DNA of 64,000 nucleotides from a bacterium (GTDB lineage: Bacteria > Zhuqueibacterota > Zhuqueibacteria > Residuimicrobiales > Krinioviventaceae): positions 2,912,001 through 2,976,000 of the forward strand of contig CAXXMD010000003.1 of assembly GCA_963675755.2 (NCBI GenBank), given 5' to 3'. Shown piece after piece: positions 1 through 64,000 of this stretch; within the stretch, counting starts at the first letter, position 1, and every line of letters begins with the position of its first letter. The position numbers and the translations under genes were made by a program. Below the pieces are notes generated by a model, which had not been told where the DNA came from, ran no database searches, and was given only the letters and a program-made list of their open reading frames with translations.

Positions 1-3
1 CAT

Positions 4-762
4 TTGATTAGAAATGGTGAAAACCTGGGATTCGCAAAAGCAAATAACCAGGGGATTCATGCTGCCAAAGGTGATTTGATAATCTTGATGAACAGTGATA
101 CGGAATTGTTGACTAGAGATTCTATTGGTCAATTAATTTCTTTTTTTAATACAAATGAAAATGCCGGCATTGCGGGTGCTTGTCTTGTCTTCCCGGATGG
201 GAAAATTCAGGCTTGCGGCAGACGTTTTGTTTCGGTTTTAACATTGATCAAGGATCAATTGCTGTTTCAGGATTCACCCTTGTTCAGGAAATCTAATGCA
301 CCAGAGGCAATCCAGGCTGTGGATTATGTTGACGGTGCTTTTCTTGCCATCCGTAAGCAGGTTATAGAGCAGATTGGATTGTTGAATGAACATTATTTCA
401 TGTATGCAGAAGATATGGAATGGTGTGCCGCAGCTCATGATGCAGGTTGGGGAGTATATGTAATCCCGGAGTTAAAAGTATTGCATGTTCATGCTGCAAG
501 TTCAAAGAAATCGTTCAGGAAAATATTGATTTTGAATGCTGTCAATCAATCCAGATATTTGTACAAAAGATATAATATGTTTAATGCTATTTGTGGTTAT
601 ATTGTTTTAATTCTGGGTATGATTCTGAGAATACCCGTAAATTTTGCAAGACGTAACGGTTTAACACCAGCTTATGCTAAAGCCGTTGTGACATGTTTTC
701 GACTGATACCTGTATTTACCAAACTTGTTACCGGAGAACTGGATGAAACGCGTTGCATTTAA
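4..762 (+). CDS. Glycosyltransferase family 2 (RfbF/WbbL-like), 5'-truncated by the window edge
   Basis: NLGFAKANNQG, MNSD (DxD-like), VDGAFL and YFMYAEDMEW motifs of GT2 enzymes. Confidence 0.85.
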   Translation: MIRNGENLGFAKANNQGIHAAKGDLIILMNSDTELLTRDSIGQLISFFNTNENAGIAGACLVFPDGKIQACGRRFVSVLTLIKDQLLFQDSPLFRKSNAPEAIQAVDYVDGAFLAIRKQVIEQIGLLNEHYFMYAEDMEWCAAAHDAGWGVYVIPELKVLHVHAASSKKSFRKILILNAVNQSRYLYKRYNMFNAICGYIVLILGMILRIPVNFARRNGLTPAYAKAVVTCFRLIPVFTKLVTGELDETRCI

Positions 763-1873
763 TGCCCTGGTTATGGGACCCAATATAGGCGGCCTGGGTG
801 TATATATGCAGGAGATTATGGATTCGTTGCTGCAGGAACAGCACAACTTTGAACCGGTTGTGTATCTGCCAGAATCATGGTGTACGAGCCATCCGGAATA
901 TTTAAAACATCCTTTTGTGAAATGTATTTCAATTCGGGCCGATAATCCCATATTACGGATTCTGCTTGATCCTGTTTTTTGGCCCAATCAGTTGAAAAAA
1001 GATGCTATTGATTTATATTTTTCACCCATGTCTTATTTCCCGTTGGGTACTAATGTGCCCGGTATCGTTACCATTCATGATCTGCGCAGTTTTAATTGTC
1101 CCGAGTATTATCCGTTTTTACGATATCATTATCTGCAATGGATCATTCGTAGGTCCGCAAGGAATGCTAAACGGATTATTTCTGTTTCCCAATATACTCG
1201 TGATGACATTTTAAAATATTTAAAAGTAGACAGTTCCAAAGTTCATGTCATTCATGAGGGTATACATGCTGAACCCTGGCAAATAAAGCACACAGATGAA
1301 GAATATAACACTTTGAAGAAAAAGTACGGCTTGGAAAAACATTTTATATTATCTATAGGGCACCTGGAACCCAGAAAGAACTATATCCGTTTAATTGAAG
1401 CGTTTTCAATATTGAAAAAAGAGTTTTCAATTGATCATGATTTGGTTATAGTAGGTCAGGAAAACTGGTTTTTTAAAGAAATTTATGCCAAAGTAGTTGA
1501 ATTAAATTTGAATAATTCCGTACATTTTACTAACTTTGTTGAACAAAAAGATATCGCACCTTTGTATCAATTGGCGGATGTTTTTGTGACTGTTTCAACG
1601 TTTGAGGGATTTGGTTTTACACCACTTGAGAGCATGGCTGCGGGTACTCCTGTGGTGGTTTCTAATTGTTCCTCTTTACCGGAAGTCGTAGGGGATGCTG
1701 CAATATTATGCGATCCATATAATGTTAAGGATATTGCTAATTCGATAAATCATTTGCTGTCAGATGAATCGATCCAAGCTGATTATATAGCAAAGGGTTT
1801 TGAACATATTAGGCGATATCCCTGGAGAAAATGTGTCAATGAAACAATGAAAGTAATCGAGGAAAATGTCTGA
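743..1873 (+). CDS. Glycosyltransferase family 4 (WbaZ/MtfA-like)
   Basis: VTIHDL, LEPRKN and FEGFGFTPLESMAAG GT-B motifs; ATG at 743 preceded by GGAG. Confidence 0.9.
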   Translation: MKRVAFNALVMGPNIGGLGVYMQEIMDSLLQEQHNFEPVVYLPESWCTSHPEYLKHPFVKCISIRADNPILRILLDPVFWPNQLKKDAIDLYFSPMSYFPLGTNVPGIVTIHDLRSFNCPEYYPFLRYHYLQWIIRRSARNAKRIISVSQYTRDDILKYLKVDSSKVHVIHEGIHAEPWQIKHTDEEYNTLKKKYGLEKHFILSIGHLEPRKNYIRLIEAFSILKKEFSIDHDLVIVGQENWFFKEIYAKVVELNLNNSVHFTNFVEQKDIAPLYQLADVFVTVSTFEGFGFTPLESMAAGTPVVVSNCSSLPEVVGDAAILCDPYNVKDIANSINHLLSDESIQADYIAKGFEHIRRYPWRKCVNETMKVIEENV

Positions 1874-3071
1874 ACAGAGTGGGAAAATTAAAGTCATTGT
1901 TGTATTGTCCCGTATAATTATTGGGGGGCCAGCTAATTTTGTCGAGTTGTATGCAACTCACTTACCCAAGGATACTTATAAAGTATTGCTTGTAGGGGGG
2001 TGTGTTGAAGAAGGAGAGCTGAATAAAGCACAATTACTAAAAGAAAAAGGTATAGAAGTTCACCTTATTGATATTATGAAAAGAGAACTGTCTTTTTTTT
2101 ATGATATCAAATCCGTTTATAAATTATATAAATTTATAAAAAAAGAAAAACCTCATATTGTATCCACACATACCGCAAAAGCAGGAGCCGTGGGCAGAAT
2201 TGCTGCCAGATGTGCCAATGTACCGGTTGTTTTACATACATTTCATGGCCATACATTTGAAAATTATTTTTCTCCTGCAAAAACAGAGTTTTACAAGATA
2301 GTTGAACGGGTGTTGGGATTTATTTCAACAAAGATCATTTCTATCAGTCCGCTTCAGCGTTATGATTTGGTCAAAAAATTTAAAATTGCATCAATGGACA
2401 AGGTAGTTACCATTCCGATTGCAATTGATTCCAGTCGCTTTTTGAACCTTGAAAAAAATAACGAGTTTAGAGACACTTTAAAGATCCCCAGTGATGCTTT
2501 TGTAATTGGTATAGTGGCCAGAATTGTACCCATAAAAAATCATAAAATGATTATTGATGTGTTAAAAGAGCTGCATAGCAGGGGTGTAAAAGCGCATTTA
2601 CTTGTTGTTGGAGATGGTGAACTGGAATATAAAACTATAATTGAAGACTATATTGATGAAAAGAATTTGAAACCATTTGTACATTTTACAGGGTGGGTGT
2701 TGAATGTAGAAAAAGTATACTCTGCCCTGGATGTACTGGCATTAACTTCGTTAAATGAAGGAACACCTGTCAGCATAATTGAAGCAATGGCTGCATCCGT
2801 CCCCGTTGTTGCTACTGATGTTGGGGGTGTAAATGACTTGCTGCTCGATAATAAAAATGGATTACTCTGCAAGAGTAATGATCCCCTGGATATGGTTGAA
2901 AAAATGCTGCAAGTTAAGGAAGATATTGGATTTAGGAATGAAATTTGCAAAAATGGCAGAGAATTTGTTAAAGAACACTATAATCACATCACTGTTATCA
3001 AGCGTGTGGACCAATTTCAACGTGAATTATTGCAAAAGTTTTATGAAAAAAATCCAAAATATAAATGTTAA
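1866..3071 (+). CDS. Glycosyltransferase family 4
   Basis: HTAKAG, HTFHG, PIKNH and NEGTPVSIIEAMAA motifs. Confidence 0.9.
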   Translation: MSEQSGKIKVIVVLSRIIIGGPANFVELYATHLPKDTYKVLLVGGCVEEGELNKAQLLKEKGIEVHLIDIMKRELSFFYDIKSVYKLYKFIKKEKPHIVSTHTAKAGAVGRIAARCANVPVVLHTFHGHTFENYFSPAKTEFYKIVERVLGFISTKIISISPLQRYDLVKKFKIASMDKVVTIPIAIDSSRFLNLEKNNEFRDTLKIPSDAFVIGIVARIVPIKNHKMIIDVLKELHSRGVKAHLLVVGDGELEYKTIIEDYIDEKNLKPFVHFTGWVLNVEKVYSALDVLALTSLNEGTPVSIIEAMAASVPVVATDVGGVNDLLLDNKNGLLCKSNDPLDMVEKMLQVKEDIGFRNEICKNGREFVKEHYNHITVIKRVDQFQRELLQKFYEKNPKYKC

Positions 3072-6000
3072 TTACAAGAAATATGAATTCAATTTATTTG
3101 TATTTTTATTTATTACCATTTTCTGGTATCCTGCCTCTATAGCGTTTGGAAACAGTACTGTTTCGGTACTTGAACAAACACCGCAATATACCATATTAGA
3201 GTGGACCGTTCCGCAAATTGAATTTAATACCCTGCAAACGGATAATGGTGAATATATTGTACCGATATGCGATGATCTGGCAGAAGCCAGAACTCCCGGA
3301 TTTCCCATTTTACCTGTAAATAACCTCCTGTTGGAAAATGTGGATAGTCGTCGAATAACCGTTCTGGATACGGTTTATTCAAATCAATCCACTCATACGA
3401 TTTGCCCTGCACCAAAATATCTATATTCTGATTATAATTCTCAACCTGATATTTCTTATAAAACAGGAAATGTTTATCAAAAAGCTGCTTTTTATCCCGC
3501 ATCTTTTATATCGACATCTCATGCCTGGCAGCGGGATAATTTATTGACCCGGTTCGCCATAAATCCGGTTTTATATAATCCTGTTCAAAACCAGATGCGT
3601 GTATTGAGATATATCAAGATCAGGATTAATGCCGCAGTTGAATTAGATTTGAAAAATCATACAATCCGGTCTAAATCGGGTAATGCCAAACTTGCCAGAG
3701 CAAATTCCGTGCAGACTATTGCCATTGATTCCTGGTGGGAACCCTATAATCGTGATGAATTGATTAAGATCGAAACGCCAACCGCTGGTATGTATAAAAT
3801 TACGGGTGAGGATCTGCGTGACCAGGGTGTTCAGTTGTCAATGATCGATCCAGGCACTATTAAGATTTTAAATAATGGGATTGAACAGCCTTGCCAGGTT
3901 TTAGATGGGGGAGACGGGGAATTTAATGAAAATGATTTGCTGTTTTTTTATGCTGACCGATTGAGCGGTGATAATGATTATTTTCATTCCTGGGCTGTTA
4001 ACAACGTGTATTGGCTGGTTTGGGGTGGTGATGCCGGATTACGATATTCAACAATTTCCAATGAAAATGATTCCGGTTTATCACACAATTACTTTATATC
4101 TACTATTCATATTGAAAAAGATATTGAATACTATCATGGCGATACCAATGAAGCCATACAGGAAACCGACATAACCGACGGTGAAGGGTGGGTTTGGACC
4201 CGGGCATTATATCATAATTCCAGACAAACAATCGAGTTTGATTTACCGGGACTGTTCTCTGGTACAACCTTGGATGATTCTTTGAGAATACGATTGAGAT
4301 TCAGAGGAATGACCATTGATTCAGCAGAAAATGATCATCATCTTTTATTATCGGTGAACGATAATCGTATTGGGGAAGGCTATTTTAATAACCGCCAAGA
4401 GTGGTTACCATATTTTTCAGTTCCTGTATCAAACCTGCTGGAATCTGGTAATCAATTATTAATAGAATCTGTTGCAACCAATGCCGAAATCTCACAGGTA
4501 TATTTTGACTGGCTTGAGGTTGATTATCCCCGCGCCTTGCAGGTTGAAAATGGTCAGCTCTTGATCGATTCGTTAGATACGGTTGAACATGCTCTGCAGA
4601 TCAGTGGTTTACAATCTGATTCTGTTTTTGTTTTTAATCTACGGGAACAAAAAGAGCTGGTGAATAAAAGTGTAACAACGGGCAAGTTGTTAAATATTAA
4701 AGTGCAATCCGCTGCTATTGGTGATGGAAATTACAGCCGTTTCTTGATTGAAAATGAATTGATATATGAAGGTACCCGTGGAATTGGTATGGTGGTAATC
4801 AATCAGCATACCGGTAATGTAGAGATGAAAAGGACTTTTGATACGTGGGGCTCTACAGCGGATGCAGATAGCCTGGTTGCAGTTGTAAACAGAATTGCTG
4901 ATGGCCGTATTGTATTATGCGCAATTAAAGATGAGGGTTCTAACCACCTAAGCGAAGAACAGTTTAATGCTTTGGAAACACTTGGTAGCAGCCAGATCCA
5001 AAACTTGACAGAACGAGCATCGTGGGCTTTAATCGGAAGAAAGGGAGCCGAGCCGGGTACGGCAATAGAAGTATTATCCGCTTCGGGTGAAGGACCGGCG
5101 CACATTGATGACTATATCAATTTTACAGAAGGTGATGGGTTTGTTTGTCGTTTTAATGTGCCTGAAAAACAAACGGGACCTTTTGTTGTATTTGATATTA
5201 TGGGATTAAAGCAACCCCTTTTAGAAAAAATACAACTGGGTGAATTGTCTTCTGTGCAGAATGGTGCGGATTATATTATTGTTACCCACCCTGATTTTAT
5301 GGCTAGTGCCAATCAATTGGCGGCTCATCGTCAGACGCAAAATGGATTCAGAACCTATGTTGCTAATGTTAATGAGATATATAATGAATTCAATTACGGG
5401 ATAAAGGATCCGGTAGCTGTTAAACGGTTTCTGGAACATGCATATAACAACTGGCAAAAGCCAGCACCGGAATATGTAGTCATGTTGGGCGACGCAAGCT
5501 GGGACCCACTAAAGAATTCCGGAGATGACAGTAAAGAGGATTTTGTTCCTGTTTATGGAAATCCGGTTAGCGATGTTTGGTATGCCTGTATGGATGGCGA
5601 GGATGACATTGTTCCGGATATGAATATCGGTCGGATTCCGGTTGAATCAGAAGATCAAGCTCAAAATTATCTGGATAAAATAATGGAATACGAATCCACT
5701 GCACCCGCATCATGGAAAAAGAATTTTTTGTTTATCAGTGGTGGATTTGATCAGTATGAACAACTGGTATTTGGTCAACAATCTCAGACTTTGATTGATG
5801 ATTTTGTTTCAGTGCCTCCTGTGGGTGGTAATGCTATACTTATTGGTAAAGAAACTACAGGTCTTGCAGAAGGTGAACACCGTGATGATCTGTTGAACAC
5901 ATTTGACGATGGTATTGTCTGGGCTAACTTTATCGGCCATGCAGGCAGCAGCACATGGGACCTAATGTTCCACAATCCGGATATTGATTTGCTGAATAAT

Positions 6001-8805
6001 GGACCAAAATATCCTTTTATCACAAGCATGACCTGTCATACCGGGCGTTTTGCTGAACCGAATCAGGATAGTTTTGGAGAATATTTTCTACGGGTTGTAG
6101 ACAAGGGAGCAGTTGCATTTTGGGGGACTGCAGGTTGGGGTTATACGTATGAAGATTATATGTTTTTGCGTCAATTGTATCCTATTATGCTGCAGAATTC
6201 TGTGCAGGAAATTGGCAAAGGCCTGAGCCAGGCAAGTGCCGGAATTTGGAGTACACTGGGCGAAGGGCTGCATGTTAGAAATATTATATTACAATATGTC
6301 TTGTTGGGTGATCCCGCACTGGATCTTGCACTGCCTGATAAACCTGATCTGGCAATTGGTGCTTCTGATATCCGTGTTTATCCCACCATACCCAGCGAAG
6401 CAGATTCGCTGGCAGAAATTCATGTGGCGGTGAACAATTTCGGACTTTTACCGGAAGACAGTGTGACTGTATTGGTTACAGCAGAACTGCAAAACGGAAA
6501 TAATCATAGAGTAGAGTATGTAAAAAAACTGGCACCCGTTTATCTTTCTGATTCTGTAAAAGTAGATTGGGAATTAAAAGATATGACCGGGTTAGTCAAT
6601 GTTACTGCATCTGTTGATCCCAATCAAATGATAGATGAAGATGACGAAACAAACAATACAGCGTCTCAACAGGTAACGGTTGTTTCGAATGTAATACGCC
6701 TTTTATATCCACATGATCAGGCGATATGTTCCGGTGATGATATGGTCCTCAGTATTCGCAATCCCCAGGCAACAACCCTGGAGGATTATATGTTCGAGTT
6801 CCAACTAGATACATCCAGCACGTTTAATAGCGGATATCTCAAAACCTATACAGCTTCACCCGGTCTTTTAACAACTGAGTGGGCTGTGGGTGATCTGGCT
6901 TCCGGAATTTATTACTGGCGATGCCGCAATACGAATGAAACCGCAGGTCCGGTTTGGATTGAAGGCAGCTTTTTAGCTACGAATTCTAATGATTTTGGCT
7001 GGGGACAATCTCAAGCTAAACAATTCTCGGAAAACAATCTTGAAAATACACAAATACACGACGGTAGTATAGTACTTTATCGTGATGTTCTTACTCTGAA
7101 TGTTGAATCGGCTGGTATTGTAGATGGGAATTATGCCAGGTTGCTGGTGAATTCAAATTCGGTTTTGGAAACGTCACGCGGAATCAATCTGGTCGCCCTG
7201 AGTCCTCAAGATGGCAGTGTTTTGTTTCAAAAATGCTTTGATACTTATGCAGATGGTAATACTCCAGATTCAATGGCATTGGTAATTAGCGAGTTTGCTG
7301 ACAGTACCTGGGTATTGGCCGCAATCAAAGATGAGGGCAGCAATCAGTTGAATGAGACGGCTTATACTGCCCTGGAATCTATAGGAAGTCAGTATTGCCG
7401 GGATTTACAGTACAGAGATTCATGGGCCATTATTGGTAAAAAAGGAGCTCCTGTTGGTTCCGTTTCTGAAGAGATAAAAAAATCCGGTGAAGGATTTGTT
7501 TCATTGTTGGAGAATATTGAAATTTATAAATTGAATGGAACGGTGTCAACTCCACTTGTAGGCCCCAGTACAAATTGGCGAAAATGCAATGTAAAGACAA
7601 ATCTGCCAGAGCAAACGTCCATATTATTTAATGTGCTTGGAATACGGAGTAATGGTATACAGGATACTTTGATCAGTCAAACCAATGCCAAAGAAATTGA
7701 TCTTGCTGGTATCGATGGAAAGATTTATCCTTTTCTCAAAATATCGGGTACATTAATAACAACTGATTTTCATTTTACTCCGTCAATTCATCAATGGGCT
7801 GTAAATTTTCAGCCATCACCTGATTTTGCAGTGTCACAAGAGATATTCAGTGTTGATAATGATACAATCCTGGTTGGGAGTGATGTGGAAATACGGGCAC
7901 AGATTTATAATCTCGGTAAAGGAGCCATAGTCGGAGATACGCTGAATCTTGGGTTTTTCCATATCGATACCGATGGGAACGAAAGCTTAATTGCCATAAA
8001 GCGTTATGCTCAATCCATATTACCTGACAGTATGATATCAGTTTCTCATATATGGAATTCCGAGGGACTGGCAGGAATCCACAAACTCAAGATGTACATT
8101 GATCCGGAAAATCATTTTGTTGAACTGGATAAAGCCAATAATATTGTCACCACATCTGTTTATGTATTGGCAGATACCATTAAACCAGAAATTGCAGTAA
8201 CCATTGATGGCAGAGAGATCATGTATGGAGATTGGGTTGCGTCCCAACCCACTATATTGGTCGATATTACAGACAATCGGCAGAACACATCTGGCATTGT
8301 TGATACCAGTATGGTTACTCTATTTCTGGATGATCAGCGTGTGAGTTATAACAGTGGTCAATTGCAAATGTTGGAATCTGATGAAGTTAATACAGCCATC
8401 AAGCTTGAATATAAACCGGTACTGGCAGATGGAGAGCACTATCTAACAGTGATGACTTCTGATCCCAGTAATAATTCAAGCATCTATCAAACCAGTTTTA
8501 ATGTGATTAATGAACTGGCAATACGTAAAATCGTCAACTATCCAAATCCTTTTGAAACCGATACACATTTTACTTTTGAATTATCACAGCCTGCTAATGT
8601 GCGTGTCAAGATCTATACGGTTGCAGGCAGATTGATTAACGATTTGGATTATGGCTGGCAGGGTGCCGGTTACAATATGCTGCCCTGGGATGGAACGGAT
8701 GCTGATGGAGATGTTCCTGCAAATGGTGTATATATTTACAAGATTGTTGCCTCAGAAGGTGACGAAAATGCCGAAGCAATCAGTAAATGTATACTCATGA
8801 AATGA
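3043..8805 (+). CDS. Large secreted C25 (gingipain/PorU-like) cysteine peptidase with propeptide, two ILEI-like domains, CARDB domains and a FlgD/T9SS-type C-terminal domain
   Basis: Hydrophobic signal segment after ATG 3043; ADYIIVTH, YVVMLGDAS, IGRIPV, catalytic-like FIGHAG and MTCHTG, YVLLGDP; CARDB-like VDPNQMIDEDDETNN; C-terminal NYPNPF...WDGTD...NGVYIY. Confidence 0.85.
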   Translation: MKKIQNINVNYKKYEFNLFVFLFITIFWYPASIAFGNSTVSVLEQTPQYTILEWTVPQIEFNTLQTDNGEYIVPICDDLAEARTPGFPILPVNNLLLENVDSRRITVLDTVYSNQSTHTICPAPKYLYSDYNSQPDISYKTGNVYQKAAFYPASFISTSHAWQRDNLLTRFAINPVLYNPVQNQMRVLRYIKIRINAAVELDLKNHTIRSKSGNAKLARANSVQTIAIDSWWEPYNRDELIKIETPTAGMYKITGEDLRDQGVQLSMIDPGTIKILNNGIEQPCQVLDGGDGEFNENDLLFFYADRLSGDNDYFHSWAVNNVYWLVWGGDAGLRYSTISNENDSGLSHNYFISTIHIEKDIEYYHGDTNEAIQETDITDGEGWVWTRALYHNSRQTIEFDLPGLFSGTTLDDSLRIRLRFRGMTIDSAENDHHLLLSVNDNRIGEGYFNNRQEWLPYFSVPVSNLLESGNQLLIESVATNAEISQVYFDWLEVDYPRALQVENGQLLIDSLDTVEHALQISGLQSDSVFVFNLREQKELVNKSVTTGKLLNIKVQSAAIGDGNYSRFLIENELIYEGTRGIGMVVINQHTGNVEMKRTFDTWGSTADADSLVAVVNRIADGRIVLCAIKDEGSNHLSEEQFNALETLGSSQIQNLTERASWALIGRKGAEPGTAIEVLSASGEGPAHIDDYINFTEGDGFVCRFNVPEKQTGPFVVFDIMGLKQPLLEKIQLGELSSVQNGADYIIVTHPDFMASANQLAAHRQTQNGFRTYVANVNEIYNEFNYGIKDPVAVKRFLEHAYNNWQKPAPEYVVMLGDASWDPLKNSGDDSKEDFVPVYGNPVSDVWYACMDGEDDIVPDMNIGRIPVESEDQAQNYLDKIMEYESTAPASWKKNFLFISGGFDQYEQLVFGQQSQTLIDDFVSVPPVGGNAILIGKETTGLAEGEHRDDLLNTFDDGIVWANFIGHAGSSTWDLMFHNPDIDLLNNGPKYPFITSMTCHTGRFAEPNQDSFGEYFLRVVDKGAVAFWGTAGWGYTYEDYMFLRQLYPIMLQNSVQEIGKGLSQASAGIWSTLGEGLHVRNIILQYVLLGDPALDLALPDKPDLAIGASDIRVYPTIPSEADSLAEIHVAVNNFGLLPEDSVTVLVTAELQNGNNHRVEYVKKLAPVYLSDSVKVDWELKDMTGLVNVTASVDPNQMIDEDDETNNTASQQVTVVSNVIRLLYPHDQAICSGDDMVLSIRNPQATTLEDYMFEFQLDTSSTFNSGYLKTYTASPGLLTTEWAVGDLASGIYYWRCRNTNETAGPVWIEGSFLATNSNDFGWGQSQAKQFSENNLENTQIHDGSIVLYRDVLTLNVESAGIVDGNYARLLVNSNSVLETSRGINLVALSPQDGSVLFQKCFDTYADGNTPDSMALVISEFADSTWVLAAIKDEGSNQLNETAYTALESIGSQYCRDLQYRDSWAIIGKKGAPVGSVSEEIKKSGEGFVSLLENIEIYKLNGTVSTPLVGPSTNWRKCNVKTNLPEQTSILFNVLGIRSNGIQDTLISQTNAKEIDLAGIDGKIYPFLKISGTLITTDFHFTPSIHQWAVNFQPSPDFAVSQEIFSVDNDTILVGSDVEIRAQIYNLGKGAIVGDTLNLGFFHIDTDGNESLIAIKRYAQSILPDSMISVSHIWNSEGLAGIHKLKMYIDPENHFVELDKANNIVTTSVYVLADTIKPEIAVTIDGREIMYGDWVASQPTILVDITDNRQNTSGIVDTSMVTLFLDDQRVSYNSGQLQMLESDEVNTAIKLEYKPVLADGEHYLTVMTSDPSNNSSIYQTSFNVINELAIRKIVNYPNPFETDTHFTFELSQPANVRVKIYTVAGRLINDLDYGWQGAGYNMLPWDGTDADGDVPANGVYIYKIVASEGDENAEAISKCILMK
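4690..5120 (+). repeat. ILEI-like domain copy 1 (internal protein-level repeat in the C25 gene)
   Basis: RGIGMVVI..FDTW..AIKDEGS..SWALIGRKG; matches copy 2 at about 7090-7500. Confidence 0.75.
7090..7500 (+). repeat. ILEI-like domain copy 2
   Basis: RGINLVAL..FDTY..AIKDEGS..SWAIIGKKG. Confidence 0.75.
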
Positions 8806-8907
8806 TTTTTTTGTTTTCACGTCTTTTTGTTCTATAAGATAATATTGATTTTGAGATTAGCCTAAAAATCTGTAAATTCTTGTTTTATGTGCAGAGATTA
8901 AAATAAT

Positions 8908-10134
8908 ATGTCATTAATTGGTGTTTTTTCAAAAAGTTTTATTGCCGAGGGTATAGTTGTTTTTGTTGGATTCATTAACAGTATAATTATTACCCGTGCA
9001 CTGGGTGTAGAAGGAAGAGGTCAATACTCTTTGGCAATGACGATCATTACTATTTCCGCTCTGGTATTGGGTGATGGGCTTTCCCGTAATAATACCTATC
9101 TTACCAGCAAAGATAAAAAGCTGGTTTCACCACTTTTTGGCAATTTGTTATTATACGGTTTTTTTCTGGCTATACTAATGGCAGCAGCAGGTGTTTGGGG
9201 ACTCCCGGTATTTCATATTGCAGTGCCGGGTTTGTCAAACAAGCTGATTTGGTTATCCGTTGCTGTTGTTCCGTTCTATATTACAATCCGCAGTATGAAT
9301 TCAATATTTTTAGGCTTGCAGGATTATAATCGTTACAATTTTTTTCTGGCATTACCGTTTATATTCTATCTGCTGATTAATATCTGTATATATTTGTTTG
9401 CTACTGTAACACCTGAACTGGTTTTAACCGGATATAACTTTTCAATGATTTTGGTCTTTATCCTGATTCTTTATCTTTTTATTACAAAACATAAAGCTTC
9501 AAAGCCAGATACCTCTTTATTAAAAAAGAGTTTAAATTATTCAACCAAAGCAGCTGTTTCTCATATCTCTTTGTTTTTGCTATTCCGGGTTGATATTATT
9601 TTGATTAATTTATTGATTGGAGTCAAAGGAGCAGGATTGTACTCTATTTCTGTCATGATTGCAGAACTGATGCAAAAGCTTGCCAATACGTCGGGAAATG
9701 TGATTTTCCCCAAGTTAACCGGTGAAAATACAAAGCAAAAACAACAGTTGACAATCCGAGTGTTTGCGTTTGTTATGATAGTTAGTGTTATTGTGGCTGT
9801 TTTTATTTTGCTTTGGGGAAACGAGTTTATTGTTTTGTTGTTTAAAAAAGATTTTTCAGATTCCGCTTTGCCTCTATACTGGCTGCTGCCTGGTGCAGTT
9901 ATTATGACCGGCGCCAAAGTTATAAAATTTTCGCTATGGGCCCAGGGTTTTCCCTGGATCACTATTACCGCTCCGGTTTCTGCTTTGATTTTAAACATTA
10001 CTTTGAATCTGATACTCATTCCTCGTATGGGTATTGTTGGGGCTGCAATTGCAACCAGTTGTTCCTTTATTGTTTATAGCATTATGATTGTGGGGTATTA
10101 TTTTACCCGAATTTACCGGAAAGCTCTAGTATGA
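8908..10134 (+). CDS. wzx: Polysaccharide flippase (Wzx/MOP family)
   Basis: About 12 hydrophobic segments; ITRALGVEGRGQY and LILIPRMGIVGAAIAT signatures. Confidence 0.85.
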   Translation: MSLIGVFSKSFIAEGIVVFVGFINSIIITRALGVEGRGQYSLAMTIITISALVLGDGLSRNNTYLTSKDKKLVSPLFGNLLLYGFFLAILMAAAGVWGLPVFHIAVPGLSNKLIWLSVAVVPFYITIRSMNSIFLGLQDYNRYNFFLALPFIFYLLINICIYLFATVTPELVLTGYNFSMILVFILILYLFITKHKASKPDTSLLKKSLNYSTKAAVSHISLFLLFRVDIILINLLIGVKGAGLYSISVMIAELMQKLANTSGNVIFPKLTGENTKQKQQLTIRVFAFVMIVSVIVAVFILLWGNEFIVLLFKKDFSDSALPLYWLLPGAVIMTGAKVIKFSLWAQGFPWITITAPVSALILNITLNLILIPRMGIVGAAIATSCSFIVYSIMIVGYYFTRIYRKALV

Positions 10135-11351
10135 GAATTTTATATATTACACAATACTTTCCCCCCGAAGTTGGAGCTACACAAACCCGTGCTTTGGAAA
10201 TGACCACCAATCTGGTTAAGCAGGGGCACGAGGTCACGGTATTGACTGAATTCCCCAATCATCCTGTGGGCATTATTCCACCGGAATATAAAGGTAAATG
10301 GGTAACTGTTGAAAAGTGGCGGGGTATGGATGTGATCCGTACCTGGGTTTACGCGCGTCAGGAAAAGAACTTTAAAACCCGTATGGGATTTTATCTGAGT
10401 TTTATGGCCACATCTGCAATTGCGGGTTCATACATGTTACCCGAGTATGATATCGTATATACAACCTCACCACCTTTTTTTGTCGGCCTGACGGGTTACT
10501 GGTTGAGCCGGTTAAAAAATGCGAAATTTATTTTTGAAGTGCGAGACCTTTGGCCAGATTCCGCGGTACAGTTGGGTGAATTGACCAATCGTACATTTAT
10601 TCGTTGGGCAGAAAAGTTGGAAACTTTTTACTATAATAAAGCAGAACGTATTGTAACCGTTACCCAAGGGATTAAGAACACCCTGACTGAACGCGGTTAT
10701 GGAGATAAAACCGAGCTGGTACTCAATGGCACCAATACCGATCTGTTTAAAAATATGGGACCCGGAATGAAGAAAAAGCTGGGTCTTGAAAATAAATTTG
10801 TTGTGTTGTATGCGGGTATAATAGGTATTGCTCAGGGGCTTGAACAAATTTGTGATGTTGCGGAACAATTGCAAGATCAACCCGACATTGCATTCGTTCT
10901 GATTGGTGAAGGCCCTGTAAAACATAAAATTGAAAAAATAAAACAGGAAAAATCTTTAAAAAATCTTATATTAATGGATCAGGTACCCAGAGACGATATT
11001 CCGCAATATATTTCAATGGCAGATTGCTGCCTGGTTCCCCTGAAAAAGAATGATCTGTTCATGGGTGCATTGCCATCCAAGATGTTTGATTATATGGCAT
11101 GTGAAAAACCGGTTATACTCAGTGTGGATGGTGAAGCAAGATCGGTTCTTGAAAGCTCAGGAGCTGGTATATTTGTAGAGCCTGAGAATCGAAAGGATAT
11201 GATCTCTGCTATCCTTTCTCTGAAATCCGGTTCTGTTGATGGAACGTCAATGGGACTATTGGGAAGAGAATTCGTTGAAAAAGGGTATTCGAGAAAACAA
11301 CAGGCCCTCGAGTTGTTGAGTATCCTGGAAAAAATCGTCCGAAATCAATAG
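10131..11351 (+). CDS. Glycosyltransferase family 4 (WbuB-like)
   Basis: QYFPPE, TSPP, EVRDLWP and PSKMFDYMA motifs. Confidence 0.9.
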   Translation: MRILYITQYFPPEVGATQTRALEMTTNLVKQGHEVTVLTEFPNHPVGIIPPEYKGKWVTVEKWRGMDVIRTWVYARQEKNFKTRMGFYLSFMATSAIAGSYMLPEYDIVYTTSPPFFVGLTGYWLSRLKNAKFIFEVRDLWPDSAVQLGELTNRTFIRWAEKLETFYYNKAERIVTVTQGIKNTLTERGYGDKTELVLNGTNTDLFKNMGPGMKKKLGLENKFVVLYAGIIGIAQGLEQICDVAEQLQDQPDIAFVLIGEGPVKHKIEKIKQEKSLKNLILMDQVPRDDIPQYISMADCCLVPLKKNDLFMGALPSKMFDYMACEKPVILSVDGEARSVLESSGAGIFVEPENRKDMISAILSLKSGSVDGTSMGLLGREFVEKGYSRKQQALELLSILEKIVRNQ

Positions 11352-11367
11352 GATCAGGAGATTTTAA

Positions 11368-12465
11368 ATGCGTTATTTTTTATATGGTATTGTAGCTTTT
11401 GAAGCATTTTTAATTGCACTTTTTATTGTGCCCATTATCCGAAAACTGGCCATTTCATGGAATGTAGTTGATAAACCGGGTGAACGAAAAATTCATTATA
11501 CCCCCAAAGCATTGATGGGAGGTGTTGGGATTTTTACCGCGTTTTATGTAACGGTTTTGGTGAATGTAATTGGTTTTTATCTTTTATATCATACGTCATT
11601 TGTTCAGACTCATTTACAAACCATGGTTAGAGTTGCCCCCATGCTGGACCAGGTTGTACCCAAACTTGTTGTAATACTGGGAGGCGGGGCTGTTATACAC
11701 ATGTTGGGTATTCTGGATGATATTCTTAAAGAGAAATTAACTTATAAGCCCAAATTTATTGTACAAATTGTAGTTGCGCTGGTTGTATCTCTGATGGGCG
11801 TGCGCACCCACTTTATGCCGGGTACAACTCTGGATGTAATTATTACTACCATCTGGATAGTGGGTGTTACGAACAGCTTTAATCTACTGGATAATATGGA
11901 TGGTTTAACAGCCGGAGTTTCGGTTATTGCGGCTTTGTTTTTATTTGTTATTGCTGTTTTGCAGGGACAGATATTCTTTGCTTTTATGCTTGCGGCGTTA
12001 ATAGGTGCTTGTTTGGGATTTTTGCCGTACAATTTTAATCCGGCAAAGCTATTCATGGGTGACAGTGGCAGTCTGTTTTTAGGGTATATTTTTGCAACCT
12101 TGACGGTAACCGGTTCATATGTTGTGCCTACAAGCCAGACACATATACCTATCATGATCCCGATTCTGGTACTTTCTATTCCGCTATATGATACTTTTTC
12201 GGTAATGTTTATAAGGTGGCGCGAAAAACGGCCGCTATTTCTGGGAGACAAACGCCATTTCTCCCACCGATTACATGCACTTGGCATGAGCCAACGTCAA
12301 GCGGTAACTTTTATTTATCTTGTTGGTTTATGCGTGGGTAGTGTTGCTACTCTTTTACCATATATCTCTTTAACCGGTAATATTGTTGTTCTGGTTCAGA
12401 TAATTATTATTTATATAATCATAACTTTTTTAATAGTTATAGGAAAACAAAATCAAAATTCTTGA
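11368..12465 (+). CDS. wecA: Undecaprenyl-phosphate GlcNAc-1-phosphate transferase (WecA/TagO, MraY-like)
   Basis: RKIH, GILDD, NSFNLLDNMDGL, FMGDSG and DKRHFSHRL motifs. Confidence 0.88.
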   Translation: MRYFLYGIVAFEAFLIALFIVPIIRKLAISWNVVDKPGERKIHYTPKALMGGVGIFTAFYVTVLVNVIGFYLLYHTSFVQTHLQTMVRVAPMLDQVVPKLVVILGGGAVIHMLGILDDILKEKLTYKPKFIVQIVVALVVSLMGVRTHFMPGTTLDVIITTIWIVGVTNSFNLLDNMDGLTAGVSVIAALFLFVIAVLQGQIFFAFMLAALIGACLGFLPYNFNPAKLFMGDSGSLFLGYIFATLTVTGSYVVPTSQTHIPIMIPILVLSIPLYDTFSVMFIRWREKRPLFLGDKRHFSHRLHALGMSQRQAVTFIYLVGLCVGSVATLLPYISLTGNIVVLVQIIIIYIIITFLIVIGKQNQNS

Positions 12466-12489
12466 TGTAATATTTCTCAGGAGGAAAAT

Positions 12490-13464
12490 TTGAGAGCGTT
12501 AATAACTGGTGGTGCAGGATTCATTGGTTCGCACCTTGCAGAAAAATTGTTGGAGAGAGGTGACAGTGTTTGTGTCATAGATGATCTGTCTACAGGTCGA
12601 TTAGAGAATGTTAACCATTTACGAGAAAATCCGAATTTTAGTCTGGTAATTGAGACCATTCTGAATGAAACGGTCATGGACCGCCTGGTAAGTGAATGCG
12701 ATGTAATCTATCATTTGGCTGCAGCCGTTGGTGTAGAGTTGATTGTTAAAAGTCCTGTAGAAACCATTGAAAGAAATATTCTGGGTACTGATGTTGTACT
12801 TCGGTTGTCTAATCGATATTTGCGCAAAGTATTGATTACTTCTACTTCAGAGATTTATGGCAAAAGCGAATCTGTACCGTTCAAAGAAGAAGATGACCGT
12901 GTGCTGGGACCCACAACAAAAAGCCGATGGAGCTATTCAAGCTCTAAAGCAATCGATGAGTTTTTGGCACTTGCCTATCATAAAGAGAAAAATCTTCAGA
13001 CTGTTATCATGCGTTTGTTCAATACTGTGGGTCCACGTCAAACCGGGCAATATGGAATGGTAATTCCACGCTTTGTTAAGCAAGCGCTGACCAATCAACC
13101 CTTAACCGTTTATGGTGATGGATTACAGTATCGCTGCTTTACCTATGTTGATGATGTTGTCGCCGCTTCAATTAAATTGATGGAAACACCCGAAGCCATT
13201 GGAGAGGTCTTTAATATTGGTAATGATATTGGAATTTCAATTCACGACCTTGCTGTAAAGATCATTGAAATGACCGGCTCCAAATCGGTAATCAACAACA
13301 TCCCATATGATCAGGCATATGAACAGGGTTTTGAGGACATGAAAATCCGCAGACCCGATTTAAGCAAAGCCAACAAATACATCGGATACACCCCCAAGGT
13401 ACAGTTGGATGAAATTCTTGAAAATGTGATCAAATATTTCCGTGAAAACGAGAATACACTGTAA
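12490..13464 (+). CDS. NAD-dependent nucleotide-sugar epimerase/dehydratase (SDR)
   Basis: TGGAGFIG, YSSSK (YxxxK), RLFNTVGPRQ; TTG start after GGAGG. Confidence 0.9.
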   Translation: MRALITGGAGFIGSHLAEKLLERGDSVCVIDDLSTGRLENVNHLRENPNFSLVIETILNETVMDRLVSECDVIYHLAAAVGVELIVKSPVETIERNILGTDVVLRLSNRYLRKVLITSTSEIYGKSESVPFKEEDDRVLGPTTKSRWSYSSSKAIDEFLALAYHKEKNLQTVIMRLFNTVGPRQTGQYGMVIPRFVKQALTNQPLTVYGDGLQYRCFTYVDDVVAASIKLMETPEAIGEVFNIGNDIGISIHDLAVKIIEMTGSKSVINNIPYDQAYEQGFEDMKIRRPDLSKANKYIGYTPKVQLDEILENVIKYFRENENTL

Positions 13465-13500
13465 ATTTGAAAAAACATGCCGAAATTTGCAATAGCGCAA

Positions 13501-13811
13501 TGTGGATAACTTGTCAATAAATTGATTTTTTTAAAGTCAAGAGTTTTTTGATGAAAAATTCATCAGAATTAACTCAATTTTTTTGTCGTTAAACTTGTGT
13601 TAAGTGTTTGTTAATGTTGAATGAGTGCGTAAGTTGTTGATTATTAATTGCTTAGCTTACCGAACATTTGTTCGACTTACAATTTTGTTGCAAAATTTCG
13701 TGAAATTACTTTGATTGCACTCGTTTCTATGGATAATGTTACAATTTGGAAATTAAAAGTTTCGTAAAATGCTTGTGAAAAATGTGGATAACTTGGGGAT
13801 ATCGTGGATGA
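13501..13811. promoter_or_regulatory. DnaA-box cluster with IHF-like site (candidate oriC)
   Basis: Perfect TGTGGATAA at 13501 and 13783; degenerate boxes at 13512, 13728, 13774, 13794 and 13803; TAAGTTGTTGATT (IHF consensus) at 13630-13642; AT-rich tract in a 400-bp intergenic region. Confidence 0.6.
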
Positions 13812-13869
13812 GTTTGCTCATTGTTAAATCTGTCTGTCATAATTCAAACACAGATGGGATGATTTGATT

Positions 13870-15375
13870 ATGGTTTCAAAAGATTTGATCTATCTTTTTG
13901 TTTTTTTTATGATTTTATTTGGTCTGGTGATGACTGCTGATGTAATCAGGAAACGGCTTGGCTGGCCTCCGGAATCGACCCGCAAGTTTGTTCATATTTT
14001 TGTAGGGATTGTGGTTGTTTACACTCCATTCGTTTTAAGCAGTATGTGGCCCATGATTATACTGGGAAGCCTGTTTGCCGTGTTGGACTTGATTGCTGTT
14101 AACAAGACCTGGTTCACCGGAATGCATGGTACAAAACGACATTCTTATGGAACTGTATTTTACCCTGTTTCTTTTGTAATACTGGTTTACTTTTTTTGGA
14201 ATCGCGATCAACTCGTATTGATCACTGCTATGATGATTATGGCCGTTGCAGATGCTCTGGCCGCCATTGTGGGCGAGCGCCTGGGAAAGACAACATTAAT
14301 GGATATAGGGCTCGAAAAAAAGTCCTGGGCAGGAACATTTACCATGATGCTTTCTTCAGCAGTTATTACTTATTTGTGCATCCATTTTATAGGCTATCTG
14401 AGTCCTGCTGTTGTTTTGCCCATGCAAATGATCTGGATCTCTTTGATGGTGGGAACAGTGGCAGCCGCATGTGAAATGATTTCCAGGAACGGATCAGACA
14501 ATCTTACCGTGCCCTTGGGTTCGGCATTTGTGCTTGAATACCTGCTGTACAATAGTCAATCTGATATGATGCTTTTTGCTTTGGGTATGGTGCTTGCATT
14601 GATAGTCGCGCTGTTGTCTTTTCGCTTTAAATTTCTTGATGCGGGCGGCTCGGTTGGAACCTTCCTGTTGGGTACTTTGGTTTTTGGTATTGGAGGGTGG
14701 AGTTTTACCTTGCCAATACTGACATTTTTTGTATTATCCAGTTTGATTTCAAAAATAGGCAAGCGTAGAAAACAAAAACTGTTACAGGTTTTTGAAAAGA
14801 GTGGTCAAAGAGATATTTGGCAGGTCCTTGCCAATGGTGGCGTACCGGGGCTGCTTGTTATTGTGTGGAGTTTTTATCCGCATGATCTGGTGTATTTGTT
14901 TTATGTAGGTGCGCTTGCAGCGGTTATGGCAGATACCTGGAGTACTGAAATTGGTGTTTTGTCAAAGCAGGAGCCCGTTTCTGTAATAACGTTTAAAAAA
15001 GTAGATATGGGGACTTCGGGCGGAATTACCCTGCTGGGCACATTGGGTGGATTGCTGGGTGCTTCAATTCTTGTGTTTACGGGATGGCTAAGCGGACCGC
15101 ATTCTTCACCTGCTATTATTGGTAGTAAAGAGATAATTGTTTTGGTTGCAGCAGGACTGCTGGCTGGTTTGATTGATAGCATTTTGGGTGCAACAGTTCA
15201 AGCCAAGTTCAGGTGTGCTGAATGCAAAAAGATAACAGAAAAAAAGGTGCATTGTAACGATATAACCACACAGCATGACAGCGGATATAGATGGATCAAT
15301 AATGATGTGGTAAATTTATTCTGTGCAATCAGCAGTTCAGGATTTATCCTGCTCTTTTGGTTGTTACTATATTGA
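13870..15375 (+). CDS. Fusion of a phytol/dolichol-kinase-like (CTP-dependent) domain and a DUF92 (TMEM19-like) membrane domain
   Basis: N-half RKFVHI, ADALAAIVG, KKSWAG, DNLTVP; C-half QVLANG, ADTWSTEIG, GTSGGIT, DSILGATVQ, NDVVN. Confidence 0.8.
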   Translation: MVSKDLIYLFVFFMILFGLVMTADVIRKRLGWPPESTRKFVHIFVGIVVVYTPFVLSSMWPMIILGSLFAVLDLIAVNKTWFTGMHGTKRHSYGTVFYPVSFVILVYFFWNRDQLVLITAMMIMAVADALAAIVGERLGKTTLMDIGLEKKSWAGTFTMMLSSAVITYLCIHFIGYLSPAVVLPMQMIWISLMVGTVAAACEMISRNGSDNLTVPLGSAFVLEYLLYNSQSDMMLFALGMVLALIVALLSFRFKFLDAGGSVGTFLLGTLVFGIGGWSFTLPILTFFVLSSLISKIGKRRKQKLLQVFEKSGQRDIWQVLANGGVPGLLVIVWSFYPHDLVYLFYVGALAAVMADTWSTEIGVLSKQEPVSVITFKKVDMGTSGGITLLGTLGGLLGASILVFTGWLSGPHSSPAIIGSKEIIVLVAAGLLAGLIDSILGATVQAKFRCAECKKITEKKVHCNDITTQHDSGYRWINNDVVNLFCAISSSGFILLFWLLLY

Positions 15376-15469
15376 AATGATGTGACAATTTTTTCTCTTT
15401 TTCTTTTCATAAAAACATGTTATATTAGATTTTTAATATATTTTAGATATATGAATAATAAAATAATGA

Positions 15470-16783
<1,314 letters not shown>

Positions 16784-16797
16784 TTTTTGTTATCTTG

Positions 16798-16823
16798 GCC
16801 CTGGGATTTTCCCAGGGCTTTTA
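16798..16823 (+). terminator. Intrinsic terminator after eno
   Basis: GCCCTGGGA-TTT-TCCCAGGGC stem followed by TTTT. Confidence 0.75.
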
Positions 16824-16842
16824 ATTTAAACGATCAAGTGAT

Positions 16843-17145
16843 ATGAGAGTACCGTATTCAGACAAATTGCAAGCTATTCTCAAACCTTCAGTGTTATATT
16901 GGGGTATAATACTGACAATCGTTTATTCTTTTGTTTTTGGAAACACCGGGTTTATTAAGCTCTATCGATTATGGAATGAAAGCAAGCGTTTGGAAAAAGA
17001 AATAACCGTTGCTCAAAAACAAAATGAATTTTTAAAGCAGGAGGTTGAGCAGCTATCCGATCCTAACGATTTATCACGTATAGAGCTTGAGGCCAGAAAA
17101 CTGGGGATGGCAGCAAAAGATGAAGTGGTTATTATGGTAAGATAA
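16843..17145 (+). CDS. ftsB: Septum formation initiator FtsB/DivIC
   Basis: TM helix ending FG-x-x-G, coiled coil, IELEARKLGM motif; canonical position after eno. Confidence 0.8.
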   Translation: MRVPYSDKLQAILKPSVLYWGIILTIVYSFVFGNTGFIKLYRLWNESKRLEKEITVAQKQNEFLKQEVEQLSDPNDLSRIELEARKLGMAAKDEVVIMVR

Positions 17146-17172
17146 GACAGTCTGTCGATTGCAAAGGTCATC

Positions 17173-19095
17173 ATGAAAGGAATTGCCGCATCTAACTTTA
17201 AGCCAGTGCATTCTGCAGCAACCGGCTTATTTTTCAAGTGTATGATTGCGGTTTTTTTGTTTCTAGCAGTATCACCCAATTCAAATTTATTTTCCCAAAC
17301 AGTTGGTTTACAATACCCCACAGGTAATGGCAGTAATATTCGGTTTAAGCAGGAATTTAATACCTATATCTGGAATTTTAATGTCAATGCTTTTCAAATT
17401 GTTCATAATCGATGGCAGTTTAAAATCAGTGAGAATTTTAGAACATCTCTTTTAAACACCAGTTCAACCGTGGATAAATGGAAAGATGATCAGACTTTGG
17501 ATGTGGGATTAAACTATTTATTGTCTCCTCAATTTACTCTAAATTCACGTGTTAATTCTGTCGTTTTTATGGACAAACAATCCGGGTTTACCAATGATAT
17601 ACGCACTCACTATGGTAATATCGGATTAACTTATACTCCCACAAATAATATAATGGCTTCAATAGCCGCTGGTCCCAAATGGGACAAGCGCTATGAACAA
17701 AATGATCAGGGATATAATTATTCAATACACACCCAGGCAGTTGACCTGGATTGGGAAGAGTATCAAAACAGCCTTGATTTTGTTCTGGAAAATGAAAAAT
17801 ATGAAAAACGACAAAATTATGATGTGAATTTAAATTATACCGCGTTTAGAGAATTTTCACCCGGCACACGTGATTCTTTGAATGTGTTTACCAATAATCA
17901 GCGCAGGGACAATTATACTTCTTTTTCCGGAGATATAGAAAGCCTGCGAGAGCAGGTAAGAGGTATCAATAATACATTGAGCTATAAAATAGGTGACCAT
18001 GTAAACATGACTTTGAACAGTGGTCTCTATTTTAAAAATGTAGAAATTTTATCTTTTTTGAATCAAAATGAGGAAAAACGACGTAAAAGGAATGACCAGA
18101 GAATCAGTCAGGATGTTTACTGGCATCTCAATTATCCCGGTTTGACAAACTATTTACAGTTTTCATACTGGACGCAGAACCAATCGTATGATATAGAGTT
18201 GACAAATACCAATGTGCCTTTTTCACAACGCACGGCATTTGTAACTCCTGACAATGAAAGCAGCCGAATTATGATGGTTGGAGGTTTGGGTAAAAATATA
18301 ACCAAAAAGGATTCATTGTATTCATATGTATCTATAAGTAAATATCAATATGATACACCCGATACATCAAACTTTGATGACCGTGATGAATTGCGCATCA
18401 ACTCAAGAATTATTGCATTTCACAATTTTAATGCTATATTGAGTATGGAACTTCAGGCCAGTTTAAACTTGTATCATATGGTTTATATTTTTGGTGAAAG
18501 AAGTGCTGATAACAATTGGAACCGGATATTTATGTTAAGGCCGGTATTTCATGTAACACCCAATAATAGATTTAAACTGCGTCAATCATTTGAAGTGCTT
18601 GCGAATTATGTAGATTATGATTTTGATGACATGTATACACAAACCAAAAGTTTTGTGTTCCGCAAGTTTTCTATTGATGATTCGTTGCAATACCGGCTAT
18701 CACGACGTACGCTCTTTCAAATGGACTATCGTTTGCAGCTTGAAGAAAATGGTCAGCTTTCCTGGGACGATTGGACAGAAAGGGTGTTGGTTACCCGCAA
18801 TAAACAGTGGTTGCATGCATTATATGGATATGAACCCAGAGAGTATTTTACTATAAGCTCTGGTTACAGCTACTATATTCGGGAAGAATGGCGTCATAAT
18901 ACAACCGTAGAGGGTGTTGAGGAAAAGGAAAAATTTGGAGTCTATACAAGCCAGGGACCGATTTTAAGGTTCCAATATGCCCCGTCAAGCAGGAGCCGGT
19001 TAATACTGGATGCAGTGAGATATAAAGTAAATCCCCCGGATCAGACGGAATATTACATTAATAATATAGAGTTACAATTAAACTGGGTCTTTTGA
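17173..19095 (+). CDS. Hypothetical outer-membrane beta-barrel protein
   Basis: Signal-like N-terminus, alternating aromatic beta-strand pattern, C-terminal LQLNWVF. Confidence 0.6.
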   Translation: MKGIAASNFKPVHSAATGLFFKCMIAVFLFLAVSPNSNLFSQTVGLQYPTGNGSNIRFKQEFNTYIWNFNVNAFQIVHNRWQFKISENFRTSLLNTSSTVDKWKDDQTLDVGLNYLLSPQFTLNSRVNSVVFMDKQSGFTNDIRTHYGNIGLTYTPTNNIMASIAAGPKWDKRYEQNDQGYNYSIHTQAVDLDWEEYQNSLDFVLENEKYEKRQNYDVNLNYTAFREFSPGTRDSLNVFTNNQRRDNYTSFSGDIESLREQVRGINNTLSYKIGDHVNMTLNSGLYFKNVEILSFLNQNEEKRRKRNDQRISQDVYWHLNYPGLTNYLQFSYWTQNQSYDIELTNTNVPFSQRTAFVTPDNESSRIMMVGGLGKNITKKDSLYSYVSISKYQYDTPDTSNFDDRDELRINSRIIAFHNFNAILSMELQASLNLYHMVYIFGERSADNNWNRIFMLRPVFHVTPNNRFKLRQSFEVLANYVDYDFDDMYTQTKSFVFRKFSIDDSLQYRLSRRTLFQMDYRLQLEENGQLSWDDWTERVLVTRNKQWLHALYGYEPREYFTISSGYSYYIREEWRHNTTVEGVEEKEKFGVYTSQGPILRFQYAPSSRSRLILDAVRYKVNPPDQTEYYINNIELQLNWVF

Positions 19096-19117
19096 TCTGG
19101 TATTTTGACTTGGAGAA

Positions 19118-19558
19118 ATGGGATTGAACAGGAAAAAGGAAAATATAGAGCTGATGGAAATCGTCAGTAAACCTGAGAATATTAATCAGGTTGAAGCACG
19201 AACTGAACACTTGGCCAAAGAGTTGGGTTTTAATGAAGATGATTGTGTAAGCCTGGGGATTGCTGTAACTGAAGTTGTGGCAAATGCAATAACACATGGA
19301 AATAAAAGGGACCAAAACAAAAAAGTTAAAGTTAAATTTGTTTATACTGACAAAGTTTTCGAGATACATATCAGAGATCAGGGACCCGGCTTTAAACCGG
19401 ATTCTATAGATGATCCTTTAAAACCTGAAAATTTGTTAAAAGAAAGTGGACGAGGTATTTTTATTGTAAGATCTTTGATGGACAAGGTTGAATATAATTT
19501 TTTCAAAGATGGCAGTGAAGTTGTCCTAATCAAAAACATTCCTTCCCCCAAAAAGTGA
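19118..19558 (+). CDS. rsbW: Anti-sigma factor / Ser-Thr kinase, RsbW-like (HATPase_c_2)
   Basis: AVTEVVANAITHGN, DQGPGF and ESGRGIFI motifs. Confidence 0.85.
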   Translation: MGLNRKKENIELMEIVSKPENINQVEARTEHLAKELGFNEDDCVSLGIAVTEVVANAITHGNKRDQNKKVKVKFVYTDKVFEIHIRDQGPGFKPDSIDDPLKPENLLKESGRGIFIVRSLMDKVEYNFFKDGSEVVLIKNIPSPKK

Positions 19559-20763
19559 TTGGTAAAATTTTGAAAAATTTGGTGCGAAATTATTACCTGA
19601 ATATATTATTTCTGTTTGTGTTGTGTATAGCTCCTCAGGTATTGGGTCAATTTGGCTATGAAAAATTTGATGATGACCCCTATACAGAATACAAGCCTAT
19701 TGATTTTTTCTCCCAGCCTTATTACAATCGGGTAGAGGGGGTGGTATTACATGGTGGTGTTTTTTTACGTCAGGTCCCGGTTCTGCCTATTGTTACCAGT
19801 GTAGAACTTGCATTTGCAACCCGAACAAACAGCTGGCATTATAATTTTGGACTACAGCAATGGTTATTTACCAACAGCCGGCGCATGTTGGTGCGCATGA
19901 ATTTTTTTCAAGAAACGCGTACAAATGATTCCTGGAAAATAGGTCGTATGGAAAACTCCCTTGCGGGTGTATTCATGCATGAAGATTTTCATAATCATTA
20001 TGCTGTAAAGGGCTTTAGTATTGCTGCTGATCAAAAAGTGTTTCGCAGAAATTTATTAAGAATTATTTATTCTCAACATCGATACTCTAGTATGCCAGTT
20101 AATACCAGTTTTGCCGGTTCTTTGTTTGATTGGTCAAAATCGTATGCACCTAACCCTGCAATTACAGAAGGGGATGAACGCAGTGTTCAGGTGAGGATGC
20201 TGATTGATGAACGCGATAATGCCTTTTTCCCTACAAGCGGATTTTATTTTGAAGGAGTTTATGAACGTACTTTTGGAGATTTTGTAACCAATGGTATCTT
20301 TATAAATTCTGTAATTTATTATCCCACAATCAATACACAGAAATTTATTCTGGTAGGCAATTTAGGACTACGTAAAGGCAGCCTGGCCCATCAGCATTTA
20401 ATGACTATTGGAGGTATTGGCAGCCTGCGGGCTTTTTCGGACCATTACCATATTGGTCAAAATCTGGCCATGTACCGAATTGTATATCATTTTGGTGGTT
20501 ATTTTTTCCAAAAAGCTCCGTTCAAATATATGCCTACCAGTGATGCCGCATCATTTGCTGTTTTCTGGGAAAGTGGAAATGCCTGGTATGCTGATAAACC
20601 TAAAAATCGGATATATCATGGTATTTTCAAACCTCAACTTTTAGGTGACGCGGGAATGTCATTGTTGCTTGCTGATGGTATTTTGCGTGTGGATATAGCT
20701 CGTCAATTACTGAATGGTGATGGGGACTGGCGTTTAACTTTTAGGCTTTTTAACAAACTATAG
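19555..20763 (+). CDS. Omp85/BamA-TamA-like beta-barrel protein without a clear POTRA domain
   Basis: YNRVEG, DERDNAFFPTSG, GGIGSLRAF (lid-lock-like), RVDIA. Confidence 0.65.
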   Translation: MIGKILKNLVRNYYLNILFLFVLCIAPQVLGQFGYEKFDDDPYTEYKPIDFFSQPYYNRVEGVVLHGGVFLRQVPVLPIVTSVELAFATRTNSWHYNFGLQQWLFTNSRRMLVRMNFFQETRTNDSWKIGRMENSLAGVFMHEDFHNHYAVKGFSIAADQKVFRRNLLRIIYSQHRYSSMPVNTSFAGSLFDWSKSYAPNPAITEGDERSVQVRMLIDERDNAFFPTSGFYFEGVYERTFGDFVTNGIFINSVIYYPTINTQKFILVGNLGLRKGSLAHQHLMTIGGIGSLRAFSDHYHIGQNLAMYRIVYHFGGYFFQKAPFKYMPTSDAASFAVFWESGNAWYADKPKNRIYHGIFKPQLLGDAGMSLLLADGILRVDIARQLLNGDGDWRLTFRLFNKL

Positions 20764-20769
20764 GCATTT

Positions 20770-22086
20770 ATGCGTTTAACCATTTTCTCAATAACTATAA
20801 TTCTGTTACTTGTTAATTGTGCTTTTTCTCAGGATGATCAACAGAATGATTTGGATGAAGAATTTGAATCATTAATGATTTTGGGTTTTGATGTTATTGG
20901 CAATACCTATACCAGAGACATTGTAATTACCCGCGAGTTAAAAATGCAGATAGGTGATCTTTATGAAGAAGATCGTCTGATTGAAGACCAGAAACGTATT
21001 CAAAACTTGAATCTTTTCAGCAGAGTTGAAATGGTGCCGGTGTTTAATCAGGATGGTGTTATAATACAGATCCTGGTATCTGAACGCTGGCATATTTTTC
21101 CGTATCCCATTTTGTATAGAAACGAAAGGGATTGGAGCAAGCTTTCTTATGGGGCGGGTATTTTTCATGATAATTTCAGAGGATTGCGTAATTTTGTCAA
21201 TACTTCCTTTTGGCTTGGTTATAATCCCGGTATGGATGTATACTACTCGAATCCCTGGTTTGGCGGCAAACATAAATTGAATTACAAGTTTTCGGCTTAT
21301 TCCAGAACCATTCGAAGCAAGGGACTGGAATATGACCGTTTTGATGAAAAACATCATGGCGCTACATTAACCTTTGGTAATAGATGGGGATACCATCTCT
21401 ATTTGTCCATGTCCTTAGGATTCAGGCAAGTATCTTTGCCTGTCGAGTATCGGTTTTTAAATTATTCAAATAGCAAGACGGACAGATTGCCTTCTTTTGG
21501 ATTTGCTATTAAATACGATAAACGAGATTTATGGGAGTATCCCAAAAGCGGTTTCTTTGCCGAGTTATATGTCAATAAAATTACAAACGCATCATATATA
21601 GATTATTTGCGATACGGAGCCGATTTGCGCAAATATTTCAATATGTTCAAAGATATTTCTATCGGATTTTATGGACGTGCTGATTTATCAACCGGCAGTG
21701 TGCCATATTATGACAAGATATATCTGGGGTATGCTTACCGTATCCGTGGCGAGTTTGATACACGTATGGAGGGAGATAACAGAGCTATTGGGCGAGTAGA
21801 ATTGCGTTTCCCCATCATTCCTGTAAAATATTTTGATTTATCAGAACAGGGTTATGATTTTGGGTCCTACAGTAATAATTTGCCGTTTGGTGTCAGCGGC
21901 GGATTGTTTTTTGATACGGGTACAACCTGGAATAGAAATACAAGTATTACAGATCAAACACGTTTAAATGGATTTGGCCTGGGACTGCATTTCCATGTCC
22001 CATATGTACAATTATTACGAGTAGAATATGCATGGAACTCTGATTTTGAACCACAACTCATTACAGATATAGGAGTTGCCTTTTGA
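20770..22086 (+). CDS. Omp85/BamA-family protein with a single POTRA domain
   Basis: GNTYTRDIVITRE POTRA start, NFRG, YDKRD..YPKSG, IRGE, C-terminal DIGVAF. Confidence 0.75.
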   Translation: MRLTIFSITIILLLVNCAFSQDDQQNDLDEEFESLMILGFDVIGNTYTRDIVITRELKMQIGDLYEEDRLIEDQKRIQNLNLFSRVEMVPVFNQDGVIIQILVSERWHIFPYPILYRNERDWSKLSYGAGIFHDNFRGLRNFVNTSFWLGYNPGMDVYYSNPWFGGKHKLNYKFSAYSRTIRSKGLEYDRFDEKHHGATLTFGNRWGYHLYLSMSLGFRQVSLPVEYRFLNYSNSKTDRLPSFGFAIKYDKRDLWEYPKSGFFAELYVNKITNASYIDYLRYGADLRKYFNMFKDISIGFYGRADLSTGSVPYYDKIYLGYAYRIRGEFDTRMEGDNRAIGRVELRFPIIPVKYFDLSEQGYDFGSYSNNLPFGVSGGLFFDTGTTWNRNTSITDQTRLNGFGLGLHFHVPYVQLLRVEYAWNSDFEPQLITDIGVAF

Positions 22087-22814
22087 GTCGGATGCATTTT
22101 CAACAATACTATGTGGAACCCCAAAATGTTTCTCAAAATAGTCTGGAACTTGATGGTGATGAATTCAATCATGCTGTCAGGGTAATGCGTATGCAGGTTG
22201 GTGATTTTATATCTTTAACAGATGGTCAGGGTCAAATCTATGAAGGTGCAATATCTGTAATTGAAAAAAGATCATTAACCGTCGATATCCAAAATATTTT
22301 GCAAAATGAGGGAGAGCCAGCGTTACAACTGGTTCTTGCAGAGGCTGTATCAAAAGGCAGCGGATTCGATTGGGTTGTTGAAAAAGGGACTGAGATTGGT
22401 ATAAGCACTTTTCAACCCATAATAACAGAAAGATCGGTTGCCAAGCCTGAAAAAAATGACAGATGGCAAAAAAAGGCCCTTGCGGCAATCAAACAATGCG
22501 GCAGAAGCAAGTGCCCTCAAGTAAAAGAGCCTGTTGCGTTTAAAGAATGTTTAAAGCAATATCAAGACAGTTTATTATTTATTGCACATGAAAGTCATCA
22601 GGGAGTACCTGTTGATGAGATTCAAAGGGCTGTAGCCAGCAACCAACAGGTCGTCTTGTTTATTGGTCCTGAAGGTGGCTTTTCTCAATCCGAATTTGAA
22701 CTGGCACTGCAACATAATGCTATACCTCTCAATCTGGGACCCCGGCGATTGCGAAGCGAAACAGCTGCTATTGTAGCTGCTGTCAAACTTTTAGAATACT
22801 CGGATGATTTATAG
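22083..22814 (+). CDS. rsmE: 16S rRNA m3U1498 methyltransferase
   Basis: HAVRVMR, EKGTEIG, IGPEGG and LGPRRLRSETA motifs. Confidence 0.95.
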   Translation: MSRMHFQQYYVEPQNVSQNSLELDGDEFNHAVRVMRMQVGDFISLTDGQGQIYEGAISVIEKRSLTVDIQNILQNEGEPALQLVLAEAVSKGSGFDWVVEKGTEIGISTFQPIITERSVAKPEKNDRWQKKALAAIKQCGRSKCPQVKEPVAFKECLKQYQDSLLFIAHESHQGVPVDEIQRAVASNQQVVLFIGPEGGFSQSEFELALQHNAIPLNLGPRRLRSETAAIVAAVKLLEYSDDL

Positions 22815-22841
22815 TTGAATAATAAAAATACAGGAGGATAT

Positions 22842-23183
22842 ATGGATTGTATTTTTTGTAAAATTGCACAAAAAGAAATTCCCGCAACTATTGTTTATGA
22901 AGACAGTGATGTGGTAGCTTTTAAAGATTTAAATCCTCAGGCCCCAACGCATACGTTGGTAATCCCCAAAACGCATATTGCTACTCTTAACGATCTTGAA
23001 ACCGAAAACGCAGAGCTGGTTGGCAAAATGGTACTTGCGGCTAAAACAATAGCTGCTGAAAATGGCCATTCAGATGCCGGTTACCGACTGGTGTTAAATT
23101 GCAATGATGATGGCGGACAAACTGTATTTCATATTCACTGCCATGTTTTAGGTGGTAGAACAATGCAATGGCCTCCCGGTTAA
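22842..23183 (+). CDS. hinT: Histidine triad nucleotide-binding protein (HinT)
   Basis: DCIFCKI, GQTVFHIHCHVLGGR, WPPG; ATG after GGAGG. Confidence 0.95.
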   Translation: MDCIFCKIAQKEIPATIVYEDSDVVAFKDLNPQAPTHTLVIPKTHIATLNDLETENAELVGKMVLAAKTIAAENGHSDAGYRLVLNCNDDGGQTVFHIHCHVLGGRTMQWPPG

Positions 23184-23280
23184 TTTAAGTCAAAAATACC
23201 TTGATTTTAACCTAAATTTTTTATAATTTTAAAGTTGAAAATGAACATTTAAAAACTTAGGAAAGGAGGTCGAGTACTTT

Positions 23281-23475
23281 ATGCCTGGAATCAGGGTAAG
23301 AGAAGGTGAACCCTTTGAAAGAGCGTTAAAACGTTTTACCAAATCTTGTGAAAAAGCGGGTCTGATGTCTGATATTAAAAAACATCAGCAATATGAAAAA
23401 CCCAGCGAATCTAAACGTCGTAAGGCTAATGTTGCCCGTCGCAAGATGCGCAAATTGCAAATGATGGAAAGATAA
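23281..23475 (+). CDS. rpsU: 30S ribosomal protein S21
   Basis: ALKRF and YEKPS motifs; SD AGGAGG. Confidence 0.95.
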   Translation: MPGIRVREGEPFERALKRFTKSCEKAGLMSDIKKHQQYEKPSESKRRKANVARRKMRKLQMMER

Positions 23476-23514
23476 TTTTTTGGTAATAATGTTGCCGTTT
23501 TAATTGGAGAAAAC

Positions 23515-23961
23515 ATGAGTTTTTTAACTCAGTTGACTGAAGATATGAAAGCCGCAATGAAGTCAGGCGATAAAGAGCGTCTGGGTACTATACGTCTATT
23601 GCGGGGACAAATCAAAGATGCTTCTATCGACAAGCGCAGTGAGCTTGATAAAGATGAAGAATTGGCTGTTTTGACCAGTGCCGCTAAAAAAAGACGCGAG
23701 TCTATTGAGGCATATAAAGCAGCAGGCCGGGATGATTTAGCTGATAAGGAACTAGTTGAATTAAAGATCATTGAAACCTATTTACCTGAACAGTTGTCTG
23801 AGCAGGATGTCGAAAAAATTGTGAATGAAGCAATTCAAGAGACGGGTGCACAGACCATCAAAGATTTAGGCAAGGTCATGCCGGCAATTATGTCCAAAGT
23901 CAAAGGACGTGCAGATGGAAAATTGGTAAATGAGCTTGTTAGAAAAAAACTGAGTATATAA
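23515..23961 (+). CDS. yqeY: GatB/YqeY domain protein
   Basis: DMKAAMK, KKRRESIEAY, YLPEQL, GKVM, GRADG; follows rpsU as usual. Confidence 0.92.
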   Translation: MSFLTQLTEDMKAAMKSGDKERLGTIRLLRGQIKDASIDKRSELDKDEELAVLTSAAKKRRESIEAYKAAGRDDLADKELVELKIIETYLPEQLSEQDVEKIVNEAIQETGAQTIKDLGKVMPAIMSKVKGRADGKLVNELVRKKLSI

Positions 23962-23978
23962 GTTGAAACGACAAATTT

Positions 23979-24032
23979 GAAAGTGGATAGAGTTGGGTTT
24001 TTTACCTATATTCTTTATTCACTTTTTTTTAT
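23979..24032 (+). terminator. Probable terminator after yqeY
   Basis: AAAGTGGATAGAG...CTTTATTCACTTT imperfect stem followed by a T run. Confidence 0.5.
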
Positions 24033-24059
24033 TTACTATCATGCTAGCGGATTAAAATT

Positions 24060-24737
24060 ATGAACATTTTGGACTTTATTATCATTGGAATATTGACCTT
24101 GTTTGTATTTCTTGGTGCCCGGCGTGGTTTTATGGATGAAATTCTGGGTATTACCGGTTGGATCATTGCCATTATTTGTGCTGTAAAATTTGGGGGTACA
24201 CTTGCTGTAATAATCACCCGTCAGGTTCCCCAACTTCATATGATCAGTTCAGTTCTTGCTGGTTTGATGCTGTTGTTCGGCATTAGATATGCTTTTTTAC
24301 TGCTGATTGGAATGATTAAAAAGACAGCACCTGCTATAACAGAGAACAGTCTGAACAAAATTACCGGGGCTATATTGGGTTTTGTTCAGGGTATTCTTTT
24401 AATCAGTATATTGATTCTTTTATTATGGGTAATACCTTTTGGAAATAATGTAAATCGAGTGCAAAAGCAATCTGTTCTTTTGCCGCATATGGAAAAAGTA
24501 ACAGTTTTTCTGGTGAATTCTGTTGGGAATTTTATCCCCTATACTCAACCCATGATCGATAAATTGTATGATAGAATAGATAACAATAAATTAGATAAAG
24601 ATGGGCTTGAACCAAAAGATATTAAAGATCTGGGGAAAAAAGTTAACAAAATTGCAGATGAAGATCTTGTGGATAAAGATAAGCGTAAAGAAATGAAAGA
24701 GGCGGCCAGAAAGCTGGAAAAGGAGTTACGGAGATAA
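24060..24737 (+). CDS. cvpA: CvpA (colicin V production) family membrane protein
   Basis: MNILDFII..GARRGFMDE, LNKITGAILG; upstream of mutS2. Confidence 0.85.
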   Translation: MNILDFIIIGILTLFVFLGARRGFMDEILGITGWIIAIICAVKFGGTLAVIITRQVPQLHMISSVLAGLMLLFGIRYAFLLLIGMIKKTAPAITENSLNKITGAILGFVQGILLISILILLLWVIPFGNNVNRVQKQSVLLPHMEKVTVFLVNSVGNFIPYTQPMIDKLYDRIDNNKLDKDGLEPKDIKDLGKKVNKIADEDLVDKDKRKEMKEAARKLEKELRR

Positions 24738-24741
24738 ACAT

Positions 24742-27099
24742 TTGGAATCCTGTTATGAAACATTAGAGTTCCTTAAAATACGAGAAAAAATTGCTGCATG
24801 TGCAGCTTCTGTTTTAGGTGAAAAACTCGCCCTTGAAATCCAACCCATTCATGATACTCAAGAATTAACAATCATACAAACCCAGGTAACAGAATTACGT
24901 GATTTGAATGATTACGATCACGCTGTACCTATGGAAGGAATACAAGATATTGAAACCATTCTTAAAAAAGCAGGAATGGCCGGCAGTATTTTAGGTATTC
25001 ATGAATTGATTGCTGTTTATCAACAAGCTAATACATCAAGGCGATTAAGTAGTTATTTCTTTCAAAGAAAAGAAAAAATACCTCATTTTAAAAAAATCTC
25101 AGATAGGCTGATTATATTACCTGAACTGGAAAAAGAAATCAGTCGATGTATTGATATAAAAAGCACGGAAATTTTAGATAATGCGAGTCCTGAACTAGCA
25201 CAGGTCCGAAGTCAGATCAACCGGGTTCGTAACTCTATAAGACGGAAAATTGAGACCAAATTAAAATCCTTTGGTGAGCAAGGCATGCTGCAGGAGAATG
25301 TGATCAGTGTGCGCGATGGTCGTTTTGTACTTATGGTAAAAGACGAATACAAGCGCAAGGTTAAGGGATTGATACATGGCCAATCTGCAAGCGGCTCCAG
25401 TTATTTTATTGAACCCATGGATGTATTTGAAGAAAATAATCGTATCCGTGAATTGCTGAACGAAGAAGCCCGCGAAATTGAACGTATTTTGACTCAATTG
25501 ACCATACGTGTTCATGAGGTTGTTGGCGAGCTGAAAAGAAATGATAAAGTTCTTGCTCAAATTGATCTCTTTTATGCCAAAGCTGTATTTTCAAAATCTA
25601 TTAATGGCTTTCAACCCGAGCTGGTAGATAGTCCTGAAATCATGATAGCAGGCGGCAGACACCCTTTGCTCATTTTACGTTTGGGTGAATCGAATGTAGT
25701 ATCGCTTGATATCGAGTTGAGTAAAATATCTACTTTGATCATAAGCGGTCCCAATGCTGGCGGCAAAACAGTTGCTTTGAAAACCGTAGGATTGTTAACA
25801 CTCATGGCCCGATGCGGGTTACATATTCCTGCCAAGCCCCATTCACGTATTGGGAAAATAACAAAGATTTATGCAAATATTGGTGATCAGCAATCTATTG
25901 AAAATGATCTATCCACATTTTCATCACATGTTCAATCCCTTGCTGATATTGCCTCGAATGCGGATGAAAATAGCCTGGTGCTGGTTGATGAAATAGGAAC
26001 CGGTACTGATCCTGAAGAAGGTATAGCACTTGCCATTACACTATTGCAACGACTCACTGACAGACACGCATTAACCATAGTTACAACTCACCTGGGTGCA
26101 TTAAAGGCCTTTGCCTACCAAACTGACCGTGTTGAAAATGCATCTATGGAGTTTGATCGGGAAACCTTGCAGGCAACTTATAAATTTAGAACCGGTATCC
26201 CCGGTTCAAGTTATGCGTTTGAAATTGCACGTCGCATGGGTTTTCCTCCTGAATTGATTGAGGCTTCCCGCGAGCTGATTGGTTCGCACAAAGACCAGCT
26301 TGAAGGATTGATTGAAGATCTTGAGGAAAAGATACAATCTTATAATACATTGCTGTCAGAAGTAAGGATAAAAGACTCTGGCTTGAGCAGCCTTCAAAAG
26401 TTGTACACAGAGCGAAATGAAGCCCTGAAACGTGACGAGAAAAAAATTAAGCGTGAAGCTGTTAAAGAAGCTGAACAAATTATTGCTCAGGCTAACGCTT
26501 TGATTGAAAAAACTGTCAAAGAGATTAAAGAAAAAGAAGCTCGTCGTGAAGCTATACAAAATGCCAAGACAGTAATGAACGAACAGCAGCAAAAGATTAA
26601 GGTTATAAAAAAACAGGTTAGCGAACCAGAGCCGGAAGCTTTGATCTCAGTAGAGCCTGGCGATTATGTGAAATGGAAACACAGTACCAGCGTTGGTGAG
26701 GTGATTTCTCGGGTGGATAAAAAAGGCAAAGTCATGGTACAGTTGGATGGTGTAAAAATGCAACTGCCTTTGGCTGATCTTGAAAAAGCGAGTAAAAAGA
26801 AGAAAAAGCGAACCTCGGTAACACATATCAATGTTACTCAAAAAGAAATTATTACTCACGAGGTTGACCTTCGTGGGATGCGTGCTGAAGAAGCCAGATC
26901 CATAGTTGACCGGTTTATTGATGAAGCTTTAATGACCGGATTAAATGAGATTCGTATTATACATGGAAAGGGTACAGGGCGTTTACGACAGGACATTACA
27001 ACTTTTCTTAGTTCGCATCCACAGGTAACACAATTCAGGTTAGGGAACTGGAATGAAGGTGATTCTGGCGTTACTATCGCTACTTTGAAAACAAAATGA
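24742..27099 (+). CDS. mutS2: MutS2 endonuclease / ribosome-collision factor
   Basis: SGPNAGGKT Walker A, LSTFSSH, DEIGTGTDP, C-terminal Smr VDLRG..IIHGKGTG. Confidence 0.95.
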   Translation: MESCYETLEFLKIREKIAACAASVLGEKLALEIQPIHDTQELTIIQTQVTELRDLNDYDHAVPMEGIQDIETILKKAGMAGSILGIHELIAVYQQANTSRRLSSYFFQRKEKIPHFKKISDRLIILPELEKEISRCIDIKSTEILDNASPELAQVRSQINRVRNSIRRKIETKLKSFGEQGMLQENVISVRDGRFVLMVKDEYKRKVKGLIHGQSASGSSYFIEPMDVFEENNRIRELLNEEAREIERILTQLTIRVHEVVGELKRNDKVLAQIDLFYAKAVFSKSINGFQPELVDSPEIMIAGGRHPLLILRLGESNVVSLDIELSKISTLIISGPNAGGKTVALKTVGLLTLMARCGLHIPAKPHSRIGKITKIYANIGDQQSIENDLSTFSSHVQSLADIASNADENSLVLVDEIGTGTDPEEGIALAITLLQRLTDRHALTIVTTHLGALKAFAYQTDRVENASMEFDRETLQATYKFRTGIPGSSYAFEIARRMGFPPELIEASRELIGSHKDQLEGLIEDLEEKIQSYNTLLSEVRIKDSGLSSLQKLYTERNEALKRDEKKIKREAVKEAEQIIAQANALIEKTVKEIKEKEARREAIQNAKTVMNEQQQKIKVIKKQVSEPEPEALISVEPGDYVKWKHSTSVGEVISRVDKKGKVMVQLDGVKMQLPLADLEKASKKKKKRTSVTHINVTQKEIITHEVDLRGMRAEEARSIVDRFIDEALMTGLNEIRIIHGKGTGRLRQDITTFLSSHPQVTQFRLGNWNEGDSGVTIATLKTK

Positions 27100-27118
27100 T
27101 AAAATTACAGGATATATT

Positions 27119-27907
27119 ATGTTAAATACCGCAATACGTGCTGCAAAAGCGGCCAGTAAAATTCAATTAGAAAATCTGGGCAAGATTACATCCTCCCATA
27201 TCGATACAAAAAAACAATTTGATTTTGTGACTTTTGTTGATAAAACTTCTGAAGCGGCTATCATTGAAACCATCCAGAAAGAGTATCCTGATCACAGTTT
27301 TTATGGAGAAGAATCTCACAAACATGATGGCGGTGGACATCGTTGGATTATTGACCCACTTGATGGCACTACAAATTATATTCATGGAATACCTGTGTTT
27401 GCGGTTTCAATCGCACTAGAAGTAAATCATGAGATCGTACTGGGTGTTATATATGATCCTACTCGCGACGAATTATTTACTGCAGAAAAAGGCAAAGGTG
27501 CTTTTTTGAATGGTGATCCAATACAGGTGTCTGACATTGATGATCTGGGACTCGGTTTAATAACAACCGGTTTTCCTTTTCGTGCAAAAGAATATATTGA
27601 TATTTATTTACGTTCATTCAAAGAAGTATTGTTCAAAGCAAGCGGAGTTAGGCGACTCGGTGCAGCCGCTTTGGACTTTTGTTATATTGCATGCGGACGT
27701 TGTGAAGGCTTTTGGGAGATTAATTTAGGGCCGTGGGATGTTGCTGCAGGATCCATAATTATTCAGGAAGCTGGTGGAAAAATTACAGATTTCTCCGGTG
27801 GCAATAATCCCGTTTGGACAGGAAATGTGGTTGCATCTAACACTATTTTACATCAGGAATTATTACAAACAGTTCAAAATGTTTTCAAGGGACAGGTTGA
27901 CGAATAA
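27119..27907 (+). CDS. suhB: Inositol monophosphatase
   Basis: GEE, WIIDPLDGTTNY and PWDVAAG motifs. Confidence 0.92.
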   Translation: MLNTAIRAAKAASKIQLENLGKITSSHIDTKKQFDFVTFVDKTSEAAIIETIQKEYPDHSFYGEESHKHDGGGHRWIIDPLDGTTNYIHGIPVFAVSIALEVNHEIVLGVIYDPTRDELFTAEKGKGAFLNGDPIQVSDIDDLGLGLITTGFPFRAKEYIDIYLRSFKEVLFKASGVRRLGAAALDFCYIACGRCEGFWEINLGPWDVAAGSIIIQEAGGKITDFSGGNNPVWTGNVVASNTILHQELLQTVQNVFKGQVDE

Positions 27908-28337
27908 TATTACAAGAATCATCCGTATAACGCTATACCTGGTTGTTTTATGTTTACTGGTATTGTTTGGAAGTTATAACAATCCTACCATTACGCTTGC
28001 AATGTGTGATGCTGATCCGATAAAATATGACAATGCGTTTCTGGAAATAGGAAATGAAATCACTGTAAAAACAATTTATCCGGATTCATTCATTGTTCAC
28101 CAGAACGGTAAACTGTACAAAGTTGTTGGTCGATCAAAAAATCTGATACCTAACCAGTTCATCTCGTTAAAAGCAAACTATCACCGGGATGGATGGCTCG
28201 AGCTGGTGGATTACCATGTGTCTGAAAAAAGACGTGTCAAAATTTGGGTGTCGGTTTTACCTGTCTTTATCGTATTGATAATATTTTTCAAACAATTTAG
28301 ATTTTCATTCAAGAACTTTTATTTTAAACGGGTATAA
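27879..28337 (+). CDS. Hypothetical membrane protein (two TM helices flanking a possible OB-fold); start uncertain
   Basis: ORF fills the gap between suhB and the next gene, with TAATG coupling at its 3' end. Confidence 0.55.
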   Translation: MFSRDRLTNNITRIIRITLYLVVLCLLVLFGSYNNPTITLAMCDADPIKYDNAFLEIGNEITVKTIYPDSFIVHQNGKLYKVVGRSKNLIPNQFISLKANYHRDGWLELVDYHVSEKRRVKIWVSVLPVFIVLIIFFKQFRFSFKNFYFKRV

Positions 28338-28795
28338 TGGCCGATCTATTGACACATTTTGCGTTGGGTTATGCGACCAGTCGGCATCGTTCATTTGCTG
28401 ATATGCGTGCCATTTATTATCTCGGAATTATATTGCCCGATGTCATTACCCGTCCAATTTATATTTTATTTCCCGGCTTGTTTAATTACACAATTGCCAT
28501 GCATACACCTGTATTTCTGGTGATACTCTGTTTATTTCTTGCAGAATTCTTTCAGCCTCAAATCAGATCACTTGTGTTTAAATATTTATTTGCTGGTGTA
28601 ATAGTACATTTGCTGTTAGACTCAATACAACGCCACTTTATTGGTGGATATTATTGGCTGTTTCCGTTTTCATGGAAGACGTATGAGTGGGGACTGTATT
28701 GGGCCGATGCCCCGTTGAGATGGATACCGCTTTGGGTGATTTTAATAGCCGGCTATGAATTATTTATTCGCCTGCATCGCCATAATAACGATTAA
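28337..28795 (+). CDS. Membrane metal-dependent hydrolase (YdjM-like)
   Basis: TH..LPD..HT..HLLLD metal-ligand pattern in a hydrophobic protein. Confidence 0.65.
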   Translation: MADLLTHFALGYATSRHRSFADMRAIYYLGIILPDVITRPIYILFPGLFNYTIAMHTPVFLVILCLFLAEFFQPQIRSLVFKYLFAGVIVHLLLDSIQRHFIGGYYWLFPFSWKTYEWGLYWADAPLRWIPLWVILIAGYELFIRLHRHNND

Positions 28796-29789
28796 TTTCC
28801 CCTAAAATTTTGACTGCTTTTTCTTTTTTCTCCTTGGCCCTGTCCTTAATTTTTTCATCAGCATCAAGATCAATGGCCCTGTTAAGAAAAGATATTGCAA
28901 TAGAGTCCTGATCCAGTGCTTTATAGCATTGCCCCAATTTAAGGTTTAAAACAATTTCATTGTAATGATTATTTATGGATTCAGAAGAAACCGAGATGAG
29001 CAGTTTGTTGTATGTATCAATGGCTTGCTTATAATTTTGGGCTTTAAAAGAGGCATCACCCAGTGGCCATAAAAAGAACCTACTGTTATCAAAGTGTTCA
29101 AGACCTTTTTGAGAGATCTGGATAGCTTTTTCATACTCTTTTTCTTCTATATAAATCCATGCCAGATTTGATAAAGCTGCCCAACGTGTAAAGGTGCCTT
29201 TATCCAGTACCCATAATAAATTCTCTATGCCTTGTTCTCTTTTATCGGAAAAGAAAGGCAGCCATGAAAATTTACGTGTCAGATAACTACGCCAGTATTT
29301 ATAACTGCCAATTCCCAAATATGCATCATACCAGGTTTCATCCAATTGCAGGCATTTCTCAAGTTCATCAATTGAACTGGATGCTTTACGAATTGCAGAA
29401 AAGTATTTCTTGTCACGTGCAAGCTGATAACTGTGATAGGAACGGGCTGCACCCAGAAAGAAATGCGCCTCAGCGGATTCGGGGTGAGCTTTGACCAATT
29501 GTTCAGAGAGTTCAGTGGCTTTTTCTATATTCTCATAAAATTCATCTTTACCAACCTGGGTTTCAAAATCCATCATTTTAGATTGATAAGCCGCTGCTTT
29601 GAAAAAATATCCGGCAGGGTGAGAGGGGGCTAATTGAATAAGACTGTCAAAAAGAGCCAGAGATGTTTCGTATTCTTCCTCAATGCTTTTATCAATCCCC
29701 AATTGAACGAGCTCTAAATGCTTCATTCCGGTATTTGCGTAACCCAAAGAAAAAAGTAATAATATGGCTGTGATCAGTTTCTTTAACAT
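28764..29789 (-). CDS. Exported TPR protein
   Basis: Signal peptide and repeated TPR-like helices (AHFFLG, DAYLGIG, LKLGQCY). Confidence 0.75.
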   Translation of the reverse strand: MLKKLITAILLLFSLGYANTGMKHLELVQLGIDKSIEEEYETSLALFDSLIQLAPSHPAGYFFKAAAYQSKMMDFETQVGKDEFYENIEKATELSEQLVKAHPESAEAHFFLGAARSYHSYQLARDKKYFSAIRKASSSIDELEKCLQLDETWYDAYLGIGSYKYWRSYLTRKFSWLPFFSDKREQGIENLLWVLDKGTFTRWAALSNLAWIYIEEKEYEKAIQISQKGLEHFDNSRFFLWPLGDASFKAQNYKQAIDTYNKLLISVSSESINNHYNEIVLNLKLGQCYKALDQDSIAISFLNRAIDLDADEKIKDRAKEKKEKAVKILGEINRYYGDAGE

Positions 29790-29802
29790 AAGTGTCCTGA
29801 AT

Positions 29803-29831
29803 AAAAAAAAGCCCGCTAAAATTTAGCGGGC
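29803..29831 (-). terminator. Intrinsic terminator after the M23 gene
   Basis: GCCCGCTAAA-A-TTTAGCGGGC stem with 8 A on the + strand (T tail on the - strand). Confidence 0.8.
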
Positions 29832-29859
29832 CTGCAATAACAATATTTTATAATAAATC

Positions 29860-30786
29860 TTATTCTTCAATAATATACTTCATTGGATCCACTTTTTTGT
29901 TGCTAACCCGTACTTCGTAATGCAAGTGAGGTCCTGTGGATCGACCAGTATCACCTACTTTGCCGATAATGTCGTAGCGTTTTACACGTTGACCGGGTTT
30001 AACCAGGGTACGATGCAAGTGACCATAAACGGTTCTAAAACCATAACCATGATCAACAATGATGTATTTTCCAAGACCTTTATTTGCAGTATATTTTGCA
30101 ACAACTTCAACAACACGACCGTCAGCAGCAACATGAACATCGGTCCCGCGTGGGGCACTGATATCAATACCATCATGAGATCTATATTGTTCAACAAAAG
30201 GGTCAAGTCTCAAACCAAATTGGGCAGAAATACGTCCAATAGTAACAGGACGAATAGAAGGGGTGTGTTTCAATAGTTGTAAATCTTCATTGTATTTGGT
30301 CATGATTTCATTACGACTACCGGTGGCCAGATCAACACGTTGTTCCATGTTGTCAACCATTCGCTGGATCTTTATTGCCTTATTCAACTCGTCATCGTCA
30401 ATAGATGTGAAATTGGCATAAGTATCCAAGTCATGACCACCAACACCCAGATTACGGGTATCACCGTCAATAGCAGGTAAATCTACAAAAACCCTCAAGT
30501 CATCGTCTTCTTTTTCAAGAACTTTGACTTTGGTTTCGATTTGGTCTATTTTTTGCCCCATCTCAGTCAGCAAGTGCTTTAACTGAGTATTTGATTTTTC
30601 AAGCCTGGCATTTTCGATATGATGAAAAAAATCAGTAAATGTTTGCAGGATAAAAAATACACATACCAGTACAAGAGTAAACGTGACAAAAGATAATCCT
30701 ACAATTTTTTTCCATCCTAAACTAATTTGCCTAACCTCTGATCCCCCCATCGAGAAATAGATAAGCTTAATTCGTTTATCTTGCAT
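29860..30786 (-). CDS. M23 family metallopeptidase with TM anchor and coiled coil
   Basis: HDGID, YGHL, STGPHLHYEV motifs. Confidence 0.92.
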   Translation of the reverse strand: MQDKRIKLIYFSMGGSEVRQISLGWKKIVGLSFVTFTLVLVCVFFILQTFTDFFHHIENARLEKSNTQLKHLLTEMGQKIDQIETKVKVLEKEDDDLRVFVDLPAIDGDTRNLGVGGHDLDTYANFTSIDDDELNKAIKIQRMVDNMEQRVDLATGSRNEIMTKYNEDLQLLKHTPSIRPVTIGRISAQFGLRLDPFVEQYRSHDGIDISAPRGTDVHVAADGRVVEVVAKYTANKGLGKYIIVDHGYGFRTVYGHLHRTLVKPGQRVKRYDIIGKVGDTGRSTGPHLHYEVRVSNKKVDPMKYIIEE

Positions 30787-30889
30787 AATGATCCTTAAAT
30801 TTCAATTCCATTGACCCATAAACATACATACTATTATCACACTCTTCCCCGGCAGGAATATAGATAAAGATAAGACAATTAGTCCAGTA

Positions 30890-30918
30890 AATATAATGAT
30901 TTCAAGTGCTTTTGTCAA
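30890..30918 (-). promoter_or_regulatory. Sigma70 promoter for the M23 gene
   Basis: TTGACA-17nt-TATATT on the - strand. Confidence 0.65.
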
Positions 30919-30947
30919 GAAAAAAGTCTGATTTTCAAGCGCTTTGC

Positions 30948-31805
30948 TTATTCCAGATATTTGCGCAGTAACTTGCTTCTGGAGACATGCCTGAGGCGTT
31001 TTAAGGCTTTTTCTTTGATTTGCCGGACTCTTTCACGGGTGAGATTGAATTTTTCACCAATTTCTTCCAGCGTAAAAGAATTTTCATAGCCTATGCCAAA
31101 ATAGAGTCGTATAACTTCTGCTTCACGTTTGTTTAACGTATCCAAAGCCCGTTCTATTTCAATCATCAGGCTTTCTGAGATTAATAATTTGTCTGGAGAG
31201 GGGAGGTCCTTGTTTTCCAGGAGATCGATAAGTCGATTGTCTTCTTCAAGATTGAGTGGTGCATCAAGTGAAAGATATGCACCGGGAGAATTGAGTGCGT
31301 CAAGCACTTCATTCGGTTTTAGATTTAATTCTTTGGCAATTTCATTGGCAGAAGGTTCGCGTTCAAATTCCTGCTCCAAAACCGTAAAGATTTTTTCGAT
31401 TTTGTTCAATACACCGATTCTGTTCAAGGGAAGTCTAACAATACGGGCTTGTTCGGCAAGTGCCTGCAGAATGGATTGGCGGATCCACCATACCGCGTAA
31501 GAAATGAATTTGAAACCACGGGTTTCATCGAATCTGCCGGCAGCTTTGAGCAGACCAAGATTACCGGCATTAATCAGATCGCCCAGGGAGAGGCCCTGGT
31601 TCTGATATTGTTTTGCCACACTTACAACAAAACGAAGATTGGCCTTGGTGAGTTTTTCCAAAGCTTCATGATCTCCGTCTTTGATTCGCTTTGCACACTC
31701 GATCTCTTCGTCCGGAGTCAATAATTTAACCTGACTGATCTCACGAAGATATCTGTCTAGCGAATCTTCCGAATAACTGTTGGATCCTGAACCTTTACCT
31801 GCCAC
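30948..31805 (-). CDS. RpoD/SigA-family sigma70 factor lacking region 1.1 (FCB-type)
   Basis: [36 protein letters not shown]; GTG at 31805 after GGAG. Confidence 0.92.
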
Positions 31806-31850
31806 GATAGAACTCCATTCGCCAGGGACAAATCGTACCAACGTTTTTTC

Positions 31851-31878
31851 AATTTAGTAAAAAAAACTTTAATGTCAA
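31851..31878 (-). promoter_or_regulatory. Possible sigma70 promoter of the sigma gene
   Basis: TTGACA-16nt-TAAATT on the - strand. Confidence 0.45.
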
Positions 31879-32010
31879 TAAAAAGAATTTGTATTTCTTA
31901 AATAAAAACAGGAACTTTTAATTGTATATTTCAATTAAATATTTAAAAAAGTACTTGATTTTTTTAGGTAATTTGTTGATATTTACCTGATAGCTGTAAT
32001 AAAGGAAAAT

Positions 32011-32424
32011 ATGCAAAACAAATTAATTACATTTATTTTAATCTCCTTGATTGTAACCACTGTGGGAATGGGTGGAGTTGTTGTTAAAGAATTCCGTGCA
32101 GAGCCAGGCCTCAATAAAGTTGAAGTAAAATGGCGTGTTGGTGCAGAAACCGGAGTAAAAGGTTATAATTTATACCGAAGTCTTGATGGTGTCTCTTTTA
32201 CAAAATTATCTTTTATCATGTGCAAAAGTTCTTCTGAAGACGAAATTACCTATACTTTTACTGATAATTCCGTTTTTAAAGCTGATGACAGAGTCTATTA
32301 TTATAAACTCGAGTTTGTAAATAATGACAATTCAACTTCTGCTTATGAAGAGATCATCCAAAGTACACCACAAATTTCATCTGCACGACATACTTGGGGA
32401 AGCATTAAGGCAATGTTCAGATAA
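32011..32424 (+). CDS. Small secreted Ig/Fn3-like protein with C-terminal TWGSIKAMFR motif
   Basis: Signal peptide; V.W...E....GYNLYRS.DG..F...YTFTD...YYYKL pattern; SD AAGGA. Confidence 0.7.
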   Translation: MQNKLITFILISLIVTTVGMGGVVVKEFRAEPGLNKVEVKWRVGAETGVKGYNLYRSLDGVSFTKLSFIMCKSSSEDEITYTFTDNSVFKADDRVYYYKLEFVNNDNSTSAYEEIIQSTPQISSARHTWGSIKAMFR

Positions 32425-32429
32425 CAGCC

Positions 32430-33416
32430 TTAATCTTTAATAAATCTCAATTCCTGCAATCTGTTTGATAAATTTTCAAATTTAAGGTAAAGTTTGTCTG
32501 AACTGTTTTTTGCATTATTAATATGTGTTGATAATGTAGATAAATCCGTACGTATTGTATTGACTTGATTTTCAAGTGTGTAAATGGATTGTAATACTTT
32601 TTGTGCGGTTTCTTCTATCTTTTGGCCTTCAAGCCCCATTAAAATAATTCTCAGAAAATAATAAAACTGATTGGGTGAGCTGGGCATTATTTTTTTGTCC
32701 TGAGCATATTTAATCAGTTCTTCATTGACAGCCAGTTGATAATAGATGGATTCTGAAGGAATGTACAATATAGCAAAATCTAGTGTGCCTTCACCGGGTT
32801 TGATATATTTTTTAGCTATAGTATCAATATGACGTTTAACATCTCTGTTAAATTCTTTTCGATAGGCGGATTTTTGCTGCTCATCAGTTGCTTTTTCTGC
32901 CTTTAAATAGTTTTCCATTGGGAATTTTGCATCAATAGGGATCATTCCTTTTTGCAGCAATACCACTGCGTCTACAGTATCACCAGACTGAAACCGGTAT
33001 TGCAGCTTTACATTCGTTTTGGGTAATATTTGATATAGCAGGTCCGTAAGCAGCTGCTCACCCAAAATTCCACGAAGTTTGGGTGTACGAAACAGTTGTT
33101 GGAAATCTCGCATTTGTTGCCCAATCTCGTGCACTTTGCCGAGATCATGATTTAGCAGCCTTAGCAATTGGGCCGTATTGTCCAGTCGGTTATTAATGGA
33201 TTCGTTGTTGGTGTGGAGCTGTCTGTTGATCCTGTCCGATGTATGACTAATGTCATCGCTGATTTCTCTTAGCCACGTACTAAATAGTTGTGAAGGATTT
33301 TCTTTATCTGCAAGTAATCGCTCGAACCGTTTTTCCTGCCAGAACATAATTAGTACAATCAGCAAGATGAAAATGAGAGGGAATATATAAAGTATGGTAG
33401 TTGGTATGGTTGTCAT
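32430..33416 (-). CDS. rmuC: DNA recombination protein RmuC
   Basis: N-terminal TM and coiled coil; RGILGE, IDAKFP, TLDFAILYIPSE. Confidence 0.92.
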   Translation of the reverse strand: MTTIPTTILYIFPLIFILLIVLIMFWQEKRFERLLADKENPSQLFSTWLREISDDISHTSDRINRQLHTNNESINNRLDNTAQLLRLLNHDLGKVHEIGQQMRDFQQLFRTPKLRGILGEQLLTDLLYQILPKTNVKLQYRFQSGDTVDAVVLLQKGMIPIDAKFPMENYLKAEKATDEQQKSAYRKEFNRDVKRHIDTIAKKYIKPGEGTLDFAILYIPSESIYYQLAVNEELIKYAQDKKIMPSSPNQFYYFLRIILMGLEGQKIEETAQKVLQSIYTLENQVNTIRTDLSTLSTHINNAKNSSDKLYLKFENLSNRLQELRFIKD

Positions 33417-33417
33417 A

Positions 33418-34980
33418 TTATAATTCTATATTTATAGTTGTGCCTTTGTCTTTTTCACTCTCTATAATAAATTTACCGCCATGTTCAGAGATAATACGGT
33501 TTACAATGAAAAGGCCTAATCCTGAACCTTCTTTTTTAGTCGTGTAATAAGGCTTTAATATTTTTTTCAACAAGGATTTTTCTATACCTGTACCCTGGTC
33601 CTGAATGGTTATACGAACTGAAAGCTCAACAGACTCTGGATTTGTCAATACAACGCGAATAGGCAATTTTTCTGGAGAGGCTTCAATTGCATTTTTCAAT
33701 AAATTGTTTATTGCGCGTCTTATCTGCTCCCTGTCCAGGTGCAGTGTATGGGTTGTTGCATTGTTTTCGAAATGTATGGGATAATTCTGGTATAATGCGA
33801 TGCAGTCTCTGATCAATTCATCGATATTTTCTTTTTTCAATTCCAGTTGTGGCATTCTGGCAAACTCGGAAAAGGATGAGGCCAGTCTTCTCATGGAGGC
33901 TATTTCTTCCTCTATAATGCGTACGGATGCAATCATATCCGGGTAGCCTTCACTGCCTTCCGGGATTGCGGTTTTAAGCCGGTACAGAGAAAGTTCTATT
34001 GGCGTTAATGGATTTTTAATCTCGTGAGATATCTGTCTTGCTACGTCTCGCCAGGCTGCGGCGCGTTCTGCTTTTTTTAGATTTTCGCGACTGATTTGCA
34101 ATTCACTTGTCATTTTGTTAAAGGATTCGATTAAAAATCCGATTTCATCTTTGGCTTTAATATTTACCCGATGATCCAGATCTCCTTCACCTACCTGTTC
34201 CATGCCTTTTGCAAGTCCCAGAATGGGTTCGCTGATTCCACCCGATATAGCTTTTGCAAGCTGAAAGGATATGAGCGCCAGAATGATCATGAGCCCCAGT
34301 GCAAGAAACCAGACAAGATGGTTTTGTACTACCATGTCTCTGAAAAAAGTGAATGACGTATAATTTTTCAACAGTTGATTGATCTGTTGAATGGATACCA
34401 GGGTATTAGCGTCTATTTTGTATCCAATGAAAAAAATGGTTGAATCCGGTAAGGGATTATAACTTTCAAAATAATTGATCTCTTTGAATTCTACAATTCG
34501 TGATGTTGCAGATCTTGAGCGTGTTGATGCTTTGGCTATTGTTGTGCTATGAGCGAGGGGGATATTCATTTGAGGATTGTTTGATAAAAATTGATTTAAT
34601 ACTAATCCTGAATCTGATGTTGAATACCTTCCCATATACTCTATTTGGTTTTGGGCCAGAATATCCTGATTTATCTCTAAAAGTTTAGTATGTGATTGAA
34701 AAAAAGTATTTCCTTTTTGCTCCAGATTTTCCCTGAGAATTTCAAGCGACCGATTCAATGCCTGATCTATTTCTGGTGGGGCAATCAGATTCGAACTGTT
34801 GATGATGAGAGAACTGAATAGAAAAAGCAAAGGAACGATGGGTAAAAGCATGAATAAAAAGAAATAAACAGCCAGCCTTGCCTGAAATTTGGATTTTTTA
34901 CGAGTTTTAATAAAAGCCCGTGTACTGTAAACTAAAAAAGTTACCAGCAGTAAAGTTATCCATATGAAAATACTGTTCAT
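33418..34980 (-). CDS. HAMP-domain sensor histidine kinase (NtrY-like)
   Basis: HAMP DEIGFLIESFNKM, AAWRDVARQISHEIKNPLTPI, DQGTG, GSGLGL. Confidence 0.9.
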   Translation of the reverse strand: MNSIFIWITLLLVTFLVYSTRAFIKTRKKSKFQARLAVYFFLFMLLPIVPLLFLFSSLIINSSNLIAPPEIDQALNRSLEILRENLEQKGNTFFQSHTKLLEINQDILAQNQIEYMGRYSTSDSGLVLNQFLSNNPQMNIPLAHSTTIAKASTRSRSATSRIVEFKEINYFESYNPLPDSTIFFIGYKIDANTLVSIQQINQLLKNYTSFTFFRDMVVQNHLVWFLALGLMIILALISFQLAKAISGGISEPILGLAKGMEQVGEGDLDHRVNIKAKDEIGFLIESFNKMTSELQISRENLKKAERAAAWRDVARQISHEIKNPLTPIELSLYRLKTAIPEGSEGYPDMIASVRIIEEEIASMRRLASSFSEFARMPQLELKKENIDELIRDCIALYQNYPIHFENNATTHTLHLDREQIRRAINNLLKNAIEASPEKLPIRVVLTNPESVELSVRITIQDQGTGIEKSLLKKILKPYYTTKKEGSGLGLFIVNRIISEHGGKFIIESEKDKGTTINIEL

Positions 34981-35001
34981 AGGGGAGCTGCCTTTTGTGG
35001 A

Positions 35002-35907
35002 TTAACCACCAATACGTTTACGTTTGATCAGGTATTGCATTAAAGCGATGTCAAATGACTCATGTGTGTCCATTAACGCGTAATCAATCTGATTGGCTAA
35101 ACACTGGTCTTTATAGGTTTTTAAAAAATCTGCCATTAGTGCTTGATAATCTTCACGTATATGCCAGGGCTGTGTTGCCATTTTTTCCCCGGTTTCCATA
35201 TCTTCAAAGGTAGTATTGTGTTTGAACTGAAATGAGCGTTCCATGGGATCCAGAATTTGAAAGACAATCACTTCGTGCTTTTTGTGTCTGAAATGTTTTA
35301 AGCCCGAGAGTACCCGTTCAGGATTGTCAAGCATGTCTGATAAAATTATGATTAATCCCCGGCGTTGAATACGTTCTGCAAGTTGATGAAAGGTCTCGGA
35401 AAGATTGGTTTCTTTACCGGTTTGTGTTGTTTGCAATTGTTCCAGAATAACATTCAAATATGTATGGACCGAACGGGGGGGAACATAACTTTTAATTCCT
35501 TCATCAAAGGTAACCAGGCCTACAGAATCTCTTTGTTTTAACATCAGATACGTTAGAGAGGCGGCAAGGTAAGAAGCATATTGAAATTTGGTGATCTTTT
35601 GAGATGTATATGCCATGGATGCGGATGCATCCAGTAAAATATATGCTTTAAGATTGGTCTCTTCTTCAAATTGTTTTACATAATATCTGTCGGTTTTGCC
35701 GTATACTTTCCAGTCCACATGGCGGATATCATCCCCCGGCATGTATTGACGATGTTCTGCAAATTCAACGCTGAATCCATGATACGGACTCTTGTGTAGA
35801 CCGGTCATAAAGCCTTCAACAACCAGGCGTGCGATAAGGTTCATGTTCCCAAGGCGAGACACTGCTTCAGGATTAAGATAGTTGATGGTTTGTTGGTTCT
35901 GGGCCAT
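35002..35907 (-). CDS. DUF58 (vWA-like) protein
   Basis: GLHKSPYHGFSVEFAEHRQY..GDD..DWK, DASASM. Confidence 0.92.
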   Translation of the reverse strand: MAQNQQTINYLNPEAVSRLGNMNLIARLVVEGFMTGLHKSPYHGFSVEFAEHRQYMPGDDIRHVDWKVYGKTDRYYVKQFEEETNLKAYILLDASASMAYTSQKITKFQYASYLAASLTYLMLKQRDSVGLVTFDEGIKSYVPPRSVHTYLNVILEQLQTTQTGKETNLSETFHQLAERIQRRGLIIILSDMLDNPERVLSGLKHFRHKKHEVIVFQILDPMERSFQFKHNTTFEDMETGEKMATQPWHIREDYQALMADFLKTYKDQCLANQIDYALMDTHESFDIALMQYLIKRKRIGG

Positions 35908-35910
35908 ATA

Positions 35911-36912
35911 TTATATCTGCTGTAAGAGTTTATCAATTACATCTGTTGAAGAAATTCCTTCAGCTTCGGCGTTAAAAGTGGTAACCAGCCTGTGTCGCAA
36001 CACCGGTTTGGCAACTGCTTTTACATCTTCAATATCAGGGGTTGGGCGTCCGTCAAGAACCGCACGTGTTTTTGCACCCAATACCAGAAATTGAGACGCG
36101 CGCGGACCGGCTCCCCAGTTGATCCATTCTTTGATAAATTTGGGGGCTTCGTCACTTTTGGGGCGTGTCTGTCTGGACAGTTTAACCGCAAAGCTGACCA
36201 CATTGTCTGCTACCGGTACACGTCTGACCAATGCCTGTAATTGAGTAATATCCTGTGCGTTGAGAACGATATTCAGTTCCGGGGTGTAACCACTGGTTGT
36301 AGAGTGGACTATTTGTTCTTCTTCTTTCAATGTAGGATAATCAACCCAGAGATTGAACATGAAGCGGTCAAGTTGTGCTTCAGGCAGGGGGTATGTACCT
36401 TCCTGTTCAATGGGGTTTTGAGTTGCCAGCACGAAAAAAGGCTCATCCAGTTTCAAAGTTTCACCTGCCGCACTTACTTCGTGTTCCTGCATGGCTTGCA
36501 GCAAAGCTGACTGGGTTTTGGGAGGAGTTCGGTTGATCTCGTCTGCCAAAACAATGTTTGCAAAAACAGGGCCTTTAACAAACTTGAAGGTTTTATGGCC
36601 GGTTGTCATGTCTTCTTCAATTACTTCAGTACCGGTAATATCTGATGGCATTAAATCCGGAGTAAATTGAATGCGGCTGAATTTTAAATCCAGTACTTGT
36701 GATAGTGTACTGATCAATAAAGTTTTTGCCAGACCGGGCACACCCACCAAAAGGCAATGGCCGCGAGATAACAATGAAATAAGCATTTCATCTATGATCT
36801 GGTTTTGCCCAATAATTACTTTGCCAATTTCATTAACAATATCATCATGAGATTTTTTTAACGCTTTAACAATTTCAACATCATCATTATGATTAAAAGA
36901 CGGTTTCTGCAT
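35911..36912 (-). CDS. moxR: MoxR-family AAA+ ATPase
   Basis: GVPGLAKT, RIQFTPDLMPSD, LADEINR, ATQNPIEQEGTYPLPEAQLDRF. Confidence 0.95.
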   Translation of the reverse strand: MQKPSFNHNDDVEIVKALKKSHDDIVNEIGKVIIGQNQIIDEMLISLLSRGHCLLVGVPGLAKTLLISTLSQVLDLKFSRIQFTPDLMPSDITGTEVIEEDMTTGHKTFKFVKGPVFANIVLADEINRTPPKTQSALLQAMQEHEVSAAGETLKLDEPFFVLATQNPIEQEGTYPLPEAQLDRFMFNLWVDYPTLKEEEQIVHSTTSGYTPELNIVLNAQDITQLQALVRRVPVADNVVSFAVKLSRQTRPKSDEAPKFIKEWINWGAGPRASQFLVLGAKTRAVLDGRPTPDIEDVKAVAKPVLRHRLVTTFNAEAEGISSTDVIDKLLQQI

Positions 36913-36984
36913 TACGCCTCCGGATAGTCTTGATCACTTTATATTATAGTCATGTAACTATAGTCTTTACTTGTAGTTCCATAC

Positions 36985-37013
36985 AAATTATCGATTTTTT
37001 CGCCCAAAGTCAA
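36985..37013 (-). promoter_or_regulatory. Sigma70 promoter of the moxR operon
   Basis: TTGACT-17nt-TAATTT on the - strand. Confidence 0.5.
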
Positions 37014-37091
37014 TGATGTAATAAATGTATAATATTTTTCATGAATTAAACTTTTTCTTGTAGCAGTAGCATAAAAACAGTAAATTCAGGT

Positions 37092-38126
37092 ATGGAAAAT
37101 ACAAATTTAACAGGCATGTCTCTGCACGAACTTGAACGTTTTGCAGAATCTCTTGGAGAGAAAAAATTTAGGGGACGCCAACTGTTCAGTTGGATATATG
37201 AAAAAAGGGCCAATTCATTTTCTGAAATGACCAATCTGGCCAAACCATTGCGGGAAAAATTGGAGCGCGATGCGGCTGTTGGGCATTTAGAGTTGGTAGA
37301 AAAAACAGAATCTAAACACACCGGAACACACAAGTTTTTGTTCAGGCTCAGAGATGAGCATCTTGTAGAGAGTGTATATATTCCCGATGAAGATAGGCGG
37401 ACTTTGTGTATATCTTCTCAGGTTGGGTGTGCTTTAAATTGTGCCTTTTGTGCAACTGCAAAATTAAAATTCAAACGAAATCTTGATGCCGGAGAAATAG
37501 TAGATCAGGTATTGTTTGTTGAGCGGGATCTTGGAATTGAATTGACCAATATAGTGTTTATGGGAATGGGTGAGCCGTTTATGAATTATGAAAATGTTAT
37601 ACGTGCCGCCCATTTGATCAATCACCCCGATGGTATTGGTATTGGTACCAGACATATTGTGATCTCTACAGCAGGAGTTGTTAAAAATATTTATCGCTAT
37701 GCGGATGAAGGTCACAAGTATCGACTTGCGGTTTCTCTCAATTCTCCATATGATGATGAACGGCAGTCTATTATGCCTGTTGCAAAAAAATGGAATATGG
37801 AAGAACTGATTAACGCGGTTCGATACTATACCAAACGTTCAAAACAAATACTGACCTTTGAATATGTTTTGTTTGACGGATTAAATGATACCCCGGAACA
37901 CGCAACTGCTTTGAAAAAACTGGTTTCGCCATTAAATTGTAAATTAAATTTAATCCCTTATAATTCTGTACTGGACCAATTTAAACGGCCTTCTGCAAAA
38001 CGTATGGAACTCTTTATGCAGCAATTACACCCCCTGAATGCACCTGTATCTGTAAGATGGAGCAAAGGGGATGATATTAATGCAGCATGCGGGCAGTTGG
38101 CAGGAAAATATAAAAAATCCGGCTAG
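37092..38126 (+). CDS. rlmN: 23S rRNA m2A2503 radical-SAM methyltransferase
   Basis: CISSQVGCALNCAFC, MGMGEP, AACGQL. Confidence 0.97.
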   Translation: MENTNLTGMSLHELERFAESLGEKKFRGRQLFSWIYEKRANSFSEMTNLAKPLREKLERDAAVGHLELVEKTESKHTGTHKFLFRLRDEHLVESVYIPDEDRRTLCISSQVGCALNCAFCATAKLKFKRNLDAGEIVDQVLFVERDLGIELTNIVFMGMGEPFMNYENVIRAAHLINHPDGIGIGTRHIVISTAGVVKNIYRYADEGHKYRLAVSLNSPYDDERQSIMPVAKKWNMEELINAVRYYTKRSKQILTFEYVLFDGLNDTPEHATALKKLVSPLNCKLNLIPYNSVLDQFKRPSAKRMELFMQQLHPLNAPVSVRWSKGDDINAACGQLAGKYKKSG

Positions 38127-38145
38127 TATTTACAAAGGGGCCATT

Positions 38146-38646
38146 ATGGAAAGATCCAGAAAAAAACTCGTTATTGGGGTAATGGGGGGAGGCCATATTT
38201 CAAAGAGTAACTTTGAAATGGCAAGAGAACTTGGCGGCCTGATTGCGGAAAATGGATGGATTTTACTGAATGGCGGACGAGATGCGGGAATCATGAGGGC
38301 TTCGGCTGAAGGGGCAAAAAGCAAAGGCGGCATGACTATTGGTATTTTGCCCGGTACCAGCAAAGAACAAAGTAATCCTTATATCGATATTCCAATTATT
38401 ACCGGTATGTCTGACGCGCGTAACCTGATTAATGTCTTGAGTAGTGATATTATTGTAGCTTGTCCGGGGTCAGCGGGGACTATATCTGAAGTTGCGCTTG
38501 CACTGAAAAACGGAAAACATGTAATTTTGTTGCAATTTGATTTACGAAATACATTTCCGGAATTTGTTTCCAATGGCTTGTTAACCTATGCGGGCTCACC
38601 ACATGAATGCATATATCTGATCCATAGTTTACACGAAAAAGTTTAG
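38146..38646 (+). CDS. TIGR00725-type Rossmann-fold protein (LOG/SLOG family)
   Basis: IGVMGG, NGG..GIM, TGMSDARN, GTISEVALA. Confidence 0.85.
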   Translation: MERSRKKLVIGVMGGGHISKSNFEMARELGGLIAENGWILLNGGRDAGIMRASAEGAKSKGGMTIGILPGTSKEQSNPYIDIPIITGMSDARNLINVLSSDIIVACPGSAGTISEVALALKNGKHVILLQFDLRNTFPEFVSNGLLTYAGSPHECIYLIHSLHEKV

Positions 38647-38708
38647 CTTTATACTATTGGCTAATGTAAATTTTTTATAAATACATAAACCACGATATTA
38701 AAAAGAGG

Positions 38709-39590
38709 ATGAGGCAAATGAAACGGGCTTTTAGTATTTTTTTGTTTTTGGCTTTTATTTTTTTCATGTCATGTTCCGGTGCATTATCAGGATTCCGTTC
38801 CAGCTCTACAAAGAAAATTAGTAAAGCACCCTACTACACCGGAAGTGCCAAAACGCTTGAAGGGACAATTGGGCATTTCCCCGTTGAAATGGATGTTCGG
38901 TTATACAATGATTTTTTTGAAAATAATCGGCGAGATGAGCTCACTCCCGTCATCAATGCAATGAACGAATATGTCGATTCGTTTAATGTAAGCAAGCCCC
39001 TGATTTACATTGATCTTGATCCTGACAAGGCTCCGGATATCTATGTTGGAAACCGTAATGCGTTCAATTCCCCTGCACCCGGTTCCGATCTTGGTGATAT
39101 CTCTGAAACGCAGGAAATGGTTATTTATCAACAAGACCCATCTAAAGCCTGGAAAGACAGTCTGCTTGCTGTTTCCGCTAAAGAGAATGTTGAGAATTTT
39201 ATTTATATCACTATCGGATTCAGCGAGTATTTTTTGCGTATGAAAAATTTGTTAGGGAAAAAAGAATTACAGATTGGTACCGGTTATACCCAGGCCGCTC
39301 CATGGTTAAGCGATTTAGATACTCCCGCAGAAGTATTGCATGTTACCGGAGTATTGCTGGATAAAAATGGCAAGATTTTACGCTGTGGTTCAGAAGGTAT
39401 CATTGCAAAGCAAACCGGATTCTGGTCTTCTGTTTTTGATTTACAAGATATGATTGATGAAGCTGAACTGAAAAATGTGCTGGAAAACGAGAAACGCCAG
39501 GACCTTGATGGAGAACCACTGGCCTGGCAGGTAGCACTCAATAATTTGGTGGCACAATTACTTGAAAAAGAAGATATGATTATTCAATAA
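38709..39590 (+). CDS. Hypothetical lipoprotein
   Basis: Basic N-terminus, hydrophobic core, lipobox-like FMS-C. Confidence 0.65.
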   Translation: MRQMKRAFSIFLFLAFIFFMSCSGALSGFRSSSTKKISKAPYYTGSAKTLEGTIGHFPVEMDVRLYNDFFENNRRDELTPVINAMNEYVDSFNVSKPLIYIDLDPDKAPDIYVGNRNAFNSPAPGSDLGDISETQEMVIYQQDPSKAWKDSLLAVSAKENVENFIYITIGFSEYFLRMKNLLGKKELQIGTGYTQAAPWLSDLDTPAEVLHVTGVLLDKNGKILRCGSEGIIAKQTGFWSSVFDLQDMIDEAELKNVLENEKRQDLDGEPLAWQVALNNLVAQLLEKEDMIIQ

Positions 39591-39599
39591 ACTGATTTT

Positions 39600-40136
39600 T
39601 TATTTAAGTACTTTGAATAAAATTCCTGCAAGGAAAAAGGCAAATACACCGCCAATAACAGCGGTAATAAATTGTGGCAGCGCCATCATTGCCAGAAATT
39701 GAGGGGGAAAGTTTTTTCCAAAAATTAACGGCACAAATGTTTTTGCCGAATAATAGAGAAACAGGAATTTAACAGTTGAACCCGCTAAAAGTCCTATCCA
39801 ATGAGCAGGGGATAAAAGCGGTGTTTTGTTATTCAATTTGGTAGATTTGAATGTTTTGATTATTGTACCAAATATTGAGACCAGCAAAATATTTGCTGCT
39901 ACAATAAAGGGAACCATGGGTAAAAAGATAGGGGGAAGTTGGCCTCTTATTACCGCGGCTAGAGGAGTAATAATTCCCAATATGATACCAGCGGTAACAT
40001 TTAATAATAATGTTGTTAATAACAACATGGTATTCACCAAAGGCCCCGTTACAGGCTGTGGCAGACCAACCATTTCAATTGCTAATGTCAGTGATATAAG
40101 AATTACCAGACGTGTAATCGTTTTTGTACGGTTCAT
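39600..40136 (-). CDS. ECF transporter S component
   Basis: Hydrophobic; QPVTGPLVN, PFI..AN and PQFITAVIG motifs. Confidence 0.75.
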   Translation of the reverse strand: MNRTKTITRLVILISLTLAIEMVGLPQPVTGPLVNTMLLLTTLLLNVTAGIILGIITPLAAVIRGQLPPIFLPMVPFIVAANILLVSIFGTIIKTFKSTKLNNKTPLLSPAHWIGLLAGSTVKFLFLYYSAKTFVPLIFGKNFPPQFLAMMALPQFITAVIGGVFAFFLAGILFKVLK

Positions 40137-40242
40137 AGCTTTTTTCCACTCGTTGTTTTGAAAATAATACTAAAATTCACTCTGAAAAACAAATTTAATT
40201 TTACCTTGATTTCCATTTTAAAAAAAATTATTATATTAAAAC

Positions 40243-41073
40243 GTGAAAGGTACAATACATCTGAATTCCATTTTTATAAATAGACAAAATCATCTTTACC
40301 ATATTCATGTCGGGAGAATTTTCGCGCACAATTTGAATTCACATCGACAACGGCCGGTGTACCCGGGCGTTTCCATGGCGCATAAAGCAACCAGTGTTGG
40401 TACCCTGGGAGCGGTTGTAAAAGATAATGAAACCGGTGAACTTTTATTACTCTCTAATAACCATGTTTTTGCCAATTGTAATCGGGCCAAAATAAGAGAT
40501 GTTATTATTCAACCCTGTAAAGCAGATGGCGGGCTAAAAGAAGCAGATGCATTTGCCAGATTGGAACGATTTGTACCCTTGAAAATTTCCTATTCAACAA
40601 AATTTAACTCTCTCAGATACAAAACCAGTGACTTTATTACGCTATTTATGGGGCTCCGAAATACAGCATCCTTTAAGCAAAAGTATGGGAATCAAGTAGA
40701 TGCCGCTGTTGCCAGGCCCGACAATCAAAGTCAAATATCGCTAAATATTCCGGAGATTGGTTCGGTTAAAGGCGTTGCAGAACCAGTAGAAGGTATGCAG
40801 GTGCAAAAATATGGCAGATCCACAGGACTAACTAGGGGAACTGTCAAATATACTCGAATGGATTTACGCGTTCATTACCCTGATGGTACGTCTGTCTGGT
40901 TTATTGATCAGATTGTAACATCTAAAATGTCTGAATTTGGAGATTCCGGTGCATTGTTGCTGGATATGCAAAACCGCGCTTTGGGTCTGTTGTGCGGCGG
41001 ATCTGAACATGTTTCTGTTTTTAGTCCCATACAAACGGTTCTCGATTTATTGAATATTAGCCTGGTGGTATAA
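40243..41073 (+). CDS. Trypsin-like serine protease (Nal1-like catalytic domain); start uncertain
   Basis: GTLG, SNNHV (His), VDAA (Asp), KYGRSTG, GDSG (Ser). Confidence 0.8.
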   Translation: MKGTIHLNSIFINRQNHLYHIHVGRIFAHNLNSHRQRPVYPGVSMAHKATSVGTLGAVVKDNETGELLLLSNNHVFANCNRAKIRDVIIQPCKADGGLKEADAFARLERFVPLKISYSTKFNSLRYKTSDFITLFMGLRNTASFKQKYGNQVDAAVARPDNQSQISLNIPEIGSVKGVAEPVEGMQVQKYGRSTGLTRGTVKYTRMDLRVHYPDGTSVWFIDQIVTSKMSEFGDSGALLLDMQNRALGLLCGGSEHVSVFSPIQTVLDLLNISLVV

Positions 41074-43230
41074 ATGTCTGTATTTAACTTGATACATCTT
41101 TTGGGATTTGGATTCGGTGCAACGCTCACCATCATCATTATTGTACTGACGATGCAAAAAACACCAAAGTTCTATGATGATTATTTGCTGGGTATAGTAT
41201 TAAGTATGTGCTTGTTGTGGCTTGGTGGTAATTTTATCGCACTTTTGGGTGGATTTTTATTCGGTAGTGTATTGATGGTAGAGATAAATGCTCTGCTTTT
41301 GATTTCGTATCTGGGTTTATTATGTATACCGTCTGCATTGATACATGGATTAACCGGTATACTGCTTCGGGTAAAAGACAATTTACCTTCTTTTTCCAAA
41401 TTATACCAGGTGATCTTTGTTCTGGTTGTGTATGCACCCGTTGTGGTATTTATTGTACTGGCACTTCAATTTTATCTGAATCCTTATCTGAGGCTGCAGC
41501 TTGATGATGTATTAAGGGTTCCGTTTTACTTGTGGGTCTTATTTTCGTTGGTAATTGCAGTTATAATATGTGAAAATCTTGCACGTAGTCATCCTATAAA
41601 ATCTGACCGATATTTTTACAGAGACCTTTCAATCTCTCTTGCCGCACTGGGAATTGGAATCATTGTTGTTTACATCATTCCTTCCTATCGTATTTCATAT
41701 GTTGGCAGATATTTAAATATGACCATGCGCATCTCTCCATCATATCCTCTCGCAATTATGGCATATTATGTTTACCGTTACAATTTTTATCGTTTGGTAA
41801 TCAAGCCCAGTCTTGTCTATTCTATTATTTATGGTACAGTGATGGCCATTTATTTGCTCGGAATCAGAAGATTGGGAGAATATTTAAAACAGTATCCTGA
41901 AGTGAATTCCGAATTCATTGAAGGCATTCTTTTAATTGCCCTTGTATTCGCGTTTCAGCCATTTCGGCAATTGATACAGAATCGCCTAGACAGGATTTTC
42001 TTTAGAGACCGGCATTTTTATCAACAGGTATTGCGCGAACTGTCTGATGCTATTATTGGTATTGTAGATCTTGAAAAACTGTTGACAACCATTAGTGACT
42101 CTTTGTCAAAAGCGTTTAAATCCAGGTCTATTACCATTGTTGTTTTTCAATACAAGGACAAAAAACCTGAAATATATAAAACCGTAGGGCATCAGGATTT
42201 TAACGACTTTTTCGGACTTGTACGTGCATTTATGTCCACACGGAAAATGCGTCTCAGACAACAAATTAAGGATATGCGGGTTGTCAGAGAATTAGAAGTA
42301 AACAATCTTGAACTGGCTGTACCGGTTTTTTATCAAAAAGAGATTATGGGAATGATATGTTTGGAGGAAAAACAAACAGGCATACCCTATTCTGAAAATG
42401 AAATAGATATGCTGCAAACTTTTGCAAATCAGATAGGACTTGCAGTAGAAAATGCCCGGCTGGTGCAGGAACGGTTAAACCTTGAAGCCAGGGTATATCA
42501 GGCAGAAAAATTAAATTCATTGGGACAGTTGGCAACTACCATGTCGCATGAAATTAAAAATCCATTATCTTCAATAAACAGCATCATTCAGGTGCTTCAC
42601 GAAAGTGCACAAGGTGAGGAGCAAAAAGATCTTGAAATTGTTTTGAACGAGATACAGCGGTTAAACAATATTTTGAAAAAATTATTAACATTTTCAAAAC
42701 CAACTGACGGTACATTAGACAGGGTTTCTTTGCGAGAAATGGTACAGGATGTTATTTCTTTATTGAAATTTCAAGCGAATAAATACAATATTTCAATCAA
42801 AGTAAACGATTTCCCTGATCATGCTTTTATATATGCCAATAATCAGTCTGTCCGTGAAGTTATATTTAATCTGGTATTAAACGCTATGCAGTCCATTGAT
42901 AATGAGGGGCATATTGAATTGGAACTGGAAGCGTTGGAAAACGTAAAACCGTTGAGAAAAATCTCCAAACGAGTTGATATATCTGATGTTAAAAAATGGT
43001 ATTGTTTGACAGTTTTGGATGATGGCCCCGGAATAACCAAAGCAAATTTACGACACATTTTTGATCCTTTTTTTACAACCAAAAGTTCTGGAAGTGGATT
43101 AGGACTTTCCATTGTTAAAAAGAATGTAGAAGATTTTGGTGGATTTATACAGGTGAAAAGTCAGATGAAAAAAGGAACGGCATTTTGTGTCTATTTCCCC
43201 GTACATGAACAAGAGTTGCAAAATGGATGA
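41074..43230 (+). CDS. Multi-TM GAF-domain sensor histidine kinase (PrsK-like architecture)
   Basis: About 8-9 TM segments, GAF-like region ending ANQIGLAVENARL, SHEIKNPL, DDGPG, GSGLGL. Confidence 0.9.
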   Translation: MSVFNLIHLLGFGFGATLTIIIIVLTMQKTPKFYDDYLLGIVLSMCLLWLGGNFIALLGGFLFGSVLMVEINALLLISYLGLLCIPSALIHGLTGILLRVKDNLPSFSKLYQVIFVLVVYAPVVVFIVLALQFYLNPYLRLQLDDVLRVPFYLWVLFSLVIAVIICENLARSHPIKSDRYFYRDLSISLAALGIGIIVVYIIPSYRISYVGRYLNMTMRISPSYPLAIMAYYVYRYNFYRLVIKPSLVYSIIYGTVMAIYLLGIRRLGEYLKQYPEVNSEFIEGILLIALVFAFQPFRQLIQNRLDRIFFRDRHFYQQVLRELSDAIIGIVDLEKLLTTISDSLSKAFKSRSITIVVFQYKDKKPEIYKTVGHQDFNDFFGLVRAFMSTRKMRLRQQIKDMRVVRELEVNNLELAVPVFYQKEIMGMICLEEKQTGIPYSENEIDMLQTFANQIGLAVENARLVQERLNLEARVYQAEKLNSLGQLATTMSHEIKNPLSSINSIIQVLHESAQGEEQKDLEIVLNEIQRLNNILKKLLTFSKPTDGTLDRVSLREMVQDVISLLKFQANKYNISIKVNDFPDHAFIYANNQSVREVIFNLVLNAMQSIDNEGHIELELEALENVKPLRKISKRVDISDVKKWYCLTVLDDGPGITKANLRHIFDPFFTTKSSGSGLGLSIVKKNVEDFGGFIQVKSQMKKGTAFCVYFPVHEQELQNG

Positions 43231-44629
43231 TAAATTGATAGAAAAAATTTTAATTGTAGACGATGAACCCACAGCACGCTATGGAATTCGTAAAGCTCTG
43301 GCAAAAGCGGGTTATGAACTGAGTGAAGCAGGTAATGGCAAAGAGGCACTGGAAAGCATTAAGGAGAATCTGCCGGATGTGGTTCTGAGTGATATATACA
43401 TGCCGGAAATGGATGGCCTTGAATTGTTACGGACAGTACAAAAACTAGAGTTTGAAGAAGATAAAAGACCTTTGATAATCATGCTAACAGCGTTTGGTTC
43501 TGAGAAACTGGCTGTTGAAGCTATGAAATCCGGAGCTTATAATTATCTGTCCAAGCCATTCAATATTGACGAACTGCGTTTAACCATTGAAAAAGCTCTT
43601 GATAAAATCCGGCTGGGCCGGGAAAATGTTTTATTGAAAAAACAACTGGACCAGCACAAGAAAACCGCAATTGTGGGCAAGAGTCCGCAGATATCTAATA
43701 TCATAAAACTGGTAGACAAAGTTGCCCCAACTGATGTCACCGTGTTGTTGACAGGAGAGAGCGGCACGGGAAAAGAACTTGCAGCCAGAACCATTCACAA
43801 TACCAGTCTTAGGCACGACGGTCCCTTTGTTACTATGAATTGTGCCGCTATTCCCAAAGATCTTGTGGAAAGTGAATTGTTCGGACATGAAAAGGGTGCG
43901 TTTACAGGTGCTTCTAATCAACGTGAAGGTAAATTCGAAATAGCAAATAATGGTACTTTATTTCTTGATGAAGTCGCAGATATGAGTCTGGAAACCCAGG
44001 CTAAAATATTACGAATTCTTGAGGAAAAATCTTTTTCCAGATTAGGCGGGAAAAAGATCATCCATACGGATGTCAGGCTCATTAGTGCAACCAATAAGGA
44101 CTTGCAAACAGAGATAGCAGCCGGTCGGTTTCGGGAAGATCTTTTTTACCGGATAAAAGTTGTCGAGATCCAGTTACCTCCATTAATTCAGCGAACAGGT
44201 GATATTGCACTGCTTGCGGATCATTTTGTAAAGTTGTATGCGGTTAAACATAATAAAGATGTTTCCGTTATTGATACAAAAGCTATGCAGATGCTATTAA
44301 ATTACAATTGGCCGGGAAATGTAAGACAATTGATGCACGTCATTGAACAAAGTATTGTTCTCTCTGAAGGTAAAGTTTTATTGCCCGATGTTTTACCTCC
44401 CGAGCTTTATATTGACAATACATTAAATGTTTTAAAACTTGATGGAAACGAGTCTTTTTCAGAAGCCAAAGAACGGTTTGTTCAGCAGTTTGAAAAAGAT
44501 ATCATTCAAAAAGCATTGGTCAAAGCCAATGGGAATGTAAGCCAGGCGGCCAGAGAATTGAAAATGAAGAGGCAGTTTTTACAACAAAAGATAAAAAGTC
44601 TGGATTTGAACGTGCAGGATTATAAATAA
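43223..44629 (+). CDS. Sigma54-dependent response regulator (NtrC family)
   Basis: ILIVDDE receiver, GESGTGKE, GAFTGA, FLDE, Fis-type HTH. Confidence 0.95.
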   Translation: MDDKLIEKILIVDDEPTARYGIRKALAKAGYELSEAGNGKEALESIKENLPDVVLSDIYMPEMDGLELLRTVQKLEFEEDKRPLIIMLTAFGSEKLAVEAMKSGAYNYLSKPFNIDELRLTIEKALDKIRLGRENVLLKKQLDQHKKTAIVGKSPQISNIIKLVDKVAPTDVTVLLTGESGTGKELAARTIHNTSLRHDGPFVTMNCAAIPKDLVESELFGHEKGAFTGASNQREGKFEIANNGTLFLDEVADMSLETQAKILRILEEKSFSRLGGKKIIHTDVRLISATNKDLQTEIAAGRFREDLFYRIKVVEIQLPPLIQRTGDIALLADHFVKLYAVKHNKDVSVIDTKAMQMLLNYNWPGNVRQLMHVIEQSIVLSEGKVLLPDVLPPELYIDNTLNVLKLDGNESFSEAKERFVQQFEKDIIQKALVKANGNVSQAARELKMKRQFLQQKIKSLDLNVQDYK

Positions 44630-44660
44630 AAAAACCCGCTATTAAGCGGGTTTTTTTATT
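44625..44660. terminator. Bidirectional intrinsic terminator between convergent genes
   Basis: AATAAAAAAACCCGCT-ATTA-AGCGGGTTTTTTTATT perfect inverted repeat. Confidence 0.88.
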
Positions 44661-44665
44661 ATATA

Positions 44666-46048
44666 CTAATTAACCCTGTTGAAAACAAAGGGCAAGTTAA
44701 CTGTTATAGAGCCTTCCCTGATGGGCGGGAACTTTAATCGTCTTACAATATTCATCAACTCTCTTACAAAATCCTGATTATCAATTGATGATTCCAGAAT
44801 TTGAATGTTGGAAACACTACCATTGGCTTCAATGGTTACATCAAAACTCACTTTACCTCTCAAATCAGGATTGGTGCGCAGGTACTTGTTATATGTATAC
44901 ATAACACGACCCTGTTGAGAATTAATGATTGACATAACAGATTCGGATGTTCTTTGCGCTCTTGCTTCCTGAGAACCTCTCATGCGTTGGGGCTGCTGAA
45001 TGTTGACTTTGCCCTGTTTTTTCAGGTCAACGGTTTCAACGCCTTCCACTTCAGAGAGCAGATCATCAACACCGCCAGAAAGTCCAAAAGCCATCAGTTC
45101 ATCAATTCCGTCACCGTCTCCGGTACCACCGCCATCTCCGGTTCCATTGCCTTTACCTATTTTATTGCTCTTGGTCAAAGGTTTGCTACCAATGAGCTGA
45201 TCAAGTTCCTGAACAAAACCCTGTTCAATGAGAAAATCAGCCGCAGAACTTGAACTGCCGGAACTACCCGTACCGCCAATAAGTCCCAACAGACCTTGTG
45301 CGTTAACCGGTTTGGGAGCGGGTTTGTCTGATCCGCCACTGCCGCCTGGTTTGGGTTGTTCCTGCTGAGATTCCTGTTCCTGCGTTGTTTCTTCTTCAGC
45401 TTCACCTTCTCCGGAGCTTGTTGTTGCAACCATTTCGGTTTCTGGTGGCTGAGTTGGTTTCTTGATCATGAATCTTGCAAATCGTTCCGGAACCGTGGTT
45501 ACATCGGGTGGTTCCTCTGGTGGAAGTTCATATCCTTTTAGCGAAAAACCAATTATAATTTCAATACTGAAAAGGATAAGGAACAAAGATTTATATAATA
45601 AATCTTTGGTAAAAGTTTTGCCAATTGCCTTGTTCCAGGTGTAAAGAGGAAGCCCTTTAAGGGTTTCCGGCTGGTGGCCATTATAATTAAAAAAGATATC
45701 TGTATCTGATATTCTGAGAGAACCTGATCTGCCGTGTGTAAATTCTAAATTGTAAAAATTACCTTTTTGTGGTAAAAGGTTGTGTACAAACAGATCATTA
45801 AAAGTAACTTTGGAGCCTTTGAATTCAATTTCACCAGTCATTGCAGGTGAAATTTTCATACTGCAAGTGTTTTTCTTACATTCAATCAGAACATGCTTTT
45901 TGGGATAGGCATCGTCATATACAATAATATCATTATCCGGACTACGACCAATTGTAAGCTTGTCTTTTGGCCCAAAATAACGCTGAGTAACGCGACCACC
46001 CTGAACAATTTTGGCTTCTAATATAGAACTATTTCGTTTTATTGTCAT
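44666..46048 (-). CDS. GltG/PglI(AgmX)-like protein: FHA domain, TM, Gly/Pro-rich linker, TonB-C-like domain
   Basis: LTIGRSPDNDI (FHA), single TM, GLLGLIGG linker, YTYNKYLRTNPDLRGKV..FP..LPFVF. Confidence 0.75.
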   Translation of the reverse strand: MTIKRNSSILEAKIVQGGRVTQRYFGPKDKLTIGRSPDNDIIVYDDAYPKKHVLIECKKNTCSMKISPAMTGEIEFKGSKVTFNDLFVHNLLPQKGNFYNLEFTHGRSGSLRISDTDIFFNYNGHQPETLKGLPLYTWNKAIGKTFTKDLLYKSLFLILFSIEIIIGFSLKGYELPPEEPPDVTTVPERFARFMIKKPTQPPETEMVATTSSGEGEAEEETTQEQESQQEQPKPGGSGGSDKPAPKPVNAQGLLGLIGGTGSSGSSSSAADFLIEQGFVQELDQLIGSKPLTKSNKIGKGNGTGDGGGTGDGDGIDELMAFGLSGGVDDLLSEVEGVETVDLKKQGKVNIQQPQRMRGSQEARAQRTSESVMSIINSQQGRVMYTYNKYLRTNPDLRGKVSFDVTIEANGSVSNIQILESSIDNQDFVRELMNIVRRLKFPPIREGSITVNLPFVFNRVN

Positions 46049-46096
46049 GTATAATATCTATTTTATTTATATCGGGTTTCAACGAATTTGGGTTTA

Positions 46097-46609
46097 CTAT
46101 TCTATTTGGTTCACAGCAAGCAGCATATTGTTGTAACCAACACTACCGCAAGTCAACATAATACGTTTGACCAGTTCAAATGTAAGATCACGGTCACCCT
46201 GGATCGTAATATTACCTGTAAAACCGCCCTGGTCAGAAATTGAACCTATACCTTCAGAAATTGTACGAAGTTTGGTCAATTCATCTTTTAGGGGATTGAT
46301 GACGAGTAATTCATCATTCATGATATTTTCAAGTTTTTCTATTGGGCGTCCATCAACCAGTATCCATTCCTGCGTAATTGCTATAACGGATGTGACTTTG
46401 GGTTGCATTTGTGATGTAGATTCAGGCAATTTCAGATCTTTGGTAACGGTCATGATCTGACCTTCTGCACTGTAGCTCTTTAATAAAAACACCAATAGAA
46501 TGGTAAACATGTCTATCATTGAAGTCAATTTCAAATTGAATGTACCACGCTTGGTCCGTTTAGTACCGGTTGCAAGCAATGGTATTGTTTCATGTTCTTC
46601 TATCTTCAT
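46097..46609 (-). CDS. ExbD/TolR-family protein, AglS-like
   Basis: LTSMIDMFTILLVFLLKSYS, LKLPES, IQGD. Confidence 0.85.
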   Translation of the reverse strand: MKIEEHETIPLLATGTKRTKRGTFNLKLTSMIDMFTILLVFLLKSYSAEGQIMTVTKDLKLPESTSQMQPKVTSVIAITQEWILVDGRPIEKLENIMNDELLVINPLKDELTKLRTISEGIGSISDQGGFTGNITIQGDRDLTFELVKRIMLTCGSVGYNNMLLAVNQIE

Positions 46610-46625
46610 GGTTTTATTCTCTTTC

Positions 46626-47093
46626 TTAGCCGGAAATAGAAATATTGGGAAAACCGGATTCCCTGCATCTGTCCATTACCTGAATAATTATGTGATACAG
46701 GATTGCGTCTTCTGGCGAAATTAATATATCTTCAGAATCCGGGTATTTTTCTTTTATTTGGTTCAACTGTGTGGTTAAACCCTGCCAGTTGAAATCATTA
46801 TCAGTTTTGTCTAATTTTTTAAGATTAAGATCAGGACTGTTGAGTTCAAAACCGGTCTCACTGATCTTTAATATGTTTAAAACCGTACTTTTGGGTTTTT
46901 CTGCTGTTGCAGTCTGACCGGGTTTGTCTAAACTCGGCAAAGACAATTCCATAACGGCAATACGAACAAATACTGCCGTTAACAGCATGAACGGAATCAG
47001 TATCAAAAAGATGTTCATTACAGCCGTCAGGTTTAATTCTGTTTCTTCTGCGTGTCCTTTAAGACGACTGCCCATGGATTGTTTTAAATTCAT
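46626..47093 (-). CDS. ExbD/TolR-family protein, AglQ-like
   Basis: ELNLTAVMNIFLILIPFMLLTAVF, YHIIIQVMD, FPNISIS. Confidence 0.85.
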   Translation of the reverse strand: MNLKQSMGSRLKGHAEETELNLTAVMNIFLILIPFMLLTAVFVRIAVMELSLPSLDKPGQTATAEKPKSTVLNILKISETGFELNSPDLNLKKLDKTDNDFNWQGLTTQLNQIKEKYPDSEDILISPEDAILYHIIIQVMDRCRESGFPNISISG

Positions 47094-47096
47094 ATA

Positions 47097-47717
47097 TTAT
47101 TTCTCCGTTGTCATGAACCTGAACAAACGGGCAACATTTTCATTTATTTCATCGATTAATTCATTGGTTTTTTCCTGAAGATAGGTAAAGCCAATCAAAC
47201 AGGGGATAGCTGAAATAATACCAAAAGCTGTGGTATTCATCGCAATAGCAATACCGGATGTAAGCAATGCGGCTTTGTCTGCTGCATCAGCGTGAGCAAC
47301 CGCGGCAAACGCACTGATTAAACCAAAAATTGTTCCCAACAAACCCAACAGTGTGGAAACGTTTGCAATCATTGCTAAATAGTGGGTACGTTTTTCTAAT
47401 TTGGGTATTTCTACCATTGCTGCAAGTTCCATTGCGTTCTGAATGCTTTTGGGAGAGTTGTTGATTTCATTCAAACCAGCTTTTGCAATGTTTGGAAGTG
47501 CTGCATTAGAGATATTGCAATATTCTATAGCCCGGCTAACATTACCGCTTTTAATCAGTTCTGCAATTTTATTTACAAACAATTCTGAATCGATACGATT
47601 TTTGAATTGTATAAAAATTACACGTTCAATAATGGTAACCAGCCCGAGAAGCAGCGCGAACAAGATTACAAACATAACCGGTCCACCACCCATAAAAAAT
47701 CTAATAATACTGTCCAA
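47097..47717 (-). CDS. MotA/TolQ/ExbB proton-channel protein, AglR-like
   Basis: IIER, ANVSTLLGLLGTIFGLI, GIAIAMNTTAFG; TTG start after AAGGAGG. Confidence 0.92.
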   Translation of the reverse strand: MDSIIRFFMGGGPVMFVILFALLLGLVTIIERVIFIQFKNRIDSELFVNKIAELIKSGNVSRAIEYCNISNAALPNIAKAGLNEINNSPKSIQNAMELAAMVEIPKLEKRTHYLAMIANVSTLLGLLGTIFGLISAFAAVAHADAADKAALLTSGIAIAMNTTAFGIISAIPCLIGFTYLQEKTNELIDEINENVARLFRFMTTEK

Positions 47718-47801
47718 GGAAACCTCCTTAATGTTATTTAGAAGCGAGAAAAATTATCTTGAATAATTTAACAAAAATAGAAAATAATTTCAAATTTATT
47801 A

Positions 47802-48185
47802 CTACCAGGGAATATAATCTTTTCTATCAACTGTAGGATCTGTTGTGATTTTTGTTTGTATACGTCCCCTTTTTTCCACCGGTCGAAAGATTTCTTTAAA
47901 AAATGAATGTTCAATTTGAATATCGGTCAATATCCGGAGTGGAACCTGGCAAAATAAACATGGCTTGCGGTTTTTCCAATTGACCAACGACTTCAATTTT
48001 ATCTATAAACAGTTTAACGTCCGAATCTTCAATTGTGGGGGCACTTTCGTTCATCATATTCTGAGCGTTTTGTGCCTGCAAAGTAGAATCATTAGCAAAT
48101 TCCTGCAGTAAACAATTCATTTGAATTTTTGTGCGAATAACAATACGGGAAGTATTATTAATGTAATTACATTATTGTATTTCAT
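47802..48185 (-). pseudogene. GltF/CglF-like small exported protein, frameshifted in this sequence (assembly error or pseudogene)
   Basis: Signal peptide from ATG 48185, then IDKIEVVGQLEKPQAMFILP and IEHSFFKEIFRPVE spread over three reading-frame segments. Confidence 0.55.
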
Positions 48186-48209
48186 AAACTTTTTTAAAAT
48201 TCTTCATGG

Positions 48210-51124
48210 TTAACCTGCTGTTTCCTGAGCTACATTTAATTCTTCACTGGGTTCGGCTTGAACTTTTTGAGTTTCTAATCCCTCTGTTAGAGATTCAATT
48301 CGTTTTTTACTTTCCGTAACCCAAATATTATCAATACTATTTGCTTCAGCTTGTTCAATATTTCTTCTGTATGTTTCTAGCGCCTGTGTTTTATAGGGTT
48401 CTGCTTTTTCCCGAAGCATATCAACATACATGGTAAGCTGTTCATCATTCAACTCTTCCGGTGGAGGAGACTCTACTCAAATGCTCTGAAAAACTCTTCA
48501 AAAGCCATGCCAATTTTATGAGTTGAGGCGGTGCTCCAGTCAGCTACCTGATACTCTAGTGCACTCTTGTATGCACCCAATACTTTTTGAAGGTTTTTAA
48601 CTTTTAGCTGTAAATTTGTTTTAAGCGGTGGAACCAGTTCAATTTTTTGAAACGGCGTGTAATAAATTTCACCTATCATAAACTGTGCTTGTGCAGCAAA
48701 ATAATTGTCTGCAAACTCACCACTTTTTGTTATGGCTTGAAAGTTTTCAATAGTCTTTTTAAAATATTCTTCTGCCGCAGTAAAATCTTTGACTTTATAG
48801 TTCATATCGCCAATTTTATACAGACATTCTAATAGTTCATCGCCAGGTTCTGGATATGTAGAAATATACCGTTCATAATATGATCTTGCGGAATACCAAT
48901 CTTCAAGTGTTTCATAATTATAAGCAGCATTTCGAATCGCATTTTTGTGATGTTCTGAATCAGAATAATTGTCTGCCAGCAGGATATAATCATTAGCTGC
49001 AAGCGTCCAGTTTTGGGTGCTTTCACGAATACCCGCAGCTTTGTAAAGCGCTTCATCAGCCATTTCAGATTCAGGGAACAGCTTGAAAAATTGTTCCAGG
49101 GCTAATGCTGCTTTATCCGGTTGTTCACCTTGTTGGAACTGGATAGCAGATTCGAATAGCGCTCTTTCCCGAAATTCAGGATTCGAAGAAGTCGTTACAA
49201 TGGATGCCAACAGGTTTGCCGCTTCAAGGGGTTTGCCTTCCTGGTTCAAGGCTTCAGCAATTTTAAAGTTGGATGAAGAAGCCATCATTTCCGCTTTTTG
49301 CAAGTACCGTGTTGAATCAGGAAAAGATTTTACAATATCATCGAACCAGATTTCTGCTTCATGATACAATTCTGCGTCATAGTAACATTGCCCTGCATTC
49401 ATAGCAGAAAGCAATCTGTATGGCCTCTTGTCACCCAGGTCAATGACTTTTTTATAAATTTCTATGGCGGGCAAATAGTATTTCAAAGAGTGCATGATCT
49501 CGCCATATTTCATATAAACCTGATCTAATAAATTGCTTTCAGGGAACATGAGCACAAAATCATTGCTCGAAATCAAAAGATTTTTCTCTACACCTGTATT
49601 GGTGTTAAATGTCAACGTATCCGGTGTATTCAAAAAGTTGGGTATATCTACAGAGCCGCCGGCAGCTGTAGAGTCGTCAAGTAATTGGTAATAACTTAGA
49701 ATTCTATTATAAGCGGCTTGTTCTTTGAATTCCGTTTTTGATAAGGAATCACGTTTTACAACGCTGTAATAAGATTCAGCAGCATTGTAATAATCGTTAA
49801 TTTCATAATAACATTCAGCAAGATAGTAGTTGATCTTGACTGCATCATCAGCAGTAGAGAATTTATCCAAGTATTCTTTGTATTTATCAATCGCAGTTTG
49901 AAAACTATTAATATCTGCCGATTGTTGAGCTTCAGCCTGATAAAAAGTACCCAAATAAACCAGTGATTTTTTTGTTATATCGAGACCGGTATTTTGTACG
50001 GTATCTGCCTGATTAGTTTGCCATTCACTGCCAGGACCTAGATACGTGACCAATTTCTCACGAGTTTTGTTTGCACCTTCTATATCCTCATCCAGTTCAT
50101 AACTTTCGATGATTTTTTGATAGATATTTGGCGCGTCACTATAGTATGGATATATATCAAGAAGCACGTTCAAGATTTCAATGGATTCTGTATAATAGTT
50201 TCGTTCGTGGTATAAGTCATAAATTTTTAAAAGAATGGGGAGTGTATAATCTTTATCTTTGTGATTGATCAGAAAATTATGTGCAGCAGATGGACCACCA
50301 AACTCGGTAAAACAGCTTGAAATATAATATATAGCTTCTGTCCTGAGATCAGCCTTGCTCTTTGTAAACACCTGGGTTTTTGCTTTTTCAATGAGAGAAA
50401 TATCTTCAATGAGGTAGAGGAAGGTACTGATAGCATCGGAATAATTGTTTAAATTATAATATGACCAGCCCAGTTTGTAAAGGCTCATATCAAAATAAGG
50501 ATTACTCCACTCATCCAGCAGTTCTTTGTAATGCGAAATAGCTGTTTTATAATCTCTTTGAGAAAAATAGTATTCACCAATTCTAAAGTGTGCTTCAAAG
50601 GCAATGGGTGATTCCGGATGATTGGCTACAATACTTTCGAAATAATCTTTGGCCCGAAGTTTATCACCCTGCTGGAAATAGGAAATTCCTAACTTGTATA
50701 ATACTTTGTCTTTAAACTTGGAAGCAGGAAAATCTGTTAAAAGCCTGTTACAGTATTCTATTGTCTTATTCATGTCCAATTTGGGCAAAGAAGGTTCGGT
50801 AGCAATTTCACCATTATCAAACCTTCCAAGATCCGTTTCGTATTGCTGCATTTGAAGCTGATAATTGATCTGAGATCTTTGTGTGTACAATTCGGCAAGC
50901 TGAAACATGATTGTTGACGCAAACGGACCTTGCGGGTATTTTTTTAACAAAGTCTCATGCTCAGAAATAATCGCATCCAGTTTACCAATATCTTCACCCG
51001 TATCCTGGATGATTGCATTTACATAGGCACTTTCCTGACCAATTACGGTGACTGACTGGCCAAGAAAGAGTAAACCCACTATGAATGCAACAAGGCAGTT
51101 TTTATATAAATTTGATTTTTTCAT
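48210..51124 (-). CDS. Large exported TPR protein, GltD/AgmU-like; frameshift near 48475 separates the last ~87 aa
   Basis: Signal peptide and many TPRs; ..WSTASTHKIGMAFEEF continues in another frame as ESPPPEELNDEQLTMYVDMLREKAEPY. Confidence 0.7.
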
Positions 51125-51149
51125 AATTTTTTTAACATTATTAATGATA

Positions 51150-52544
51150 CTAGTTATGTATTTCTGTGCGTTTCAAAAATAATGCCCTTGATTTACCATA
51201 TTCGGCAAAAGCTCTCCAATCCTGTCTTTCTTCTTTCACTTTGATCATATTTTTCATAATGTCCATTTCAGCCAGCATGCTTTGGAAATTTTGACGTTCG
51301 GTCTGGATTTGTCTCATCAATTCATTACGAGTTTGATTTATCTCGTGTTTTTCCAGCTGTAAATAATCTGGCGCTTCAGTATCAGGCGTTAATTGGATCA
51401 GGTTGAGCAATTTTGTTTCAAGTACCAGTAAATCCATTTTAATTGATTCCAGTCTTCTTTCCTGAATATGAATACTGGATTCTACTTCGTTGACAATCAT
51501 GGGTACTAGCTCACGCTTTGGTAAGCTATTTACCAAATATTCGTATACTTTGAGGGCTTCATCGTATAACCCTAATTTTAAATAACATCTTCCCAATAAA
51601 AAGAAACCTTCCTGGGTATTTTCATCTTCATTCGGCATGGATACCAGGTCAGTTAATGGATCTACCGCAAGTTGATATTGTTTCATCTTGGTTGCGGCCC
51701 ATCCTGCAGCTAACAACGCACTTTTATAATGGTTATGTTTTGAAGATACTGCTCTGAAATTACCCAAAGCTCTCTGGTAATAACCCAATTCATAATAGAT
51801 ATAACCGAGTGTCAGGTAGGTTTCATCAACAATATTTCTAAAATCATCATTAACGATAGGTATACGAAGAATTGAATTGAGTGAATTAACAGCTTCTCGA
51901 ACCTGACGCAAGCGCAAGTATGCAAGTGCTGCTGTATATTGTGCATATGGTGAATAGGGATTTCCCTTGTCAATCTCGGTCAATATTTCAATGGCTTTGT
52001 CATAATCGAACAGGTTGTAATAAGAAAGACCCGCGTAATATCTTGAAGCATCAAGAATGTCTCTTGAAGGATTACCTTTGGTGATGACTTTATAGAATTC
52101 GATACATTTTTCCAGATTGCCTTTATCATATTCTATTCGTTGAAGTCCTAGTAAAGCTCTGGGTAAATGAGGACTGGCAATATATTTTTTTACAAGGAAT
52201 TTAAAAATCTTTTTCGATCCATCTAGCAACCCAATTTCAAATAGACAATCACCAAGTGTAAAAACAACCTGATCGATCTTGGAGTAACTGGGGTAAAAGT
52301 CCATAAGGATAATCAGATTCCGTGAGCTTTCCCAATAATCTCCATCCATAAACATTTTTTCAGCCTCAAGATAAAGCTTTTCAGCCGCACGCTCTAGCTC
52401 TTCTGTTTCTGCTCTTTGCAGTCTGGCTTCTTTATCTTCCGGTTGAGAATATACAGCGGTTGGGAGTAAAGTCCCCCCAAGCATAATTGCTATAATTGCT
52501 GCAATCCACATTTTGGACTGTTTGGATTTATCTAAAAGGGTCAT
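51150..52544 (-). CDS. Exported TPR protein, GltC-like, with C-terminal coiled coil
   Basis: Signal peptide, TPRs, LTLGYIYYELG..ALLAAGWA pattern; inside the Agl-Glt-like cluster. Confidence 0.6.
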   Translation of the reverse strand: MTLLDKSKQSKMWIAAIIAIMLGGTLLPTAVYSQPEDKEARLQRAETEELERAAEKLYLEAEKMFMDGDYWESSRNLIILMDFYPSYSKIDQVVFTLGDCLFEIGLLDGSKKIFKFLVKKYIASPHLPRALLGLQRIEYDKGNLEKCIEFYKVITKGNPSRDILDASRYYAGLSYYNLFDYDKAIEILTEIDKGNPYSPYAQYTAALAYLRLRQVREAVNSLNSILRIPIVNDDFRNIVDETYLTLGYIYYELGYYQRALGNFRAVSSKHNHYKSALLAAGWAATKMKQYQLAVDPLTDLVSMPNEDENTQEGFFLLGRCYLKLGLYDEALKVYEYLVNSLPKRELVPMIVNEVESSIHIQERRLESIKMDLLVLETKLLNLIQLTPDTEAPDYLQLEKHEINQTRNELMRQIQTERQNFQSMLAEMDIMKNMIKVKEERQDWRAFAEYGKSRALFLKRTEIHN

Positions 52545-52663
52545 TCGATTCTTGCTTCAAGTTGTTTGTTATATAAATATATGCCTATTTTTGCAGCACT
52601 ATTTAGAGTTATAATGTATGAATATACTCACATTAAACATCATATACGTAAATATTTTTTAAT

Positions 52664-53695
52664 TTATTCAGTTTTAGGTTTCTTTTCTTCTTCAAGTTGT
52701 TTCCGAAGTTCTTCAAGATCTTTGACAACTTCTTTACGTTTTTGTTGTATTTGGTCCAATTCTTTACGCTCTTCCTGGCGCTGGTTATCCATTTCTCTTT
52801 CTTTGCGGGTTTTACCTGCAAAGATATTGGTACGGTATGTCACTCCAAACATGACTTTCCAATCTGCATAATCTTTCATGAATGGGTTGGCAGCCAGGTT
52901 TTCATTTTCCGGGGTGAATCTGCCCAATTCAAAATCAGCAGCCAGATCACAAATCAAATGCCAGGGACCAACAAATCTAAATCCCTGTGTGAAGCGAGTA
53001 AAGTTTTGACTTGGAGTAATATCAGCATTATTGATAAACATTTCACCTGTAAATTCAGAATAGAACAGAGATGATCTTACCGGGAATTTGAATCCGAGAC
53101 CGCCTATGATCTGATCTTTTTCTGAGGAAAAGTAGGCATCAGACCAGTTGTTATCCAGATAGCCCAGGTTGATTGACAACTTCATTGGAAATGTTTTGAT
53201 ATAATCTTTGAAATCCAGCGTAGACAACAACATTAAACCCCAACCCATAGCATCATCCGTATAGGGTTCAAATTGTACATTGTGATTCAAAGCTGTTGGA
53301 AACTTGGCAAAACCAGCAAGTCCCAATTGTACCATTGAACCGTATCGGGGTAGGTGATATTTTACATACAAGCGAGAATCACCAATAGGACCCCAGGTGT
53401 GCTTTTGATCATCCTGGTAAGGGGTCAGTTGTGCAAATACTTCAAATTGTTCTGAAAGGCTAGTTGTAATACCCAAATGTAAAGCATGATCTTCACTGAA
53501 ACTTTCGTTATCTCCGGCACCGTAAAATGAATACACAGGATTAATTGCCAAAACACCCGGATGTATGGTTTCAGCTTCAATAATTCTGAACAAACCTTTG
53601 CCACCAAAATAAGAAACCTGTGCAAAGCTATTCATTGAAAAAAGTATAATGAAAATAAAAAATATTGATCCAATATTTGTCAATTTCCTGTTCAT
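52664..53695 (-). CDS. Putative outer-membrane beta-barrel with a charged C-terminal coiled coil
   Basis: Signal peptide (SFA-Q), GKGLF..AET start, GDSRLYVKY-type strands, E/K-rich tail. Confidence 0.55.
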   Translation of the reverse strand: MNRKLTNIGSIFFIFIILFSMNSFAQVSYFGGKGLFRIIEAETIHPGVLAINPVYSFYGAGDNESFSEDHALHLGITTSLSEQFEVFAQLTPYQDDQKHTWGPIGDSRLYVKYHLPRYGSMVQLGLAGFAKFPTALNHNVQFEPYTDDAMGWGLMLLSTLDFKDYIKTFPMKLSINLGYLDNNWSDAYFSSEKDQIIGGLGFKFPVRSSLFYSEFTGEMFINNADITPSQNFTRFTQGFRFVGPWHLICDLAADFELGRFTPENENLAANPFMKDYADWKVMFGVTYRTNIFAGKTRKEREMDNQRQEERKELDQIQQKRKEVVKDLEELRKQLEEEKKPKTE

Positions 53696-53822
53696 TCTCT
53701 ATTCTCCCTTGTTCGGAGTTAAATATAATAAATGTATTGTAATACTTGACTAAACATATAATTTAAAACTTGTATTGCAAAATTCCAATAATAAATTTAG
53801 TTTTGGGATTTTTTCAATAACC

Positions 53823-55979
53823 CTACAACATCCCAAACTTTTTGCGCAAAAACCATTCCAATGAAAGCAAAGTGATTATAGTTATTAGAATTATTTTATG
53901 GTTCCAAACATCTACTTGAAAAGTGTTTGTGATTTCCCGAGTTTGACCATCAATTTCAGAAAAAAGTAAATTCAAAGAATCAGGATGTATAAATTTCCCA
54001 CCGCTTTTTGCTGCTAACTCTTTTAAAACAGAGACTTGGAGCCTTGTGTTTGCCAGCTCAGAGTTATAATTGCCCATGCTGAAAAGGGCTGTATTGTGCT
54101 TGTCCTTAGGCAGGGAGGGTGTTTCAAGATTTAGCTGGTAATCACCAGACTCGTCCAGATAGATAGTTTTTGTAAATTGATTTTCTTTGTTAGGGTCCAA
54201 TTGCAGGTACTCTGTTTCATTTTCGTGATCAAGCTGTAATGTGATTTCATTTTTGTAATTGCTAATTGCATCTGGGTTATTGATGCTTACATGAATATGA
54301 ACGGGATCACCAAAGTTGTAATTCTTTTTATCTGTAGATATTTTTAACCAGTCAGTCTCTTTTTTTACTTCAAGCCACTGTAGAGAATTCAGAATAAAGT
54401 TCTCGTAAACCTTGTCATCATTTTCTACCCCTCTCATCATCAAGTCCCAACGCCATGTATCATATGCCAGTAACGCTTCAGATTTGTGATTGTTTTCATT
54501 TCTCACAAGAACCAAAGGTAGTGCTTGTTGTTCTAAAGCACCTGTTCCTGCCTGCGCCAAAACCTGTGTTCCCGGCCACATATTGGTTATATATACATCT
54601 GTAAATGCAGGTGGAAGCTTTTGCCAGTTGTAATAATTATCACCGGATGCATTTGTGCTCAGCATTATGGGGTGGCTTTTACCATTAGCAGTTAACGTTG
54701 GAGAAATTTGAGTGAATTTTGTTTTGTTAACAGGTGATTTAAAAGGCAGAAATTCTTGCAGGCTACTCAACTGATTAAAGTCTGTATTGGGGCCAGAAAT
54801 AAAAAAGATCGGTTTTTTATCCGCTTTCAAGCGTTCAGATATTTGATTGATAATTGATTTATTACTGTTTGTAACAGGATAATTAAATAAAATAAACAGA
54901 TCTGTTTCTTGTAAAAGTGTAGGCACATCTATTTCAGTTTTATAAAAACTGCCATCTTTTTTTTGAACAAGTTTGGTTATTTGATAACGATCCGTATTTT
55001 GAATATATCTGTTAATAAAAGAAATATCCGTGGCTGGGCCACCGGCAACAAGTGTTACATTTTGTTTGGCTTTTAATACTTCATGATAAATTGTATATGT
55101 ATTATTTTGGCTTAGAAATTCATCTGACTGCTGAGGAATTGATACGGTTACTTTATGCTGTCCTTCTTTTTCCGGAGTGTAATTCATTTCAAGATTAACT
55201 TCGGAAGGAGAGGAGGGAATGGTTAAGGTTTGGGTCTGTTGAGATTTTCCATCAATGTACAAGGATACGGGAACTACCAGATTGCTAAAACCTGTAGTGC
55301 GGATTGTAATAATAAATTCTGCAGGTTCATTTACATATGTAAAGGGATTGGTTTGAACATAGTCGATGCTGATATCCCGAATGGGATTCGCAGAACCAAT
55401 ACCCACCGGATATACAGGGATTGATGATTCTGTAGCAAATCGGGCAGGACTGCCACCTTGATTATAATTTCCATCGGTATAGATAACAATTGCTGAGAGA
55501 TTATTATTTTCCTGATCCTGATTGATGTAATTCAATGCTTTGCTGATATTGGTGACATCGCCTGTGAAATCTTGAATGATTTCTTTATTCTCTTTAACAG
55601 GTTGAACATCACCAGAGAATGTATAATATTTTAACTTGAACTTGTTTAATAATTGATCAAATACAGGATCATTTGCAGCTTTTTCTAAAAGACTGACACG
55701 GTCACCACTGGCATCTTTTATTGACATGCTTTTGCTGTTATCTATTGCAATGCCAATAACCGGTTCAAGCTGTTTTTTGGTATTGTAATAAAGTTGCCCC
55801 TGAAATAGTACAATGAATAACAAGAAAAAAGCGATCCCGCGTAAAAATGCAAGGATAAGTTTAGAGTAAAGTGGTACAGCCGGAACTGTTTTGCGATAAA
55901 CAAATAAAGTAAATATTATTGAGATAATAAGGGTAATGATAAAAATTTCGATGTGTTGTATAAACAAGCTGTAATGCAT
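53823..55979 (-). CDS. Membrane-anchored vWA-domain protein (BatA/GATase-like associated family)
   Basis: IDNSKSM (MIDAS DxSxS), YTDG, TWRW, ELAAKSGG, EWFLRKKFG. Confidence 0.75.
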   Translation of the reverse strand: MHYSLFIQHIEIFIITLIISIIFTLFVYRKTVPAVPLYSKLILAFLRGIAFFLLFIVLFQGQLYYNTKKQLEPVIGIAIDNSKSMSIKDASGDRVSLLEKAANDPVFDQLLNKFKLKYYTFSGDVQPVKENKEIIQDFTGDVTNISKALNYINQDQENNNLSAIVIYTDGNYNQGGSPARFATESSIPVYPVGIGSANPIRDISIDYVQTNPFTYVNEPAEFIITIRTTGFSNLVVPVSLYIDGKSQQTQTLTIPSSPSEVNLEMNYTPEKEGQHKVTVSIPQQSDEFLSQNNTYTIYHEVLKAKQNVTLVAGGPATDISFINRYIQNTDRYQITKLVQKKDGSFYKTEIDVPTLLQETDLFILFNYPVTNSNKSIINQISERLKADKKPIFFISGPNTDFNQLSSLQEFLPFKSPVNKTKFTQISPTLTANGKSHPIMLSTNASGDNYYNWQKLPPAFTDVYITNMWPGTQVLAQAGTGALEQQALPLVLVRNENNHKSEALLAYDTWRWDLMMRGVENDDKVYENFILNSLQWLEVKKETDWLKISTDKKNYNFGDPVHIHVSINNPDAISNYKNEITLQLDHENETEYLQLDPNKENQFTKTIYLDESGDYQLNLETPSLPKDKHNTALFSMGNYNSELANTRLQVSVLKELAAKSGGKFIHPDSLNLLFSEIDGQTREITNTFQVDVWNHKIILITIITLLSLEWFLRKKFGML

Positions 55980-56000
55980 AATTTATCTATATCCTTAATC

Positions 56001-57005
56001 TCAATTGCCTGCCAGTGCAAGGTTGGGCACAGCATCCAATTCAAAATCTGACAATTCTCCATTCTGTAAATGATAGTATCCGGCACGGGCAATCATGGCT
56101 GCATTGTCTGTACACAGCTCTGGGTCGGGTACATAGAAATTAACTTTAGAATTTTCGCAATGTTCCTCAAATGTTTTTCGAAGTGTATTGTTTCTTACAA
56201 CACCACCAGCAAGGATGAGTGTTGAACAGTTGAACTGTTCAAGTGCCTGAATGCTTTTTTTCAAGAGCACATCAATAACCGCATATTGAAAACTTGCACA
56301 GATGTCTGGAATTGACAAAGGATTATTTTTTCTTTTTTCTGATTCTATATAATATAATACAGATGTTTTTAATCCACTAAAGCTAAAGTTGAAATTATTT
56401 TTTTCCATCAAAGCACGTGGAAAATCAATGGCATTGGGATCACCTTGCTTTGCTGATTTTTCAACTGCCGGACCGCCCGGGTATCCTAAACCAATGATCT
56501 TGGCGACTTTGTCAAAGGCTTCACCTGCTGCATCGTCAATAGTTTGTCCTATGATTTTGTAATCGAGCGGACTTTTAATATGTACCAAAATGGTGTGCCC
56601 ACCTGAAGCAACCAGGCCAATAGCAGGGTATTGGATATTTTGTTCATTTGCATGCACTGCCAGCAAATGACCCTCAATATGATTCACGCCAATAAAAGGA
56701 ATGTTTAAACGAAGAGCAAGGCTCTTTGCAAAACACATTCCAACCAGTAGAGAGCCTGCCAGTCCCGGTCCATTTGTTACAGCAATAGAATCTATTTCCT
56801 GATACGAGATACCGGCATTTTTTACAGCAAGCTGTACAATAGGGACTATTTTTTGTATGTGGGCGCGTGATGCAAATTCGGGAACGACGCCACCATATTG
56901 CTCATGAATATGCTGAGTTGCAATAATATTACTTTTTATATGTGTATCATCAACCAGTGATGCGCTTGTTTCATCACAGGATGTTTCTATACCTAAAACG
57001 ATCAT
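56001..57005 (-). CDS. tsaD: tRNA t6A threonylcarbamoyltransferase
   Basis: LGIETSCDET, HIEGH, SGGHT, DDAAGEAFDK, CTDNAAMIA. Confidence 0.97.
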   Translation of the reverse strand: MIVLGIETSCDETSASLVDDTHIKSNIIATQHIHEQYGGVVPEFASRAHIQKIVPIVQLAVKNAGISYQEIDSIAVTNGPGLAGSLLVGMCFAKSLALRLNIPFIGVNHIEGHLLAVHANEQNIQYPAIGLVASGGHTILVHIKSPLDYKIIGQTIDDAAGEAFDKVAKIIGLGYPGGPAVEKSAKQGDPNAIDFPRALMEKNNFNFSFSGLKTSVLYYIESEKRKNNPLSIPDICASFQYAVIDVLLKKSIQALEQFNCSTLILAGGVVRNNTLRKTFEEHCENSKVNFYVPDPELCTDNAAMIARAGYYHLQNGELSDFELDAVPNLALAGN

Positions 57006-57008
57006 TTA

Positions 57009-57974
57009 TCAGTCTCTTTTTAAAATTATTTTAAAGCGTTGCGGCTCAATATTCGTAAAACGGACACCGGGTAATGGTTTTATATAAGCGGGAAAATTTT
57101 GTTGACTGTTCGGTCTTTGTTTTTGATAATCAATATAAGCATCTATATCTGTTTCATTAATTGGAAACACTACATTTACACCACCCTGAACTACAAGAGA
57201 TAGGTTTGAGGGGATTACCAGTGCTGTAACATTAGGTGGCAGGTTTTTAACTTTGACTGTAATATTATTAATCTGTTTTTCCATTAATTTTTGAACATCA
57301 GCGCTAACTGTCACTTTGGTTGTTAATAAATCAAGATGTTGAATTTGTGGATCAATCAGTTCAAGTTGTCTTTCAATGGGGTATTTCAGGTCACTCAGTT
57401 CAAGACGTTTTGATTGGATTGTATCTATAGAATCAATCATAGATTTAGGAGCGCGAATCAATACCTCTTCCGGCTCGACTTTAACTTCATCAACAATTGT
57501 AAATCCATTTTGAGGCTTTAAAAAGATTTCTGTTTTAACCTTTACAGACTTTGTTTCTAATTTTTCAATATTAAGCTGCAAAGAGTCTGGCTCCAGATAT
57601 TTTAAAACAGAGATCTTTTTTGCATTCCCCGACAATGAAATGTTTTCCAAAGTTGGATGGATTGTGTGTAAGCCGGGTTCCCAATTGGGTTCTATACGCA
57701 GCTTACCTTCATTAAAGAGTAGGTAGGTCAATAAATGAATGCCTTGACCACGCAGCAATACCTTGCCGGTTTTTTGGTAATCGTTTGTTACAATATAATC
57801 GTTACGAGTACCCGGACAAGTGATTTGAATAGGGGCTTCATAATCAAAAGTTCCACCGGTAACAATAAAAAACCATACAGTGGTTGCTATAAAAGTTGAG
57901 GCAATTTTAACCCGGTGTTTCTCCCAAAAGTTATTGTTTCGGGAAAACAAGACATTTTTATTCAATAAATTCAA
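57009..57974 (-). CDS. YbbR/CdaR-like repeat membrane protein
   Basis: N-terminal TM followed by YbbR-like repeats (VEPEEVLIRAP, PSNLSLVVQG). Confidence 0.7.
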   Translation of the reverse strand: MNLLNKNVLFSRNNNFWEKHRVKIASTFIATTVWFFIVTGGTFDYEAPIQITCPGTRNDYIVTNDYQKTGKVLLRGQGIHLLTYLLFNEGKLRIEPNWEPGLHTIHPTLENISLSGNAKKISVLKYLEPDSLQLNIEKLETKSVKVKTEIFLKPQNGFTIVDEVKVEPEEVLIRAPKSMIDSIDTIQSKRLELSDLKYPIERQLELIDPQIQHLDLLTTKVTVSADVQKLMEKQINNITVKVKNLPPNVTALVIPSNLSLVVQGGVNVVFPINETDIDAYIDYQKQRPNSQQNFPAYIKPLPGVRFTNIEPQRFKIILKRD

Positions 57975-58025
57975 TTTCGGCTAACCGATAATTATCCGCT
58001 AAAGCAACATATGCATAAAATGCTA

Positions 58026-58217
58026 TTATTTGGTTGATTCCTTGATACCTTTCCCCAAGCTGATTTCTCCATTGTCAATGCGGATATTGAAACCACAGTC
58101 CGGATTAGTGCAAACCCAGGCTTTATATTCAATGGTTGCTCCATCTCTTCCGTAATCTGAAAGCGGGACCAGAATGCCAACATTGCATTTTAAACATTTA
58201 GGATAACTGTTTTCCAC
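58026..58217 (-). CDS. Small zinc-ribbon protein (63 aa)
   Basis: CLKC...CTNPDC; GTG start after AAGGA. Confidence 0.7.
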   Translation of the reverse strand: MENSYPKCLKCNVGILVPLSDYGRDGATIEYKAWVCTNPDCGFNIRIDNGEISLGKGIKESTK

Positions 58218-58355
58218 GGTATTTTCCTTATATTGTGGTAAATTTTTACTTTAGGAAACACTTAATTTAGTAAAATAATTCATCTGAATTATAAAATCAA
58301 CTCTTTTTATGCAAATATTTAAGTTTTTACCAGATAGTAAAATAAAGGAAAGGAT

Positions 58356-58380
58356 AAAAGGGGAAATAAGATTTCCCCTC
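58356..58380 (-). terminator. Terminator after rplI
   Basis: AGGGGAAAT-AAG-ATTTCCCCT stem with a T tail on the - strand. Confidence 0.7.
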
Positions 58381-58415
58381 GAATTTTCCTAATAAATAGA
58401 AAAACCAAAAAGCAA

Positions 58416-58859
58416 TTAGGAGCGTACTACCCAAATTTTAATTTTAACTTCAACTTCGGGATGTAATTTTACAGGAACATCGTAAACACCCAAAGCTTTC
58501 AGTGGTTCTTCAAGAATGATTTTTTTACGATCAATATCGTAATTTTGTTCTTTGAGTAGATCAGCAATATTCTGATTTGTTATGGCGCCAAAAACTTTAT
58601 CATCTTCACCAACCTGAACAGAAGCAGTGATAGATACTTTTTCAAGTTTAGCTGCCAGTTCTTCAGCTTCCTGTTTGCCCTTGAGCGCTTTTTTCTCTAT
58701 CAATTTAATTTCTTCTTTAAAAGCTTTCATATTAGATGCAGTGGCAGCAATTGCTTTTGAAGAAGGGATTAAATAATTTCTGGCATAGCCGGTTTTTACT
58801 TCTACAACTTCTCCGGCTTTTCCCAGAGTTTCGATATTTTCTTTTAATATTATTTTCAT
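58416..58859 (-). CDS. rplI: 50S ribosomal protein L9
   Basis: MKIIL..LGKAGEVVEVKTGYARNYLIP. Confidence 0.98.
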   Translation of the reverse strand: MKIILKENIETLGKAGEVVEVKTGYARNYLIPSSKAIAATASNMKAFKEEIKLIEKKALKGKQEAEELAAKLEKVSITASVQVGEDDKVFGAITNQNIADLLKEQNYDIDRKKIILEEPLKALGVYDVPVKLHPEVEVKIKIWVVRS

Positions 58860-58877
58860 AGTCCCTTTCCCAGTTTT

Positions 58878-59099
58878 TTATTTCGTCAAGTCTGCAACAT
58901 ACGGAACTAGTGCGAGTTCTCTTGCTAACTTAATAGCAGATACAAGCTGGCGTTGATGTTTTGCACAAGTACCGGAAGTTCTTCTGGGAATAATTTTTCC
59001 CTGTTCTGTGGTGAAGCGTTGTAAACGTTTTTCGTCTTTATAATCAATGTAAAGAATTTTTTCTTCACAAAATCTGCACATTCGTTTCTTTTTGAGCAT
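58878..59099 (-). CDS. rpsR: 30S ribosomal protein S18 (Zn-binding form)
   Basis: CRFC, IDYKD, GKIIPRR, CAKHQR. Confidence 0.98.
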
Positions 59100-59115
59100 A
59101 TACACTCCTTTAAAA

Positions 59116-59655
59116 TTATAGATTTAGATTTTTGTAACCAAAATCAAAATCTGTAGGTTTTACTTTAATGTCATTGGGTTCAGAATCTCTACCTGCTTGT
59201 AGTTCCTCATTGTTTACATCATCATTTTGAGGTTTATCTTCAATAGCTTCAGTCTCTATATCCTTGTAACTATTTTGATCAGGCATGGTTTCCTCAACTT
59301 CCGTCAGTACCTGTCTATCTAGAAATTGTATTCTACGCGCTCTAATTTCAACTACATTTCGAGTTGTTCCATCTTCGTTTTTCCAGCTTCTGCTTTGCAG
59401 CTCGCCGTCAACAAGAATGGAACTGCCACGCTTTAAAACTTCATTACAGGCATCGGCAAGTTTGTGCCAGGCAACAATTCCGACGTAACATACGTTTTCA
59501 CGCCAGATACCAGAATTATCACGATACTTTCGGTTTGAGGCAATATAGAAATTTGCAACAGAAGTACCGTTGCTTGTTTTTCTGAACGTTGGATCACCTG
59601 TCAAGTTGCCTGCTATTAAGACATTGTTAATGTCGGGCATTTTTAGTTCAGACAT
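59116..59655 (-). CDS. ssb: Single-stranded DNA-binding protein
   Basis: [15 protein letters not shown] fold, [10 protein letters not shown]; rpsF-ssb-rpsR context. Confidence 0.95.
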
Positions 59656-59699
59656 AATTGGCTCCTATAACCAGTTCAATTTCTGGTGTTGCTGCAAGT

Positions 59700-60176
59700 T
59701 TATTTTTCTTCAGTTTCAGTCTCAGTCTCTGATTCTTGAGCTTTTTCTTCAGCTGCTGGCTCTTCTGCTGTTTTTACTTCTTCAGCAACAGGTGCCGCAG
59801 GAGCTGCTTTTGTTTCTTCTTTTGGTTCTTCAGCTTTTTCAGTAACTACTGGTGCCTGAGATAATTTTTTCTCAAGTGCTTTTAACGCCATAGTAGTTAA
59901 TAAAATGGTCTTGTAACGCAAGATCGATTCATTCAGGCGGTATTCGCGTTCAAGAGGTTTGATCATTGTCGGTAGTCCGTCAAAACGGATTAAGACATAA
60001 TAACCATACTGACGTTTTTTGATTTCATAGCTGAGTCTTTTTTTACCCCAGCGTTCAATTGTTTCGATTTGTCCGCCATTTGCAGAAATGAATTTTTCGT
60101 ATTTTGTAATAATATTATCAATTTCATCCGGCTTTAGAAGTGAATCGATGACAAATACAGTTTCGTATTTTCTCAA
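59700..60176 (-). CDS. rpsF: 30S ribosomal protein S6 with long acidic tail
   Basis: RKYETVF, WGKKRLSYEI, GYY. Confidence 0.96.
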   Translation of the reverse strand: MRKYETVFVIDSLLKPDEIDNIITKYEKFISANGGQIETIERWGKKRLSYEIKKRQYGYYVLIRFDGLPTMIKPLEREYRLNESILRYKTILLTTMALKALEKKLSQAPVVTEKAEEPKEETKAAPAAPVAEEVKTAEEPAAEEKAQESETETETEEK

Positions 60177-60178
60177 GT

Positions 60179-60778
60179 TTATTCCTCCTGATAGGATTTG
60201 GGTTTTAGTTTGGCATTGAAAATACTCATACTTTTTTCCAAACCATCGTTAATAAAACTGTTTACGGCACTGTTAACGTGCTCTAAAATATCTGCTAGTT
60301 CTTTACGTTCTGCCCTTGAAAACTTGGACAAAACAAAATGAACCATATTGTTTTTTAATTTTTCTGATCCAATACCTATACGAAGTCTGGGGATGTCAGG
60401 TGTTCCCATTTCCTGAATTATGGATTCAAGACCATTGTGTCCGCCTGAGCTCCCTTTGCCACGAATTCGAATTCTACCAAACTCGAGTGAAACATCGTCA
60501 TAGATAATTAAAACATGATCAGGGTTTATGTTATAGTCCTTTGCTATGGCCGATACTGCGAGGCCACTACGATTCATGTATGTCAATGGCTTTACGTATG
60601 TAAAGGTGAAGCCATCTTGATTTACGGTGTAAATTGTTGACATATATGAGTTGGTTTTCAAAGAACTTTTCATTGATTTTACAATAGCATCGATAGCCAT
60701 AAAACCAATATTGTGTCGGGTTTTTTTATACCGAAAACCGGGATTACCTAACCCAACTATAAGATAATGATCTGACAT
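60179..60778 (-). CDS. pth: Peptidyl-tRNA hydrolase
   Basis: LIVGLGNPG, TRHNIGF, TYMNRSG, GGHNGL. Confidence 0.97.
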   Translation of the reverse strand: MSDHYLIVGLGNPGFRYKKTRHNIGFMAIDAIVKSMKSSLKTNSYMSTIYTVNQDGFTFTYVKPLTYMNRSGLAVSAIAKDYNINPDHVLIIYDDVSLEFGRIRIRGKGSSGGHNGLESIIQEMGTPDIPRLRIGIGSEKLKNNMVHFVLSKFSRAERKELADILEHVNSAVNSFINDGLEKSMSIFNAKLKPKSYQEE

Positions 60779-60792
60779 GAATCTCTGAATAA

Positions 60793-61428
60793 TTATTCTT
60801 CATCAGAATCAGATTGTTTAAGAACTTCTGGCTCTGCAGCACCTTCTTCGCCTTCTTCAGACTCGACTGTTTCTTCAGCAACTCTGGGAGCGGTAACGGT
60901 AGCTACTACTGTATCATCTTCTGCAGAAAAAGAGAATTTATCATCTTTTAATACATCCAGATACATTGTGTCGCCAATATCAAGAGCAGAAACGTCAGCG
61001 GTAAAGTTCTCAGGAATGTCAGCAGGGAAACATTCAATTTCAACTTCACGAAGTACGTGTTGTAAAATACCACCACTGTTTTTTACACCTACCGATGTTC
61101 CGGTAAGATATACAGGTACAGTAACTTTGAGTTTTTCGTCAAGTTTTATACCCAGCAGGTCGATGTGGATTGGTTCCAAGCGAATAGGATCGTACTGGAT
61201 TTCACGAACCACGCATTTTTTTTCTTCTTTACCATCAAGTTTAACTGTTAACATACCGGATTCATGACCCGCAATGGCTTGAAGTGATTTTAGTTCAACT
61301 GAAAAAGGGATGGGCTCGGATCCATGGAAATAGAAAACTCCGGGAACTCTACCTTCTCTTTTCAGCTTTTTTGAATATTGTTTACCGGTTTCTGAACGGC
61401 GTTCAATATTTAATGAGATTTCAGACAT
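60793..61428 (-). CDS. rplY: 50S ribosomal protein L25 (Ctc long form)
   Basis: GRVPGVFY, HIDL, VGVKNSGG. Confidence 0.95.
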   Translation of the reverse strand: MSEISLNIERRSETGKQYSKKLKREGRVPGVFYFHGSEPIPFSVELKSLQAIAGHESGMLTVKLDGKEEKKCVVREIQYDPIRLEPIHIDLLGIKLDEKLKVTVPVYLTGTSVGVKNSGGILQHVLREVEIECFPADIPENFTADVSALDIGDTMYLDVLKDDKFSFSAEDDTVVATVTAPRVAEETVESEEGEEGAAEPEVLKQSDSDEE

Positions 61429-61482
61429 GTGTAAACTCCATTAATTATAGTCCGTTTGAAATGAATTGCAAAATAAAGTATA

Positions 61483-62451
61483 TTAGTGCATTGGTCCTTT
61501 TTGTGGAAACAAATCAGAAATGGACCGTTCTTCATGAATTCTTGCAATGGCCTCTGCCAATAGTTTTGATAAACAAACAATGTTCATGTTGCTCATTTTT
61601 TTCGATTTAGGCAGGTTAATTGAGTTACTTACATACAGTTGAGTAATGTCAGAATTTTCAATTTTTTCTACAGCGTCTCCTGAAAGAAGTGCATGGGTGC
61701 AGGCTACATAAATGTTTTTTGCACCTTTGTCTTTCAGAACTTTGACACCGCTTACAAGCGTACCTGCTGTATCGATGATATCATCAACAATAAGAACATT
61801 TTTATTGTTTACATCACCAATTAGTTCTGTTACATCGCAAACATTATGTTTGATGCGACGCTTATTCAGCATGGCCAAATCTGAGGATAGTCGGCTGGCG
61901 TATGCCCGGGCCAGGTGTATACCGCCAATATCAGGAGAGGCGACAACTAGGTCCGGAATTCCCATCGTTTTAAAGTGATCAATGAATATTGCTGCCGCAT
62001 ATAAATGATCCATGGGTATATCAAAAAATCCCTGAATCTGCGGTGCATGTAAATCCATGGTCAGCACACGGTCCGCGCCGGCTTTGGTAATCAAATTAGC
62101 GACCAGTTTTGAACTGATGGAAACCCTGGGTTGGTCTTTCCGGTCTTGCCGGGCGTAACCAAAGTAGGGTATTACTGCTGTAATGCGTGATGCAGAAGCT
62201 CGTTTAGCCGCATCAATCATGATAAGCAGTTCCAGAAGGTTCTCTGATGGAGCATTTGTAGATTGGATTATAAAGACATCAGTACCGCGAATATTTTCCT
62301 GGTATTTTACCCAAAGCTCACCATCTGAAAAGTTTTTGATTGTGACCTTGCCCAGCTCTATCCCTAAAACATTGGCGATTTTTTGCGCAAGCTCGGGATT
62401 TGACCGACCTGAAAATACCTGAATTTCGCGATTTGATTTGCTCTTTAGCAT
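61483..62451 (-). CDS. prs: Ribose-phosphate pyrophosphokinase
   Basis: FSDGE, PYFGYARQDRK, DLHAPQIQGFF, VDDIIDTAGT. Confidence 0.98.
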   Translation of the reverse strand: MLKSKSNREIQVFSGRSNPELAQKIANVLGIELGKVTIKNFSDGELWVKYQENIRGTDVFIIQSTNAPSENLLELLIMIDAAKRASASRITAVIPYFGYARQDRKDQPRVSISSKLVANLITKAGADRVLTMDLHAPQIQGFFDIPMDHLYAAAIFIDHFKTMGIPDLVVASPDIGGIHLARAYASRLSSDLAMLNKRRIKHNVCDVTELIGDVNNKNVLIVDDIIDTAGTLVSGVKVLKDKGAKNIYVACTHALLSGDAVEKIENSDITQLYVSNSINLPKSKKMSNMNIVCLSKLLAEAIARIHEERSISDLFPQKGPMH

Positions 62452-62545
62452 ACCAATCTGGGTTGTTTAAACTCCATGAAAACGGGTTCGTTGCTATTTG
62501 ATTCTGGCCATGTTAAATTTATTAACATTGACTCACAGTATAAAG

Positions 62546-62581
62546 AAAAAATGACGAAAGCTATATGGTTTTCGTCATTTT
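62546..62581 (-). terminator. Terminator/hairpin downstream of tRNA-Gln
   Basis: AAAATGACGAAA...TTTCGTCATTTT inverted repeat with a T tail on the - strand. Confidence 0.65.
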
Positions 62582-62595
62582 CACTGTGAGATTTG

Positions 62596-62667
62596 CTGGG
62601 GCGGGAGGATTCGAACCTCCGAATGCAGGAACCAAAATCCTGTGTCTTGCCGCTTGACGACGCCCCA
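62596..62667 (-). tRNA. tRNA-Gln(TTG), CCA not encoded
   Basis: TGGGGCG acceptor stem, CAGGA-TTTTGGT-TCCTG anticodon arm, GGTTCGAATCC T arm; classic ispE-tRNAGln-prs position. Confidence 0.96.
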
Positions 62668-62681
62668 AATTTATATCTAAT

Positions 62682-63521
62682 TCAGTTTTGGGGTTCAAAT
62701 AAGAATGTTTTGAACCTGTTTTCAAAAATTGAATTAGCTGCATGCGCCTCTTTTTGAGTTTCAAAAAGACCAAACATTGAAGAGCCGCTGCCAGACATCT
62801 GCGCGTAAAACGCGCCATTGTCATACAATTCAGTTTTTATCTGTTTAAGAACAGGGTGTTGCTTGAATACAATATCTTCAAAATCATTTTCAAGTAAAGT
62901 TTTCCAATCTGTAGTTGGAATAGACTTACTTGTAAAGACGCTAAATTTACTGTTTTTAAATGAATTTGTCAAGCTAAAATTGAATTGTTTATATGCCCAT
63001 GTTGTATCAATATGGTATTCAGGGCAAATAAGCACTCCAAACCAGTTGTTTTCGATTGTAATTGGGTATAATTTTTCCCCTCGGCCTGTGCCTAGCGCAC
63101 TTTTTCCTAAAATGAAAAAAGGTACATCTGAACCCAACTTTGCAGCAAGAGAGAAAAGATGTTCATTTGTTAATCTTGTTTGCCAGAGATGGTTCAAGGT
63201 TATCAAGGTTGCAGCAGCATTACTGCTGCCGCCACCTAAACCCGCACCCGAGGGTATATTCTTTTCCAAACGGATATGGCATCCTTTTGATGAATTGGTT
63301 GTTTGCTTGAGTAAAGCTGCTGCCTTGACAACCAAATTTGTAGAATCTGATGGACACCAGGGAGAGCTGCATTCAAAAGTAATTTTTTCGTTTTGAACGT
63401 TAAATTCCAAACTATCCTTTACGGATATAGTTTGGAAAATGGTTTCTAGCTCGTGAAAGCCATCGCTCCGCTTACCAAGAATTCGTAGACCCAGATTGAT
63501 TTTTGCAAGAGAAGAAACCAC
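62682..63521 (-). CDS. ispE: 4-diphosphocytidyl-2-C-methyl-D-erythritol kinase
   Basis: AKINLGL, IPSGAGLGGGSSNAA, GSDVPFF, MSGSGS. Confidence 0.96.
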   Translation of the reverse strand: MVSSLAKINLGLRILGKRSDGFHELETIFQTISVKDSLEFNVQNEKITFECSSPWCPSDSTNLVVKAAALLKQTTNSSKGCHIRLEKNIPSGAGLGGGSSNAAATLITLNHLWQTRLTNEHLFSLAAKLGSDVPFFILGKSALGTGRGEKLYPITIENNWFGVLICPEYHIDTTWAYKQFNFSLTNSFKNSKFSVFTSKSIPTTDWKTLLENDFEDIVFKQHPVLKQIKTELYDNGAFYAQMSGSGSSMFGLFETQKEAHAANSIFENRFKTFLFEPQN

Positions 63522-63589
63522 TGGTTACCGCTTGATAATTTTATAATCTATACAGAATTTATTGCTCAATATTTTCCCAATACACAGTC

Positions 63590-63862
63590 TTATTTAGTTT
63601 TGGGAAGAATGACCTCTACATCTGTATGGGGACGAGGAATTACATGCACCGAAACCAGTTCGCCAACTTTTTCAGCAGCTGCAGCACCAGCGTCAGTTGC
63701 TGCTTTAACAGCGCCAACATCGCCGCGAACGATTACAGTCATCAATCCACTTCCAACTCTTTCTGTGCCGAGCAACTTTACATTTGCCGCTTTAACCATT
63801 GCATCTGCGGCTTCTATTGCAGGAATGAAACCTCTAGTTTCAACAAGTCCTAATGCTTCCAT
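63590..63862 (-). CDS. Bacterial microcompartment hexameric shell protein (BMC-H, EutM/PduA/CcmK-like)
   Basis: [37 protein letters not shown]; ATG after GGAGG. Confidence 0.95.
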
Positions 63863-63921
63863 TGTGGGGTAACCCTCCAAAATTTTTCTGCTGTTTTACA
63901 TTGATTATGTATATATTTTAC

Positions 63922-63950
63922 AAAGTAATAAACTTTTAATTGTTTGTCAA
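63922..63950 (-). promoter_or_regulatory. Sigma70 promoter upstream of the BMC-H gene
   Basis: TTGACA-17nt-TACTTT on the - strand. Confidence 0.5.
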
Positions 63951-64000
63951 CTCTTTTTAAGTTTTTTTGTTTGATAAACACATTCAAGAATACAGACTTG

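Follow-up and report, generated by a model that had tools for sequence, protein, structure and literature searches.

Introduction

A compact cluster of eight genes raises the question of whether its TolQ/TolR-type motor serves an ordinary energy-transduction pathway, or instead powers an envelope-spanning machine related to those of Myxococcus xanthus. The host of the cluster is an uncultivated KSB1-type bacterium. The second answer is probably correct, with the locus encoding, in one operon, a member of the Glt/Nfs ‘core complex’ family: an envelope-spanning machine driven by proton-motive force whose output would be mechanical work at the surface. A preliminary description had already proposed that a non-myxobacterial genome encodes an Agl-Glt-like envelope motor in one locus, and a GltG match, a Geobacter-like gene order and a relative of GltF/CglF all speak for this.

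Gene order and termination

The cluster lies wholly on the minus strand of the window (the whole 64,000-nucleotide stretch analysed), its eight genes running from 53695 to 44666 in the order barrel, TPR protein, large TPR protein, small secreted protein, TolQ-like subunit, two TolR/ExbD-like subunits, and a protein with FHA, transmembrane (TM) and TonB C-terminal (TonB-CTD) parts. This co-oriented order, as first described, is recovered by the open reading frame (ORF) list and Pfam matches at the following coordinates:

52664-53695, minus strand: predicted outer-membrane 12-stranded beta-barrel, 343 aa, with signal peptide and C-terminal helix (ORF, AF2, Foldseek)
51150-52544, minus strand: secreted TPR protein, 464 aa, with long C-terminal helical tail, in the GltC position (GltC/GltE-like; Pfam TPR families)
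48473-51124, minus strand: large TPR protein, N-terminal 883 aa, in the GltD position, frame broken at the 3' end (ORF, Pfam)
48210-48452, minus strand: C-terminal tail of the large TPR protein, about 80-87 aa, in another frame (translation, comparison with the related locus L001)
47802-48207, minus strand: small secreted GltF/CglF-like protein, in pieces (133 aa when intact; three-frame translation, intact L001 copy P0070, hhalign)
47097-47717, minus strand: TolQ/ExbB/MotA-family proton-channel subunit, 206 aa, in the AglR position (PF01618, E 2.4e-28)
46626-47093, minus strand: TolR/ExbD paralogue 1, 155 aa, in the AglQ position, with Asn for the TM Asp (PF02472, E 1.3e-18)
46097-46609, minus strand: TolR/ExbD paralogue 2, 170 aa, in the AglS position, with the TM Asp kept (PF02472, E 1.6e-11)
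44666-46048, minus strand: GltG-type transducer, 460 aa (NF033760, NF033768, AF2, Foldseek)
44625-44660, no strand assigned: palindromic bidirectional intrinsic terminator (sequence, folding)

The terminator is a perfect palindrome, common to the cluster and a convergent NtrC-type regulator gene. Its folding energy is -20.8 kcal/mol on one strand (z -7.2) and -20.7 kcal/mol on the other (z -6.7), and none of 200 shuffles is as stable. A consensus terminator scan did not pick up the palindrome at 44625-44660; its symmetry and strong folding on either strand uphold the bidirectional terminator originally placed at the cluster end.

Conservation and integrity of the cluster

Related loci were drawn from KSB1-type MAGs, among them L001, a relative 88.5% identical to the window. 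Every gene is present in order in 20 of 33 loci, a further seven are cut by contig ends, and the remaining six lack only the three motor genes. That 20 loci share the full ordered set makes the cluster more than a chance arrangement, and its retention in relatives, suggested earlier as a check, is evident. Codon comparison indicates that the cluster genes are under purifying selection between the window and L001, with 34 synonymous and two non-synonymous changed codons in the TolQ gene, and 76 and seven, respectively, in the GltG-like gene.

The window copy differs from L001 by five insertions spanning 553 nt (48477-47925): 2 nt at ~48477, which introduces a premature stop into the large TPR gene, and 1 nt each at 48189, 48126, 48113 and 47925. 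Together they disrupt two genes, those of the large TPR protein and the small protein, and leave the other six intact. In L001 the large TPR gene is continuous (4931-7840), its tail joined to the upstream part, and rejoining is indeed required to reach ~970 aa here, as the tail lies in another frame.

It is possible, though unlikely, that this copy is a decaying, non-functional remnant, with real frameshifts and the machine lost in this strain. Such a loss would fit the confinement of the damage to two genes within so short an interval, as no further uncompensated frame-breaking indels relative to L001 occur in coding sequence, either within the cluster or in the neighbour upstream of it, and relatives carry unbroken copies (the small gene is uninterrupted in 30/30, one with a masked stretch; all 27 large TPR homologues that escape truncation at a contig end are intact, at 951-1003 aa). 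Against decay, besides the six intact genes, mismatches to L001 concentrate at third codon positions, at 9/4/32 across the three positions in the small gene and 8/6/23 in the large TPR tail, a pattern of purifying selection, and the conserved core of the small protein has the same residue sequence in both. Given these third-position mismatches and the identical core, the broken genes were either selected until very recently or carry local assembly errors, so the frameshifts would reflect either assembly error or very recent inactivation. Further out, at 35-41 kb of the window, compensating indel pairs relative to L001 are also observed.

The GltG-type transducer

The assignment of the locus to the Glt core-complex family draws on its last gene. 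The 460-aa product comprises a cytoplasmic FHA-like domain (residues 10-122), a TM helix (138-170), a disordered, Gly/Pro-rich periplasmic linker with conserved motifs, and a TonB-CTD-like AgmX/PglI domain (346-458). Residues 20-457 align with positions 214-646 of 650 in the NCBIfam model NF033760 (gliding_GltG; E 1.7e-27), at 96 bits, far short of the 650-bit equivalog cut-off, and in this alignment the protein lacks the first of the FHA domains that Myxococcus GltG has. The AgmX/PglI C-terminal domain model NF033768 scores 76.7 bits, above its cut-off of 40, and the Pfam match to FHA is weak. In the AF2 model the N-terminal beta-sandwich and the C-terminal domain are both predicted with confidence, and Foldseek returned FHA domains (3unm, 6hc0, 3gqs, 4a0e) and TonB-CTDs (6sly, 2gsk, 7zc8, 1u07) at E 2e-3 to 2e-2; of these, 3gqs, 7zc8 and 6sly are named for GltG/GltJ in the accessible text of Cambillau & Mignot 2025 (PMC11761067). 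P0061, P0064 and P0069, three proteins from myxobacteria that have the same length and architecture, match the KSB1 protein at E 1e-18 to 1e-23, with 24% identity across 98% of the query, and themselves score 162-194 bits against positions 223-649 of the GltG model. The suggestion that this FHA-TM-TonB-C protein is GltG-like is thus strengthened by a model match over ~430 residues, a passed AgmX/PglI cut-off, and the modelled FHA and TonB-CTD folds.

Motor subunits

One TolQ-like and two different TolR/ExbD-like genes had been recognised, and PF01618 is matched once and PF02472 twice. The TolQ-like subunit scores 76 bits with TIGR02796 (tolQ) and 47 with exbB, each under its cut-off, and its closest PDB matches are TolQ chains (E 1.1e-10). 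Its gene starts with TTG behind a GGAGG Shine-Dalgarno sequence, the TTG being kept in 25 of 26 loci. Paralogue 1, for which TolR is the best NCBIfam model, has Asn at the aligned TM Asp position in all 28 sequences, and paralogue 2 has Asp in 28/28. In the accessible part of a review (PMC9389320), AglQ and AglS both carry the Asp that paralogue 1 lacks here, a point against the Agl-Glt reading.

These motor genes match the MotA_ExbB and ExbD families, as would be expected of ordinary TonB-ExbB-ExbD transduction that has a second ExbD paralogue, uses TPR proteins as accessories and serves TonB-dependent outer-membrane uptake. The transducer likewise matches Pfam TonB_C (E 2.4e-6) and TIGR01352 tonB_Cterm (35.7 bits vs a cut-off of 27.1), and its PDB sequence matches are TonB C-terminal domains. 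Such a system is nonetheless very unlikely: the GltG model extends through the FHA-like and TM regions, the motor subunit favours tolQ over exbB, no 22-stranded plugged transporter is present at the locus, where the barrel is modelled with 12 strands, and the gene order is that of a Glt core complex with a GltF/CglF-like protein.

Barrel and TPR proteins

The barrel has no family assignment in Pfam or NCBIfam. Its AF2 model, from a 25-sequence alignment (pLDDT 81.2, pTM 0.70), predicts a 12-stranded outer-membrane barrel followed by a charged, coiled-coil-like helix of ~40 residues (297-338). A novel coiled-coil-tailed barrel standing in for GltA/B/H had been proposed; the strands, the tail helix and the lack of a family hold, but no tie to GltA/B/H can be drawn, as the barrel could not be related to any family. 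Foldseek matches in the PDB include FapF (5o68; TMt ~0.6, E ~4e-6), NanC (2wjq; TMt 0.71), Tsx, intimin/invasin beta-domains and porins. FapF, a Pseudomonas functional-amyloid secretion channel, has a coiled coil. The two would share a 12-stranded outer-membrane barrel and a periplasmic coiled-coil-like helix, which is C-terminal in the KSB1 barrel, and are 12-14% identical. In the model the resemblance is one of fold, common to NanC, Tsx and intimin, and gives no evidence of homology.

Size, position and weak, non-specific HMM matches hint at a relation of the TPR proteins to GltD/GltC/GltE. In the 464-aa family, 22 of 26 members give weak matches to NCBIfam gliding_GltC (best E 2.1e-11), none of them near the 450-bit cut-off and amid many generic TPR matches, and the gene precedes that of the large TPR protein, like GltC homologues in Geobacter and Fibrobacter. 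None of 25 large TPR homologues matches a Glt-named NCBIfam model, GltD and GltE models possibly being absent from that collection, and their best matches are generic (YbgF/CpoB and BamD, each 25/25). Neither TPR protein has a lipobox cysteine, and a third, GltE-like TPR gene is missing from the cluster, in line with the initial observation.

A divergent Tol-Pal-like system for outer-membrane integrity or constriction, in which the FHA-TonB-C protein replaces TolA and the TPR proteins replace CpoB/YbgF, could explain the top matches to TolQ (solved structures and NCBIfam) and TolR (paralogue 1) and the large TPR protein's 112.8 bits against YbgF (summed over four stretches; cut-off 90.1), but is highly improbable, as the YbgF matches come from repetition of a generic TPR unit, the transducer belongs to the GltG type and not to the TolA type, and TolA, TolB and Pal were not found in 14 ORFs (40243-55979), nor any such domain elsewhere in the window. 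TolQ-likeness does not discriminate, since the Agl proteins are TolQR-like themselves (Luciano 2011, PMC3169522, in excerpt).

The small GltF/CglF-like protein

The small protein has an invariant core in a 27-homologue alignment (K-I..L-E-x-P-Q-A..I-D-D..S-F..F-R..W). Used as an exhaustive HMM query, the 27-sequence profile yielded 115 representatives at E <= 1e-3, and a profile of the distant tail of these matches led to proteins of Archangium, Myxococcus, Pyxidicoccus and Vitiosangium, which match NCBIfam gliding_CglF over their full length (E 1.6e-9 to 1.9e-7); 16 of 50 distant-tail members match this model. CglF is GltF (PMC4488436, in excerpt). Since the CglF model is matched directly by only one of 27 KSB1 proteins, non-significantly (E 0.084), the link to GltF is transitive. 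Aligned by hhalign, the KSB1 and myxobacterial CglF-like families match at 98.6% (E 8.9e-16, 48 columns), making the small ORF a remote GltF/CglF relative, as had been surmised. A GltF-like protein in KSB1 contrasts with the earlier view that GltF is confined to Myxococcales and Bdellovibrionales. GltG-like P0069 and CglF-like P0327 are each listed on an Archangium gephyra contig of 11,964,604 bp.

Proposed mechanism

The TolQR/ExbBD structures and a published AlphaFold model for the Myxococcus machine suggest, by analogy, that the two TolR-like proteins would pair as a heterodimer, with the protonatable Asp in only one of them, enclosed by five TolQ-like subunits. Proton flow would move this stator, which would hold the GltG-type protein by its TM helix and the FHA-like domain beside it, passing force through the long periplasmic linker and TonB-like C-terminal domain to the ~970-aa TPR scaffold in the GltD position. 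The small GltF-like protein may link the TonB-like domain with the 464-aa TPR protein in the GltC position, itself placed beneath the barrel and possibly in helix-helix contact with the barrel tail. The machine would perform its mechanical work at the cell surface or outer membrane; by analogy with Agl-Glt gliding and Agl-Nfs spore-coat assembly, this work is most likely the moving or depositing of a surface polymer or adhesin. The 5:2 TolQ-TolR and ExbB-ExbD stators (8odt, 5sv0) belong to the same MotA/TolQ/ExbB and ExbD/TolR families, but the axle proposed here is a heterodimer of divergent paralogues with Asp in only one, and its partner is GltG-type rather than TolA or TonB.

Comparison with Glt and Nfs systems

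Reduced core versions in other phyla, to which the preliminary description alluded, are already published. A single-locus ‘core complex’ in non-deltaproteobacteria, combining aglR-aglQ-aglS (Group B) with gltC, gltD, gltE and gltG, was described for Gammaproteobacteria, Betaproteobacteria, Geobacter and Fibrobacter succinogenes, the last in the FCB group, and in the accessible text function is shown for none outside the myxobacteria (Luciano 2011, PMC3169522). In Geobacter, Gura_3077..3070 encode GltC, GltD, GltE, an unlisted gene (3074), AglR, AglQ, AglS and a 484-aa GltG (Luciano 2011 Table S3, PMC3169522). The KSB1 locus likewise has a mid-size and a ~1000-aa TPR protein upstream, one further gene before the motor, one TolQ-like and two TolR-like subunits, and then the 460-aa GltG-type protein. 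It differs in its KSB1-type phylum, the absence of a GltE-like third TPR gene, the helix-tailed 12-stranded barrel gene leading the operon, and the Asn for Asp in one TolR paralogue. The gene between GltD and motor is GltF/CglF-like here, whereas the extra gene elsewhere has no Myxococcales homologue according to the accessible part of PMC3169522.

Like the M. xanthus Agl-Glt and Agl-Nfs machines (PMC11761067, PMC3858216, both in excerpt), the locus combines a motor of TolQR type, in which the two TolR-like subunits differ, with an FHA-TM-TonB-CTD transducer of the GltG/NfsG type, TPR scaffolds and outer-membrane barrels. Common to them too is a small secreted protein of GltF/CglF type, comprising strand and C-terminal helix regions. 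Equivalents of GltA/B/H/K, GltI, GltJ, CglB and AglZ are missing from the KSB1 locus, as are the first FHA domain of the GltG-like protein and a lipobox cysteine in the TPR proteins. Where M. xanthus has three porins, and its genes in three separate clusters, the KSB1 locus has one barrel of an unrelated family, and a single operon.

Gene organisation and relation to the core complex

The preliminary description had identified eight co-oriented genes as a compact Agl-Glt-like envelope motor cluster, and their number and order are borne out by direct reading of the ORFs, with domains assigned by Pfam and NCBIfam. The genes run head to tail, with intergenic gaps of 3 to 119 nt, and encode, in order, a predicted outer-membrane barrel (343 aa), two TPR proteins (464 aa, and about 970 aa once a break in the reading frame is repaired), a small protein, a TolQ-like protein, two TolR/ExbD paralogues and a GltG-like protein (460 aa). 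TPR repeats make up the 464-aa protein and the 883-aa product of the broken gene in both Pfam and NCBIfam, while the barrel and small genes matched no family in either, even at E-values of up to 10. The cluster and its boundaries are as follows:

53695 to 44666, minus strand: the eight-gene cluster
upstream of the cluster, same strand: a gene for a 718-aa membrane protein, then tsaD
44625-44660, both strands: a perfect palindrome flanked by A7 and T7, the terminator that closes the cluster

That this terminator is bidirectional, as previously proposed, is confirmed by folding, in which one strand reaches -20.8 and the other -20.7 kcal/mol (z close to -7 for both; none of 200 shuffles was as stable), and the convergent gene for an NtrC-type regulator uses the same palindrome. 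Folding was employed because a scan for consensus promoters and terminators, whose counts were close to the shuffle expectation, had missed this obvious palindrome.

Luciano et al. (2011; PMC3169522) describe the Group B genes aglR, aglQ, aglS, gltC, gltD, gltE and gltG as a single-locus ‘core complex’, its function not known, and report it in Gamma- and Betaproteobacteria, Geobacter and Fibrobacter; it carries one extra gene, said there to be without a myxobacterial homologue.

Core-complex genes as they appear in Table S3 of PMC3169522 (locus, length in aa, assignment)
Geobacter
Gura_3077, 629, GltC
Gura_3076, 1108, GltD
Gura_3075, 240, GltE
Gura_3074, not listed
Gura_3073, 211, AglR
Gura_3072, 166, AglQ
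Gura_3071, 166, AglS
Gura_3070, 484, GltG
Fibrobacter
Fisuc_1892, 746, GltC
Fisuc_1893, 1292, GltD
Fisuc_1894, 212, AglR
Fisuc_1896, 164, AglS
Fisuc_1897, 308, GltG

The window shows the same arrangement, with the two TPR genes (464 and ~970 aa), the small gene, the motor genes (TolQ-like, 206 aa; TolR-like, 155 and 170 aa) and the GltG-like gene (460 aa) following one another in a single locus, in the order of Gura_3077-3070 and Fisuc_1892-1897. It differs from the Geobacter core complex in having a barrel gene in front and no GltE. The lack of a GltE lipoprotein had been recognised at the outset and holds, there being two TPR genes only, neither with a lipobox; as Table S3 likewise lists no GltE for the Fibrobacter cluster, the protein is not universal in the core-complex family. 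None of the window ORFs scanned with Pfam or NCBIfam corresponded to the GltA/B/H/K outer-membrane module, the CglB adhesin, GltI/GltJ or AglZ.

The GltG-type transducer

The 460-aa protein aligns with the NCBIfam model gliding_GltG (NF033760) over residues 20-457 and model positions 214-646 of 650 (E 1.7e-27, below the equivalog threshold), and scores 76.7 bits with the AgmX/PglI C-terminal domain model (NF033768), above its cut-off of 40; a TonB C-terminal domain is also assigned by Pfam/NCBIfam. In the AlphaFold2 model (mean pLDDT 64), confidence is high for an N-terminal beta-sandwich (10-122), for the long TM helix (138-170) and for a C-terminal domain (346-458); the linker joining the last two is modelled as disordered. 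Searched as a whole chain against the PDB with Foldseek, at modest E-values of 2e-3 to 2e-2, the model matched the FHA domains of MDC1, Bdellovibrio DgcB, CT664 (3gqs) and YscD, and the TonB C-terminal domains 6sly, 2gsk, 7zc8 and 1u07. The protein first read as FHA-TM-TonB-C is GltG-like on these grounds and, like the core-complex transducer, combines an FHA domain adjoining a TM helix with a long linker and, at the C-terminus, a TonB-like AgmX/PglI domain.

Myxococcus GltG is laid out by Cambillau & Mignot (2025; PMC11761067) as FHA (1-114), FHA (190-329), TMH (330-348), linker and TonB-CTD (544-640), so the window protein corresponds to GltG minus its first FHA domain. The shorter architecture also occurs in myxobacteria, as in a 450-aa protein of Archangium gephyra (P0069; 24% identity over 98% of the query, E 5e-18) and in a second myxobacterial protein (P0061) that reaches 194 bits on the GltG model.

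Conservation and the choice between readings

Related loci were sought by a pattern scan of one genome per species, with an alignment of 18 sequences of the 460-aa protein as query. The 33 retrieved (L001-L033) are labelled KSB1, Calditrichota, ‘uncultured Cytophagia’ or simply bacterium; the set holds no myxobacterial, Geobacter or Fibrobacter loci because this closer alignment was the query. The cluster is conserved in these relatives, in keeping with the preliminary description: all genes are present in the window's order in 20 of the 33, and seven more are cut by contig ends and agree with that order in the genes present. The remaining six (L028-L033) are without the three motor genes, their last gene coming directly after the small gene (e.g. 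L028 3594-10660). The last protein of this variant has only residues 252-458, the periplasmic half, in common with the window protein; its N-terminal part differs, replacing the FHA-like domain, and appears from the alignment to be helical.

Two more familiar systems could be encoded at such a locus, and both are disfavoured, because of the GltG-type transducer, the synteny, and the lack of a TBDT, TolB or Pal. For an ordinary TonB-ExbBD system, the difficulty is that the transducer has an FHA-like N-terminal domain, by model and Foldseek, and that the barrel is 12-stranded, with no TBDT at the locus. An ordinary Tol-Pal system fares no better, none of the 14 window ORFs in and beside the cluster matching TolA, TolB or Pal. 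The observation itself is real, and its main interpretation, an Agl-Glt-like single-locus envelope motor outside the myxobacteria, is supported by the GltG-type transducer and the core-complex gene order. The cluster fits best as a variant of the Glt/Nfs core complex already known, distinguished by its new lineage, a barrel of its own, a component of GltF type and a stator axle in which Asn is paired with Asp.

The motor

The TolQ-like protein (206 aa) matches PF01618 (E 2.4e-28), and scores 76 bits with the TolQ model vs 47 bits with ExbB, both below cut-off. PF02472 is found on the two consecutive genes that follow, encoding proteins of 155 and 170 aa, and one TolQ-like gene is accordingly adjacent to two distinct TolR-like genes, as in the core complex:

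47715-47717, minus strand: start codon of the TolQ-like gene
46626-47093, minus strand: TolR/ExbD paralogue 1
46097-46609, minus strand: TolR/ExbD paralogue 2

The paralogues form separate conserved families (alignments of 28 sequences each), in which one aligned transmembrane position is Asn in 28 of 28 sequences of paralogue 1 and Asp in 28 of 28 of paralogue 2. We take this position to be that of the proton-binding Asp of TolR/ExbD. In Myxococcus, AglQ and AglS both carry the conserved Asp, according to a review (PMC9389320), and the AglQ substitution D28N is reported to abolish function (PMC3858216), whereas KSB1 has Asp in paralogue 2 and Asn in paralogue 1. The KSB1 stator would accordingly have a single site for proton binding and be obligately heterodimeric. 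The absence of the presumed proton-binding Asp from one TolR paralogue throughout the clade is of specialist interest for the way in which the two axle subunits of 5:2 motors are employed.

TTG is the start codon of the TolQ-like gene both in the window and in 25 of 26 related loci, with GGAGG as the Shine-Dalgarno sequence 5-8 nt ahead of it; ATG is used only in L027. A weak start codon is thus conserved on the subunit that is expected in five copies.

The outer-membrane barrel and the TPR proteins

AlphaFold2 modelled the barrel protein from a 25-sequence alignment (pLDDT 81.2, pTM 0.70) as twelve strands within residues 48-290, followed by a helix at 297-338. Foldseek retrieved outer-membrane barrels, among which those ranking highest in target coverage are 12-stranded, namely NanC (TMt 0.71), FapF (~0.6), Tsx and the beta-domains of intimin/invasin. 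A charged helix at the C-terminus is kept in 25 of 25 sequences, and the barrel gene adjoins the gene in the GltC position, whose 464-aa product also ends in a long helical segment. GltC is placed under the GltA/B/H porins in the Myxococcus model (PMC11761067), and the barrel tail may make a helix-helix contact with the 464-aa TPR protein.

The position of the 464-aa gene fits GltC, and the size (951-1003 aa in intact copies), TPR content and position of the large TPR protein fit GltD. The suggested comparison of the TPR ORFs with Glt models gave weak matches to the GltC model NF033756 in 22 of 26 members of the smaller family (best E 2.1e-11; cut-off 450 bits), for which generic TPR models score better; in the larger, none of the 25 homologues matched a Glt-named NCBIfam model. 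With generic TPR models predominating, the two proteins are candidate homologues of GltD and GltC/GltE.

The small GltF/CglF-like protein

The 27 homologues of the small protein combine a signal peptide and a low-complexity stretch with a domain of 72 residues, 18 of them invariant. A word-based profile search gave 188 matches, the best 120 of which were close KSB1 or nameless relatives only, and a protein atlas search (best score 0.88, clusters without names) was uninformative. When 1.84 billion representatives were searched exhaustively by HMM, 115 proteins reached E <= 1e-3, and in the tail of these are secreted proteins of ~100 aa with the core I-x-I-x-G-x-I-x-K-P-Q-A ... S-F. A profile of this tail found 1434 proteins; the names among the best 120 of these, dominated by one myxobacterial group, are Archangium, Myxococcus, Pyxidicoccus and Vitiosangium. 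Six such myxobacterial proteins match the NCBIfam model gliding_CglF at full length (E 1.6e-9 to 1.9e-7; 31-38 bits, below the cut-off of 90), and CglF, equated with GltF by Jakobczak et al. (2015; PMC4488436), is matched by 16 of 50 tail members, any other family being matched by at most two.

The resemblance to GltF proposed in the preliminary description is seen by way of the myxobacterial CglF-like proteins, 25 of which align with the KSB1 family in hhalign at a probability of 98.6% (E 8.9e-16, 48 columns). As just one of the 27 KSB1 proteins matches the CglF model itself (E 0.084), the link is remote and transitive, and the KSB1 protein is probably a distant GltF/CglF relative, not an equivalog. 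The GltF/CglF-type protein is described as restricted to the Myxococcales and Bdellovibrionales in Luciano et al. (PMC3169522); the remote relatives in KSB1 lie beyond those groups and are of specialist interest.

The Myxococcus model has a strand of GltF paired with the TonB-like domain of GltG and the GltF C-terminal helix lodged in GltC (PMC11761067); GltF has also been likened to a TonB box (PMC9389320). Co-folding of residues 58-133 of P0070, the intact small protein of L001, with residues 325-460 of the GltG-like protein (alignments A3 and A5, respectively) scored 0.02 and 0.04 vs a mark of 0.32, without controls, and speaks neither for nor against binding.

Frame interruptions in the window

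The large TPR gene stops at residue 883, its last ~87 residues lying in another frame, and the small gene is spread over several frames. Both are intact in L001 (970 and 133 aa), which is 88.5% identical to the window over 21.4 kb and relative to which the window carries insertions of 2 nt at ~48477 and of 1 nt at 48189, 48126, 48113 and 47925, all five within 553 nt. The count of frame-breaking indels applies to the coding parts of the cluster and of the gene upstream of it, as distinct from compensating pairs further out in the 21-kb alignment; all other indels in those coding parts are multiples of three or compensated within a few bases. Mismatches to L001 at first, second and third codon positions number 9/4/32 in the small gene and 8/6/23 in the TPR tail, and the small protein keeps its conserved core intact despite the frameshifts. 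Elsewhere, the small gene is uninterrupted in 30 of 30 copies (one with a masked stretch), as is the large TPR gene in all 27 copies free of contig ends. Because the third-position bias and the conserved core persist, the breaks are either local assembly errors or very recent.

Implications

No account of such a cluster in KSB1 came up in a literature search, subscription journals aside. What the Glt core complex does outside the myxobacteria has been an open question since 2011, and its study, Luciano et al. (PMC3169522) propose, would help to explain the gliding and spore-coat machines. Eight adjacent genes of this lineage supply all parts of a putative machine, from the stator up to the barrel in the outer membrane; so compact a set, with deep and highly conserved family alignments, lends itself to structure prediction, heterologous expression and cryo-EM. 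The cluster would have little significance if it were only an ordinary extra TonB or Tol system.

A broader reading can be put forward tentatively, and may well prove wrong. The KSB1 cluster would be a minimal, self-contained Glt/Nfs machine that shows the ancestral unit. That unit would already have possessed an outer-membrane barrel of its own and a GltF/CglF-type small protein, which myxobacteria would then not have added late. In the stator, the axle would be obligately heterodimeric and carry just one proton-binding Asp, as an asymmetric form of the 5:2 motor. The motor-less L028-L033, with a coiled-coil N-terminal domain for the FHA-like one, would imply that the periplasmic/outer-membrane module can couple to a stator from another locus, much as the Myxococcus Nfs system borrows AglRQS.

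Neighbouring genes

The wider context of the cluster consists of housekeeping genes, and two loci flank the cluster directly:

41074-44629, plus strand: a GAF histidine kinase and an NtrC-type sigma-54 activator, converging on the cluster with a common terminator
53823-55979, minus strand: the 718-aa protein, with hydrophobic N- and C-terminal segments and weak VWA and Ig-like matches

An NtrC-type regulator neighbours the cluster in 15 of the 33 related loci. A sigma-54 promoter linking the two was considered and rejected, the window containing 27 matches with up to two mismatches vs 34.7 expected, and the 127-nt region upstream of the barrel gene none. The 718-aa protein belongs to a VWFA/GATase1-like family (~700-740 aa) that is widespread in several phyla, and in 14 of the 20 complete loci its gene is found ahead of the barrel gene; it was not detected there in L005, L007, L014, L018, L023 and L025, detection in L007 and L014 being limited by contig ends within ~0.4 kb of the barrel gene. 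Its candidacy as a ninth component or CglB-like VWA protein was dismissed given the widespread family and the six of 20 loci in which it was not detected. Regulator and 718-aa gene are thus frequent neighbours among related loci, not constant ones.

Further genes of the window were recorded in passing:

2833-8805, plus strand: a 1990-aa protein with a C25 (gingipain-type) peptidase domain and propeptide, two ILEI domains, CARDB repeats and a C-terminal FlgD_ig-like domain, within a polysaccharide-biosynthesis gene cluster (4-13464)
19118-22086, plus strand: an anti-sigma-type HATPase_c_2 protein, then two Omp85-family genes, one with a POTRA domain
35002-36912: a MoxR AAA+ gene and a DUF58/VWA gene
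63590-63880, minus strand: a BMC-domain (bacterial microcompartment shell) protein at the window edge
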